Made by a program: the position numbers and the translations under genes. Below the pieces are notes generated by a model. It had not been told where the DNA came from and did not search any database. It saw nothing but the letters and a program-made list of their open reading frames with translations. A stretch of 60,671 bases of DNA, counting the filler, from Dugesia japonica (taxonomy: Eukaryota): NCBI GenBank assembly GCA_001938525.1. It is 4 parts of 4 records of this genome, joined end to end, with 100 filler letters (N's around TTAATTAATTAA, not from the genome) between each part and the next. Parts side by side here need not be neighbours in the genome. Positions count along the whole stretch, not along the records: positions 21,915 to 50,161 come from MQRL01638510.1; positions 50,262 to 60,671 come from MQRL01602829.1; 2 more parts are not named here. One strand, 5' to 3'. Position 1 is the first letter of the stretch. Every line of letters starts with the position of its first letter. Below are positions 1 to 60,671 of the stretch, piece after piece.

Positions 1-345
1 GATACTAGTTTAGTCTCTTCAATTTCACTTAAGAGAGAGTAGGTTCTTCTGGGGACAAGACTAATTCCTTCTTCTTTGGTAATTCTTTGAACACTATTAT
101 GGGGAATATCAGCCTCATTAGAAAGAGATACAATACTAGAGGATCGGCGCTTGCGAATAACTTCGGCAATTCGTTGTCGTCTATCAGCATATCCTTCGAT
201 ATTCTTTCTTCCTGAACCACCCTTCCTATCTAGTGTACCTCTTTCGAAAAATTTTGTTCTTAAATCGTAGGCATAATCTTTATTGACATGGAATGCATCG
301 CATAAATTTTAGTTTAGTATTCTGGCTGCACTTTGCCAATTTTCA
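1..345 (-). mobile_element. Tc1/mariner-like transposase N-terminal (HTH) relic, running off the window start
   Basis: A minus-strand frame other than the listed ORF reads FFERGTLDRKGGSGRK...IAEVIRKRRSSSIVSLSNEADIPHNSVQRITKEEGI, resembling the paired-HTH/GRP-linker region of Tc1/mariner transposases; one in-frame stop upstream. Confidence 0.55.
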
Positions 346-1660
346 TTAGAATCCTCTCATAGTGAATTAGAAATAATATTTTTTCATCATTTAAAAGCGC
401 TGTAGTATCTAAACAATATTATTTCAGTTAAACAAACAAGAATTATAAACTCTTTTATCAAATGTTGGGCTGTTAACATTAAATAAATAAATCAGGTTTT
501 TTATGGTATAGGTGTTCGCCAAAATAACCTTGGAGTTATAAGAGTTTCATGGGCCGACAGAGTTTGGAATATTTTTCATTATTAAATCATTTAANNNNNN
601 NNNNNNNNNNNNNNNNNNNNNNNNNNNNNNNNNNNNNNNNNNNNNNNNNNNNNNNNNNNNNNNNNNNNNNNNNNNNNNNNNNNNNNNNNNNNNNNNNNNN
701 NNNNNNNNNNNNNNNNNNNNNNNNNNNNNNNNNNNNNNNNNNNNNNNNNNNNNNNNNNNNNNNNNNNNTGATAAATGTTATTATAAAATATTAAAATATA
801 TTTATTCCTATTTAAATATTGTCAGTCAGCTGATAAAATGTTTCTATTGCACTTTATAAAATTTAATCAACTGTTTTAACATTACACGAACTTTCAAATT
901 CTAATAAAATAAATAATTTATTAAGNNNNNNNNNNNNNNNNNNNNNNNNNNNNNNNNNNNNNNNNNNNNNNNNNNNNNNNNNNNNNNNNNNNNNNNNNNN
1001 NNNNNNNNNAAAATAAAATTTTAAAATTGAAATATTACAAAGAAAATTACCAATCTGAATTTTCTTGATTGAATGCATCGGAAGAGCAATCGCTAATGGC
1101 GGGCGTTTTGTTAGGAAATCGATTCTATATTAATGAAAATCAATATTTGTAAATTAATATATTTTCACAAAAAAATAAGAATTATTTTGCAATCGATATT
1201 GATTAAGCTAAAAANNNNNNNNNNNNNATAAATTCACAAAATATAAATTTATTATTTTAATACTGTAATTCGTTCATTCTGATAAAATAGATTTAATAAA
1301 GAAAAGTAAAATCATTAAAAATATAATATTTATTTTGATGCTCAGAGAAAGAAATTAGCAATTAGAAATTTACAGAAATAATTGAAAAAAAAGTTACGAC
1401 ATCATTTAGAAAAATATGTATATAGAATATATTTTATAAATATTAAAAAGTTAAAATATTACAGATAAAATTCTAATATTTTAGCACTATAATTATATAG
1501 ATAATTTTATTTATGTGAAAAATGTTACAAAAACATCTTACTTCCAAAAACAAACATGAAACCAATTATGTCATAGTTCGAACATAATAATGAGTGAAAA
1601 TTTTACATATTTATCTATCGTTTTAATTTATGACTTCATATATATATTTACAATTGCAAT

Positions 1661-1782
1661 TATTGCGAGAATCGAATTCTTATCCAATATCAATAAAAAA
1701 CCAAAATTTTGATCTAAGCTTTTATATTAAATGNATTCTATAAAACGATCAATGGTTATGTCCAATAATTATTCTCGCAATA
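1661..1782. mobile_element. MITE with 12-bp TIRs (TATTGCGAGAAT)
   Basis: TATTGCGAGAAT at 1661 and its reverse complement at 1771-1782; a related copy starts at 40703. Confidence 0.55.
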
Positions 1783-2189
1783 TATATGTCTTCATTTTTA
1801 TAAGTATTTAGTATTATTATTAGTATATGGATTCAACTTTTTATCAATAATATGCACGGCTATTTGAAGAAGAAGCGCTTGTAAAACAGAACTGCAAACA
1901 ATGGGCTATTCTGGTGACTAAATGAGCAATTGTCTATTTAATTAAATTAATAACTCTAAAAATATAAATCAATTAAAATAAAAATAATTTCATATATTAA
2001 CTACCAATTTGCATTGAAAATAAATAATAGTATTCAAAAAAATTTAAAAATATATTTAGATGAATAATTTAAAATTGAATATTTGGTACAAGTTCGTGTT
2101 GTCTTTAATGAAAATTCATACACNNNNNNNNNNNNNNNNNNNNNNNNNNNNNNNNNNNNNNNNNNNNNNNNNNNNNNNNNNNNNNATGT

Positions 2190-2805
2190 ACGGTTACGGT
2201 TTAAAAAGAGTACAATTCAGGTAAGAAGACTGTTTAATCATGTTGATGCATTTGTCAATCAAATTTGGATATTCTGACCATTCAAACATGTTATTGTTCT
2301 TTCCTGATGAAAAGAGTTTTAATGAAAATCNAAAGTGAATAGAATAAATTAGAAATCGGTTTGCTGCAATTCTNCTCGAATACTCACAGTTATGCAGACA
2401 AACTTTCATTCATCTTTATTGGTTTTGGATGTTCTGAGCAACCGACCGGTCATATAATTTATCCATATATATTAACACTGGAAATCGATATAAATCCATA
2501 GATTAAAGAAGTGGCACAAAGAGGGTCACACTTGTGAGAGAAGGATTTAGGTCTTTCTTAAAAAGCATTCGCAACATAAGAAATGTTGATAGCAAAATCG
2601 TATTATTACGTCATCCATAACCTATGACCTACCAGATTCAAATCTTTTAAAGTATTACGCCTAGGGTGCAATCCAAAAGGACACAAACAAACATTCTTAC
2701 AAATCCAAAAATGCATTACGGGCTGCCATAGGTGGCATAATGATCAAAATTAATAAGAAGTAATCGATCAATGTATGCAGTAGTTTCAGAAGCTGGATTA
2801 AGCCT
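2190..2805 (+). pseudogene. Degenerate maT/DD37D (mariner-like) transposase catalytic domain
   Basis: With frameshifts reads NMLLFFPDEKSF..KVNR....VMQTNF..LLVLDVLSN and LPDSNLLKYYA*GAIQKDTNKHSYKSKNALRAAIGGIM..INK..INVCSSFRS, colinear with the FFSDEK and SPDLNPLDYYVWG..TNKH motifs. Confidence 0.7.
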
Positions 2806-3059
2806 GAAAGTAATTTTATTTAATAAAATTATACTGCATTAAGATTACCAAATACTGTGAAAAATAATACCTTATATTTTTAATTGAAAACCAAAATTTG
2901 TTCACAATTAGCTGACGCATCTTTATTTATGAATATNNNNNNNNNNNNNNNNNNNNNNNNNNNNNNNNNNNNNNNNNNNNNNNNNNNNNNNNNNAAGATC
3001 CTATGGATAAGATCCAATGATAAATATGGAATGAATTTTAATAATAAATGGAATTCTGA

Positions 3060-3338
3060 TTTCCTGTTAATCATTTATCATCCTATCCCAGTAGTTCTAA
3101 CAGTAGCTCATTTTCAAACAATGCATCTAGTCAAAGCAATAGAGGAATTTCTAACAGATTTTATACATTAGCAAATCTTAGTCCACCATCATCAACTCAT
3201 ATATCTGGAGATGGAATATCAGGTCAACCACATAATAGACAAAATGTACTTTCTGTTCCAAAACTATCTCGTCAAAAACGAAATAATTATCGGAATAATT
3301 TCCGAACTTTATTAACAAGTCATAGTGAAACACATTGA
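3060..3338 (+). other. Ser-rich open frame, possible terminal exon of an unknown gene
   Basis: ~92 uninterrupted codons (FPVNHLSSYPSSSNSSSF...LLTSHSETH*) in otherwise stop-rich DNA; no recognised homology. Confidence 0.25.
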
Positions 3339-5432
3339 AAAAATTTTGAAAGTTTAATCATTTAATAAATAGATTTATAATTTAATAATTTTTCAAAAAA
3401 TACCGAATAATACAAATATGTTTTTAAATCATTTTTTTAAATAAATTGACAGATTTGAATAGGTTTATTTATTTCCCCAACGATTCATATTTAATTTCGC
3501 AATATAAAAAGCCATATAAAATATATGAGACCATAAAATTTTTAATTATAATTTAATCAATGCTTTTATCTAAAACATGAAAATATTAAACTTATTAATG
3601 TTTGTTCATATAAAATCGGTCCTGTATTATATTTTTAGATTATTATTTCTTTAAATTTTATTTCATTATTGTTAAAATAATTTCAGCCAAGCACGTTAAT
3701 GATTAAAACAACCACAAAATTCTATAAATGTTAAATAACTCTCAAAACACAATAACTGATTTAAAATGACTTAACAAAAATAATATAAAATTATAAGACT
3801 GTTTTTAATAAAGATAGTTTTAGAAAGAAACTTCAACAAAAAAAAACTTTGTAAAGAACCAGGTGTCAAATTCTTGCTTCAAAAATTAAAACAAAGATTA
3901 AAAAAAAGATTGAAATAAAATTTCTAATTTTTAAATGAATCATTTTGAAATAGTATCGTCTTTTGAAAGTTAAAAAATTTAAATTTGACCATCTTATCTT
4001 ATTTTAATAATGAATTAAAAATCAAAATAAACACAAACCGTGTTAAAATAACAAAAAGAAAACAAATTTATCAAAAAGTTATACACTCAACTCTTTTTTT
4101 ACACGGTTTAGAAATAACACAGTTCCAATTTTTATGTGCGATTAAATAAATTTTGCTCGTCATTTTTGTGTGCCTAGTACGAATTATTTTTTTTTATTTT
4201 TTCAAATATTAAATTTAGCACCAATTTTTTATTTGAATTATTTTTTTATTTATATTTATGGAATAAATTTACACTGTAATTCTAATTTTATTTTTCAATA
4301 AAAATGATTGGGTTTATACATATAATATAGGTTTCATTATTATATTTTTTTGCACGGATTTTGGAAAAATAGTTTTTTCAAGTTATACGATTTTTTAAAG
4401 TTGTGGNNNNNNNNNNNNNNNNNNNNNNNNNNNNNNNNNNNNNNNNNNNNNNNNNNNNNNNNNNNNNNNNNNNNNNNNNNNNNTAGTTGGGTGTATGTGC
4501 AAAAATATTCGATTATTTATTGGTAAAAATAACGAAAAAATAGCATAAAATATGCAAGATTGCAGTTTATTAAGAATAACGGGAAAATTAATTGATTTAA
4601 TCAATTAAAAATATAATCAATGATAACAAATGAAAACCACCATATCGATAAAAAATCACCGAGATTCTGTCACCAATAAATATCCAATCTCAGCAAAAAA
4701 ATTAGAAAGTTAGTGCAATTGTTCTAACACTATGCCTACCTGGTTCTTGGCAATGATAATAGATTGCTAAACATGAGTATTATTAATAGAAATTTAAGAA
4801 TCTAAGGTTTATAATAAGTTTTGTACAAAATTTAAACAAATATATATTTTATTTCTACTAAAAGACTATTTTATAAAAATAAAATTAATTTTTAGATAAA
4901 TCGACATTAAAATAATATTTCAAAATATCAAATTACTTTCTGAAATAAAATAATAAATATTATAGAGCTTTATGGAATTTACATTAGCTATGATTTAGAA
5001 ATTTAGAGTGGAAAAGTGAAAGAATGCATGAGATCAGAATGGCATGAGTAAATCACATGAAAATCCATTATGAATATACCAATCACGGTTCAAGTTCATT
5101 TTCTGTTATCAGTATCAACCATGACAAAATATTTTTGTCACTAAAATATCATTTGTAATATTCGATAATCATTATATTTCGATCTTAATTTTCATGAAAA
5201 TAAAAAAACTGATCACAACAAAAAATTATAAATACAATTTATAACTAGATGAAAACAATTTGTGTTAATATAACTAAAGCACTAACCTCACGAAATATAT
5301 TTTTTCAAATGTTATCAAAGCTACGGTATTCATATCTTGAAATTCCTTTTCATTCCTATATAAAAAATAAATTAAAATTGAATCAGATTACAGAAATTAA
5401 TCAGAAATATATTGATTTTTGAATACTTACTG

Positions 5433-5435
5433 AAT

Positions 5436-5500
<65 letters not shown>
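5433..5500. repeat. (AAT)n microsatellite
   Basis: Direct reading. Confidence 0.95.
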
Positions 5501-5503
<3 letters not shown>

Positions 5504-8358
5504 GCATAATTAATTTATGATTTAATTAACATAAAATATTTGTCAAAAGACCATAATTAGTAGTAATCAACTTCTATCCACAACACTTATTTTCAATTCT
5601 TCATAAAATTTTAATTAAAATAACAAAACCATTGAAAAAGTGTAATAACNGATTATTAATGAATAAAATAATTATAAAATTATAANCAATATAAAATAGA
5701 TGATTTCGAAAATCGAATTTTGTGTTAAAGAAATTTTTAAAAATTTCACTATTGAAATTGTCGAAATTGAGATTATTTGGATTGAAATTTTACAAGGGAT
5801 TAGATGAACTTGTTTAATCAATAAACAAAGTTTTAATTAATATATTTTCTTGAAAAGTTTAATAAGTTTTGTGACTAATAATACTTAATGTTACAAATAA
5901 TTAGATCAGTATCGGGAAACTTTTTTCGTTTGCGACACATCAAACCACGAAAAAATATTTTTGCGGTACAACCATAAAATAAAACCTAATAATTTTTAAA
6001 ACGTGAGAAAAAATTAAACAATATCAAGTGACTAAATGTTGAGAATTCCACCAAGCGTTTTTTACTAATTTTATATTTACAAATTAAAAAGCTGAAAAAC
6101 ATTAGCAATTTTAAATACTTTCCTTTAGTTTTCGCGGTACACTAAAACTTGCTATTATATGCGTTGCTCGACACTAAATTGGACCATTTACTTTTTTCAA
6201 AACAAATATTCATCGATATTTTCGCTAAGATTTTTCATTTTAAACACCATTTTTATCATCGCCAAATGATGTTGTTTCATAGGGAAAAGTAACTATTTCA
6301 TGTGTATACTTCTAGATTAATAAAGATATCCAAAGCAACAAATTTTTCAATATCAATAAGAATAGATTAACTTATTGGTTTTTGAACGAACTACTTGTTA
6401 AAGTAATCTTTTAATTTCGTTGAACTGATTAATCTAGCATAAAAGTATGTGCTTTGATATGGAATTCGGTGACTGAAAAAAACTCAACATTTCAAGATTG
6501 TAACGAATCAGAATCCATCTAGTATCAAAGTTATCTTTTCTTTGTTATTTTGCATTTGAAATTCCATTTTCTTAAGTACTAAATAAGCTACTAAATAAGC
6601 GATTTTGTTAGATTGACAATTTTATGGAAATTTTATGTTTTATGTGATATTTTCTGATTTTCCAATAACCAAAAGCAGATATCTTTACAGAACATATTTA
6701 CTATTATAAAATATAAGTTTTAACAATAGATTTACGAACTGAGCCAATTTGACTGAATTTGCTATATATTTATATAGCAAATTGAATAAATCCGTAAATT
6801 AGGTGTTAAACACCATGAAAGATATCCAGGTTTGGTGGCAAAGTAAGTTGTCAAAAATTATTTCATTCATCCTAAGTTAAAACGTTTCTTTTCTCATATT
6901 TAGATAAAACATGCTATCAAATATAGAATCACATTCTCCATAAAGCTTTTCGCTCAGATTTTATACTATACTATCCGTTGATTTATCATATTATAATTAT
7001 TTCTTTTTCTTTGCATATTTCATTTATTTCTTATGCCTATTGATTTGTTTTAATTCACAAAAGTTTCTCTGTTGTATTCATATTGGGTCTTGAATTACTC
7101 CTTCCACTGAACCATTGATGAAATGCTTTTATAAATTCCAATTGTGGCTATCTGATTTTTTTCATAAAACCAAATAGATTGTCACAAAATATGAGCTGGT
7201 AGATTTTTCACGTTTATCTCAAATTTGTTGATTTTATATCAAACACTTAGCAATGATTTTATAAAATTTCCGACTATAATTTTCAAAATATTTGAAATTA
7301 TTGAATAAGTTAGAAAATTTTGAAAAGGTATTTCATTTATTTGATTTCTTTTATTCATATATCTGCAATTCTAAAAACCAAAATCTCAACTTAAAAAAAC
7401 ATTTGTAAAATGTTAAATGAAACTATATAATTAATCTATATATTACATAATATGTTACATAATAAAAAATGCATTACGAATTTAAAACTACACTACTACA
7501 CAGACAAATTGATCTTTATCAAAATTAACGCAATTGAATCTGAATAATGCAAATTTAAATTAAAACAAATGCACTGTTTGACATTATAACCGATAATGAC
7601 CTTCATTTTATTTAGCATTTGTGTTTTCATGCCTTCAACAGAGTTTTTCAAAAGGTTTTAACCTCTTTAAAAATTTGATTATATTAAAACTTACAGAATT
7701 GAATAAATTTTAATAAATCATTAGAAATAACAACCATAGTTTTTATGAAAAAANTATGATCAAATATTTTATACTGTGAATTTGATATGAAAAATAAGCC
7801 AAATATTTGATAAATCCAAAATAAAAACCATTAAAAACAATATGCATATTATATACAAAATAAAAAAGATTCTCCCAAATAAATATATATTTATTTCATG
7901 AATTTTACGTTGTCACCTTATCCTCATTTTCTAATTTTTATGTTACATAACAAATATTCATTATCAATCTCGTAAATTACAATAATTGGTTAAATGAAAT
8001 TGTACACTGAAATGTAGCAATCACCGTCGGTCAACAGAATAATTTAGCAAACTACATACAACACATTAAATTACGAAAAAATTACTAGTAATTAAGGTCT
8101 ATTTGAAAGATACACGAATAATACATGAAAACATAATTAATTTACAAATGTGGAATAGAATGCACGAATTCATAACAAACTAGATAGATTTTTTGGAATT
8201 ATTTAATTCCAAAATGTATTGAAATTTGATTGAGTTAAAACTTTTAGATGCGTATTTAATAATAAATCACATTGCATATTTAATAATAAATCACAATACA
8301 TATTTAATAATAATTCACATTACATATTTATAACTTGATATAACTGTATTGGTCTACA

Positions 8359-8430
8359 GCAGTGCTTATTAAACTATGGGNCGCGAACCCATTTGAAGTT
8401 GCGAAAAAAATATTGGGGTTGCACACAGAA
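8359..8430 (+). mobile_element. hAT (Buster/Charlie-like) terminal remnant
   Basis: CAGTGCTTATTAAACTATGGGNCGCGAACCC...GTTGCGAAA...GGGGTTGC resembles the CAGTG..CAAAC..GGGTCGCGACCC ends of Charlie/Buster elements; a similar weaker end near 5907. Confidence 0.4.
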
Positions 8431-9135
8431 ATTTTGGAATCAAATTAAATTCGAGCGCTTTTCAATTTATACGCCATTGCGGTTATCGCATTAACAATGT
8501 GTGTATTTTGAACATGATTGATTGGCTGTATTCATCTTAATTATTAATTTTTAATAAGTGTATTTGTGGCTATTTATGTTTTATTTCGTAACCCATAGCT
8601 ATGGTCGTGAAAAATCTCATGATGAAAATGTTAAGCATTGTTATGATGATTGTGATTTCAATACGAAATTTAATGACATTGATAATAAAAGTCTATTATT
8701 TTGGAAAAATGCTTTCATTTGGCTAAAATAATAGACAAATAAATTTCAAATGAAACTTTTTATATATGTGAGATAATAGCCACTTATATATGAATTTACA
8801 AATGTTATGTAAGATCAACAACACTTTATTGTAACACGAAACATCGATGAATCACAATATATTTCAACAAACTATTCAATCGATCTATTTATAGAGCAAA
8901 TTGTATTTGAATGTTAAAATAAAAATTATAATTATAAATATAATAATGATAAATAAATCTAAAATTATAACCGAGACGTCTAAATTACCTTACATATTAG
9001 AATTACAGATTATTAAAAAAATTTAGTAAATGTAAAATGAAAACAGATTAAAATGAAAGCTAATAAATTAAACGAATATAATTGAATAAAAGAATTTTTA
9101 GACGTTTATTTAAAATTATATTTCGAGAAACACTA

Positions 9136-9315
9136 CACTCATCCTTCGCTTTACGGAATGGTTCCGTTCCAGAAAAGTTGTCCGTAAATTGAAATTCCGT
9201 AATATACATACATATATGTACATACTACATACATAGTTATAGTACATAGAAAATGGTCATTATGTACGTAAAAAAATTCGATTTACGGACAACTTTTCGG
9301 GAACGGAACCATTCC
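9136..9315. mobile_element. pogo/Tigger-like MITE, right end lost in gap
   Basis: TA then CACTCATCCTTCGCTTTACGG; arms GGAATGGTTCCGTTCC.GAAAAGTTGTCCGTAAAT (from 9155) and its reverse complement ending 9315, around a TACATA-rich core. Confidence 0.6.
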
Positions 9316-9743
9316 NNNNNNNNNNNNNNNNNNNNNNNNNNNNNNNNNNNNNNNNNNNNNNNNNNNNNNNNNNNNNNNNNNNNNNNNNNNNNNNNNNNNN
9401 NNNNNNNNNNNNNNNNNNNNNNNNNNNNNNNNNNNNNNNNNNNNNNNNNNNNNNNNNNNNNNNNNNNNNNNNNNNNNNNNNNNNNNNNNNNNNNNNNNNN
9501 AATTTAATATTGATATTTTCAAATGAAATTCTAAATGTATGTCAACAGGTAAAAGCCCTGGTAAAAATAAAATTAACACAAAAAGCAATATGACCGTAAC
9601 AATGATAAAAAAATCAAGCTACATACCATTGATATAATTTACTAATAACAATAAATTTACCACATAAGCATGTCTAGTGAATCGTTGCTGTAATAATAAT
9701 TATTAAATTTAATCAGCCAATAAAAAAGTTTATAAATCAATCA

Positions 9744-9843
9744 NNNNNNNNNNNNNNNNNNNNNNNNNNNNNNNNNNNNNNNNNNNNTTAATTAATTAAN
9801 NNNNNNNNNNNNNNNNNNNNNNNNNNNNNNNNNNNNNNNNNNN
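9744..9843. other. Artificial scaffold-joining spacer
   Basis: 44 N + TTAATTAATTAA (stops in all six frames) + 44 N. Confidence 0.9.
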
Positions 9844-10041
9844 TTTCCATGTAATGTGATGTTGTTCTGGTGAAATTTTATGTTTGTGTTGAAAGTGTTT
9901 GAATACTTCACTTTTATGAGGACGTCGTTACTATATGCTCTTTTGTTTTAATTGACAGTTTTTGAAATTGTTTATTTTTCATGTCTTCTATTCAATTCTC
10001 TTATAATAATTATTGATTTTCTTTCTCCCTCGTTCTAGCCC

Positions 10042-10092
<51 letters not shown>

Positions 10093-10142
10093 NNNNNNNN
10101 NNNNNNNNNNNNNNNNNNNNNNNNNNNNNNNNNNNNNNNNNN

Positions 10143-10206
<64 letters not shown>
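10042..10206. repeat. (AAT)n microsatellite flanking Gypsy element 1
   Basis: Direct reading, with an internal gap. Confidence 0.95.
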
Positions 10207-10208
<2 letters not shown>

Positions 10209-10379
10209 TAAGGATTAAAAATTAAAAAATTACAATTGAAAGTTTGAAAAAGAAAATGTTATAATGTTATATTTATAAATGTTGTATTTAAAAAAGGATT
10301 TGAAGATTTGAAATTTCGTTTATAAATAAAATTTTATTGAACTTAATGGACTTTTCGGACAGTTTATCTGTAACTAACA
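10207..10379 (+). repeat. 5' LTR of Gypsy 1
   Basis: Aligns with 13099-13303; ends ...TAACA. Confidence 0.85.
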
Positions 10380-13098
10380 TGGAGACCAACGCTTCAATGG
10401 ACCTCATTTACACCCAGAAATTTACCGGCATGGTGACGACATTGAACAGTTCATCAATGGTTGCCTCAATTACTTCAAATGAATTGGTATAAAAAAAAAG
10501 TATCAAAACCTCTTGGTGGTTGGCTTAATTGATTGAGAAATAAGAGAAGTATATGAATGCCAATGAATCAATCGATTTTGAGGACCGACCGAGGAAAGAG
10601 TTCTACAAAAAGACTACTCTATTACAAGATTTGTAGGAAGCTTTAAAATACAAGAGAACGGATGATCACGTTTATGTGTACAAGAAAAAGATTTTAACAC
10701 TGGTCGATAAAATCTTTGCACACAAACTAGATAAAGAAGAGATGGTAAAATAATAAATATTCAATAGTTGCCGCGATAAAAGAATGCAAATAAAGATTAA
10801 AGGAGACAAACTAGCCAACTCGGAAAATTTATTTGAGACAATAAAAACAAATGATGAACTAAAGGAGGACCTGAAAAAACAGACAATATAAATACGGTTG
10901 AGAGTTACAGCAATGCAGTTAAAAGAGGCATGGCAAAAGAACGTTTTTCAGTAGTAAACAGAACTCAAAGTAAAGCTAAAAGAGAAATTACATGTTGGTT
11001 ATGTCATAAACTTGGGAAACGCGTATTACTAGGTACCCTTAAAAAAAGAGTCGCAAGAGAAAACAGCCTTCCGAAAAATAATGGTCAATATTTTTTCACC
11101 AGTATGCCATTTGGCATAGCAGCAGACCAAGAAAACTCCAAGCACTAATGGCAAAAGTGTTGGATGGTCTAGTTGGAGCAATGGTGAATATGGATGGCAT
11201 AATGATATTCTCAGAAGGACTAAAAGAGCATTATATAACTCTGGGTCAGATATTAGAATGGATAAAAAAGGCAGGGTTGAAAGTGAATGCAGAAAAATGT
11301 CACCTATTACGCAAAGAAGGGAAATTCTTTGGTCACATAATAGATAAAGAAGGAATTCGAACAGATTCAATGAAAATCGAAGCTATCAGGAATTTTGAGA
11401 AACCCAAATGTGTAAAGAGCCTGAGAAGCTTTCTGGAAATATGCAATTATTTCAGGAGATTCATCAAAAATTATTTAAACAAATCTAGAGCCCTAGAAGA
11501 ATTATGTGTAAGCACCAGAACCAAGCTAATATGATCAGATGGATGTGAGAAAGCTTTCGAAGAAATGAAACAAGCACTGATAGAAGCACATATTCTAGTA
11601 TTCCCTGATAGAAAGAAGACATTTATTTTAGATACTGACGCCAGTTTCGACGCAATAGGAGCGGTCCTTTTACAAAATGATGATGATGGAAGAGAAAGAG
11701 TTGTTGCTTACGGATCACATGCAATGGAATCACATGAGAATTAGTACCGTATCACACAGAAGAAATTACTAGCAATATATTACTTTTGCAACCACTAAGC
11801 ATTATTTATATGGAAAAGAATTCATAACGAGGACAGATCACAAAGTCATTATATTCATGAAAAAGACGAACAAACCGATAATACTTTTCATGAATTACCT
11901 TAGCAGCTTAGACATGAAACTAATATGTAGACAAGGCGAGAAACACACAAACGCAGATATGCTCTCAAGAATGAAATGCGGAACGTGCACTCAATGTCAA
12001 ATGTAACATATAGATCTAAAGATGGGGAAGATTAAAAGAAGAGATAAAGAGATAAAGAGATAAAATGGCAAGAAGGAACAGAGAAAATAAAACTAATCAA
12101 ACGAGATATTCAAGAAGAAAAGGATTCAAAGTATAGAGTCGAAATTAATATAGTGAAAGCAAGGGATGGGGAAATTGGGATTCCAAAAGAGAAAAGAATA
12201 TCAATGATCAAAAAGATACACACATTATTAATACATTCAGGAACAAAGAAAATGATCAGCTATATAATCAGCAACTACGACATGGAAGAACTGAAGAAGA
12301 CAATCGCAGAAGTGATAAGACAGATCAAGTGTGCCAAAAGAACAAAGTTAATACTGAGGCAGCAAAAGAGACAACAGTAAAATTAAGCGCATGTTGTCCA
12401 ATTGAAAAGATATATATGGACATATGTGGGCCTTTTCGAGAGACTGTGAACATACGAAGATATATATGTGGAATAATAGATCAATACAGTCTATATGTAA
12501 GCCTAACGGCAATCAGCAAGCAAGATGGTGAGACGATTAAAAAAGTGATAATGGAAAAATGGGTCCTGAGATTTGGTACACCGAGAGAAGTTCACGTGGA
12601 CAGTGGTAAAACATTTGAATCAAAAGACTTCAAGAATCTGATGAAATCGAGGAATATAGAAGTACATTTTTAGAGTACATATTATAGAGACAATTCTGCA
12701 CAATCAGAGACTGTATTAATGCAGCCGCAGAGAAAGATAGAAGAAACGATTGGAGTAATAAGATACCGGAGATCGAATACATGATGAATGCAACAAGACA
12801 AAAGACATTAGGGATATCACCAGCAGAATTAATATTCGGTAGGAAAATTCACAGAGAACAATGGTTCGACAGCCAAAAAGATGACAAAGATTCGATCGAG
12901 AAAATACCTTCAAAAAGACAATTCCAAATGGAAGATGAAGTATTCATAAAACTAGAACAAAAGACAATGAAAGATATGCTGGACCATACAAGATCACTTA
13001 GAAGCTACATGATGGAAGATGTCGTATACGAAATGTAAATGAAAAAGAGCTGAAAGAGAATGTAGAACAGCTTAAAAAATTCTTTTAATCGAGGAGGA

Positions 13099-13303
13099 TG
13101 TAAGGATTTAAAATTGAAAAATTACAATTCAAAGTTTAAAAAGAAAATGTTATAAAAGATTTAAAGAATTTTTTTAATTATTTAAAAAGGTTATTTAAAT
13201 ATACAGTATTTTAAAAAAGTATTGGAAGATTTGAAATTTTGTTTCATAAATAAAATTTTATTAAATTTAATGGATTTTTCGGAAGGTTTATCTGTAACTA
13301 GCA
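13099..13303 (+). repeat. 3' LTR of Gypsy 1
   Basis: TG...CA ends, preceded by a polypurine tract. Confidence 0.85.
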
Positions 13304-13370
<67 letters not shown>

Positions 13371-13420
13371 NNNNNNNNNNNNNNNNNNNNNNNNNNNNNN
13401 NNNNNNNNNNNNNNNNNNNN

Positions 13421-13474
<54 letters not shown>
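13304..13474. repeat. (AAT)n microsatellite between Gypsy 1 and Gypsy 2
   Basis: Direct reading, with an internal gap. Confidence 0.95.
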
Positions 13475-13702
13475 TGTGAGATATGATTAATAATATAATA
13501 TTTCATATTGGCCTTTATATAAGTAAATCAACATATGTATGTGATAATAGGTGAATGCATGATTGACTGTTTGAATGTGTGTATGATTTTAGTGCTCNNN
13601 NNNNNNNNCATAACTGATTCCTCAAAAGCTATATATATTTGTTACAGTGTCATTTTGTTTTAGAATATATATTTTATGCTTAACTCTATTTCCAAATCTA
13701 AC

Positions 13703-14719
13703 ATGGCAATCACGTCAATCCTGAACTCGTGGATTCCAACACCCAAGGTTTTTAAGATACGAGGAAATATCAAAGAATTTATTGAAGAAGCTAACAGATT
13801 TTTTGAAATTTTCATGACATCGAATCAATTAAAGAAAATAATTATAAAAGCTTTTATGACAACAGACACAGTCAAATTATATGAAGCAGTAGATTCAAAG
13901 ATTGAAGTTTTCGAAAGAAGATGCAGAGAAGCATTTTCAGAGCCCGCAGAGCTTGATAAAGATCGAATTATTGTCTTGAAATATCGTAGAATCAATGAAT
14001 CCTCAATTTCATTTTTTTCAAAAGTTGGAAAATTAGCAGATAATATTCTGCGTCACCAGTCACGAAGGAAAAACTCGTCAAATTCCTTTTTCAAAATTCA
14101 ATGGACGATAAAGAAGTTAAAAAAAATTAAAATGCGAGATATGCGAGATAATGTTGAAAAAATGAAAGAAGTTATAATTAAAATTGATGAATCCAAAAAA
14201 GAAATGGAACCAGAATATTGAATATCAACGTTGCAGAAAAAAGTTACATATGCAACAGCAGCGCGTGAAATTCCAAATTCAAATAATAGATTCAATAAAC
14301 CAAGATTCAATGGAAATTTTATTCAAAGTAAAAATTATGAGCAGAAACATGATTCCAAGATATATCGAAGAAATACCGGAAATTTTACTGGAGGAAATTT
14401 TAAGCCCAATGTTCAGACTTTAAGAGTGAGAAAATGTTGGGCATGCAGAGAAGAAGGTCACATACTTGCACAGTGTACTAATGTTAAATGTTTGCATTGT
14501 AAGAATCTAGGTCATCTCCGATTACAATGCCATGATATTAATCCTTTGAGAGCAGAAAGAAGACGAATGTACAACAAGCCACGAAGATTTCAAATGAATG
14601 CCTATAATGATGATGATGATGATGCCTGTCCCAGTGATGGAGTAGATCAAGGAGATTATTCTGGAAATGCCAAAGCTCTAATGAGGAAGGATGCAATTGG
14701 AGCTATAAATCTAGGTTAG
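13703..14719 (+). pseudogene. gag: gag of Gypsy 2
   Basis: MAITSILNSWIPTPKVF...; CWACREEGHILAQC and CLHCKNLGHLRLQC zinc knuckles; internal disruptions. Confidence 0.85.
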
Positions 14720-14730
14720 ATAATAATGTT

Positions 14731-17700
14731 TTGAGCACGTATGTATGTGATATGAATGCTTGTGAATGTTTGTTTGATGTAAATAATAAAAATTATAAAA
14801 AATTGAATGATTTAGTTTGCTTGAATGAATGTAAATATTTGTCGATTGATGATTTATTTAACAAAACTNNNNNNNNNNNNNNNNAATATTTTATAGATAA
14901 TATTTTAATTTCTAATGATGTTTCAGTTTTAAATAAGTATTTAAATAATGCAAATTTAATAAATAATTATAAAGATAAGATTGTGTATCATAAAATCTCA
15001 GGAAGATCATGTTAAAAGTTAAAATTAAATAACGCATAAAATATTGATTGTTTACTTGATACTGGCGCTAAGATTAATGTGATTGACCATTCAATATTTT
15101 TAAAATTACTAAAATTAAAAGTGAATATATTAATGTTACTTCTGATAATGAAAGTCAACTAAAAACAATAAAAATTATACTTAATAATCAAACAGAATAT
15201 GTTAAGTTTTATGTTGCAGAAAATATTTCTATCAGTGTTATTGCAGGAATTAACTTTTTTTCTAAATTTAATATCAAATTAAAAATGCTAAATAATATTG
15301 ATAAAATATGGGAAATAAAAACTATGAACTTTAAAAATGAAGTAAATAAAAGTATTAGTGATAAGACCGAACGATTTCCAGAAATTTTTATGAAAGATAA
15401 ATGGAATGTAGGTAAGACAACACTACTAAAACATGAAATTGTTACCCACTGTGGTCCAGTTGTAGTAAATCCTAGGCGACAACATATTCATTTAGAAGAT
15501 AAAATTAATAAGGCTATTTTAGAAATGGAAGAAAAGGGTATAATTAAACTATGGGAATCTGAGTGGAATAGTCCATTAGTTTGTGTTTGGAAGAAAGAGA
15601 AAAAAGACATAGGAATTTGTTTGGATTTTAGATTATTGAATAGTATAACGGAGAGATCACTGTTCCCAATACCAAATATAGGAGAAATGCTTGACATTTT
15701 GAATAGATTTAAATATTTTGCGATCATAGATTTGGGTAATGCATATTACCAGGTAGAACTAGAGGAAAGCTCCAAATACAAAACGCCATTTTCTACAAAG
15801 TTTGGTCAATTTTGTTTCAACCGAGTGCCATTTGGAATAGCTGCAGCACCGGCAACATTTCAAAAATCAATGACAAAAGGTTTAGGACCATTAAATTGGA
15901 AGGAAGCAATTGTTTATCTTGATGATATACTGATATTTTCTAAAACTGAGAAAGAGCATACAAAAAGATTGAAAAATATTTTTAATCAAATCAAAAATTC
16001 AGGTTTGAAATTAAGTTCTGATAAATGTGTATATATGAAAAGTGCGATTAAGTTTCTGGGCAATATAATTTCAAAATATGATTTAAAAACAGATTCATAA
16101 AAGATAAAAGCAATTAAAGAATTTGAACAACCTAAGGGTTTGAAAAAATTTCGTGAATTTTAGGGCTTATAAATTATTACAGAAAGTTTATTAAAGATTA
16201 TTCAAAAACACTCGAGGATATTAGAATGTTTATATGGAAACAATAAAAATTAATTAATTTAATTAGATCCATGTAAACAAAGTTTTTGAAGCTATAAAAT
16301 GAGAATTAATGAAGACTCCTATACTTATTTATTCAGATTTATCAAAAGAATTCATACTAGATAGAGATGCTAGCTTTGACACAATTGATGGAATATTATC
16401 ACAGTTAGATGAACAAGGCAATGAACGGATTGTAACTTATGGATCAAAAGCAATGAGTAAGCATGAATTAGGTTATTGTATAACCAGAAAAGATCTTCTA
16501 GTAATATATTATTTTACGGAACATGATAAACACTATTTATACATGGAAAGATTTAAACTTCGAATTGATCACAAAGCCATAACGTTTATGATTAATACAA
16601 AAAAATCGATTACTTCACAATTCCAGACATGGATCAATTATTTAAGTAGTTTGGATTTGATTATGGAATACAGAAAAGCAGAATGTCATTTAAATGCTGA
16701 CGCAATATCAAGGAATAATTGCGACACGTGTATTCAAAGTCAAATGAATCACGAGAATGCTAAAAAAGGGAAAATTAAAAATTGAGCTTAAAACAAATGG
16801 TAATAAATGGCAAGAAAATTCTGAAGAAATTAATATTATAAAAGGTAACTTAAAAATGGTGAAATGAATTCAAATTTTAAGTTTTTAAATGGTATCATAA
16901 TGACAAATAATAATAAAATTTTGATTCTTTTAGAATGCAGAAAATTATTTGTAAGAAATGAACACGAATCATTATTTCATATAGGGTATCGAAAAATGGC
17001 ACTTCATATAAGAAAAAATTATGATATGGAAGGTTTAGAAGAAATGGTAAAAGAGGTTACTCTAAGTTGTAAAAATTGTCAATTAAGAAAAACACAGACA
17101 ACTCAAACAACAGAAAAATTTATTAGTATTCCAGTTGATGACATCTTTGAAATCATTCATATTGATTTATGTGGTCCTTTTAAGAAAACATTATATGGAA
17201 AACAATACATTTTAGCTATAATTGATAAATTCAGTAGATTTATATCTCTTAATGCAGTTTCACATCAAGATGAAAATAAGACTGTTAAAATATTAAAAAA
17301 TAATTGGATTTTGAAATATGGGGCACCGATAATAATACATACAGATCGTGGAAAATCATTTGAATCAAATCTATTCGAACAATTACCTAAGGAATTTAAT
17401 TGTGAAATCCAATACTCTAGTCTATATCATCATAGTAGTAATGGAATCATTGAAAGATAATTTCGAACTATAAGAGATACAATTCATATTAGCTTACAGG
17501 ATAAGAGAAAGCAGGATTGGGCTGATATTTTACCAGAAATAGAATTTATATTGAACACCACAATTCAGAGAACGACGAATGTAGTTCCAACTGAAATAGT
17601 TTTTGGGAAAAATTTACACAAAGAATGAATTGTTAGGAATGATAAAAACAATGCAAATGAAAGAAATCTAAAGCGTGAAAGAATAATAAAGAATTTATAT

Positions 17701-17928
17701 AACTATGAAAGTTCCAAAAATTTAGAAATAAATAATACAGTTAAAAATTTTAATATTGGTGACGAAGTTTTAATTAATAGAGAAAGTCCACATAAAAATG
17801 AAAACATATATGAAGGACCAGCAATAATTATAGAGAAAATACATGATAGAAATTTTAAATTAGAACTTACTAATGGTAAAAAAATAATAAGAAATATTGA
17901 ATGGTTAAAACACTTTAAAAGGGGGGAA
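14731..17928 (+). pseudogene. pol: pol of Gypsy 2 (protease, RT, RNase H, integrase)
   Basis: ORFs 15285-16100 (RT), 16309-16785 (RNase H), 16864-17460 (integrase) plus C-terminal YEGP motif. Confidence 0.92.
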
Positions 17929-18136
17929 TGTGAGATATGACTAATAATATAATATTTCATATTGGCCTTTATATAAGTAAATCAACATATGTATGTGAAA
18001 ATAGTTGAATGCATGATTGACTGTTTGAATTTGAGTATGATTTTAGTGCTCAGACATTATTGCATAACTGATTCATCAAAAGCTATATATATTTGTTACA
18101 GTGTCATTTTGTTTTAGAATATATATTTTATGCTTA
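17929..18136 (+). repeat. 3' LTR of Gypsy 2 (truncated by gap)
   Basis: Near-identical to 13475-13683. Confidence 0.92.
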
Positions 18137-18300
18137 NNNNNNNNNNNNNNNNNNNNNNNNNNNNNNNNNNNNNNNNNNNNNNNNNNNNNNNNNNNNNNNN
18201 NNNNNNNNNNNNNNNNNNNNNAATAATAATAATAAATAATTTATTCAATATTTATTTATTTAAAAGATAATGCAAGATTAATTAATAATTTAAAAATGAC

Positions 18301-18472
18301 CTTTGTCATATTATGAGTAATAAATCTTCCAGGATCATCTTTAGTTTGGATATAATTTATCTGGTTGGCTACAAAACCTGTTCTTTCTTTATCCCCAACT
18401 TTAACTCTACCCAGTACTTCTTCTTCTGTTGGTGGTTTGCTTAATGGATCTGTATATATTCCATGAGTAATT
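18301..18472 (-). CDS. PPP1R32: Internal exon of a PPP1R32/SAXO4 (IIIG9)-like ciliary microtubule protein
   Basis: AG/GT-bounded 172-bp exon: ITHGIYTDPLSKPPTEEEVLGRVKVGDKERTGFVANQINYIQTKDDPGRFITHNMTK, resembling the LGRESVGKKEPTGF..N..Y....DP...Y.T segment recalled for vertebrate PPP1R32. Confidence 0.6.
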
Positions 18473-18784
18473 CTGAAATGAAGAACAATTTAATAAAATT
18501 TATATTTTTCTAGATGTATAATCAAAAATTTAAAATAGATTTTAAATGAGCAAATATTTTCATAAGTACATAAAAAAAATTATTTTTTGAATTTGGTTTT
18601 ATAAATTTAGTTTTGTGATTTATCAATTAAGTTTTGTAAAATAAATGTTGGTTTTGAATTTTAGTTTTTGAAATTTACTTATGAAATTTGAAATTTCAAT
18701 TTTAGTTTGGAAAATTTATTTTTAATTTTTTGAAACATAATATCATGATGATCTCCGCGCAGACTTTAGTCTCAAAACCTTTCC

Positions 18785-18988
18785 AAACTAACTGATAACT
18801 CTAAATAGTATGACTCATACTATTAAAAAGTATTAGCAAAAAAGATTTCTTTTTTGAATTTTCATTAAATTTGGTCATACTATTTGGATTTATAATATTA
18901 TAGCAAATATTATAACAATGGTCACACTATTTATTAATATAACTATTGAAAAGAAATTGTCATACTATAAGGAGTTATCCGTTAGTTT
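18785..18988. mobile_element. MITE with ~30-bp imperfect TIRs
   Basis: AAACTAACTGATAACTCTAAATAGTATGAC ... GTCATACTATAAGGAGTTATCCGTTAGTTT; internal (G)TCA(T/C)ACTAT repeats. Confidence 0.6.
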
Positions 18989-19089
18989 ATCAACATTCGA
19001 TTTTCAACAATAAATCTTTATAAATTGCTATGTAAATTAATTAAATATTGTTGAATGTTTTAATGTAATTAGTGTATAATACTTATAAA

Positions 19090-20421
19090 TATTTGTTTAT
19101 ATTTTTGTTGGGCTTTGAGGTTTTTGATCTCATGTCATTTTCTTGTGGACAATGTCTCCTTGTTATTCTTCTGTTCTTCCTTTATTATGTTACTATCTCG
19201 AGATATTCAAGGGGTAGATACGCTGAAGCCAGCAGAATTTTGACAATGCTTCGTGCATTGTTCCATCTTCCCCGAGTCCATGCTGGACTATGTGTAATTC
19301 AGTCTTAATATTTCAATTGCTTTTTGGCTACAGTTTTTCTCTTTCTGTTTTGATTATTATTATTTCCTGTAATTTAACTTTTGAAAGGAAACTAGTGAGA
19401 CCACTTTAAAATTTAAAGATTTATTCGCACAAAAATGTAATCGTTAGCTGTCCAAATCAATGATCTCCTTGATGCCTTTGTTCACAGCATCTTTGTCCGA
19501 TTTAGATGTTTGGCTTAATGTTCTATCTGTTGCAATTTATACGCTCTCTTTGTCGGCGTAGAACCTAATAATGTTCGCCATTATCCTACTCATGTGTAAG
19601 AGTGCTAATCCCGCTCTTTTAGTTTGCAATCACACTCCCAGAGAAGGATGTTCTTGCGCTGGAGCTCCCCGATCTTACTCTGCAACTTCTTGTGCACAAA
19701 GCATCATTTTTCCGGAAATCTGATACTCTTTAAACTAGACACTAAATGATTAAAGTCAATCATGACAACACAATTTGGAGAAATTAATATTAATAAAGAA
19801 ATTATATATTATTGAATCTTTAATTAGATTTGAATTTATTTGAATGAGTTAAAACTGAGCTGATAAGTTAACAGAACAGCTTTATTGGTATTAAAACACG
19901 AATTTTAATTAAACTGAAGTTTTGTTGATACCATCACTATCATCTAATGCCTGAAATATTTGTTTGAGTAACTTCTGGATTTTCCCGGATAACCTTTCTG
20001 CATGTTTAACAAAATCTCCAGAGTTTTGATGTATAGATCTCCTTTTGCGTTTAAAATGACTTTATTGTTGCACGGGTTCGTTAGTATCCATCAGTAGCTT
20101 TCTCCGTTCTTTTTCTCACTTTTTATGGCCTTAACGAGTTGTTGTTTATACTGCCATTCCTGTTGGTCGATTCGTTCTTGTAGACTGTCAAGTCGAGCCA
20201 GGTTCTCTGAGTGTTTTTGCTCTAGAATTGATATCTTTTCTTTGAAAGCTTTTATCTCCAACTCCTTTTGACGGAGAGGATCCAGTTTGATCGGTATATT
20301 TACTATCGAGCCTCAGAAAATCGCACAAATCTGGTATATTATTCAGATATTTTGTTCTGAACGACCATTTTTCCTGTTCTAATGATTTCTCGGCTTCTGT
20401 CAACCTGATGCAGCGTGACAT
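19090..20421 (-). pseudogene. Degenerate coding blocks of an unknown repeated protein family
   Basis: RIMANIIRFYADKESV*IATDRTL and EALSKFCWLQRIYP...IKNLKAQQ match RMMSDIIKSYANHEAAVLANVKTL and ASHKFLWLLGIIP...IKSLVTQQ at 57960-58460 in the same order and strand. Confidence 0.55.
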
Positions 20422-20940
20422 CTAGATAGTATTGGTTAATTACAATCCTCAATTCAATATATCACTATATTCATTTCGTATGCTGCAATTCGTTTTAGTG
20501 TTAGATATCCTTTGTATAGAGCAATCAATTTAAACTGAGATAATTTAGGAAGATAATTAAAACTTTACTGATTTTTCAGTGAAACTGTTATTCAGCAGAA
20601 AATTGATCACTATTCATCACTAGCTGAGTCGGAGGCTCAACCAATTTCCACTGTAGAAAGTACTAGTTAAATTTAAATCTTTAACCTTTACGGTTGATGA
20701 AACCCCGACTTCACTGGGATAACGAATGATCCTCCTGACCTAGCAACTTACTGTTAGTAATAATCACGATTAAACAATCAATTTAGCACGATAAAAATAT
20801 CGTTATTAAAATAAATGATCATATTAACACATGTATATCAATAGTAATTAAATAATTGCGAATAGCACAGACCTTAATAATTTGATGCAAAAACTCTTAA
20901 TCCACAGATAATATTTAAAAATACTAGTCAAAGATCATAT

Positions 20941-21814
20941 TGTTGGGATGAAACAGCCCAGTTATTGAAACTTATGTTTTAAATAAAAATGAACTAACAA
21001 AGAGAAGAGATAATATCGCCAAGTAGAAATGAAGTAATAGAGAAAATAGGAGTAGTAAAAGAGATGATAAGGAATAAAATACCGGAACAATTTCATTAAA
21101 AGGATAAATTAAATGGAAATAGAATTAAATTAATGAGAAACAGAATCAAATCAAAATAGTTAGAATAAGGAGAATTAATAAACAATGCTCGGAAAGATAA
21201 AGAATCATTAAAAGCGCTCAAGAAGATAACGAATCCGACGAATTTCTTAAATGATAAATTCGGAGATAAATGAATAATGTTAAATTAATATCAGAATAAA
21301 TGAATATCAGTGAATTAATTATGGATACGTAATAACAGGAATGTTGAAGAAATATAACTCAATACAAATTGCTCAAGAAATGATAATCCACGATGTAGTG
21401 CTCAAAGAAGATAATAATCAAAGAATTAAAGCATAAATTCTCAAATGATAAAGGTAGAAATAAAGAAATAATAATTAAATAAACTACAGTTCACGAAATA
21501 AAAAGAAAATAGAATTAAAATATGAATTATGCCAAAAAAGATAAAGAGAGATATACGACGAAATAAAATCCAAAAGCTTCGGAATATGCGATATATTATT
21601 ATGTATAATTATATGAATGTTATAAAAGTATAAATATATAAAAAAGATAGTTAAAATATAATAAAATAATTATTTCATAAAATAAGATTAAAACAAAAGC
21701 AAGTTATTTGATTAAAGTCGAACGAGTTCACGAGAAAATGGGTAAGACGTAAATTAATATTATCATTATAGAAAGAATGGTATTAGAATTATTGTAATGT
21801 TGATATAAACATTT
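20941..21814 (+). mobile_element. 5' fragment of TGTTGG-terminated element family
   Basis: Starts TGTTGGGATGAAACA (cf. TGTTGGGGTGAAACA at 46573) followed by a long A-rich tract. Confidence 0.35.
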
Positions 21815-21914
21815 NNNNNNNNNNNNNNNNNNNNNNNNNNNNNNNNNNNNNNNNNNNNTTAATTAATTAANNNNNNNNNNNNNNNNNNNNNNNNNNNNNN
21901 NNNNNNNNNNNNNN
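21815..21914. other. Artificial scaffold-joining spacer
   Basis: 44 N + TTAATTAATTAA + 44 N. Confidence 0.9.
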
Positions 21915-22233
21915 ATCGAGAAATATATATTCAAGATTTTACAAAGGATAATTATGCCACAACATATATGCAATCTATAGTAAGAAATATGAGAAATTTG
22001 TATAAGAATATGAATTGTGGAATAACACTTCAAGATTTTAAGGATAATTATCACTTTTTTACATTTGTTCTTGCTCCAGATGTTGATATAAATCAGAGTC
22101 AATTACCTCAACATGGAAATGTGAGATTGAATTTGAGTTTGTCAAAGCTTTAACAACATCGGCATATGTTATAGTTTATAGAGTATTTGCAAAAGAAATC
22201 GAGATTAAAGAAAACGGAACAGTATTGGTTTAA
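21915..22233 (+). pseudogene. C-terminus of Polinton/Maverick major capsid protein (PY/hexon, group I-like)
   Basis: QDFTKDNYATTY...NCGITLQDFKDNYHFFTFVLAPD...HGNVRL/FEFVKALTTSAYVIVY..F..EIEIKENGTV* matches the Maverick MCP C-terminal pattern (I...F..GY.LFAFDLTPD...GN.RL..F...L....IVY..F...IEI); one frameshift. Confidence 0.8.
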
Positions 22234-22339
22234 AAATTGCAATAAAGTAAGAGTTATTGTTTAACTTATTAATTCTATTCAGACTGAACGGAGTGTATCG
22301 ATGTTACTTGGATCAGCATATTTCAGTAAAAAGTGCCTT

Positions 22340-22400
22340 AAATGTCAATACTCATACACCAAATCTATTTGGAGAACACTAGATAGTGGATTACAATAAA
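22340..22400 (+). pseudogene. Fragment of adenain-like Maverick protease
   Basis: VNTHTPNLFGEH*IV resembles VNTD....PGEHW, directly downstream of the MCP as in Mavericks. Confidence 0.45.
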
Positions 22401-22599
22401 AGAAGCAACATTACATATGAAATATTTATTTGCATGTATTTGTATTAAACAAAATATATGTTTTATTAACAAAATGTCTTGTTAATTTTTTCTTTTTAAC
22501 AATACTAAGAAACAAAAGTACTCTATTTATTAAACTTGTTATTATTTCATATAATTTATTAATTTTTTAAACATGTCATGAACAAAAATTTGGCATGAC

Positions 22600-24770
22600 G
22601 CAAGCATGCACTTTACATAACATGAGCATGCATTTACATTAATACCTCATATTACATGGTTAATATGTAAATAAACCCTATATTACAAGGTAACTATGTA
22701 AAAAATACACTTATAAACCATATACAGTTATAAAACTATTTACTTATAAGTTTATTTTATAAAAATAATGCAAGAAAGAAACAAAATTATTCAAATCTAT
22801 TTATTAAACAATAAAACAAAATAATTACATCAATTCCGATCAAACAAATAAAATAATAAAGCTGATGTCAAAAAAATTACAACAANNNNNNNNNNNNNNN
22901 NNNNNNNNNNNNNNNNNNNNNNNNNNNNNNNNNNNNNNNNNNNATGGACAATGAGTTCAACATATTCATGTTTTCTCAATAGACCATTGTCGATTCTGCT
23001 TAGAAATTGAATGTTATCAACGAATACACTGGTAATTTCATCTGCCAATTTTTTAATTTCTCTTTCAACTTGATTCATTTATACAATGGATTCACTGGTA
23101 ATGGCATCTGTAATTTGTTTAATTCCTCTTTCGACTTGGTTCATTTTGATAATAACTTTGAATTGTAAAAGTGACTTATATATGAAACCTGATGTTTACA
23201 TACTTGATGTGATACAGATTTACTCGTTATTTGTTAGTTTTTATTGGTCATTAGATGTTTTAAAGAAAATGAANNNNNNNNNNNNNNNNNNNNNNNNNNN
23301 NNNNNNNNNNNNNNNNNNNNNNNNNNNNNNNNNNNNNNNNNNNNNNNNNNNNNNNNNNNNNNNNNNNNNNNNNNNNNNNNNNNNNNNNNNNNNNNNNNNN
23401 NNNNNNNNNNNNNNNNNNNNNNNNNNNNNNNNNNNNNNNNNNNNNNNNNNNNNNNNNNNNNNTTATAATACATGGTTGCTATGTAAGTAATTTACTTATA
23501 AACCCCATATACTCATTAACCCTATACAATCATAACAATATTTTCGTATATGTTTTTATATAGACTTATTAGTTATATATGTAAAGGTTCCATGAATTTA
23601 TGATTTTTATGAAAAAATGTNNNNNNNNNNNNNNNNNNNNNNNNNNNNNNNNNNNNNNNNNNNNNNNNNNATACTTGATGTGATACAGATTTACTCGTTA
23701 TTTGTTAGTTTTTATTGGTCATTAGATGTTTTAAAGAAAATGAATGGTTATTAGTAATTTTAATTTATATGAATGGAAGTAATTTGTTTTAAATGATATG
23801 ATTTGTTATCTCAAATATTCATGACGCTGACATGCATTTTGCATGGTGACCTATTATTACAAGGTTAATATGTAAATAATATACTCATAAACCCTAAATT
23901 ACAAGGTTGCTATGTAAATAATACACTCAATCNTTATAATACATGGTTGCTATGTAAGTAATTTACTTATAAACCCCATATACTCATTAACCCTATACAA
24001 TCATAACAATATTTTCGTATATGTTTTTATATAGACTTATTAGTTATATATGTAAAGGTTCCATGAATTTATGATTTTTATGAAAAAATGTGCTATGTTT
24101 TTATCATCTTGTATATAAATGTTCTCAGGTAATATGTTTTTTTAAACATTGCATCACCAATCAGATTTTTAATAAAATTTGCTACACTAATGAGACTTTT
24201 TATTAAAAGTTGCATCACTAATATGTTTTTTATAGAAAATTGTTACTCGTAATATTTTTTTTATAGAAAGTTACCTCGCTAATATATTTTTATGAAATAA
24301 AGTTCTATGGTTTCATCACCTTGTAAAGAAAAGTTTTTATTTGAATATTTTATCATGTAAATATCATATCTGAACTTTTTTGATAAATATATTTTAACAT
24401 GTAAATATCACAAAGACTCCCCACTTTGAATATTTTATCAAGTTAATTTTAGACTGCTCAATATGTTGCAATAATGAATGTAGTATGGATGCAATACGTC
24501 AACACGTGCCTGGTTTTTTTTGATGTTTTAAAAAAATAAATGCATAAAGTATTCAACTTAGATGCCACGAGAATGCCGCACACATAAACTGAAAATTACG
24601 TGCCCATAAATTTTAGACTGTCCCATCCCTTGCAAAACATCAAGACTGTCCCATCGAAAGCAAATATATTTTTATAAAATCATAATGCCTCAACCTCTTA
24701 AAAATATCAAGACTGACCCATTTACTATAAAATATCAAGACTGCTTATATCATGCAATAATATAATAAAC
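22600..24770. repeat. Arrays of degenerate tandem repeats
   Basis: ACA(A/T)GGTT..TATGTAA units (22650-22700, 23855-23960); ~30-bp units x5-6 (24130-24290); AGACTG-CCCAT-type units (24410-24750). Confidence 0.6.
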
Positions 24771-25005
24771 TAAGTATAATTATTACTATTTAGATTGAGA
24801 AGCTGAAATTTTAATGGAAAATTTATTTGAAACTTAAGTGATTTATGGGACCCTTAGGGATTTGAAACGTAAGAGGAGGAATTTTTTAAGACTCTCTNGG
24901 ATTTCTCCTCTTCGAAACTCCTCCTACCTCTTTAAATCCTCCTAACTCTTAAATTGAGAGGAGAAGAGGAATTGAATTACTTTTTTCAAATTACAAGTAA
25001 ATAAA

Positions 25006-25590
25006 ATGTCTTCAATAACAGAACAAGAATTAATTGATTTGATAAATTTAAATAAAAGTAAATCTGTAAAAATTAATGGTAAAAACTATTGGATTGGTAA
25101 ACAAGTTAAAGAAGAAATAAAAAAAAACTAGGAAAAAAACATGAAGGTGGATTTACTTTTCTAGCTCCAATACCAGCTATAATTGCTGGTTTAGCTTCTA
25201 CAGCTAAAATTGCGACTGAAATAGCATCAACTGTTAATAGTTCAAGAGATGCAATCAAAAAACAAAAAGAAACTGAATTAGTTGAATTACAGAAAAAGGA
25301 ACTTCGTGACAAAATGGATTAAAAAAGTAAAATTAAAAAAGAAGAATTCGCTAACTCTCGAGGCCAGAGGGAACTTCATGATAATAAAACTAGTTCTGGT
25401 TCTAAGTTTTATCTAAAACCTTATCAAGAAAGTGTAATTCATAAATAATTTAAAAATAGATTACCAAACTCAAAGTTGAAAATGATTACTAAAAACTTTA
25501 AAAATGGAATTCAAGTTAAAGTTAAAGATGATGGTTTGTATTTAAAACCTTATGAAAGTTCTCATAATAATCCTTTTAAAACTGGACACT
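25006..25590 (+). pseudogene. Polinton GGF/GLYLKPY-motif protein (putative core/pX-like)
   Basis: KHEGGFTFLAPIPAIIAGLASTAKIATEIASTVN..., then SGSKFYLKPY and DDGLYLKPY; frameshift in an A-run at ~25120. Confidence 0.7.
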
Positions 25591-26424
25591 GAACAATTAA
25601 CAGAAAGAATAAAACTTTTGAAAGAATTAATTAAAGCTCAAGATGATTATGATAATGTATTTACTACATGAGTAATTGAATCAAGAACTTTACAAGATAC
25701 TTTAACTAATCAACAACTACCTACTATTAAAGCAATTGAAAATTTAAATCCCAAAGGATTCCAAACAAAACCTACAAACCTTTTTAAAAATAGAATACCA
25801 TTCTTTTCAAGTACTATTATAAATACTGAATTTTTAAAATCTCCAACAAATAAACCTATATTTGAAACAGAAGTTATTGATAATAAAAACTTTCAAAAAA
25901 TAATTTATCCTAATCTTAAAGGATCACAAACAGTTTTATATTTATTTGAAGAAAATTGAAAGAAATACTTTTTAAAAAACCAAGAATTAATTCCTGATTC
26001 TGAAGAAGTAATGAATTTAATTTTAGGAAATGGAAGTAATGATCCAGAAGGAAAAGATATTTATTTAAATAAATTTAATATTACAGTTCATCCTAGTTCT
26101 AAATATTACAGATTTTTAACCGAGAAAAAGACTCCTTCCAGTCGTGAGCGCGAGAGAACATCAAAAATTCCAAAGCTTAAAAAATGTGTTGATAGTGAAA
26201 AAGAAATCCCAAATGGTCCCATCTAAGAAGATATTATTAAAGGTGATGGTTTAAATACAGATAATATATCTTTATTTGAAAGATTAATACTACTAATTTC
26301 AGGTGTAAAAGCTGGTCATAATAATTTACACAAAGAAATTAAATCTGTTTGTAAAGAATTATTAAGCCAAGAGTTAATTACTAAAGAAAAATATAATGTT
26401 TATAAAAATAAATATTTTATATAA
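25580..26424 (+). pseudogene. Conserved group II Polinton protein with C-terminal RL.LL...AG(H/N)N...EI...EL motif
   Basis: Ends GDGL...SLFERLILLISGVKAGHNNLHKEIKSVCKELLSQELIT; in-frame stops. Confidence 0.7.
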
Positions 26425-26429
26425 ATAAA

Positions 26430-27095
26430 ATGTCTCATCAATTTTTAGTTGTTGGTTAAGAGTCTGATTTAAAAGTTGATTAAAGATTTCCAATAAAATT
26501 AGATACAGAATATGAAATAGCTTTATTATCTTTTAGTTGTTATAATATAATTTTTAATGTTACTAATAAAAATAATACTTTCTACTGTAATGATAAATTA
26601 ATAACCATAGAACCAGGTGCTTATGAAATTAAAGAAATCTCTACTAAATTAAAAGATCATGGAATTAAATCTGTTTCTGATCTTTCAACAACAAAATGGA
26701 CTTTAACAACAAAACATAAAATAAAATTTAATAACAAATCTTTTTTTCATACTATTTTAGGTTTTTCACCGAAAGGCCCAGAGGGTTTCCAGTATTCACC
26801 AGGAAAATATTATTCAGAAAATAAAGTTGATATTCTAAACATTAATATGATAACTTGTCATTTAGTTAAAGGTAATTATATCAATAGTTCTCCAATGAAT
26901 TTATTATATTCTTTCCCAGTAAATACTTTTGGTTTTGGTTTTAAAATTATAGAAAGACCTTAAACTCCTATTTATTCAAGATTAAACTCCAAATGTATTG
27001 ATTCTTTAATATTTAATATTATAGATGAAAATAATAATACAATAGATTTTGATGGAGAAACTATTTCTTTATTAGTCCATATTATTAGTTTATAT
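26430..27095 (+). pseudogene. Polinton minor capsid protein (penton)
   Basis: PIKLDTEYEIALLSFSCYN..FNVTNKNNTF...IEPGAYEI...ILGF...CHLVKGNY...GFKIIERP...IIDENNNTIDFDGETISLLVHI. Confidence 0.85.
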
Positions 27096-27115
27096 AAATT
27101 ATACAATCGGACCCT

Positions 27116-27497
27116 ATGGAGTATTAGATTTTTTAAAAACTTTTGGTATAAATACTAAAACTAATTTTAATTTGTATTCTATTGCAGGTTTTTTAAATTT
27201 AGAATTAGAAGTAAATAATGAAAGATNNNNNNNNNNNNNNNNNNNNNNNGTCGTCAATTCCAATAATTATTAATTATCAAAATACAAATCAAAAAGGAAC
27301 TCATTGGGTTACTTTTTACCAATTTAGAAATTTAGAAATTTAAAAACATGTAAGTGTATAAAACAAAATTCAAGCTCAAACTTTTGGAACTAGTATTTGT
27401 GGAATTTTGTGTTTATATTTTTTATATTCACTTTCATTCCCCACAGAGTTTTGATGAAATTATTGAATTATATGATACCTTTAAAGAATTACTTTAG
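27116..27497 (+). pseudogene. Adenain-like cysteine protease (internally deleted)
   Basis: IIINYQNTNQKGTHWV and Q....TSICGILCLYFL; the intervening YFDS.G motif is missing. Confidence 0.8.
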
Positions 27498-27503
27498 TAT
27501 AAA

Positions 27504-28198
27504 ATGTCTGAGCGAATACAAAATGAGCTAACGCAGAATGAACTAACACAAACGAAGAACGAGCAAATATTGGGAGAAGACTTAAATTTAAATGATGGTG
27601 AAAGTAAAAATATTTATCCAGATTTAAATAAATATATTTACAAAGATAAAAAATACACTATTCAAGATCTTAAAACTAAATTATCGAATTGTAGATTTTG
27701 AATCTGATCTTTATTTTATTGATGATTACATTATAAAAGATTTATAAAAGATGGAGAAGATTAGATACTTCAATAAGATTTACAGAAATATTTATTGGAA
27801 CTTGTGTTGGAATAACTGGAAATATATTCATTTCTATAGGAACTTTTGGAATTGGATCAAGTTTAATTCCAATTATTTTAACAAGTGTAATTTCTTGTAT
27901 TCCCATAATTGGTACTTTAAATTCATCATTAATAAAAACAAAAAAGAAGAAGTACAAAAATTTAATTCATGAGTAAGAAACTTTTAAAAACAAATTATTT
28001 TTATTTCATCAAAAAGCTTTATCGGATGATATTTTAACTGATGAAGAAATATCAATAAACAAAAATATGGTTTAACAAGTTAAAGATTTAATTTCCCATA
28101 AAAATAAAAAAGAAGTTAAAATTGAAAGTGATTTGTTAAAAAAACTAGAAGAACAAATCGAGGAACAACAGAAAGTTATTAATAAATTAAAGAAATAA
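27504..28198 (+). pseudogene. Polinton membrane-associated protein
   Basis: IYPDL motif, Gly-rich hydrophobic segments (LIGTCVGITGNIFISIGTFGIGSSLIPIIL), then KALSDDILTDEE and a coiled-coil tail. Confidence 0.6.
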
Positions 28199-28503
28199 AA
28201 GTGGCGTCCGCGGTCACCGCTTTAATATTTTAAAATTTATATTATATTACAATTTAGATGTTAGAAATAGTCTCATGCATGAGCCACCTTTGAATTTTAA
28301 TTGTTGCCACGAACTGCAGTTCGTTTATTTAAATTTTAATTGTGCCTGCAGGCATAGGTTTTTTATATTAAATTTGTCCCGTGGGTCAAACTTTTGTTTT
28401 TTGAATTTTTAGAAATTAATTTTAATAACCTGTACAATTTTATATTTTGAATTTTAGAAAAGCGAACTGCAGTTCACTATTTTTATATTAAACTACAATT
28501 TAA

Positions 28504-31500
28504 TTATTGTTTTAATTTATCTAACCTTAAATCCCACTCACTACAAATTTCACATTTAAACTTATTTCCATGTGGCAAATTGCTTACACCATTATCCTCA
28601 ATTAGTCTTTTATCCTCATAACCTGTTAAAGCTATCTTTTTTTGTTCAACGAATTCTATTTCATGTTTATTAGATTTTAAACTATAATTAGTACTTTAAA
28701 TTTTTTCTTTTGTCTCTAAAGCTTTATCGAATTCCTTCATACCTATTTCATTAAATTTAGATAAACCTTTATGTCTTTTATCTAACTTTTTATTTTGATT
28801 TTCAGTAAATTCATAAGCATAACGTTTTGCTTTTATAAAATTACATTTTGTTATTTCAGAATTTGGTTTTTCATCTTTCATTTGAAATAAATTATTACCT
28901 AATAAACTTTCAACGTGTGTTAAATTATTTCTTCCTATTATTTCTATAAAAATTNAATCTGTGTCACTATAATGTATTTTGTATTTATTTGGGATTGCAT
29001 TATCTAACTGATTCTAAATAAAATCATATATAACTTCTTTGGAATATTCTAAAATAGTAAAACCTATATTTGGAAATTTATTATATTTTAATTTAGATTG
29101 TCTTAAATGAATAGCAGCTGTTTCTACTCGCTCGGTTTCTAGATCTAAAGTTTATTTTTGATGCAAATTTCTGATAATCTTTATCTGTTCCAACTATTTC
29201 TATATTAAACCTTTTTCTAAAATCTTCTAGTGTTTTACCATAAAATGCATTATTTAATAATTTAAAGAAATAATCACCAAATAAATCGTTATTTCTTTTT
29301 GATATGTTTCTCTGATCAATGTTAAATTCTATATAATCCTTTAACCATGGTTTTATTGGAAGGATATATTTTGAATGTATTTTTTAAATTTTCATTCCTA
29401 ATTTTAAATATAAATCTAATGTAAAACCCAAAACAATATAATTTTGTTTTGTCAAATTGATTCAATGGTAATTTAATATTTTTCTTACTTAATTTCTTGT
29501 TAAATAATAATTGATATGGTCCTAACATTTCTTCTTTAATATTTATTCTATCAGGAGCTGGAGGAAAATATTTTGTCTTTTCATGTATTTCTGGAGGATA
29601 TTCTAATTCAACTTCATAAATGTAATTAATTTCTGGGGTTGATTTTTTATATATTAAATTTTCAGATTCAATTATTTTACCAGTTGGTAAAGGTTTTGTC
29701 ATGCAAGAGGCAGAAAGACTGTTTTCATCTAAATATTTAATAAATGTATCTTCAAAATAATCTTGTGAAATATGTTGTATCTTCTTGTGCATATTTTAAT
29801 TGGGCCCCGTCTGGGTTTTGTTTTGTGAATTTCATTCCTGCAGCCCAAGTTAATCCTGGAGCTGAGTAATAATAACTAGGATCTATTTGAAAATTATTAA
29901 GACAAATTTCTCTAAAGTTTTCAAAGAAATCTGTTAAAATAATTACATCTAATTTCATATAAAACATCATATGATCAAAAAAATTATTAAAACGTTAGAA
30001 ATCTTGTATAAATTCATTGTATTCTTGTGCAGTTATTTTTTGTTGTTTTAGTTTATTGTTAAAATCTTCTTTTTTCGGAATATTATTACTTTTTAATAAA
30101 TTAATTACTTGATTAATATTATTTCCTTTTACATATTCATATGGAAATGCTATTTTCTTTGGAGCAAGATTACATGATTTTAAATGATTATAATTATTAG
30201 ATTGATTTAATAATTTACCCATAGTATCAATCGATATAAATGGACACATGCTTGAAGAATCTAAAAATCTAATTTTTCTAAATTCAAAGGAAATGTACAC
30301 TTCATCTGTATGAGTAATTATTCTTTTTACTTCTGTTGGATATTTTGTTAATAATTCTTTGAAAAATAGATGATTGTCATAACCTGAAGNATTGTGAAAG
30401 TAAAATGGTATAAATAATTCTTTTATTGATTTATCTTGTAAATTACAAATTTGATTATCATAACCTCTGAATTCCCCATGAAAGTTATCATGATCTATTA
30501 CTAGATTTTCAGTTATCTTTTTATTACAATATCTACATTTAGTTTCTTGTGTAAAATTTGCATGATCAGTTCTAGTATAATATTCAATTAATTTATTTTC
30601 TTTTATATCTTTTAATTTATTATTAATCTCTTATAAAAATTCAAAGAACTATTAATGTATATTTTCTCCGTAAAATTCTTTATATTCATTTTGAATTAAA
30701 TGTTGATATTTACTTTTGATATAAATTCCTAGAGATAATGGTTTTTGTTTATTGGTAATTGTACTGGTCCAACTTTCAAAATCACCATAAATTACAAAAG
30801 GCAATTCATTTGAAGAATAATAATTTTTTTTAAATGAATAATATTTATCATTTTCAAAATATACTTTAGATGAATCGTGGTTAATACATTCTTTTTGATG
30901 ATTAATTAATAAAGTTTTACTGTGATAACAATTCATACAACATAAACACAAATGATTTTTATTTTATAAGTATTAGCAAAAACACCAACATTTCTACACA
31001 AAATATTATGCCCTTTATAAAATAATAAATTATATTTATTTATTTCTGATGATGNATTACTATCATAATGAGAAATATAAACTGGATTGATTTTAGCAGA
31101 ACTGGTTACTTCAAATACATTTACTTTAAAATCATTTAATTTTTCAAACACTTTTAGATCATCAATACTTGCAGGAAAATTTATTTGTTGTGGTCCGTTG
31201 GATTTTATTTTTAATTCATTTACATAAGGAGTATATTTTGAAACTCTAGTTGGTTGATCTCCAAATACATGTTTATGAGCCAAATTTGAATAAAGAAAAC
31301 AAAAATCATCTTTATTTTTAATATTAATAACACCTGGTTTAATAAAAAGTTATTTTCTATATGAAGACCCACCAACTTATGATTGATATTTTGAAAGTTA
31401 AATTTTAAAATCAACAATACAATCCAAATTCCATCCACTTTGATTTTGATCTTCATATACCATGTATCTTTGAAGTTGATTTAATAACTCTTCCACAATA

Positions 31501-31778
31501 ATTTTTACATCGCTTTTGAAAGAAACTCTTTCATTACTTGAATATGAATTAAATACTCTTTCTTCATCTTCTTTAGTATAATTACAGTTTACATTTAAAC
31601 GTAACATCAACATTTTTGAATAATCAAAATAAATATCTACAATTTTAGTAATTTCTTTTTTAAACCAGGTTATTAATTTAAAATTCAATTTTTGTACATT
31701 TCTAGTTAATTCGATTTTACTTTCTTTAAAATATTCAATTTTATAATACTGTTGATGAAAATTAAAACCATTTGACAT
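28504..31778 (-). pseudogene. polB: Protein-primed family B DNA polymerase (group II/beta type)
   Basis: PFVIYGDFES; FHNXSGYD; RFLDS; FPYEY; DVIILTDFFENFR..C...DPSYYYSAPGLTW; YLDENSL...PLPTG; KLLNNAFYGKT; YSDTD; MKDE; DKR...PHG; many frameshifts. Confidence 0.93.
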
Positions 31779-32496
31779 TCACATACATACACAACATACA
31801 CAACAAGTAATATACAAAACAAATATGAGCAAATAACAATCAGAACGTCCAGCATCACAATCAACCAACTCAATCAATCAATCAATTCAAGCAATCAATC
31901 AACTCAAAATCAATAAATTTTATCTGATTCAATTTTACTAATTGAAACTCTATTTGATCTGATTTGATGTTAACCAAATTGACTTTGTTAAATTGATTTA
32001 TCATAAAATATGTTATTTGTAAATTTTTTTTTATAATATTTCATTTGTAGAATTTTCTATGTAATTAAAAATATCTTATTTATAAAATTGCATATTGCAT
32101 GATAAATTATTTATTAAAATCATGAACAATTATTTACCTAAATTATCAACAAACAATTATGTATAATTTGTAATTTATTGAAATTATCGATTAATAAATA
32201 ACTAATAGAAATTTTTATATATAATTTATCTGTAATAATGGAAATTTATATCAACGGAAATCTTTATGTAAGTTTTATTTATTCTGTAAAATTTTGTAAT
32301 AATAATATTAAAATCATGCATGCCGTATTAGTATAAATAGTGATTAAAATTTTAGTTGGACCTTCTGAGATCCACAACAAAAAGGTTAAAAATCTTGAAG
32401 TAGATAAATTAAAGTTTTGTAACGAAATTTTGTGTTGAATTACATATTTTTTAAAAGAAAATCTTTGATTTTATTAAATAGAACGACTATATAGCG

Positions 32497-32525
<29 letters not shown>
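32497..32525. repeat. (TA)n microsatellite
   Basis: Direct reading. Confidence 0.9.
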
Positions 32526-32528
<3 letters not shown>

Positions 32529-32695
32529 AATATTATTGTATTTATAATAATATTAAGGTATATAGGATTCTTTATCGATAATAATATATTGGGATTGTTT
32601 TCGCAAAATATTATTAAACTCACGCAAAGTTGATTTATTTTAGCAAAATCCCCCAAGGTATCTCAACAATACTTTATATTTTTAAAATGTTTAAA

Positions 32696-33148
32696 TCATT
32701 TTCTTGTTTCATTCTTTTCAAAATCAGTTGCTTCATCTTCAGATAATTCATCAAATAAATATTTAGTTTCTTTTTCTCTCGATTTTAAAACACGCTCTTG
32801 TTGTACTCCACTATTAAAATAAGATCTTGCATGGTTTTGTCTAGTGAATGTTAAATTGCAATAATTACAATTTAAGGCANCTCTAGACCTACCATCATCT
32901 CCACAATTCGTGGAGTTTTTATGCAATCGCAAGCCTTTTTCACTTGCTAATCTTTTGAAACAAATGTTACATGTGTAATAATCGTGTACCGATCTTGCAC
33001 AGGTTCGAGATTGAATATGTGACGACAACCCCGCGTTATTTTTAAAAGTCTTGTTACAAATAGAACATTTAAAAATTAACGCTGAAACACTCATAGGTCT
33101 TTGAAAATTCATATTTGAGATTTGCGTTTCACTTGNGAAGCTACTCAT
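32696..33148 (-). CDS. C2H2/C2HC zinc-finger protein
   Basis: CSICNKTF....GLSSHIQSRTC, CNICFKRL....GLRLHKNSTNC, CNYCNLTF...NH; acidic tail. Confidence 0.75.
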   Translation of the reverse strand: MSSFXSETQISNMNFQRPMSVSALIFKCSICNKTFKNNAGLSSHIQSRTCARSVHDYYTCNICFKRLASEKGLRLHKNSTNCGDDGRSRXALNCNYCNLTFTRQNHARSYFNSGVQQERVLKSREKETKYLFDELSEDEATDFEKNETRK

Positions 33149-33199
33149 TTTATAAATAAATAATTTGGTTGTTTAAAAAAATAACTACCTTAAAGGTTC

Positions 33200-34326
33200 T
33201 TATTTTGAGTTAGATGTGTTTACTGTGTAATTTGCTAAATCGCTTTTAGCTGCGTTAACTCTTTTTATTTCTACTTCATATTCTTCCGAAACTTTTAATC
33301 TTGTTAATCTTTCACATAAATCATCACTATTTTCTTTTATTTTTTTAGCAATATTAATACAATCTTCATTTCTAATAATTAGATCATCATCTTCTTCCCA
33401 ATTTATCAATGTAAGTTTTAAACCTGCATGTTCAATAAATTTTGGTTTTTGAGCTAAATTTAATTGTTCCCTTAACTTATTCTTTTCATCCATTTCTTTT
33501 TGGTAATCAATTTCCAATTGTTTTATAATTTCAATATTTCTTGCGTCTTATTTAGAAAATTGATTTATTAATTTACTCTTACATTCTGATTCACAAAATT
33601 TAGAAACCATAATACTTAATAATATTTTAAAAATTTCACATTCATTAAAATTTTCGACTTGTAAATACATTTCCTTTAAAAGAGCTAAATATGTTTTTGC
33701 TGTTTTATTTGTAATTTCACATTTGGCAAAACTTTTAATTTCCATGATAGTAAATTTTTCAAGATTTGCTAAATTTTTTATACTATTATATAAAGTATTT
33801 ATACCCAAAACTTCTTGTTGTTTTGGGTTAAGAACAACTTGTTTTTACTAGCCATTTTCTTTACTGAAAAATTAAAATTCTATAATTTCTTCCGAACAGT
33901 ATTTTCAACAACTTTTAGAAAATCTGAATCAGTCATTTTACGATAATCTATTTTGGGTTTTTTTATTTGTTGATTTTGTGTTTGTTGGTTTTGAATAGGT
34001 CTTATAGAACTTTGATTTTGTGGTTTAGGAATTTGGTTTTGACTTTGCAACCTCTCATATCTTTGTTTTAAAGATTCATATTAACCATTATTATTTCTTT
34101 TTAAAGTTTTAATCTTTGTTCTTCTATTATAAGGAATATTAAATTCTCTTAAAAATTTTCTCACTGTTTTTTCACTTAAGTTATTTTGTATGGAAAAACC
34201 CAAAACTGAATTTTCAATAAAATTATAACTTTTTAAGAGTTTATAAAATTCTGCTTCAGTTGTATCTAATTTATTCATATTTTTATTACTATTACAAGAC
34301 ATTTTTAAAAATAAAAAATTTAACAC
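33200..34326 (-). CDS. Three uncharacterised ORFs (33200-33517, 33548-33808, 34081-34326), possibly fragments of one or two disrupted viral genes
   Basis: Codon style, packing and strand match the Polinton genes; no recognisable domain. Confidence 0.45.
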
Positions 34327-36049
34327 TATACTATTTCACTACACTGTTTTTTATAATGTATTTACTTAATTCCATACTATTTTTCCATACTTTTATTCCT
34401 TACTTTAATTTTTTTTACTTTAATTCTATACTTTTTTTCATATTCTAAGTTTGTATTAACTCATTTTTAATATGTTTTTCAAAATTAAAAAAATCTAACA
34501 AATTTAAAAATCAAACCAACAGCTCAAGTAGATGTAAAAATACGGTTTCCCGAGAAGTTGTTTATTTATATTCACTATACACTATTTTTTCCAAAGACAT
34601 ATATGTACGTGAAGAAAGATCACAATCTCGATGGGAAACTGTTTTTTTTATCTACTAGGCACGAATAGAGAATCGAATTCTTAGAGAAAACCAAGAACAT
34701 TGGCACCAGCATTAATGAGAAAAAAGAATCAAAAAAATAAAAATAAAAGGCCAATAGCAATTGTGGCGTGTTGTAAAGGAAATGGTATAAAAACCCCTTG
34801 ATTTTAGTAGAAAAACAACCAATTTTCTTTATATTTTAACTGTTGAAAAGCTGCACGACTTAATTTAGAAATCGATCTTATAAACTCGGAAAACGTTTCA
34901 TCACTAGTTGAATAATCACCGCTAAAGTAATACAACTCTAAACGAATTTGAATGTATTATTTAAATCAGAAAAGCAACTGCTCTCAATAATACTTTTGGA
35001 AAGTAATTGGATTACCGATTCAGTAGAAAATAAGAAGAATTAATACTACGAAAAACCCGTTGCAGAAAATCCTAAGAAAGCAAATTGAAGTAATTATTGT
35101 TGTATTTATTTAATGTTGTGTCATGAAGGTGTTTTACTTTTCATAATGATAATTTATTCAATAATAATACAACTTATTGATTTAAATTNAATAAATAATA
35201 TNTAGATTTTTTAAATAAAAAAATGGACAATCAAAAACCGTTTTATTTTTAGAAAAAGTGTGATATGACATTCACCTATTAATCAATTCAAAACCCAAGT
35301 GATATCGACTGTGGTAACAATCGTTTTCCATTCATAATAGTTATACCTGATAATTACAGTGTTCACCTTCTATTTCAGTAGAAAAGTGAGACTGAATACC
35401 ACTGATCCGTCCAAATTCGAGATTGTAGATAACTCTGAGTTAATTCACATACGAATATGAAAAACAACGAGAACCAGGATACAGCTTTCTTTTTTTTGTC
35501 TCAGAAAATTTAGATGGAATTGCGTCAACGACTCATAAGTGAATACGGTGATGACTTAAAGGGTCAATGTGATGAGCTAATCTTCAATAGAAAAAATCCG
35601 TTAAATATTTCCAACCGTAGCGACGAAACTAATAAGATGTAGTTATCATAAATACTCTTAGTATGCACTAAAAAGTTTAAGAAGTGAATAGTGACAATCA
35701 AATTCTTACCTGATAAAAAATTGCTTGATTTTAATTGGATCCCTATAATATAAGAAAATTAAATTAAATACATAAAATCTTACTTAAAAGTTTAACAAGT
35801 GAATTTAATATTAAAATCTGAAAAAGATAGAAAAATAAACAAACACACAGCAAGCACACACATACACACACACATTGTTTTCAAAAAATAACTAAGTTTT
35901 CAAAACTTTAAGTGCTACAATTTTAAAAATGAACTACGAAAATTATGAAGCAATTTCAAGTGCGAGTTCTGACTCAACAGAACCCTACAGGCTTTCAAAA
36001 ATCCGTTCAAAGTAATTCTTTCATTTTTAATTCATATTTATTATATTTT

Positions 36050-36142
36050 AACAGGATTTCTGCTGTAGACAAAGAACGGATCATAAAAGCTTATGAAGAG
36101 GGCAGAGAATTGAAATCTGTCAGCGAAATTCTAAATGTGTAG
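36050..36142 (+). pseudogene. Tc1/IS630-like transposase HTH fragment
   Basis: ISAVDKERIIKAYEEGRELKSVSEILNV. Confidence 0.4.
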
Positions 36143-37488
36143 AAATTTTTGTCTAGAAAATGAAAAAATGTTATGCTGGATTCCAATCATGCACACACGC
36201 TAGCAGTTAAATCAACAGTCGATTACTGGACCCACAATTTTGACTCATTACAAATCTGCATTGGACAGAGTTGCATATTAGAAAAACTCGTCAGTCACAC
36301 TTACCAGTAATATCTGTAAATCTGCCAGCAATATTTTTTGTTCAGTGACGGCTTGGTTGAGGGCAATTCTGTATTAGTCTAATAACAGGACTATGAGTAA
36401 TTAATCCCATCATCTGGCACTGATAATGTTTGTAATATTTAAATTTTTAAGTAATGTAACAAAGTTATATGCAGTACCAAAACTATGTATTACCAATAGA
36501 ATCATTATCCTAGTACCAATATTCATAGGACTATTCCGGGTTATAATACTTTGGAAATGTTTATTATAATTGGTGTCATCTTAACATTATTACTATTATG
36601 GTTGTTATACGATTAATTATTATTAACCCTAATTGATCTACTATGTTTATTAATATCCACGTTATCATTAACAATCTTACTATCATTGTGAGTTATTCAT
36701 AACATTATTATTATTAGTAATATTACTGCTAATGTAATTATTATTATTGATTAATATGATCATTATTATGATTACTATTATTATGCTGATGAATATTATT
36801 GATATTATGATTTAAACAATGATCAATATGGGAATTATTATTATTATTACCCATGTTGCCACAGAGTTTATATTTATTATCATGGTCCCGACTCCTGTCG
36901 GCATCGTTATTTATTACCAACGGGACTCCCGTTATCATCGATTTTGCTAAATCTAACTAACTATGCGTTAAGTCTATTAATACCAGTAAAAGGAGTATTT
37001 ATCGACGTTAAGGGATCCTAGGACATTATTTATTGCTAATGCTAATCTATATCAGTTTGAATTAAGGAGTTCATATTGATGTGGAGTTACAGTGAATTTT
37101 AACCCTCATCTTATTTAAGAAATGTCGGCGTAGTTGAGGAACGCTTTACTCAAAATTTTGAAATAACGTCGGTCGGCACGACAAAAGCAACTCATCGGCC
37201 ACCCCCTGTTCCCGGACCTCGTAGAACACCAAGTCGAAACCGAGATGTTCCCGTTAAAATATCAGGTTGATATAGACACGGAACCTTAATTGCCATCGAT
37301 TTTGTTTAATGTTTGACATTTAATAAACTTTCATTATTTATCTTGTTCTCAACCAATTGTCTAAAATTTCACTATTAATGTTAACCATAGTTACTTCTAG
37401 CTAGGATGGAATTCAAATGAGAAATCTTAATAGACCACTGCACGGGTAGTATAGTTTTTTAACGATATCTAAACCCACATAACCGAGA

Positions 37489-39024
37489 TGTTGGGGTGTT
37501 GGTAGATCGTCCCAATCTACCTACAGAGGAGGCCGAGGATGAGCGACAATAAGACGCAGCCAAGCGTCGCGCCTTTTACGAGTGGAACGGTCCCAACCGA
37601 AAACGAGCAGTATATCATTCCACTACGGCTTTCCCCACCGATTAACAATGAGACGCGCACCACTAATAAGTGTGTAAAAGGCATTTGCCCACTTTTCACA
37701 ATCTTACCACGTTTGTACAGAATAACATCTGGAACATACACAACGACGAGGAAGGCGGAAGTTAGGAAAATACGGGTACTGTCACCAATAATGTAACTCC
37801 GTTGTAATTATTATGTTTTGAGTAGTGAATAACCAAAAAATTCCAACCATTATATTTATTTCTTATTTTATTCGTTTTCTGGCAACCATCGTAAATAAAT
37901 CAATTCACTATTTTAAATTATTGATTCTTTGTTGCGTTGTCGAATTTTCATAATTACTAACGATCTAGCTTTTATAGTGAATTCGTCATTGAATCGGTCA
38001 TCAGCTCCCACTAAAAAATGAGGGAAACGAGTGAAGACTCCGAAATAACGTGGGACTTGTATCGTCTCGTAAAGCGTCGCTTGGAGGCCGTTACGGCGAC
38101 AGCGGAAAGTAAAGCAAAAAGATATAAAAAGAAATGCATAGAGTTTCGTAGAACGGAGGCCTCCCATGCACAAGACAGACTCTGAAAAAGCCAAGGTTAT
38201 CCGGTCCCTCCATGACCGTGAGAATAAACTGGTATCAGATATTCTGTCATTACTAAAGGCTATGCATCTAGAGAGGCTAATAGTTGATAAAACCACACCA
38301 ACATCGCGGACATGACTTCTTATGTTCTTACAGTTTTGCAAATAAAAGATTTCTCGATTTATATTGACTTACTTTCCGTTTGTTTATGTTTATTTTTTGA
38401 GAATTCTTCTAATTCTAATTTGTGTCAGTATCTAGAATTCAGTTACCCACAAGTCTCCGGAGGTGTCACTGTCTCATTTAAAAATTATTATTGGAACGCC
38501 ACATTAAGCGTCAAAATGAAAGAGCCTAGTTTCGACACCTGACACAGCGCAACCGTTTAATTAAGAAGCTCGACCAAATAGTGAAAAAGCAGAGGGAGTT
38601 GGCGAACAGACTAAACAGACACTACAGCATAAGATTGACTTCCTGCAATATTATATAACAGATTTAACAATACATCTTTTGGCTCCGTTTGAACGACAAC
38701 GACGATGAAGCCGTCTTCAGCATTTTAGATGAGGAGCCTACCCAAGGGTTAGACCCGAAGGCCTCTGGATTTTATATAGAATGTCACCAAATAAATCTTA
38801 GTTTTAGTAATTTATTAATTAATATGGTTAATTTCAAATAAGGGACAATTTTGAACCCGAAACAAATGTTGCCCCTCAAATAAATAAATAAATGTTGGAG
38901 GTCAACCGCTCTACACTAAAAATCTAAATAGGGACATTAGATTAAATTCTTAAACGGGTACCCTGAGGGCTGTTTTTTCCCCAGCCATGTTTTTTCTACC
39001 ACAAACTCAGGTGGCACCCCAACA
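37489..39024 (+). mobile_element. Unclassified element copy A (TGTTGGGG...CCCCAACA) with three coding-like blocks
   Basis: 3' ~150 nt homologous to 44378-44495 and 52307-52379; block GEQTKQTLQHKIDFLQYYITDL...DNDDEAV...PTQGLDPKASG; true 5' end uncertain and may lie further upstream. Confidence 0.6.
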
Positions 39025-39960
39025 TAAAGTCTGCCAAAAAAAACAAAGAAAAATTTTTAAATTACCCACCAAAAAAATATTTTTTAGAATTTCCCGCCAA
39101 AAAATGTTTTTTTGAATTTCTCGCCAAAAAAGATTTTAAAAATAATAAGACTTTCCTCTCCCTGTTCAAAAAAAATATTAAAAACAACCTTTCCCAATCA
39201 AAAATATTCAAAAATACCATTACTTTCAATAAATTCATCATGTTAAGCTAAATACAGCATTTTTAACCAAAATAAAGATTTCAAAACATTATTATGTCAC
39301 ACACTCCCTACCGAAAAATATTTTTTAACACTTTTATACTACTAACAAATATCAATCAATCAAATTCAACCACAACCAATCAGAAATTAAAGCACAATCG
39401 ACATAACAAATATCCACCATCACATTATCTCTCTAACAACCCATCAACCAACAAAATCCAACAACTCCATACAAAGATACATTCTCTCAAAAAAGACCGC
39501 ACAATAACTCATACAACTGTGCCCGTGCGCTACCATAGTCCTAGGACATACCATCCATCCAACCTCATAAGTCCTTTAGACAATGTATAGGCAGAAGTTT
39601 TGTCCAACAACAACCAAATCTTAAAAACTCAAAAAAAATTATTTCTAAGATCTCCAGCTCCAACTCGTGTCCAAATTCACTCTTTCACACGCACACACAC
39701 TCACTCACACACAAACTCAACTTGAGATACTTTTTAAAAACCACCTTAGCAACCCAAACACACGCAAAATTTAAAAATACACACAGGATCAAAAAAATAA
39801 GATCCGATTAAAAAAAATTATCCGATCAAAAGTTTTTTGATCCCAAAAATCTTAGGAAAAACCCCAGCACAATCGTAATGTATTTCCGACCCCCCCAGGC
39901 GGGGCTCCCCCAAAATTATGAATATTTCGAATTTTGCCCGTGCGCTACTATCACACTACT
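39025..39960. repeat. Putative Maverick terminal/subterminal region ending ...CTACTATCACACTACT
   Basis: Reverse complement begins AGTAGT, typical of Maverick ends, followed by a GC-rich block; GCCCGTGCGCTAC recurs at ~39521; ~28-bp tandem units at 39065-39140. Confidence 0.55.
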
Positions 39961-40702
39961 GGTGACGAAGGTGATTGGAGAAATTTCAGGTGCAATTGTA
40001 TATTTGTAAAACATTCTGGGTTTTTCGAAGAGTAGGTAGTAACATTATAAAATCATTGACGAAGCATTGGAAAGTATTATAAAATCTGGATTGTGTAAAT
40101 CCGGAAAAAATATCAGTTCATGAAGAGTGAAATTAAGTTTTTGGAGTATATTATTTGTGAGAAAGGGGTCCAAACAGATCCGTTGAAAATTGAATTCATA
40201 AAAACATTCGGTCCAAAATGTGGTCTAAGAAATAAAAGTTGCAGTGAACTACAAGGTCATATGTAAATCGCTACTATTAATAGCGAAGTAAAGTCAGAAT
40301 CTTTAACCTCTTTAAATTAGCATATAAGATCTAAGATTTCTGAGTCAAACGATCACCAAATAAAAATAACGAATGTAAATTATTTGTTAAACCCATAAAT
40401 ATTTAAAAGTAAAACATTTTTTCGATATTAAATAGTTTAGTAAATAGTTTACCTATATATAATTTTAACAATATTTATCATATTAAGATTCCAATTCATC
40501 ACAATATATAATTAACAATTTATTCTGATAGTGAGAAAAGTTTCTTTAAAAACACGAAACGCTGCTTTATCCTTGTTATAATCGCAAAGGTATCTCAACA
40601 TATTTATTTTATTTATGGTTTTAGGAAATATATATGATTTTTATTATGCAAATACAAATATAAATTTTTTTCAACTACTATTACGAATTTTATAATTACA
40701 AT

Positions 40703-40852
40703 TATTGCGAGAATAATTGTTGNACTTAACCATTGATCGGATTTCAGATTTCATTAAAATAAGATAAAGCTTCGATCAAAACAAAATTTATTTGAACTTT
40801 TTTTACAAAAAAATTTGATTTTGATCGAAGCTTTATCTTATTTTAATGAAAT
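40703..40852. mobile_element. MITE copy with perfect 34-bp foldback
   Basis: Homologous to the reverse complement of 1661-1782; arms 40748-40781 and 40819-40852. Confidence 0.6.
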
Positions 40853-41699
40853 ACTATTGCGAATTTTTTTATTCAGATATTTCCTCAACTATTGCAATAT
40901 AATCTGAGATTTTCTGATTTCGAATATAAAAATAACTGTGATGTTATTTAAAAAGTCATTAATTTCTATATGTAATTATAATTAAATTATTTTATTATAA
41001 AATAAATTATGGAAATTTTAAAATAAATTTTACAAAAGAAACAGCTAAAATTCTTTAAGTTTGTCTCTCAAANNNNNNNNNNNNNNNNNNNNNNNNNNNN
41101 NNNNNNNNNNNNNNNNNNNNNNNNNNNNNNNNNNNNNNNNNNNNNNNNNNNNNNNNNNNNNNNNNNTTTTAATGAAATTTTAAAAATGAATGATAGTATG
41201 TTTTTAAGAATTTTTTAAACTCTTTTTTTAGTAATTAATATAATATCGAATATAAATATTAGTGAAAATAAAGAAAGAGGAAATCGTGTAGGCTTACGTA
41301 AATATGTAGTAGAAGATGTTCTATTAAACTGTGTCACATTGAAAGAAGCAAGTGCGATGATATCACTATCTAATAAATAATATAACAAATTATATAAATT
41401 TTTATTCGAAAACGTTATTTTTAAAAGTTTTTATTTGTAAGATATGTTTCTATGTATCTATCTATGTCCCTCATCAGTTAATGCAGTAAAATGAAATGGA
41501 AATTGTTTATATATTGGCCAATAAAACAGGTTACGCAATCAATCTATTAGAAGTGAATGTGTTTCCTAATTCCACTAAAATAATTACCATTAGACACCAC
41601 CGCTGTTCAAAACTGTAAACTCATCTATACTTATTTCGACTTTTCTATTTTCACAGCACCGAAAGTTTCCTATTCCATTGCATATGCTCACTAACACAA

Positions 41700-41925
41700 T
41701 ATGTAACCTTATTGTTAGATGGGTTTGAAAAACCATGCACATACAATTCCAACCAGAGAAACTGAAAAAGTAATCAGTTGCAGCATCTACATTTTGTGAC
41801 AATAATCACACTTTCACAGTGTATTCAAACAATATTGAAGTTTTAATAGATACTAGGTCACTCCGTCATTAACTATTCAAAAACAGCTCCAAAACAAACA
41901 AAACATTAACTGCCGCAAACGGAGT
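41700..41925 (+). pseudogene. Gypsy (CsRN1-like) gag end and protease fragment
   Basis: EKPCTYNSNQRN* then, in another frame, SVAAS...FTVYSNNIEVLIDTRS...KTLTAANG (LIDTG and L.AANG protease motifs). Confidence 0.55.
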
Positions 41926-42616
41926 ATGGAACAAATGGGAAGAGAGTGTATTGGACAAATTATTTGAAATTGAAGGTCGAGAATTACCGCCATTTGACTT
42001 AAAGAGAGGATATAATATTAACGAATTGATTCCTGATGTTTCGCAATTCGGACAATTTCAGTTGGATATACAAGAAAACGGTAATCATAAGATTAATGTA
42101 GTTTAATTGACGTAGACTGATCGTCGACACATTTATTTGCTGAATAGATATCAAAGAATAATCATTTATTGATAAGGTGGTACTAAAGTTGAATAATATA
42201 GAAAGAAGTGAAATTTTAATAAAATAATCGTATTTGATCCAAATAACATTCAGAATTACTTAAATGATGTAAGAAGACGTATCAAAAGGAGATGTTTCAA
42301 TATGATATTAGTTTTTCTACCAGATTATCTATTTTGTGCTGAAGTTAAATCAATTACAAAGAGAATGTGTCTGTTAACACAATGCTTTACGAAGAGGTAT
42401 TTAGACAAAGAGAATGATATAAAGAGCAATCTTGTTGTAGATAATACGACTATACAAGTAATTATTAAGCTTGGACATGATCTGAATGCTAATGAAATTA
42501 CGATAGGATCAATAATGATAGTTGGTATTAATATAAACACACAAAACATATAGAAAATAGTCAATTCAAACATCACTATTTTTAAGGAAAATTACATTTA
42601 TCAATACATGTGTTGA
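41926..42616 (+). pseudogene. Piwi-clade Argonaute fragment (L2-MID-start of PIWI)
   Basis: W....LFEIEGRELPP; MILVFLP...AEVK....LLTQC; IQVIIKLGHDLNANEITIGSIMIVGINI is colinear with Piwi/Aub IQMNAKL.G.PW.V.IPL..LM.VG.DV; several stops. Confidence 0.72.
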
Positions 42617-43492
42617 GATCTGAAAAGCAAACATTTACAAGCATACACAAATATATACATAAACATAACAAAGCAAACATACACAAGCATACAAATCCTC
42701 AATGTAATGAAAATCAATCAAGCCCAACAGTTCAGAATCAGTAATCAATTCTATGAGATCATCAGCCAAGATCAGCATTTGATATTTATTCAAATTCCCA
42801 TGCAAAATCAATAATCATTGATAACATTATTTTATAATTGAACATTTAACATTATTATTTTACTGGACTTATTTATTTTTATTTTTATGTTTTGTAAAAT
42901 AACAAATTTTAATTTTGTGAAATAACAGATTTTTCATTTATTATAATATCACGAATGAATAACATAATTATTTGACCTTATGTTTAGACAGAAAACTTTT
43001 GCACACATTTTATTTTATTTTGGACAAAATATTAATTGATTAGTTTGTGTGCGGGTTATTTCTCTAAAAATTATCTAACATTTTATGTAAATAATGATTT
43101 ATTTATTGTTCATTTATTGTGTTGCATGGTTTGGTGTGTACAGAAAAATCAGTATAAATACTGATCCTTTTTAGTTATTTTTCGAGTAACTTTTAATCAG
43201 TTGGAATCCAACCTCTCTGGGCGGCATCTCCAACTAGATTCAAAATTAGCCTATAAGGTATATAAGTTTTACAGCAAACTGCATCATTTTATATACCAAA
43301 AATAAATTGTAGAAGGTATATCATTTTAATTTATTTATATAGGGCAAATATATTATATCACCATATCTATAATTTTGAGAAAATATCAATTATATAATAT
43401 CGTATTGACAGATAAAGGGTAAAATCAACACCCGTAAATTTAGAGACATACTATCTATCAGTAGTTATAAAATAAACGAACCATAAATATCT

Positions 43493-44495
43493 TGTTGAGC
43501 AGAAATACCCAACACATGGGTTTCGTGAACAAAGCTTGTGATTCCGAAGAAATAATGGAGACGAATTTCAATCCAGGAACAGAAGAATTCAAATAATGAT
43601 ATCATAGTTTCCTGTTTAATATTAATATGTTTAAGGAAAATATAGATGAAAATCAGTTGAATTTAAAAATAAAGCTGAATTCATTAATCCATTTATTGTA
43701 AATATTTTCCTCTTTACCGCTTCACGAGTCCCACAAGTAATTAACGTTATTATTAAAAGCGATTATTCAACCAAGGATATAATCTATATCTTGGAGCCGT
43801 TGTAGATAATGTCAATGAATTTTACCTAGTCTCACAAAAATCACAGAACGTACCACAACTCCAACACTTTACAAAATCCTTAAAGAATGAAGAGTAAAGA
43901 TTGAAAAAAGATAATAATAATAAAAACAATATTCATAATAAAAATTATTATAAAAAAATAATAATGTTAGGCTAGAACGCTAAATAAATTGAAGAACTAA
44001 AAATTTCTGAACAAACGAAACTAAATACGCAAATGAACAGAAATATTGGGAACAGTGATGGACCTGAAACCAAACTTTTATTACAGCGCAAAATCGAGTT
44101 TTTAAAGCAATACATTGCTGACCTAGCTAGTCGGATTGGCAACCCAAACACAAACCAGTGGGATGAAGACGACGATATTGCGGCGATTAACTTTGTCACC
44201 ACAACCCCCGATCAATGGCTAGATCCGGAAGCATTTGGCCTAATTTAAATGTTATACTGCTAATAAATATTTTAATTAGAATTGTAAGAAATTGTTTAAT
44301 TTTCTTAAATAGTAATAGGGAAAGTATGTAGAACTCGAACTAAAGGTTTATTGGTGTGCACCTTTCATCAAGAGTAAGGTCAACCGCAGTAAACGTAAAA
44401 CCTACCACAGGGACGGTAGGCTAAATTTTTGAAGGGGTTCCCCTGAGGGAGTTTTTTTCCCCGGCCTCTTTTCCAACTCAGGTGGGGCCCCAACA
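43493..44495 (+). mobile_element. Unclassified element copy B (TGTTG...CCCCAACA)
   Basis: Starts TGTTGAGCAGAAATA; contains ORF 44033-44248; structured 3' end; abuts a truncated Maverick polB. Confidence 0.6.
44033..44248 (+). CDS. Small unknown protein of the CCCCAACA element
   Basis: GPETKLLLQRKIEFLKQYIADL...DEDDD...PDQWLDPEAFG aligns with the 38590-38775 translation despite nucleotide divergence. Confidence 0.55.
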   Translation: MNRNIGNSDGPETKLLLQRKIEFLKQYIADLASRIGNPNTNQWDEDDDIAAINFVTTTPDQWLDPEAFGLI

Positions 44496-44992
44496 GTTCT
44501 ATTATTTAAATACTCCATTGTCTTACTTCCTTTCTTACATATTTCTTCTTTCGAATAACAATTTAAACATCCATGAAAGTAACAACCATTGAATTCATAT
44601 ACGTAATGAATTTGGGTTATCGAATCATAATAATATCCGTCTAACTTGTAACAACTTATTGCCTTTTCTCCTCATATTTTGGCATATTTTATGTTTACTT
44701 TGTTGATATAGCTTAAATATTCGAGCCAATGTAAAGATTTGGAAGAATAAACATCGTCAAAGTCGGATAGTCTTGGAATTCCTATTGTATTATTATTAAT
44801 AATAGACATAAATGTTTTGGCACATACTTGCGCAATGGTAATATATTGAAAAGGATCTAAATTCAATAAATTACTATTAGGCATCTTTATTTTCATAAAA
44901 CCGTTTTGGTATATTAAACATCCTTTTGCCAATATCATCACATCTGTTAAGCAATAATAAAAATAATTTATTTTGAAAATTAAATATCTCAT
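44496..44992 (-). pseudogene. polB: Group I/alpha-type Maverick pPolB fragment
   Basis: YCLTDVMIL...DPFQYITIAQVC...SSKSLHWLEY...I.YA..GEK....KLDGY....VYEFNGCYFHGCLNC (Vsr-like insert typical of group I polymerases). Confidence 0.85.
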
Positions 44993-46399
44993 TTACTAAA
45001 GTTTCTTTGCGTCCTGTATGAAAATAACTATTTAGATTTAATCTAATTAAAGTGTGAAATACTGTATAATTATTGTATAATTCGGGTTATTATTTGTTAT
45101 ATCATCTAATATAAGTTCTAAACAAGCTTTAAGGTTTTGTTCTGTCATTATATAAGGGGAAATTGTATATGTATGAACAACGCCTCTATATTGACGATAA
45201 TAATGCGCACCAAGATGGTTGACGCGATTAAAATCATATATTATTAATTCACTAAATAAATTGTCTTTAAATTCGCGCTCTTCAAAAAGTAGACTTTTAT
45301 CTATAGCTCTCCATTCTTCTAAAATAGTATTTATGTTTGCTGTCCTTTTTTAAAAATCAAAAATAAAAATTATTTATTTATTAAAAAACTAAAATTTACG
45401 CAAATATTCCAAGTTCAAGCATAGAAATTAGAACAAATTATTTTAAAAAATAAAATTATATAAAAGCCATATTTTATGGAACTTTTTAAAAATAGCATCT
45501 ACATTCTTTTTTATTTACAAAGTTATTCATAAAATAATAATTCTGTAAATATATAAATTGTATTTGCATCATGAGAAATTATCTCATAATGAAGTCTCTC
45601 GTTTAAATAACATACTTTTGATAGCGCGACATTATTGAAAGAATAAATCAATCGAGAATTTCGGTACAACAATAAGTAATATTAAAATTAATGGTTTTTT
45701 TACTTGTCTTGAAAATCTATTCTCCCTTTTGATTTAAAAAGCCCAAAAAAGGGGGATTAGGACACATTCACTGTCAAAAGTGGGGGGACAAACGCGGGCC
45801 ACCTTATGTTAAAATACTGCAATAATATATTATGGGGGTCTCTACGACCCGTTTTCTTTATTAAAATAACGTTAAATATGGTTTAATATTATTATCTAGT
45901 TAAACTGGTTTAGTCACTAGTATCGTAAGATTTTCTGGTTTTCCAAATAATGATTCACTTGGGAAACCAGACAGTAAAAAGAAAGCACATTCATTTGACA
46001 CGAATTTGGATAATCCAAATTTAATGTCAATCAAGTTGTGTAGAAAACCCTGGAAGTAGTGGAGAGATGATGACTGTCGAAAACGTGAGGTGTGTAAATA
46101 AAGTACACTATACATCAATGTAAATCGGCTAATGATACGGATACATTTCGAGATAGAGGCAAATGATTGGTAGATCAATGCTAGCTCACTAATCTGAAGG
46201 AGCAATAAAAAATTTGAACCCGAAGACAAATTACCATAATTTCCAATTTTAAATTTTGGAATATTTTGACCAGCTAATTTATCAATTACTTGAAAATTTT
46301 GAGACAATCATTGACATCAGAAAAGACAAATCAAAATAAATCATAATTTATTTTATTAAAAATTTTATCATATTAGCACTAGTGCTATTTACAACCCAA

Positions 46400-46570
46400 A
46401 ATTCTTGAGTCCTTGTAAATAATGTCTATGAATTTTATCTAGTCTCTAAAAAATGACAGAACGTACCACAACTCTAACACTTTACAAAATCTTAAAAGAA
46501 AGAAGACTAAAGATTGAAAAAAGATCATAATAATAATAACAATATTCATAATGATAATAATAATAATAAT
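46400..46570 (+). repeat. Diverged direct repeat of ~43790-43945
   Basis: AATGTC.ATGAATTTTA.CTAGTCTC...CAGAACGTACCACAACTC.AACACTTTACAAAATC shared. Confidence 0.8.
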
Positions 46571-46572
46571 AA

Positions 46573-47290
46573 TGTTGGGGTGAAACACTCCTTTCAAAAG
46601 GAAAGCCAAACGAATGGCTAAAAAGGAGAAAAAATTCAACTCCTCGAATATCGGTTTTGAGTAACCAGTACTGCTAAATTTGGAAAAAGTGATCAAATAA
46701 AAGATTGAAATATCAAGAAGTAGATAAGAAGTTCTCATGCAAACAAATCTAACCCACATTAATTACAGTAATCAAAAGAAGTAGTGAAATTAATAATAAA
46801 AACAAGGAAAATATCATTGTAAAAATATTTAATTATCCAAAAGCAGAATTAATTTCAAACCGAAAATAAATTTAAATTAATCAAAAAATCTGTTTTTTAC
46901 AAATAACTTGATTCTGGGTAATCACAGAGACTCAGGGAAAAAAATTCGAGAAGAAAATGTTAAAAGGCATAAAAATTTCATAGCCGAAAAACTTTGCAAC
47001 CATCAGAAGAACGACCACAAGGGTTGGAAAATTGGGCCAATAAGAACCTGAACAATAAACATAAAAAAAACAACAATGATCACATGGCGTTCCGAAAATA
47101 GACACCAATGAGAGTTCTAAAACTCTGCAAAAAAATCCAAAAATTAGGAGCATTACCAATCAAAGCAAAACATTTGGAAGAAAAAATAACAACTATGCCG
47201 AGTTGCATAGGAACAGCTATTTAAACCCCCCAGAATTTAGCAGAATAATCACAAAAACAGCAACAAATTTACCCACAAGTATTTCCTACA
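46573..47290 (+). mobile_element. 5' fragment of TGTTGG-terminated element family
   Basis: TGTTGGGGTGAAACA immediately after an (AAT)n run, then an A-rich tract; right boundary approximate. Confidence 0.4.
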
Positions 47291-48779
47291 CTTTATTGGT
47301 CAAAATCGTGAATCAATATATCAATTTTGCAAACTTATAAATTTCCGAAAAAGTTGTTACAAGTTATCGCGCATTACTTTTACTAGTATTGCCCTATCAG
47401 TTGCCTAAAGAAGAAAAAGAACAGAGTAAAGCAAATCGCTGCTGTCAACCGATAATTCAAGAATCGAACCGTTTTAGTTATCCATAACTTAAATTAGTGA
47501 GTATCAATTTTTATGATTATTTGTGTATCTATTATTATTAGCAAAATGAAAACTTAATGTCGATAAAATACATTAATGTTAATCATGTTTGTAGTTTATC
47601 TTATTGATAATCAAATTATTTATATGTTCAGTGCATTAATATTGATATTCAACCCAAAATTGACCCTAACAATCGATATACTAATTTTTAAGTAAAAGAA
47701 ATTATGTTTCTTTTAAACACATACAACACGCCAAATGATTTTCAGGACAATCTATAATAAAATATCATAATGATTGCTCTTATTAANAAGCTCTTCATCA
47801 ACACATCGATAGTGTTATTAGCAAAACCCATTACGAGTAGGTGTGTTGATGCACTGAGTCATCTCCACACACTCATTTAATCACACCGGAATTTATCATT
47901 TTATCTATTAAAAACCCTTTGACAATTAACTAATTCGGCAAAAACAAAAGAATGAAGCCATCAATTACGACGGAATGCATTTCGATGTAAAATGGAAATT
48001 AATAGTGATTATATCTTTGCTGGAAATAGTAGTGGAATTTTTCATTCTAGAGGATTCTGGGGTCTCCTTCAAATATTCTTATCTAAAAGGGATATTATGG
48101 TGTGATTTTCAACTTTCGCTATTTCATACAGGTACGTAACACATTTCTAATCATCGCATGTGAGTAGAATCTACCTGGTTATCTTCGTCAACCACGTCCT
48201 GGTGAAAGACCACCGTCAACTTTCAATCATCCATATCACTCTTATTGCAAGAAATTATCCTGCTGAGTTGATCGTGAGAATATTTTTCTTTGTTATTAAG
48301 GAGTATGTATGCATTTGTCGTTATAATTAATATATCCTTTATTTGTGTCAAACAAAATTTCTTTTTTGATCAATATCGTTAATATAATTAATTGAGATAT
48401 TTGTAGGAATATTTAAGATATTGTTATTATAATTTATTATGGTCATTATTAAAATCATCCCAAATGGATTTGTCAACAAGTTTATCCCCCTTTGGGTTAC
48501 TTCCGAGTTTCACTTTTGTGGACAAAGATCTAATTTTCTGGTCATGGTTGCAATGATTTTCGTCTCATTAGGGGTTGAGAATAGAATATCTGTAATTATG
48601 AAAATAAATGGTAGAAGGCATTCTTGGAGAAAGTAAATTCATCACTACGACCAACCCAAGTAGGGTTCTAAAACGGCTCGTCACTTTTACCAGTAGAAGG
48701 TAAACGCTATTCACCCCGCTCGTGGTATGTGAACTTTTTATTCCCCATCCTGACGTTATAATGATACTAATGTATACAA

Positions 48780-50161
48780 ATATAATATAATGTAAACAAA
48801 CCTGTATCTGCTGGTTTGTGATAAATCTCTGATTCATAATGCTTGGACTTTCGTTCTATTAATAAGTCCAGGAAAAACAGTTTAGATTTACATTCCATTT
48901 CTGTAGTGAATTTAATGTTGTTATGCAACGAATTCATATAGTTTAGGAATGGGTGAATATCAACTTGGTTATTAAAAATCAGAAATATATCATCCACATA
49001 GCATTTATTCACATGCAGCTTATTTCCAATAAACAAATCAATCTTTTCCTCAATATTTGCCAAAAACAAAGAAGCTAAAGTAGGATCCAGAGGTGAACCC
49101 ATAGCAACTCCATCAACTTGTTTGTACCATTCATCATTTAACAAAAAATGTATATATGATGTAGCAAAGGTCAAAAGTTCCTTAAAGGCAGTCACAATTA
49201 ACAACGTATGCTCAGACAAATTTTTTTCCCATAATTCACAACAAAGATTAATAGTTTCATCTAATGGAACATTTGTAAATAAACTAACAACATCAAAGGA
49301 CACCATACATTCACTACAACTACCAACTTCAGTTTTAGAAATAAAATTACAAAAATCAAAGCTATCTTTGCATACATATTTGGAGTCAATCAAAGGTTTA
49401 ATTTTATTNNNNNNNNNNNNNNNNNNNNNNNNNNNNNNNNNNNNNNNNNNNNNNNNNNACAACATCAAAGGACACCATACATTCAGTACGACTACCAACT
49501 TCAGAGTTAGAAATAAAATTACAAAAATCAAACCTATCTTTGCATACATATTTGGAGTCAATGAAAGATTTCATTTTCTTATCGAAAAACTTAGCAAGAT
49601 TATACTGAGCTGTGTAAATTATGGATAACTTAGGTCTCATAGGAACATTACTCTTATGGACTTTAGGAAGACCATACAACTTAGCTGGCTGTGAACCAAC
49701 CACTTTAAGTACCTTATACAATTCAGAATCAAGAATTTTATCACTGATTAATTTTTATAATAAACCATTCAAACTTTGATTGGTAGCAATTTACTATTTT
49801 TACCAAATTTATTAATTTTACAAATTGCGGTTCTTTCAAAACCTCCTCTATTTTACTTAAATATTCAAAATCATTCAAAGTTACAAGATCATTACCCTTA
49901 TCAAATTTACAAATTTTTATTGGTTTTTGGTAGAATTTTTTAAAATATTAAAATCACTATAACTTTGTTTAAAGTTTTTGTTTAAATATTCATTAGAATA
50001 TTTTAGTAACGCATGTTTTAAATTTCAAAAATTACAATCAAAGTTTATTCCATCAAATTTAGTCAAATAAATTTTAAAAATGACTCTATTTTAGATTGAA
50101 ATTGAAATTTATCAATTCTTTTTATAATACCGAATTTAGTTCCAAATTTTTATAAATTTAT
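48780..50161 (-). mobile_element. Penelope-like element reverse transcriptase (truncated)
   Basis: DKGN; LYGLPKVHK..VPMRP; MVSFDVVSLFTNVP; QVDGVAMGSPL; YVDDIF; IKFTTEME; FLDL. Confidence 0.92.
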
Positions 50162-50261
50162 NNNNNNNNNNNNNNNNNNNNNNNNNNNNNNNNNNNNNNN
50201 NNNNNTTAATTAATTAANNNNNNNNNNNNNNNNNNNNNNNNNNNNNNNNNNNNNNNNNNNN
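50162..50261. other. Artificial scaffold-joining spacer
   Basis: 44 N + TTAATTAATTAA + 44 N. Confidence 0.9.
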
Positions 50262-53200
50262 TTATCAATTTGACTTAAAGCTGCATCTATTCTATCAAAG
50301 CTGGTATCAGTATCCAATATAAGTTCTTTAGAAAAATTCGGAAATGCTAAAACTGGAGCTTTCATTAGTTTAGCTTTCTAATTTTTAAAATAAATTTCGC
50401 ACTCATCTGTCCAGTATATTTTTTCCTGGTTACTACCACATAGGTTTTCTAAACCCTTTGAATACTTTGTGTAATCCTTTATAAATTTCCTATAATAATT
50501 TGCGAGGCCTAAAAAACTTCTCAACTTTTTAACACATTTTGGGGTTTCAAAATTAAAAATTGCTTCAATTTTTGCACTATCAGTATGGATTCCTTTTTGA
50601 ACTAATAATATTACCCAGAAATTTTATCTCGTTTTTCATGAAATGACATTTAGATGGACTTATTTGTAAACCAGCTTCTTTTATCCGTTTCAAAACATTG
50701 CCAATTCTCTTATAGTGTTCTTTAATAGTTAACATTAAAATATCATCTAAGTAAACCACTGCTTTCTTCCAATTTAATGGACCTAAAACCTTATTCATCA
50801 ATTTCTGAAAAGTAACAGGAGCAGCTGCAATTCCAAAAGGCATTCTATTAAAATAATATTGCGCACCTCTTGTCGAAAATGCAGTTTTGCATTTTGAGTC
50901 ATCTGTTAATTCTACTTAATAGTAAGCATTATCCAAATCTATACTAGTANNNNNNNNNNNNNNNNNNNNNNNNNNNNNNNNNNNNNNNNNNNNNNNNNNN
51001 NNNNNNNNNNNNNNNNNNNNNNNACAATCTATAATCTAAGCAAAGTCGTATTTCATCATTGTCTCGTTTTTTAACGCAAACCAAAGGAGCATTCCAAGGG
51101 GAGTCACATTTACTTATCATTCCATTTATTTCCATTTCTGTAATATTTTGTTCAATTTAATCTATTAAATGATAAGGTTGACGCCTAGGATTAATTGCAA
51201 TTGGTTTACTATCTGTTATTATTTCATGTTTTANNNNNNNNNNNNNNNNNNNNNNNNNNNNNNNNNNNNNNNNNNNNNNNNNNATTTCCTCAGTGTTTGG
51301 AATAGGAAAAATTGGTCTTTCTGTAACTTTATTTAACAATCTATAAACTAAGCAAAGTTGTATTTCATCATTCTCTCGTTTTTTTCTCAAATCAAAGGAG
51401 CATTCAAAGGGGAGTCAAAGTTTAGTCAATCTTATCTATTAAATGATAAGGTTGACGCCTAGGATTATTTGAATCAGTTTACTATTTGTTATTATTTCAT
51501 GTTTTACAATATTAGTTTTTCCAATATCCCAATTATGTTTCAATATAATGCCTTTATATTTTTTAAAATCGACAATATAATTTATCTTTAATATTTTCAA
51601 TTTCTAATGTTTTGGGTTTAAATTTAATTACATTAACAGATTCTTCATTAATGGTGAGTTTTATATTAAATTTATTCAATAGATTTATTCCACAAATAAG
51701 AGGTGTTGAGATTTCTTTAGAAACATAAAAATAAATATTCTCCATTTTTCCATTAAGCTTTACATTTAAAAATACTTTTCCTACAATTTCTAAAGAACTA
51801 TTGTTAAGTAATAATAAGAGAGAGAGAGAGATAAGTAATGATATCAAATTATGTATTTCACAACAATGCTATNNNNNNNNNNNNNNNNNNNNNNNNNNNN
51901 NNNNNNNNNNNNNNNNNNNNNNTTAATGGTGAGTTTTATATTAAATTTATTCAATAGATTTATTCCACAAATAACAGGTGATGAGATTTCTTTAGCGCCA
52001 TAAAAACAAATATTCTCCACTTTTTTATTAAGCTTTACATTTAAATATACTTTCCTACAATTTTTAAAGAACTATTATTCGCACATTTGACATTTATATC
52101 AGAATCAATTATTGAAACATTTCCTATTCTTTTTAATAATTCATATTTAATACCACTAACTTTAGCTCCAGTATCAAGTAAACATGATGTAACAATATTA
52201 TTAATATTTAAATTTATCATAGGTCAATTATCTAGGGTATTATAGTTTTCAGAACTTTCTTTATCAAAATTAGTAATAATTGATAAATTATTTTTATCGT
52301 TATAATTGTTGGGGTTCCACCTGAGTTGGAAAAGGCGTGACTGGGGAAAAACAGTCCTCAGGGGAACCCTTTCAAGAATNNNNNNNNNNNNNNNNNNNNN
52401 NNNNNNNNNNNNNNNNNNNNNNNNNNNNNCATTTCCTATTCTTTTTAATAATTCCTATTTAATAACACTAATTTTAGCTCCAGTATCAAGTAAACATGAT
52501 GTATCAATATTATTAAATTTTAAATTTATCATAGGTCGACTATCTACGGTATTATAGTTTTCATAATTTTTTTTATCAAAATTCTTAATAATTGATCAAT
52601 TATTATTATCATCATAATTATCATTACTTCTATAATTATTTTTATTATTAACAATTATATCAAGTATAACATCATCACACAAAAATATATAACAAAAATT
52701 ATTTGCAAGAAATTCAATAACATACACACATTTACAATCATTATCAATCATTCAATTGTTGCTCAAATCAAATCTTACATTTTTTTAATGAATCCCCCCC
52801 GACAACTTCCTCTCTTGGAAGGGCTTTGGCTTTTTGGAATTGATCTGTCATAGTTCTGTCATCATCTGTCATCAAATCATCTGAATGTTCATCGTTTGTA
52901 ACAACATTGTATTGACGATAATCTCTTTTCATCTCCCGTATATCATAGCATTCATGTTTAAAATGTCTAGGTCTGTTACACTGGAAACATTTTACATCTA
53001 GACAATTAGCTCGGACATGTCCTTCTTCTTTGCATTCCTAACATGGTTTAGATCTTTGTGGAAAACTATTGCCTGTTCTCTTAAATCCTCTTCCGTCAAA
53101 ACGATTAATGGATGCATTTGAATTAACATATTTTCTGAAATTCGAATATCGATTTCTGTTGTTTTCTACTAAATTATACCTTTTAAATGTGACTGGGCGA

Positions 53201-53993
53201 TTTGGATGAAATTCATTAAATTTGGCTCTGTTGCATAATTTTTCTTTTCGATTTTAACTGCTGCAACATAATTTCTAGATTAAGCTCCTTCTTGATAATG
53301 TCCATTTTTGAAATAATGTCTTTCATTTGTTTATTTGTTCTTGATCCTCGAATTTTTATTTCTTTTTTAACATNCATATCTTCAATAGCATTTTGCAAAA
53401 GAAAAATGACGAGATTTTCCTTTGTCAAGTTATGTCTGATTATATTCTCTGCAAGACGATTAATTTTGTTGATTAACTTTTCAATAATTTAATGCAGATA
53501 ATAAATCTTTACGGATATTGACTGGTTCTTCAAGAGCTTTTCAGCATCTTTGTGAATAATCTTTAATTGAATCATCCACGGATTCATAAATTTTAACAAT
53601 ATCTGAAGAAAGAAATGCTTTGATAAATGTTTGAATAAGATCTTGAGTCATTGTAAGCTCATAAAATCTTGCTATTTCAATTAAAAATTCTTCAACATCA
53701 TCTCCAATATCGAAGGTTTTCAGAGTAGGAACAAACGAATTGATCATATGCCATTGGGTGGTCGCCATGTTAGAAGTCTGTTTCATTGCCATAATATTTA
53801 TTAAAATGACAATCTAAAAAGAAGGAATAAATATATAAGTAATTCTGATTTGAGCAATCAACATACCTCAATCACCAAACAAAGATCGGCCATTTATGCA
53901 ACATACCAAATATTTGAACTCATTGTCAAATATTAATTATGCAATATACAGTTTTAATAATCATTTATAATAAATATAAAATATCCTCANACA
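50262..53993 (-). mobile_element. Ty3/Gypsy element 3 (same family as element 2; 5' LTR to RNase H)
   Basis: 5' LTR ~53768-53993, PBS TGGCGACCAC, gag MATTQWHMINSFVPT, knuckles, protease LLDTGA, RT MPFGIAAAP/YLDD, RNase H ILDTD. Confidence 0.9.
52307..52379 (-). mobile_element. 3' end of CCCCAACA element inside Gypsy 3
   Basis: Reverse complement GGGTTCCCCTGAGGACTG...CAGTC...AACTCAGGTGGAACCCCAACA. Confidence 0.7.
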
Positions 53994-54023
53994 TGTATAT
54001 AATAATTAATAATTCATTTTTAG

Positions 54024-57000
54024 TTTAACACTTGGAATAAAACTCATCGAATGGGTAAACCAAAACCGAAAAACGAGCTCAAAGATATAAACTTGGAGTT
54101 AAGTAAGCAAATACTCAAAGTAACCACAATTATTGTTAGTTTTACGTAATTAAAATATAATTAATCGTTGCATAATATTTAAGGATCCACCTTTTGTTAT
54201 TGGTTTAAGAAAGGATGCTAATGGAGTTACTCCAAAATCACCTGATGCTTGGGATGGATTTTGTATTCAAATATTAAAAAAGATAGCAACGGACCGGAAT
54301 TTTAGTTTTACAGTTGAAGAAGTAGAAGATAAAAAATATGGAGAAGTTGTTACCGAGGATGGAACTAAAAGGTGGAATGGTCTTGTTGGGGCCCTTATAC
54401 TTCATGTTTGAGCTTCTATAAATTTGTAAAATATTTATTAAATTTCTAGAAAGCAGATTTAGCGGTATCTTCTTTAACTATCACATACGACAGAGAAAGA
54501 GTTATTGATTTTACTACNNNNNNNNNNNNNNNNNNNNNNNNNNNNNNNNNNNNNNNNNNNNNNNNNAAAGAAGTTGAGCTATTTTCATTCCTTTCTCCTT
54601 TATCAGTACCTGTAAGTCTAAATAAATTTCTCCAATTCTTAAATTTAGATAAAAATTTAAATAAATTTAGATAATAATTTAGATAAATTTAGATAATAAT
54701 TTCTGAATTTTCATTTTAACACGTTAATCATATTCTTCAGATATTAGCGTGCAATGAAACATTTGATTCTTATAATTATAATTTTTATGTTATTACATAA
54801 TTTTTGATCAAATAATCCATTGAAAAAAATAAAAAAAATAATCAAATTGAAAAAAATAATTATAAATTATGAAAACATAAATAGAAAAATAAATGCAAAT
54901 GAATTAAATCGTGTAATTTCTCCAATTATAAGCATAAATGTTAATGAATCTATTCAATAAAGAATTTTTCGCTGATCATTATTAATACAGTTAAAACTTA
55001 GCAAACTTTATTCCAAACAATAAATTCTAAAAACAAGTATAATTTAAGTGTTTCATCATAGGTTTCGAACCGCATCACTGAATTTCAAAAATGTTTTGTC
55101 AAATTTCATCATCAATCAGTTTTTTCGATAGAGAATTTTTCGCTCATTGCGAATTACATGGTTACAAATTGTGAAAACTTATCCATGATTAAAACAATGG
55201 TAAAAAACAATAATTTTTTTAAAATTAATAGTCATCCGGGAATATTAATATTAGAATTAAATGTACACTAGTCAATAATAAAATAACAAAATAAAAAGAT
55301 AAAGTTATTTTTCTATAAAAATTTATTTAAATAAAAATTTGTTGACTGTCTAAATCGCTTCATTGACATCTTTATTGGAAATCTTAANTTAAAAAATTAA
55401 TAATTTCAAAATTAATTAATTAAAATCATAACTTCTATATTGTCTGGTTTGTAGCTGAGTCATTTATTACGAGATAAAATACTCTAATGTCCGTATGGTA
55501 ACCTTATGCTATTACTTGTCTAAACTCTATTATCGTTATTATTAGTTAGAAAAGCTTTTGGACCCTTCTAGTTCCCATTCTCGCCGAGATCGATTGGTTA
55601 TTATTATAACAAACCAGATACGTCTGATGTGTTAAGATTGTATCTTTCAATGTTACACCCTTCGCCTTCATGCTCTACTTTTCACTTAGCAAACTATAGC
55701 ACTCGATATTTTTACCCTTATTTTTATCTTTAAATTTAACGACTACTGAATTCAAGTTGCTACTGTATAGTAAATAATCTGTACTATAGTTAGATTGTTT
55801 TAATAGATTATCTCTTATCATGAGATCTAGTGGTTTCCCTAAGGGCTTTTATTTTTTTATCTTTTGGCTTTTATTCCTGGTTTCTACCTTGTTGAGGACA
55901 TAATATTCTACTTAAAATACTCTATTATTATCTACTAGTGGAGCGTTGTCTGTTAAGTATTGTCTACTCAAATCTTTTTAATATAGTTCATCACATCTTT
56001 TGTTTGTATTGACTTCTTCATCTACAGTTGCATGTATTCGATTACTTCTGTTTCCTGGCCCTCCTGTAGTCACAAAATTTTCAGTTGTTCTTTTCATTTT
56101 CAAATTAGTGTAGACCTTTTCTGCCCTATGTCTACCGTTTCCACATCGTTCACACCTCATCTCTTTACACAACCTTTTAATATGGCCCACCTATCCACAA
56201 CCAAAAAATTTTGTTGGTTTTTTATCCGGGCAAACAATCAATTTTTTATGACAAGTCCAATACTGTACTAATTTTTTATCGGAAAACTTTCTTTAGTATG
56301 ACAGATCTTATGTCATAACCAAAATTCACTATTTCGCTTTTTATTCCTTTGATCTACAATCATACTCACTGTATGATTTACAGGTTTCAAATAATTTCGA
56401 CTGGTAACTCTGGCGTAACTTATAACTGCATCAATTTAATTTCTTCTTTTTTCTACTCGATCTACTAAAGTCATTGTTTCTCCAATTTTTTCAATATTGT
56501 GTCATTTCCGCAAAGTCATATCTTCTTCAACGTTTTGTTATCTGAACAATATACTAGCATATTTGCTACTTTTTTTTCTTCAATAAAATCTTCATTCACT
56601 AAATCTTTTGCGTTCTTAAAATAAACTTGAATCTCTTCATTGAAATGCAATAACCCTAAACATTAATTTATTTTGAAAAACTCTAGCTAATCAAGAATAT
56701 TATATCTCACAATGAGCAAATTTGGCACTGTTGTATGTATATTTTTTTAATAAATGCCGAAATACCAGTTTTGAGCCAACCTAATGACGGTATCGTTACT
56801 GTCGGTATTGGATGCACTAGTTTTTTGTGATTACAATTACTAATTTTTAATCATACTGGAAAAATATTAAGAACCCAATTAAATTTTTTTTTAAATTATA
56901 TTATGAATTAATATTAGAAGTTACTGATTACATCATAAAGCGGAATAATGTATTTTGTAAATTTTAAATATTTTAAATAAAAAATCACTCACCATTGCGA

Positions 57001-60000
57001 AGCATAATTCTTCATTGGGGCATAATCATTATTTATTAGCATATGAAAACTTCCATCTCGCAGAGACATTTACTCAGGACAAATATTTAGAGTTTATTTT
57101 CGGTTAGTTTCATTTTTTTCTTTTTAGTTTGTGAAAAAATTATCCTCTAAAAATGAGTGTGATTAAAAATGCGAAATTTGCATTTGTTTATATAGTTTTT
57201 CTAAAATGTTTTTTAATATCTTATTTTTTAACAAATTTTAATTTTTGATTGGCTCGTTTTTTTTCTGAAATTTTTATATTTCATCATTGAATCATTCTTT
57301 ACCCAGTTTTTCTCACCCTAGTAAGCGTTCTCATCATATTGATCCATTCTTTAAAACCCTTAAAACTTCTCTCTAGCTGTACTCCGAGTTTCTAATTTTG
57401 ATTTTTCGATTCCACAGATATTTTCCATTCAGATATTTTAATTTACAATTTCCCTACCGCTCTATGATTTCTTTTTCATAAAATTATTCCATTTTTTATA
57501 ATAAATCATTTTCTGATTCATATAATTAAATTTTTTCTTAATTAACAAATTGCTAAATTTTCATTTCTTTTTAATTTGATCTGAGATGCTATTTTCAAAC
57601 TTCTTATATATCTTTCTATGATTAATATATTTTTATTAGTTTACGCTATTAAATATATTAATTTAATATATATCAGCATTTTCGTCTGGCGTTGTTTGAA
57701 TTAATTAATTATCTTATTGATGTTACTTATTTTTATGTAATGATACACCAATTTTACAGTTTGGTTTACTCCGTTAAATTAACTTAAATTAACTTAAATT
57801 AACTTATTAAATTAAATTAACTTTTAGCTTCCTAATTTCTGTAATACAGATTTTCGATTATTCGTCTTTAACTATTCATAGATTACCGAGACAAGTATTA
57901 ATACCTTAAGATTTTACAATTACTGATTTATGAAAATTTGTACAAAAACATATTGATTAATTTTGTTGGGTTACTAGGCTTTTGATGGTATTTTTATTAA
58001 TTCTTTTTCTACTGATTAACGTGCTTGCCCGGGGGATGATACCTAATAACCACAGAAATTTGTGTGATGCCTTCTCCTACATCATGATCTCCCATTCTCA
58101 AATTCAGCGAGACTATGCTGTATCTCGTCTTGCTAGGAAGTCTATAATTTATCAGCTCAGAGTATATTTAGTATTTCAATATTAAACAGTGGTGAATTTA
58201 ATTGAAGATACACATATATTTACAACATTTGTAATTATAGTGATCTGAAAATAATCTCTTCAGTGACAATGCCTTCCTCGACCACTTGGTTCTTGATTTC
58301 GTACTTCTTCCAGAGTGTTTTCACGTTTGCCAATACCGCCGCCTCGTGATTCGCATATGATTTGATAATATCAGACATCATACGATTACTTGGGTGTGAG
58401 CTCCTCTGATCACATTTGTTAGATGAGTTTAAAGAACTCGGATTATCNACATGAAAATTCAACTCCATAAAATTTATTTCAAATAAAACTATATCCAACA
58501 CTATTTGTTTATTTATACAAACTAAAATCCCGTGTTTTAATTGCTGATCATTTTTCAAATTATTTAAAATTTATTTTAAGTTATTGTAAAAAAGTTTAAT
58601 TAAATTTTCGGTTATTTCTAAATTCTAATTTTTAATTAATTGTCATCAAAATCTAAAACTAAATTTTCGTTTATTTCAAAATCTTCATTTTAATTAATTG
58701 TCATTTAAATTCAAAACTAAATTTTCGTTATTTAAAATTCCCATCTATAATTTAAATCTTTTTTAAAATAAAAAATTTTTTAAGAAAAATGATCACCAAT
58801 CACACAAAAACTTCAACCCGCTTTTCAAAACATACCCACAACACTTATTATCATTTTTATCACAATTATCACTGCATCATTACTGAACGGTTACAGTTAA
58901 ATCTTAATTAATAATAATAATTAATTTGTTATTTCGTCTGATGTCTGATAATAATTCTGAACGATGATGATTGTAACCAATAGATAGTTTTTCCAATTCT
59001 GTAATAAACACTGATAGGCTTTTAAAATTTCGTAAAAACAATTCGTTATATAAGTTATAATAAAAGTAGTGGTGAAGAGATATTTTGTTATCTCGTTCTT
59101 TCTATCAATATTCATCTAAATTCGGGAGGGTCTTATTGCTTACTGCGAGCACCCACTAAAACAAAAATCAGTGACACTATTAAAAATGTGTCTATCTCAT
59201 TACAAAATTATACCACCTGTTATTCATCTCTGTTAAATCACGTTCTTCTGGTGCCTCGTTTTTACATTTAAATTGTAATGTGGGTCCATCTACATAATGC
59301 TAACAACTATAATAAAAAAATGATTAATCAGCATGATGAAATTTAGATCTCTAAGTTCACCTAATAAATATTAAATATTATCATTATAAATAACAATATA
59401 AATTACTAATTATAATTTATAATATTACTATTTCCTATTTTATTATAATAACAATAATTTAATACTCTTAATATTGATAATAATAATAATTATTATAATA
59501 TTTCTACTTCCGATAATTATTTAATAGACATAATAATAATATTAATGATAATGCGTTCTCTTTTCTCATAGCTATACTATTTTCTTTGACAATAATAATT
59601 ATAATTTCCACTTTAAATACTTTTTTTTGGTTTATTAAAATAATAATAACAGCTGTACTTTTGTTTTAATCTACTGGTTAGAAATTTCTTAATTATAATA
59701 AATAATTTTAACATAATCGTTACCGATTTATCATAATAATATCAATAATTTATTCCACTACTGCTTAATAATACACAATCATAATAATACTCNNNNNNNN
59801 NNNNNNNNNNNNNNNNNNNNNNNNNNNNNNAATTATCATTTTACTTTTAATAAGAATATAATTTTATTTGATTTTCGATTACCATTTCTGATAATAATTT
59901 TATTTAACTATAATAAGAAAAATTTTACTTTCGGGTTTTATTTCACCTCATTCTATATTTTCAAACAATATTAATATATACTTTCATAACTTTTAAACCC

Positions 60001-60603
60001 GTTTTCTTACATTTATCATTTTAATATATTGCTAATTTTATAACATTCATTTATATTATAAATAAAATATATATTTTAATTCACGTTTATCCATCTTCAT
60101 TTTATAATTTCAATCTCTTACCAACTTATAATTCTATTTCCTTTATTTCTGCAGTAACATTTATTTGTTATTTTTCTATCTCATTTNTAGTTTATTCATT
60201 CTCCGTTTATTCTAATTTAATTTATTATTGATTGCAATTATCCACTTTCTCATTCCCAATCTGTTATTTTAATAAATTCGTTTTTGTTTTAATCGCAATA
60301 TCTTCCAATTATGACATGGTTTGTTTCGATTGCCAACTCGTTCTAATCCAACAATTTTTAAAATTTGAATTTTTTTAAATAAATTTTGGAAACACATTAA
60401 ATACTTTTTATTAATTATTTAGGTCTGGGGCTATGTAATAGCTTCATACATTTCTGTAAGTTTTGTATTATTTGTCATTGGTCGATTGACACCATACGAA
60501 TGGTACAACAGCAGTCCATGTCTGAAAAATCCTGAGTTTAGTTCAAATCGTTTCAATATCTTGAATAGTATGTGGTTCACCATAGGAACATTTATGCAAC
60601 AAG
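54024..60603 (+). CDS. Ionotropic glutamate receptor (kainate/AMPA-like), partial; exons 54024-54134, 54184-54405, 54450-54611 (with gap), 60423-60603
   Basis: LKVTTII|DPPFV...DGFCIQIL...YG...WNGLVG|KADLAVSSLTITYDRERVIDFT...FSFLSPLS|VWGYV...GRLTPYEW...NSMWFTIGTFMQQG; GT-AG introns of 49 bp, 44 bp and 5.8 kb. Confidence 0.95.
55440..56711 (-). mobile_element. Gypsy relic in the iGluR intron
   Basis: gag knuckles (GHIKRLC...CERCG..H), decayed pol traces, and TGTGAGATAT LTR-like start at 56711. Confidence 0.6.
57720..60353 (-). mobile_element. Probable copy of TGTTGG-terminated family in the iGluR intron, coding blocks at 57960-58460
   Basis: Minus strand starts TGTTGGATTAGAAC, then A-rich and (ATT)-rich tracts, then blocks homologous to 19090-19760; left boundary uncertain. 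Confidence 0.45.
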
Positions 60604-60671
60604 GTTGGGTTTTAATTAATGACAATAAAATTATTTTACTAATATTTTTTTCATAATGCATTTTAAAGTAT

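Follow-up and report, generated by a model that had tools for sequence, protein, structure and literature searches.

A hairpin-bearing block at the right end of a high-copy repeat of Dugesia japonica, probably an LTR retrotransposon terminus

What kind of element ends in a block of small hairpins, and is it the fold or the sequence of this block that has been maintained? The question is raised by a window of 60,671 nucleotides (the whole stretch of DNA analysed, four joined parts of the Dugesia japonica assembly GCA_001938525.1, filler included), in which an earlier note had read positions 38898-44495 as one covarying structure with a possible role in priming, packaging or catalysis. Hairpins are indeed predicted there, but the interval holds two separate copies of a repeat, A and B, and profile and covariance-model searches detect exactly three copies in the window (Table 1); a fourth candidate at 46573 was rejected, its similarity being no better than that of shuffles and the terminal block missing. 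The similarity between copies A and B is only about 73%, and no pol gene lies between them. All three copies terminate in CCCAACA with an identical last base, beyond which the flanks diverge at once, each copy lying against unrelated sequence: copy B adjoins a polymerase motif presumed to be that of a Polinton-type DNA polymerase B, and copy C is inserted with a clean junction into a Gypsy gag-protease region, within an AAT-like tract; the paralogue of that region at 52575-52628 lacks the insertion. No poly(A) or simple-repeat tail follows the block in the flanks of the three copies. Judged from sequence, the block is probably (at a rough probability of 0.6) the R-U5 RNA element in the terminal repeat of an LTR retrotransposon.

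Table 1. Positions of the repeat copies, their predicted hairpins and the associated upstream features in the window
Feature	Position	Strand	Remarks
Copy A, upstream repeated part	37123..38898	+	Decayed small frames at 37103-37270 and about 37440-37800
Copy A, second small broken reading frame	38015..38315	+	Contains very deep stretch 38197-38233
Copy A, terminal block	38899..39024	+	AGGTCAACCGC motif, upstream hairpin, terminal stem with inner hairpin, CCCAACA end; depth spike
Copy A, upstream hairpin	38921..38943	+	7 bp, AGGGAC in loop; core pair probability about 0.8
Copy A, terminal stem	38956..39019	+	One A.C mismatch, one C fewer; encloses inner hairpin 38968-38972/38982-38986
Small reading frame upstream of copy B	43988..44248	+	86 aa stop to stop
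Copy B, candidate polypurine tract and left end (inferred)	44317..44333	+	Purine tract AGGGAAAG, TA, then TGTAGAA
Copy B, terminal block	44377..44495	+	Right end abuts putative Polinton-type DNA polymerase B fragment on - strand
Copy B, upstream hairpin	44401..44420	+	6 bp, AGGGAC in loop; z -3.4
Copy B, terminal stem	44435..44490	+	Two U-G pairs; inner hairpin not formed
Copy C	52307..52379	-	Last 73 nt only, cut by assembly gap
Copy C, stem	52369-52312	-	18 bp, fully paired

The block forms the conserved right-hand terminus of a repeat present in many copies. Its summed contig depth in two DNA runs amounts to 2,300-4,100 times the single-copy level and, because this depth, after a steep rise toward the 3' end, far exceeds that of most upstream sequence, it points to the conserved end of a large repeat family. 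One upstream stretch (38197-38233) equals the terminus in depth by the same measure, and in copy A the depth departs from the single-copy level near 37123. Elsewhere, pattern scans returned 35 metagenome and 22 viral loci, regarded as chance matches because none of the 57 fits the covariance model at E<=1, and one viral pattern scan gave 0 loci. A literature search on the terminal 8-mer and LTRs yielded nothing relevant among the matches listed, and supplements may hold repeat sequences. A search of sequencing runs listed no RNA run that contains the repeat, which carries no information on expression. In two RNA runs, few reads fall on the block (17 and 193 reads placed, with a mean depth of 0.6 and about 6), without any pile-up of starts or ends; in one run they are mostly first-mate plus, which would make them antisense if the library is stranded.

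Is this terminus that of an LTR? The right ends of Metaviridae (Ty3/Gypsy) and retroviral LTRs carry a short inverted repeat with the consensus YNYAACA (excerpt of PMC3601003), which CCCAACA matches at 7/7 positions in 3/3 copies; such a match has a probability of about 0.002 per site by composition and, the three copies being related, counts as one observation. Against the left-end consensus TGTTRNR, the candidate left ends score 5/7 at 37123, 6/7 at 38849, 7/7 at 38893, 7/7 at 43965 and 6/7 at 44327 (TGTAGAA). The tract preceding this last site is the only such purine tract in 43900-44495, and its arrangement (purine tract, 2 nt, TG) is like that at the junctions of the window's two Gypsy elements; it would imply a candidate short LTR of about 170 bp. 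The homologous site in copy A, near 38840-38855, has a weaker tract. Copies A and B each have an AATAAA at aligned positions, about 105-115 nt before the block, and none occurs inside the short-LTR model of B. In copy A, 37123 is a candidate for the left end of a 1.9-kb LTR, or else a truncation point, with a putative target duplication of GAAA/TAAA (4 bp, one mismatch); at 38893 the putative duplication is exact (TAAA), yet homology runs on upstream. A self-contained 132-bp unit between these exact flanks (38893-39024) was considered unlikely because copy B and the contig of another copy continue the homology upstream, and TGTTGGGG at 37489 was rejected as a left end, since 94% of the contig depth in one DNA run differs at 37491 and repeated sequence reaches further left. 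No target-site duplication was found at the candidate ends of copy B, and the left end of copy C is missing. Within the window, no copy has a second direct LTR around gag-pol or an adjoining pol gene, no primer-binding site follows any of the three ends (all outer junctions), and no loose contig ends at 39024 occur among the 19 matches listed.

Small reading frames precede the block. The frame of copy B, whose homologues in copy A (at about 38530-38770) are broken, is the only one that could be compared with a second copy, and this comparison shows purifying selection. Protein searches found no homologue of this frame, and those with the frames of copy A gave none or matches below a usable score. 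Protein-coding frames so near an LTR end are unusual.

How well does the block fold? The terminal stem described in the earlier note as perfect in copy C (GGGTTCC-CCTGAG...CTCAGG-T-GGAACCC) is completely paired there, and its G-U compatibility in copy B was also borne out; copy A, left out of that description, carries a mismatch and a shortened arm (Table 1). The inner hairpin does change from GACTG/CAGTC in copy C to GGCTG/CAGCC in copy A, but in copy B, where it had been called weak, it is absent (pair probability 0.0 at 5/5 pairs). The upstream hairpin likewise changes, as had been claimed, between CCTACC/GGTAGG in copy B and AATCTAA/TTAGATT in copy A around a constant AGGGAC loop, except that one of its two changes hinges on the placement of a 1-nt gap (MAFFT versus model-fitted alignment). 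Compared with shuffles, the block-wide fold has z-scores of -0.07 (A), -0.31 (B) and -3.76 (C), and the terminal part alone of -1.07, -1.62 and -3.94, respectively; with DNA parameters, only copy C folds better than shuffles. Strand preference is mixed, as the wobbles of copy B favour the plus strand, the mismatch of copy A favours the minus strand, and copy C folds better on the opposite strand (-30.9 versus -27.0). The breaks in copies A and B likely arose after insertion.

Do these changes reflect selection on pairing? Three two-sided changes are solid, two in the upstream hairpin and one in the inner hairpin, and none falls in the 13-bp terminal stem, in which 11 pairs are invariant and 2 vary on one side. 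Under a neutral-decay model, at least three two-sided changes in 24 pairs have P of 0.003-0.068 at a per-branch change of 0.10-0.20. In the fitted alignment, 59 of 62 cells pair and the covariation score was attained in 5/500 shuffles, and RNAalifold on the MAFFT alignment, which misregisters copy A, recovers the terminal stem alone (0/13 two-sided changes). A fourth two-sided change, in the inner helix of copy B, was set aside, since it hinges on gap fitting and the helix has a pair probability of zero in that copy. The argument from compensatory changes to selection on RNA or single-stranded DNA is thus weaker than had been claimed. That the pairing itself is under selection is suggested by the aligned copies, and selection on a single-stranded structure at the element end is plausible and modestly supported, given the three solid changes and a block far more widely shared than most upstream sequence; three copies are too few to establish it. 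The proposed contact between the GGGA and TCCC loops is not supported: this 4-bp complementarity shows no covariation and lies at chance level (P 0.3-0.5), since 47% of the shuffles of copy A and 29% of those of copy B attain it.

The near-invariance of the terminal stem, with its lack of two-sided changes, would also suit an LTR or transposon end kept as double-stranded DNA, in which CCTGAG/CTCAGG and the G-run/C-run blocks are inverted protein-binding sites, and compensation stems from quasi-palindrome template switching or chance. The failure of copies A and B to fold better than shuffles, the mixed strand preference and the missing inner hairpin of copy B lean the same way. However, both smaller hairpins change their sequence yet keep their pairs and fixed loops, which is unexpected for binding-site repeats, and this explanation is unlikely. 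A test for a Ginger/TIR transposon found no inverted match to the block longer than 8-10 bp at any candidate left end.

Could a target-primed element (LINE-like, Penelope-like or a non-autonomous passenger) instead use the block as its 3' recognition structure, with a reverse transcriptase that binds the hairpins and starts at a fixed 3' end, leaving 5'-truncated copies? A constant 3' end behind an upstream part that measures about 1.9 kb in A but about 0.5 kb in B, the steep climb in depth, the want of a clear target duplication and a block that comes after a stop codon, like a 3' UTR, are in keeping with it. Nevertheless, the integrase consensus is matched at every position, the ends have no A-tail or repeat tail, the upstream frames contain no reverse transcriptase or endonuclease frame or domain, no hammerhead core is present at the copies, and the deep stretch at 38197-38233 is not predicted by truncation alone, all of which makes this alternative quite doubtful.

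A bolder reading, in which an undescribed large retroelement family with small orphan accessory proteins would use a two-hairpin, loop-linked RNA module for tRNA-free priming or handover of reverse transcription, or for self-cleavage, is improbable. The end of a rolling-circle (Helitron/Helentron) or tyrosine-recombinase element, where a hairpin in single-stranded DNA would act in termination or circularisation, would account for the terminal hairpin, the gene-like fragments inside and the lack of a clear target duplication; but Helitrons end in CTRR and this repeat in AACA, self-comparison reveals neither a long terminal inverted repeat nor an internal complementary region, and DNA folding beats shuffles in a single copy, so that such an end is very unlikely. 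The hammerhead core (CUGANGA - stem II - GAAA) gives 6 regex matches in the window and 0 at the three copies, and none of the Rfam 15 families (HDV-like, twister, pistol, hatchet and others) reaches its gathering threshold on the copies. Least credible of all is the catalytic RNA motif of the earlier note, a new self-cleaving ribozyme with its AGGGAC loop docked on the TCCC loop: ribozymes are frequent in retroelements, and the block has several hairpins, with loops and a single-stranded 11-mer that are conserved, but every Rfam match on the copies is sub-threshold (E 0.37 or weaker) and none a ribozyme, the hammerhead core is lacking, the loop complementarity is that of chance, and copy B has no inner hairpin.

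If the block is the R-U5 element of an LTR, its terminal bases would form the integrase attachment site and, in the 5' LTR, the block would make up the first part of the transcribed genomic RNA, just ahead of the primer-binding site. For this RNA, a small hairpin and a long terminal stem are predicted; by analogy with the R-U5 structures of Ty1 and retroviruses, the stem may govern the access of primer and reverse transcriptase, aid first-strand transfer, or serve dimerisation or packaging; by the same analogy, a role of the block in priming, strand transfer or packaging is likely. The copies in the window would be decayed outer ends. The suggestion of a new priming or packaging motif fits this location, but the location makes the block a known kind of feature, not a new one. 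As an LTR-end signal, it would leave current understanding unchanged, and only the self-priming or catalytic reading, if true, would alter it. According to a literature search, functional RNA structures at LTR ends have been mapped mainly in yeast Ty elements and retroviruses; if the fold holds, a repeat family of an invertebrate, probably with thousands of copies that have diverged, would offer a natural covariation data set for R-U5 structure. The block also provides a short marker by which to recognise this family, whose upstream part has diverged too far to be found, and the family points to small accessory proteins without known relatives.

Among known systems, Penelope-like elements with hammerhead ribozymes also have structured RNA at a retroelement end and differ in the catalytic core, absent here. 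The giant planarian Gypsy elements Burro and GYPSM1 (excerpt of PMC6431247), likened by description only, share thousands of copies, accessory ORFs and decayed fragments, whereas the Burro domain was not found here. The 5' RNA domain of Ty1, with its pseudoknot and kissing hairpins, likewise combines several hairpins at the end of an RNA derived from an LTR with complementary loops for which kissing has been proposed, but its 7-nt complementary motifs are proven by compensatory mutation (excerpt of PMC5454406), while the loop match here is 4 nt, invariant and at chance level. The retroviral U5-IR stem-loop (excerpt of PMC3601003) also closes a few bases from the U5 terminus; the stem predicted here is longer (13 bp), with an inner hairpin and a large bulge. 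Unlike Metaviridae and retroviral LTRs as described in the same excerpt, the repeat has small coding frames 130-1,900 bp from its end, and the window yielded neither a paired LTR nor a primer site nor a clean target duplication; what it shares with them is the full 3' consensus, an end more conserved than the upstream sequence, T-rich stretches near the end, and a candidate purine tract followed by TG.

The block, a conserved repeat end made of an upstream hairpin, a 13-bp terminal stem enclosing an inner 5-bp hairpin, and CCCAACA, is best read as an RNA element from the R-U5 part of an LTR retrotransposon (probability about 0.6), supported by its fixed end, consensus match, high sharing and few compensatory changes. 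Self-comparison, a DNA profile and a covariance model agree on three copies in the window and no more, 73–81% alike.

Copies of the block and the searches that found them
Copy	Position	Strand	Found by
A	38899-39024	+	self-comparison, DNA profile, covariance model
B	44377-44495	+	self-comparison, DNA profile, covariance model
C (cut by assembly gap)	52307-52379	-	self-comparison, DNA profile, covariance model

A pair table bears out the hairpin sequences of the earlier note, including a terminal stem that is perfect in C and has two U-G wobbles in copy B. That account left out that the stem of copy A has one A.C mismatch and one C fewer. The covariation claimed for the hairpins stands in part. 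The inner one shows one A-U/G-C change between C and A, but B, described as weak, has only 2/5 pairable positions and a pair probability of zero; the upstream one, visible in A and B only, keeps two two-sided changes between them, of which one hinges on gap placement, besides one break. The contact proposed between GGGA in the upstream AGGGAC loop and the inner TCCC loop has no covariation behind it: its 4 bp never vary, and 47% (A) and 29% (B) of loop shuffles do as well.

How much do these pairs say about selection? On a structure-fitted alignment of the three copies, 59/62 cells pair, and the pairing level and covariation score are each equalled in 5/500 shuffles, a level that unconstrained related sequences reach in 5–25% of trials; four two-sided pairs are equalled in 17/500, and the fourth was discounted. 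Simulated neutral decay of perfect stems gives at least three two-sided changes with P 0.003, 0.008, 0.019 and 0.068 at a per-branch change of 0.10, 0.125, 0.15 and 0.20, respectively. RNAalifold, run on the unfitted alignment, recovers the terminal stem alone, with two-sided changes at 0/13 pairs. Whole-block folding energy is better than in shuffles only in C (z -3.76, against -0.07 in A and -0.31 in B), and the upstream hairpin of B also folds better (z -3.4). The hairpins are real sequence features with a few compensatory changes; strand preference in the pairing data is mixed, and on these shuffle, simulation and folding results the selection on structure put forward earlier is suggested, short of demonstrated. 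Inverted sites at the DNA level, combined with template switching, are an unlikely explanation of the same pairs.

All three copies stop at one base, in CCCAACA, beyond which lies unrelated sequence, and the flanks examined contain no tail in 3/3 copies. Copy C disrupts the gag-protease region of a Gypsy element, and the paralogue of this region lacks an insertion there; B abuts and cuts what we take to be a Polinton-type polymerase B fragment (about 44496-45700). Stretches flanking N gaps are nearly duplicate (52118-52619, 51024-51506, 51648-52079 and 49287-49580; 73–93% alike), which suggests paralogues collapsed in assembly and thus calls for caution over junctions near C. The end fits at 7/7 positions YNYAACA, given in PMC3601003 as the integrase-end consensus of animal Gypsy and retroviral LTRs. 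A 3' recognition structure of a target-primed element is rather improbable, and the end of a rolling-circle or recombinase element very improbable. The catalytic motif also entertained, a new ribozyme, is scarcely credible, as Rfam gave only sub-threshold matches on the copies and the hammerhead core is absent at all three.

Two DNA runs were placed on 36800-39200 at 80% likeness. Summed contig depth is, by the tool's own caveat, no copy number. The unique flank gives 14.9 and 12.3, most of 37124-38905 about 20–1,300 (bin means), and position 38973 within the block 34,607 and 50,416; this 2,300–4,100-fold excess, with more than 110 contigs per run at 38952, points to thousands of look-alikes. 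Similar depth occurs at 38197-38233 (37 bp, inside one of A's upstream reading frames). The block is a real, conserved terminus of a large repeat family, and is probably structured. Two RNA runs placed 17 and 193 reads on the stretch, 2 of them at ≥95% likeness, with no pile-up of RNA starts or ends. A different, minisatellite-like repeat right of A (39040-39170) holds the top summed contig depth of this stretch (127,048 and 367,113) and more RNA reads than any other part of it.

A/B homology continues about 300 bp upstream of the block, across a small decayed reading frame. Over 51 aligned codons, third positions hold 36/73 differences (P 0.003) and 17/23 same-residue codons differ silently, which shows that the frame has been under purifying selection; no protein search run returned homologues of it or of A's other broken frames. 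Two models place the left end of the presumed LTR. In one the LTR is short, about 170 bp, and the upstream frames would be 3' accessory genes; B carries at 44317-44333 a purine tract followed after 2 nt by TGTAGAA, resembling junctions of two window Gypsy elements. In the other it begins near 37123 in A, where depth departs from the single-copy level and 4-bp flanks differ by one base; with the AATAAA common to A and B, about 105–115 nt ahead of the block, the structure would then fall in U5. The block is the R-U5 end in both models. Several decayed frames (37123, 37489, 46573) begin with a similar TGT(T/C)GG(G/C)GT stretch, translated as (D/N)VGV; this may be a coding motif that recurs, not the ends of elements.

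The window (27% G+C) is AT-rich animal DNA dense in mobile elements, with three Gypsy elements matching RT, RNase H, integrase or zinc-knuckle and, presumably, from translations, Polinton-like, Penelope-like and Argonaute/Piwi-like pieces. Two decayed Gypsy elements (10204-13303 and 13470-18136; short LTRs, about 175–210 bp) have each inserted, in matching orientation, into AAT microsatellite runs, a hint that such repeats are targeted. We take about 24800-34400 to be a decayed Polinton-like element (protein-primed polymerase on the - strand), 48767-49950 (- strand), from its motifs, a Penelope-like reverse transcriptase fragment, near which a core-motif scan found no hammerhead core, and 54130-54560 and 60430-60600, by eye, exons of a host gene resembling ionotropic glutamate receptors. 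A duplication of about 180 bp (43789-43971 and 46403-46579, 86% alike), presumably a Piwi/Argonaute fragment, finishes in both copies in an AAT-like run, then TGTT(A/G)GG, then divergence; more Argonaute-like pieces lie at 41870-42550. Long MITE-like palindromes (9155-9315, 40748-40852) have sub-threshold Rfam microRNA-family matches.

The block behaves like an LTR right end: of the features that define LTRs the YNYAACA right end is clearly present and the rest are ambiguous, chiefly because all block ends within the window are outer ends, and membership among LTR retrotransposons is probable. Its terminal bases would form the integrase site, and it would be transcribed at the genomic RNA start, just ahead of the primer site, where it may control how the primer gains access, assist strand transfer, or act in dimerisation and packaging. 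The literature searched, repeat databases and supplements being outside that scope, gave no account of the motif. Precedents are the proven kissing hairpins of the Ty1 5' domain (PMC5454406), Ty3 5' RNA dimerisation (PMC11381356) and the retroviral U5-IR loop, as named in PMC3601003; Burro/GYPSM1 (PMC6431247, PMC8532177) is a tentative lead.

Follow-up and report, generated by a model that had tools for sequence, protein, structure and literature searches.

Diverged ends of an unclassified repeat in Dugesia japonica, with a selected small protein and a possible origin as long LTRs

The 60,671 nucleotides of Dugesia japonica DNA analysed here (the window) hold three copies, A, B and C, whose comparison supports their being related mobile-element ends of a repeat that is diverged and unclassified, its TG...CA ends being of the integrase type. 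A and B have in common a small peptide that is under clear purifying selection. We consider the chances about even that the copies are orphaned long LTRs from a Gypsy-like lineage not yet described, and that the LTR itself contains an accessory ORF. Searches of the open-access literature turned up no account of an element like this, with Repbase and Dfam lying outside their scope.

The copies are defined by a common 3' end, at 39024 and 44495 on the plus strand and at 52307 on the minus strand, where pairwise identity is 73-81% over 80-128 bp (E 2e-8 to 1e-12). The initial annotation had placed its 3' ends here, and they are borne out down to the same exact terminus, CCCCAACA, beyond which the flanks are unrelated. 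Copy A (37489-39024, plus strand, 1536 bp) is edged by a perfect 10-bp inverted repeat, TGTTGGGGTG...CACCCCAACA, and has a GC content of 0.39 versus 0.27 for the window. Copy B (43965-44495, plus strand, 531 bp) begins with the motif TGTTAGGCTAGAACG, preceded by an (AAT)n tract, and its final 435 bp are homologous to A (38601-39023 against 44060-44494, about 430 bp, nhmmer E 3.3e-20); the 3' part is common to the two copies, while the 5' part differs. Copy C (52307-52379, minus strand) comprises the final 73 bp only, the remainder being lost in an assembly gap. Six sequencing runs from three studies of one organism contain 0.47-0.60 of the words from part of A (one of these runs may be the source itself), and A is therefore not an assembly artefact. 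No RNA run was among those listed as containing it, which speaks neither for nor against expression. The left flank of A (36900-37488) resembles the copy in composition and has the look of decayed coding sequence, and the true boundary may therefore lie elsewhere than at 37489. Further coding-like features lie in the upstream part of A, namely a candidate small ORF near the 5' end (37539-37796, plus strand, 85 aa from ATG) and a decayed stretch at 38015-38315 (plus strand; two frames, charged, helix-like) that has no counterpart in B. For the upstream ORF, a homolog search at longer lengths gave 20 candidates, none accepted, and the ESM Atlas returned unnamed look-alikes only (0.90-0.93, sharing 113-147 of 256 features).

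The 3' ends had also been described as adjoining other mobile elements. C is inserted in a Gypsy copy between the gag zinc knuckle and the protease: a retroviral-type protease lies directly downstream (Pfam E 2e-4), and the empty site is visible in a paralogous copy (52430-52700). To the right of B, the resemblance to what is presumably Maverick polB is one of motif only, and searches of Pfam, the PDB and viral contigs returned no match. The right flank of A ends with (ACT)2 (39955-39960), a terminal motif of Mavericks (PMC8097293).

B carries an open ORF (44033-44248, plus strand) of 71 aa from its first ATG, in a frame open from 43988; a heptad helix (L-I-L-I-L-I) is followed by an acidic linker and a C-terminal LDPxAxG, and a hydrophobic membrane segment is absent. 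The homologous peptide in A (38601-38769, plus strand) is frameshifted near 38680-38700 and falls into two pieces, 38601-38699 and 38692-38769, both of which align to B's open frame (0/2000 and 1/2000 shuffles score as high). That the peptide was kept despite DNA divergence, as had been proposed, is confirmed: 25 of 59 residues are identical, 19 of these 25 with different codons. Identity by codon position is 30/59, 40/59 and 17/59, and the pattern recurs in a DNA-only alignment (37/70, 48/70, 31/71). Synonymous sites are saturated (pS ~1.0) at a pN of 0.37, and pS-pN exceeds zero in 1000/1000 bootstraps. The A/B peptide is under clear purifying selection, and the neutral dN/dS that the initial annotation had named as telling against its reading is therefore not what is observed. 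The frameshift in copy A suggests that it was the replicating lineages on which selection acted. Some 250 bp separate the ORF from the 3' terminus, and since its spacing to the end and the sequence are conserved between A and B over that distance, ORF and terminus diverged together. A candidate poly(A) signal, AATAAA, occurs just 3' of the conserved peptide region of A (38790-38795, plus strand), with a counterpart in B at 44262, after the coding region in both copies. As a signal, AATAAA is weak in AT-rich DNA.

Neither A nor B contains a reverse transcriptase, integrase or transposase, in agreement with the initial annotation, and seven peptide pieces belong to no Pfam family, with weak coiled-coil-type matches only (E at least 0.078). 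Peptide searches of Pfam and PHROGs were blank, as was an exact look-up (0/4 found). At near lengths the B peptide had two candidate homologs, none at E<=0.1; an alignment of B with the A pieces drew 1106 candidates at longer lengths, none at E<=1; and 1.84 billion representatives held no homolog at E<=0.001. The ESM Atlas gave no usable match to the B peptide, a PDB sequence search found no homolog, and a protein-level search of viral contigs yielded 31 stretches, none confirmed. A single-sequence structure model of the B peptide has a mean pLDDT of 61.9, and with this low-confidence model Foldseek found no match in the PDB and viral libraries. The host's proteins may simply be missing from those libraries. 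Within the window, searching 2005 six-frame chunks with a profile recovered A and B only, and a supposed decayed copy at 9844-10041 falls away, 80/300 shuffles scoring equally against the peptide. Its presence in the 5' regions of the units D, F and H was likewise rejected (0/45 pairs of 150-nt ends exceed the shuffle cut-off).

At the 5' side, likeness is confined to a 15-nt motif, TGTTRGNNTRRAACR, a pattern built post hoc, with four exact matches in the window (20941, 43965, 46573 and 60353) and five at up to one mismatch, 43493 and 37489 not among them. The 5' ends reported as similar at 20941, 46573 and 60353 stand for this motif only, beyond which they have no similarity to A or B; 43493 lacks it, and B more likely starts at 43965. 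The proposed family is thus upheld for A, B and C, minus its fourth peptide copy and with the start of B moved. D (46573-46587, plus strand) is identical to A's start over its first 10 bp and follows an (AAT)n tract, F (20941-20955, plus strand) is a motif match, and G (10031-10045, minus strand) has one mismatch, adjoins an (AAT)n tract and lacks peptide homology. Such tracts hold the two ordinary Gypsy elements of the window too, as with B, D and G. Unit H (57964-60353, minus strand, 2390 bp) combines B's 5' motif with a different 3' end, CCCAACA, and is possibly a distant relative. Three pattern matches in metagenomes and four in viral contigs were dismissed as chance, since nothing beyond the pattern itself is similar and the peptide is missing; another pattern scan of viral contigs gave no matches.

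Several of these features argue for long LTRs: a common 3' terminus with three different flanks, TGTTR...CAACA ends, the clean insertion of one copy in the pol region of a Gypsy element, a short 5' motif conserved over otherwise unalignable units, and more than one type of 3' end. The termini follow TGTNR, the Gypsy LTR end pattern, which Ginger transposons share (PMC2836005), with the 10-bp perfect inverted repeat in A and TGTTRG ends in B and H. They are distinct from the ordinary LTRs at hand, since A, B and C have no blastn or nhmmer match to the ~200-bp LTRs of the window's two complete Gypsy elements (10206-13303 and 13475-18136). Against long LTRs speaks the lack of a target site duplication (TSD) at A or B, which a simple solo LTR should retain. 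TSDs were examined at A, B and H, C's other flank falling in the gap, and two of 14 end pairings matched, one of them an artificial long-range pairing. The other is H, which has both ends and a 4-bp TSD (AAAT/AAAT); the chance of this is 1.6% for one pairing, it is one match among 14, and the membership of H is only possible. A's start also departs from the 15-nt motif. The window contains no paired copies around gag-pol, a check that the initial annotation had suggested, and neither a primer-binding site after any 3' end nor a G-rich polypurine tract (PPT) before any 5' end was found in it.

If A, B and C are long LTRs, the integrase of a full-length parent would recognise the short att-like end motifs and insert the element, with (AAT)n tracts as a frequent target. 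Loss of the internal region would have come later, and the unmatched flanks of A and B could stem from recombination or deletion involving neighbouring copies, transposons being dense in this region. The LTR promoter would drive a short polyadenylated RNA encoding the peptide, which, from one single-sequence model and two sequences, is most likely a putative coiled-coil adaptor that self-associates or binds a host or Gag partner through its zipper. LDPxAxG might serve as a docking motif, and the adaptor might help expression of the element or particle assembly.

A feature internal to B tells against long LTRs and was overlooked when the copies were initially read as coding solo LTRs or gene carriers, a reading with which the TG...CA ends and the conserved orphan peptide otherwise agree. 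A purine tract, AGGGAAAG (44317-44331, plus strand), is followed after 2 nt by TGTAG, and from its sequence this candidate PPT could mark the start of a short, 169-bp LTR. The true LTR might then be the last ~170 bp, with A, B and C the 3' ends of a Gypsy-like element, the ORF a 3' internal accessory gene before the PPT, and the apparent 5' ends part of other nested elements. We consider this unlikely. A purine run of at least 8 with at least 4 G, followed within 2 nt by TGTNR, occurs five times in 58,744 bases; two occurrences are real PPT/3'-LTR junctions of local Gypsy elements (13099 and 17929), and one is that in B (44327). The purine block is retained at the aligned position in A (AAGGGA, 38840-38845), but the aligned LTR start there is TTTTG (38849), not TG. 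A TSD is not required of such a structure, and the coding-like left flank of A fits it, whereas no second 170-bp unit lies within ~3 kb left of A or B, and A's inverted repeat and B's 5' motif become coincidences. One candidate for a second short LTR left of A (37095-37170, nhmmer E 0.11) was discarded, being outscored by at least 8 of 704 background windows and missed by the three-copy profile.

Slightly more doubtful is a gene carrier that is itself non-autonomous, has very short inverted ends and is moved whole by a Gypsy-type integrase or a Ginger-like transposase encoded elsewhere, B being an internally deleted copy. DNA transposons undergo one-ended events and adjacent deletions, which would account for the missing TSDs. 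Both ends are present in A, B and H, without internal direct repeats, TGTTGGG is enriched (13 observed vs 2.9 expected), and the TGTNR termini are common to Ginger transposons, of which non-autonomous derivatives exist. However, the inverted repeats of our ends measure only 6-10 bp, compared with the 40-270 bp of Ginger1 and Ginger2, and the CCGG/CCGT 4-bp TSD or RTATAY targets of those transposons (PMC2836005) are absent at A, B and H, so that membership in either group was rejected. The ends are, moreover, asymmetric and LTR-like, and strong selection on a cargo peptide would be easier to explain in an autonomous lineage.

Other element classes were compared as well. A TRIM or LARD was rejected for want of an internal direct repeat in A, B and H. 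Helitrons, likewise rejected, begin with TC and end with CTRR after a short subterminal hairpin; the ends here are TGTT and CAACA and the hairpin is ~60 nt. Part of a Maverick/Polinton was rejected as well, since no two of the three 3' junctions have related surroundings and one lies within a Gypsy element. DIRS, Ngaro and Crypton elements carry a tyrosine recombinase (YR) gene, have ITR/ICR or split direct repeats and make no TSD; the missing TSD fits them, the copies in the window contain neither a YR gene nor split repeats, and a partner could lie elsewhere.

A long shot, in our estimate, is that the copies are self-contained mini-elements of 0.5-2.4 kb with att-like ends and a terminal RNA hairpin. 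These would need no internal region for movement, would live as parasites of Gypsy integrase with other mobile elements as targets, and would bring along a selected coiled-coil protein of their own to recruit the helper machinery or interfere with it. The hairpin (~60 nt, ending ~5 nt before the terminus) lies at 38956-39019 in A (plus strand) and 44434-44491 in B, and is also found in C; its inner stem differs in sequence between copies with pairing retained. Compared with shuffles, clear excess stability appears only in C (z -3.76; B -1.28, A -1.13), and RNAalifold finds two-sided change in 0/13 pairs. It folds on both strands and therefore gives no orientation. Rfam at E<=1 over 36500-45000 gave three sub-threshold matches, none on A or B. 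Least probable of all is that a host gene family supplied the peptide as a captured exon, and that the selection signal comes from its paralogs: a host orphan gene would likewise lack database homologs, and decayed fragments with a weak likeness to Piwi adjoin B and D, so that host-gene debris is common here, but the conserved stretch from ORF to terminus in A and B argues against it.

Should A, B and C be long LTRs, an invertebrate Gypsy-like lineage would have a protein-coding gene inside its LTR, so that with each solo LTR a complete mini-gene would be scattered about the genome. Retroviral sag and nef would have a counterpart here, with an orphan protein for which selection is already shown. 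Units that move independently would constitute a new class of integrase parasite, and an LTR of only 170 bp would add one further 3' accessory ORF, of modest significance.

Retroviral ORFs in or overlapping the LTR include MMTV sag, HIV nef and foamy-virus bel. In these, too, coding sequence in the U3/R of a long LTR is kept by selection on the element; our searches found no sequence or fold similarity to them, and here the host is an invertebrate and no envelope gene is shown. Similar, by description only, are sORF1 and sORF2 of the MDG1 group (412, Mdg1, Stalker, Blood), small lineage-restricted Gypsy ORFs of 70-110 aa with low dN/dS, for which there is a short transcript that has a poly(A) site to itself (PMC11952523). 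They are located 5' of gag, unlike our ORF near the 3' terminus, and sORF2 acts as a transmembrane fusogen, whereas the peptide here has no membrane segment. Burro, the giant Gypsy elements of planarians (PMC6431247), is a lead, likened by description for its Gypsy-like nature, AT-rich invertebrate genomes, accessory ORFs and long terminal regions, although none of its domains was detected in A or B. The parts of the published accounts of Del/Tekay and crapaud solo LTRs available to us describe no protein-coding ORF under selection inside these LTRs, and in contrast to them A and B lack a TSD and no parent element is seen in the window. In the same parts, long Del LTRs have short att sites, of a single type at the 5' end and of several at the 3' end (PMC4029996), and crapaud LTR subfamilies of Podospora have a conserved 3' part and a variable 5' part (PMC10787394), so that TG...CA ends, att-like motifs, a 3'-conserved and 5'-variable organisation and a 0.5-2.4 kb size range are common to these LTRs and the copies described here.

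The element defined by a shared 3' end and a small orphan peptide is real. Self-comparison of the window places this end at 38899-39024 in copy A, 44377-44495 in copy B and 52379-52307 (-) in copy C, with 73-81% identity (E 2e-8 to 1e-12); the terminus is CCCCAACA in all three copies and the flanking DNA beyond it is unrelated. Homology between A and B extends over 38601-39023 and 44060-44494 (nhmmer E 3.3e-20), while nhmmer linked no further candidate in the window to A, B or C. The junction of C, upstream of a retroviral-type protease, is clean, and a 90% identical paralogous stretch continuing without the insert provides its empty site. By motif, we take the right flank of B to resemble Maverick polB, for which database searches gave no match. 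That of A closes with (ACT)2 at 39955-39960, a Maverick end motif according to excerpts of PMC8097293. The terminal 60 nt can fold as a hairpin in 3/3 copies and on either strand; the inner stem differs in sequence among them yet keeps its pairing, and compared with shuffles the hairpin is significant only in C (z -3.76, versus -1.28 in B and -1.13 in A). Parts of A occur in 10 of the 24 sequencing runs listed, six of which cover 0.47-0.60 of its words and come from three studies of one organism, one of them possibly the source of the window sequence.

The open frame of B (43988-44245) encodes 71 aa counted from the first ATG, and A carries the same peptide split over two frames, with the break near 38680-38700. 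Across 59 aligned codons, identities are 30/40/17 at positions 1/2/3 (Fisher p 1.3e-4), and 19 of the 25 identical residues use different codons (pS ~1.0, pN 0.37); aligning A and B as DNA only gave 37/70, 48/70 and 31/71. Judged from sequence, this codon pattern is that of purifying selection on the peptide across a long divergence. Given that A itself is broken, selection would have worked on ancestral lineages rather than at its present locus. Both peptides keep a 4-3-4-3-4 hydrophobic spacing, and these residues coincide with the most confident helix of a single-sequence model (residues 25-50; pLDDT ~80 over 31-50, mean 61.9), followed by an acidic linker and Q.LDP.A.G. Sequence, profile, language-model and fold searches of libraries found no relatives, and host proteins may simply be missing from these libraries. 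Upstream of the middle ORF of A, a perfect branch-point-like TACTAAC precedes two TAG acceptors (37955-37977), and the small ORFs of A may be spliced. Just left of A lies a decayed coding-like stretch (36500-37270, +) with hydrophobic segments, a proline/arginine-rich tail and no Pfam match. The 12-mer AACCGAGATGTT occurs near 37258 and again spanning the left junction of A.

The initial annotation had proposed similar 5' ends at 20941, 43493, 46573 and 60353. Three of these (20941, 46573 and 60353) do have a 15-nt motif in common with 43965, beyond which they are unalignable; at 43493 it is absent, even with one mismatch allowed, which makes 43965 the most likely start of B and gives this copy a length of 531 bp. 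The motif, a pattern built post hoc, has four exact matches in the window against 0.07 expected; 10045 fits with one mismatch and the start of A, 37489, does not fit. A further peptide copy suspected at 9844-10041 fell away: 80 of 300 shuffles were equally good, and of 2005 chunks searched with the peptide profile, those of A and B alone gave a match. The enrichment of TGTTGGG across the window (13 observed, 2.9 expected) points to the probable presence of a larger set of elements that end in this way, but family membership is established for A, B and C alone. Flank comparison found no target-site duplication (TSD) at A or B; among 14 end pairings overall, two matched: that of unit H (57964-60353, -; 2390 bp), whose AAAT duplication has a 1.6% probability of arising by chance in a single pairing, and another that was artificial. 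A GC-richer unit (19106-20940, -) with decayed coiled-coil-like coding abuts the 20941 start; it ends with CCCAACA at 19106, resembling the 3' end of H (ATCAAAA.CCT...CCCAACA). Decayed Piwi/Argonaute-like coding pieces lie at 41800-43964 and 46400-46572. The top PDB matches of 42212-42550 are three Piwi chains (E 0.04-0.07), and 43757-43894 presumably resembles the Piwi C-terminal motif, with no Piwi match in the search. An 86% identical duplicate of the Piwi-like piece precedes D, the 5' motif at 46573, and both duplicates finish in (AAT)n, then a TGTTRG end.

Our analysis drew on the window itself, on library searches and on a list of sequencing runs. With a GC content of 0.27, the window represents AT-rich animal DNA in which Gypsy, Maverick-like and other elements are densely nested. 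Pfam matches (E 3.5e-14 and 7e-13) reveal an ionotropic glutamate receptor gene, whose exons lie within 54154-60603 (+); one of its introns measures 44 bp, and another, of 5.8 kb, encloses both a remnant of a Gypsy gag and unit H. Two decayed, complete-looking Gypsy elements with LTRs of ~200 bp (10206-13303 and 13475-18136) are both inserted in (AAT)n microsatellites, which suggests a target preference. A decayed Maverick-like element (~21900-34400) comprises a C2H2 zinc-finger ORF and a polB-like region in which Pfam recognizes an endonuclease VII domain (E 1e-4). The reverse transcriptase remnant at 48767-49754 (-; Pfam RVT_1 E 1e-8), presumably Penelope-like by motifs, may truncate unit D. 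A 47-bp, 94% inverted repeat (40748-40852; related copy 1707-1782) is probably a MITE end, and has a weak miRNA-like Rfam match under the gathering score. By motif we take 3-308 (-), for which a Pfam scan gave no matching family, and 36050-36140 (+) to be short Tc1/mariner-like transposase N-terminal remnants. TTAATTAATTAA, flanked by N runs at 9788, 21859 and 50206, is a scaffolding linker; several duplicated stretches adjoining gaps (23200-24091, 49287-49580 and 51024-52619) could reflect either overlap in the assembly or paralogy.

The short inverted TGTTR...CAACA ends, the conserved 5' and 3' motifs bracketing diverged interiors, and the common 3' part joined to different 5' parts lead us to read A and B as orphan long Gypsy LTRs with an accessory peptide gene inside the LTR, a reading whose chances we put at about even. 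B, D and G (the one-mismatch motif) sit in (AAT)n tracts, like the two ordinary Gypsy elements. Recombination or deletion among nested elements would have scrambled the flanks of A and B, and the peptide would be an accessory gene within the LTR, with its own AATAAA after it; we infer its parent element, transcript and adaptor function. A and B behave like LTRs, yet we stop short of filing them as proven solo LTRs, given the negative TSD result and a view of pairing confined to this window, where no two copies flank gag-pol. It is possible, if doubtful, that the ORF is instead a 3' internal gene ahead of a polypurine tract (PPT), with an LTR of only ~170 bp: no TSD would be expected, the coding-like left flank of A may belong to the element, and of five strict PPT-plus-TGTNR matches in the window, two of them true PPT junctions, one lies in B (44317-44331), 169 bp from the end. 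However, A is without TG at the aligned position, and the ~3 kb to the left of A and of B yielded no second short unit. A non-autonomous carrier moved as a single unit would fit single units having both ends, but we consider it unlikely, as the units do not show the terminal inverted repeats and target sites by which Ginger is recognized in the available text of PMC2836005. That the units move on their own, without an internal region, seems quite improbable. Capture of a host exon is highly improbable, as the ORF seems to have diverged in step with the terminus.

ORFs residing in LTRs are known in retroviruses. Excerpts of PMC4029996 report att sites in the long LTRs of Del elements, whose conserved end motifs surround diverged interiors as in the units described here, and those of PMC10787394 describe 5'-half variation and recombinants in crapaud LTRs, where a shared 3' part likewise accompanies different 5' parts. 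The available portions of PMC11410931 and PMC8532177 hold no information on LTR ends. The open-access literature gave no description of such an element, which could already carry a name in a curated repeat library. Gypsy elements with accessory ORFs include Burro (PMC6431247, in part) and the MDG1 group, with the small selected sORF1/2 (PMC11952523, in part).
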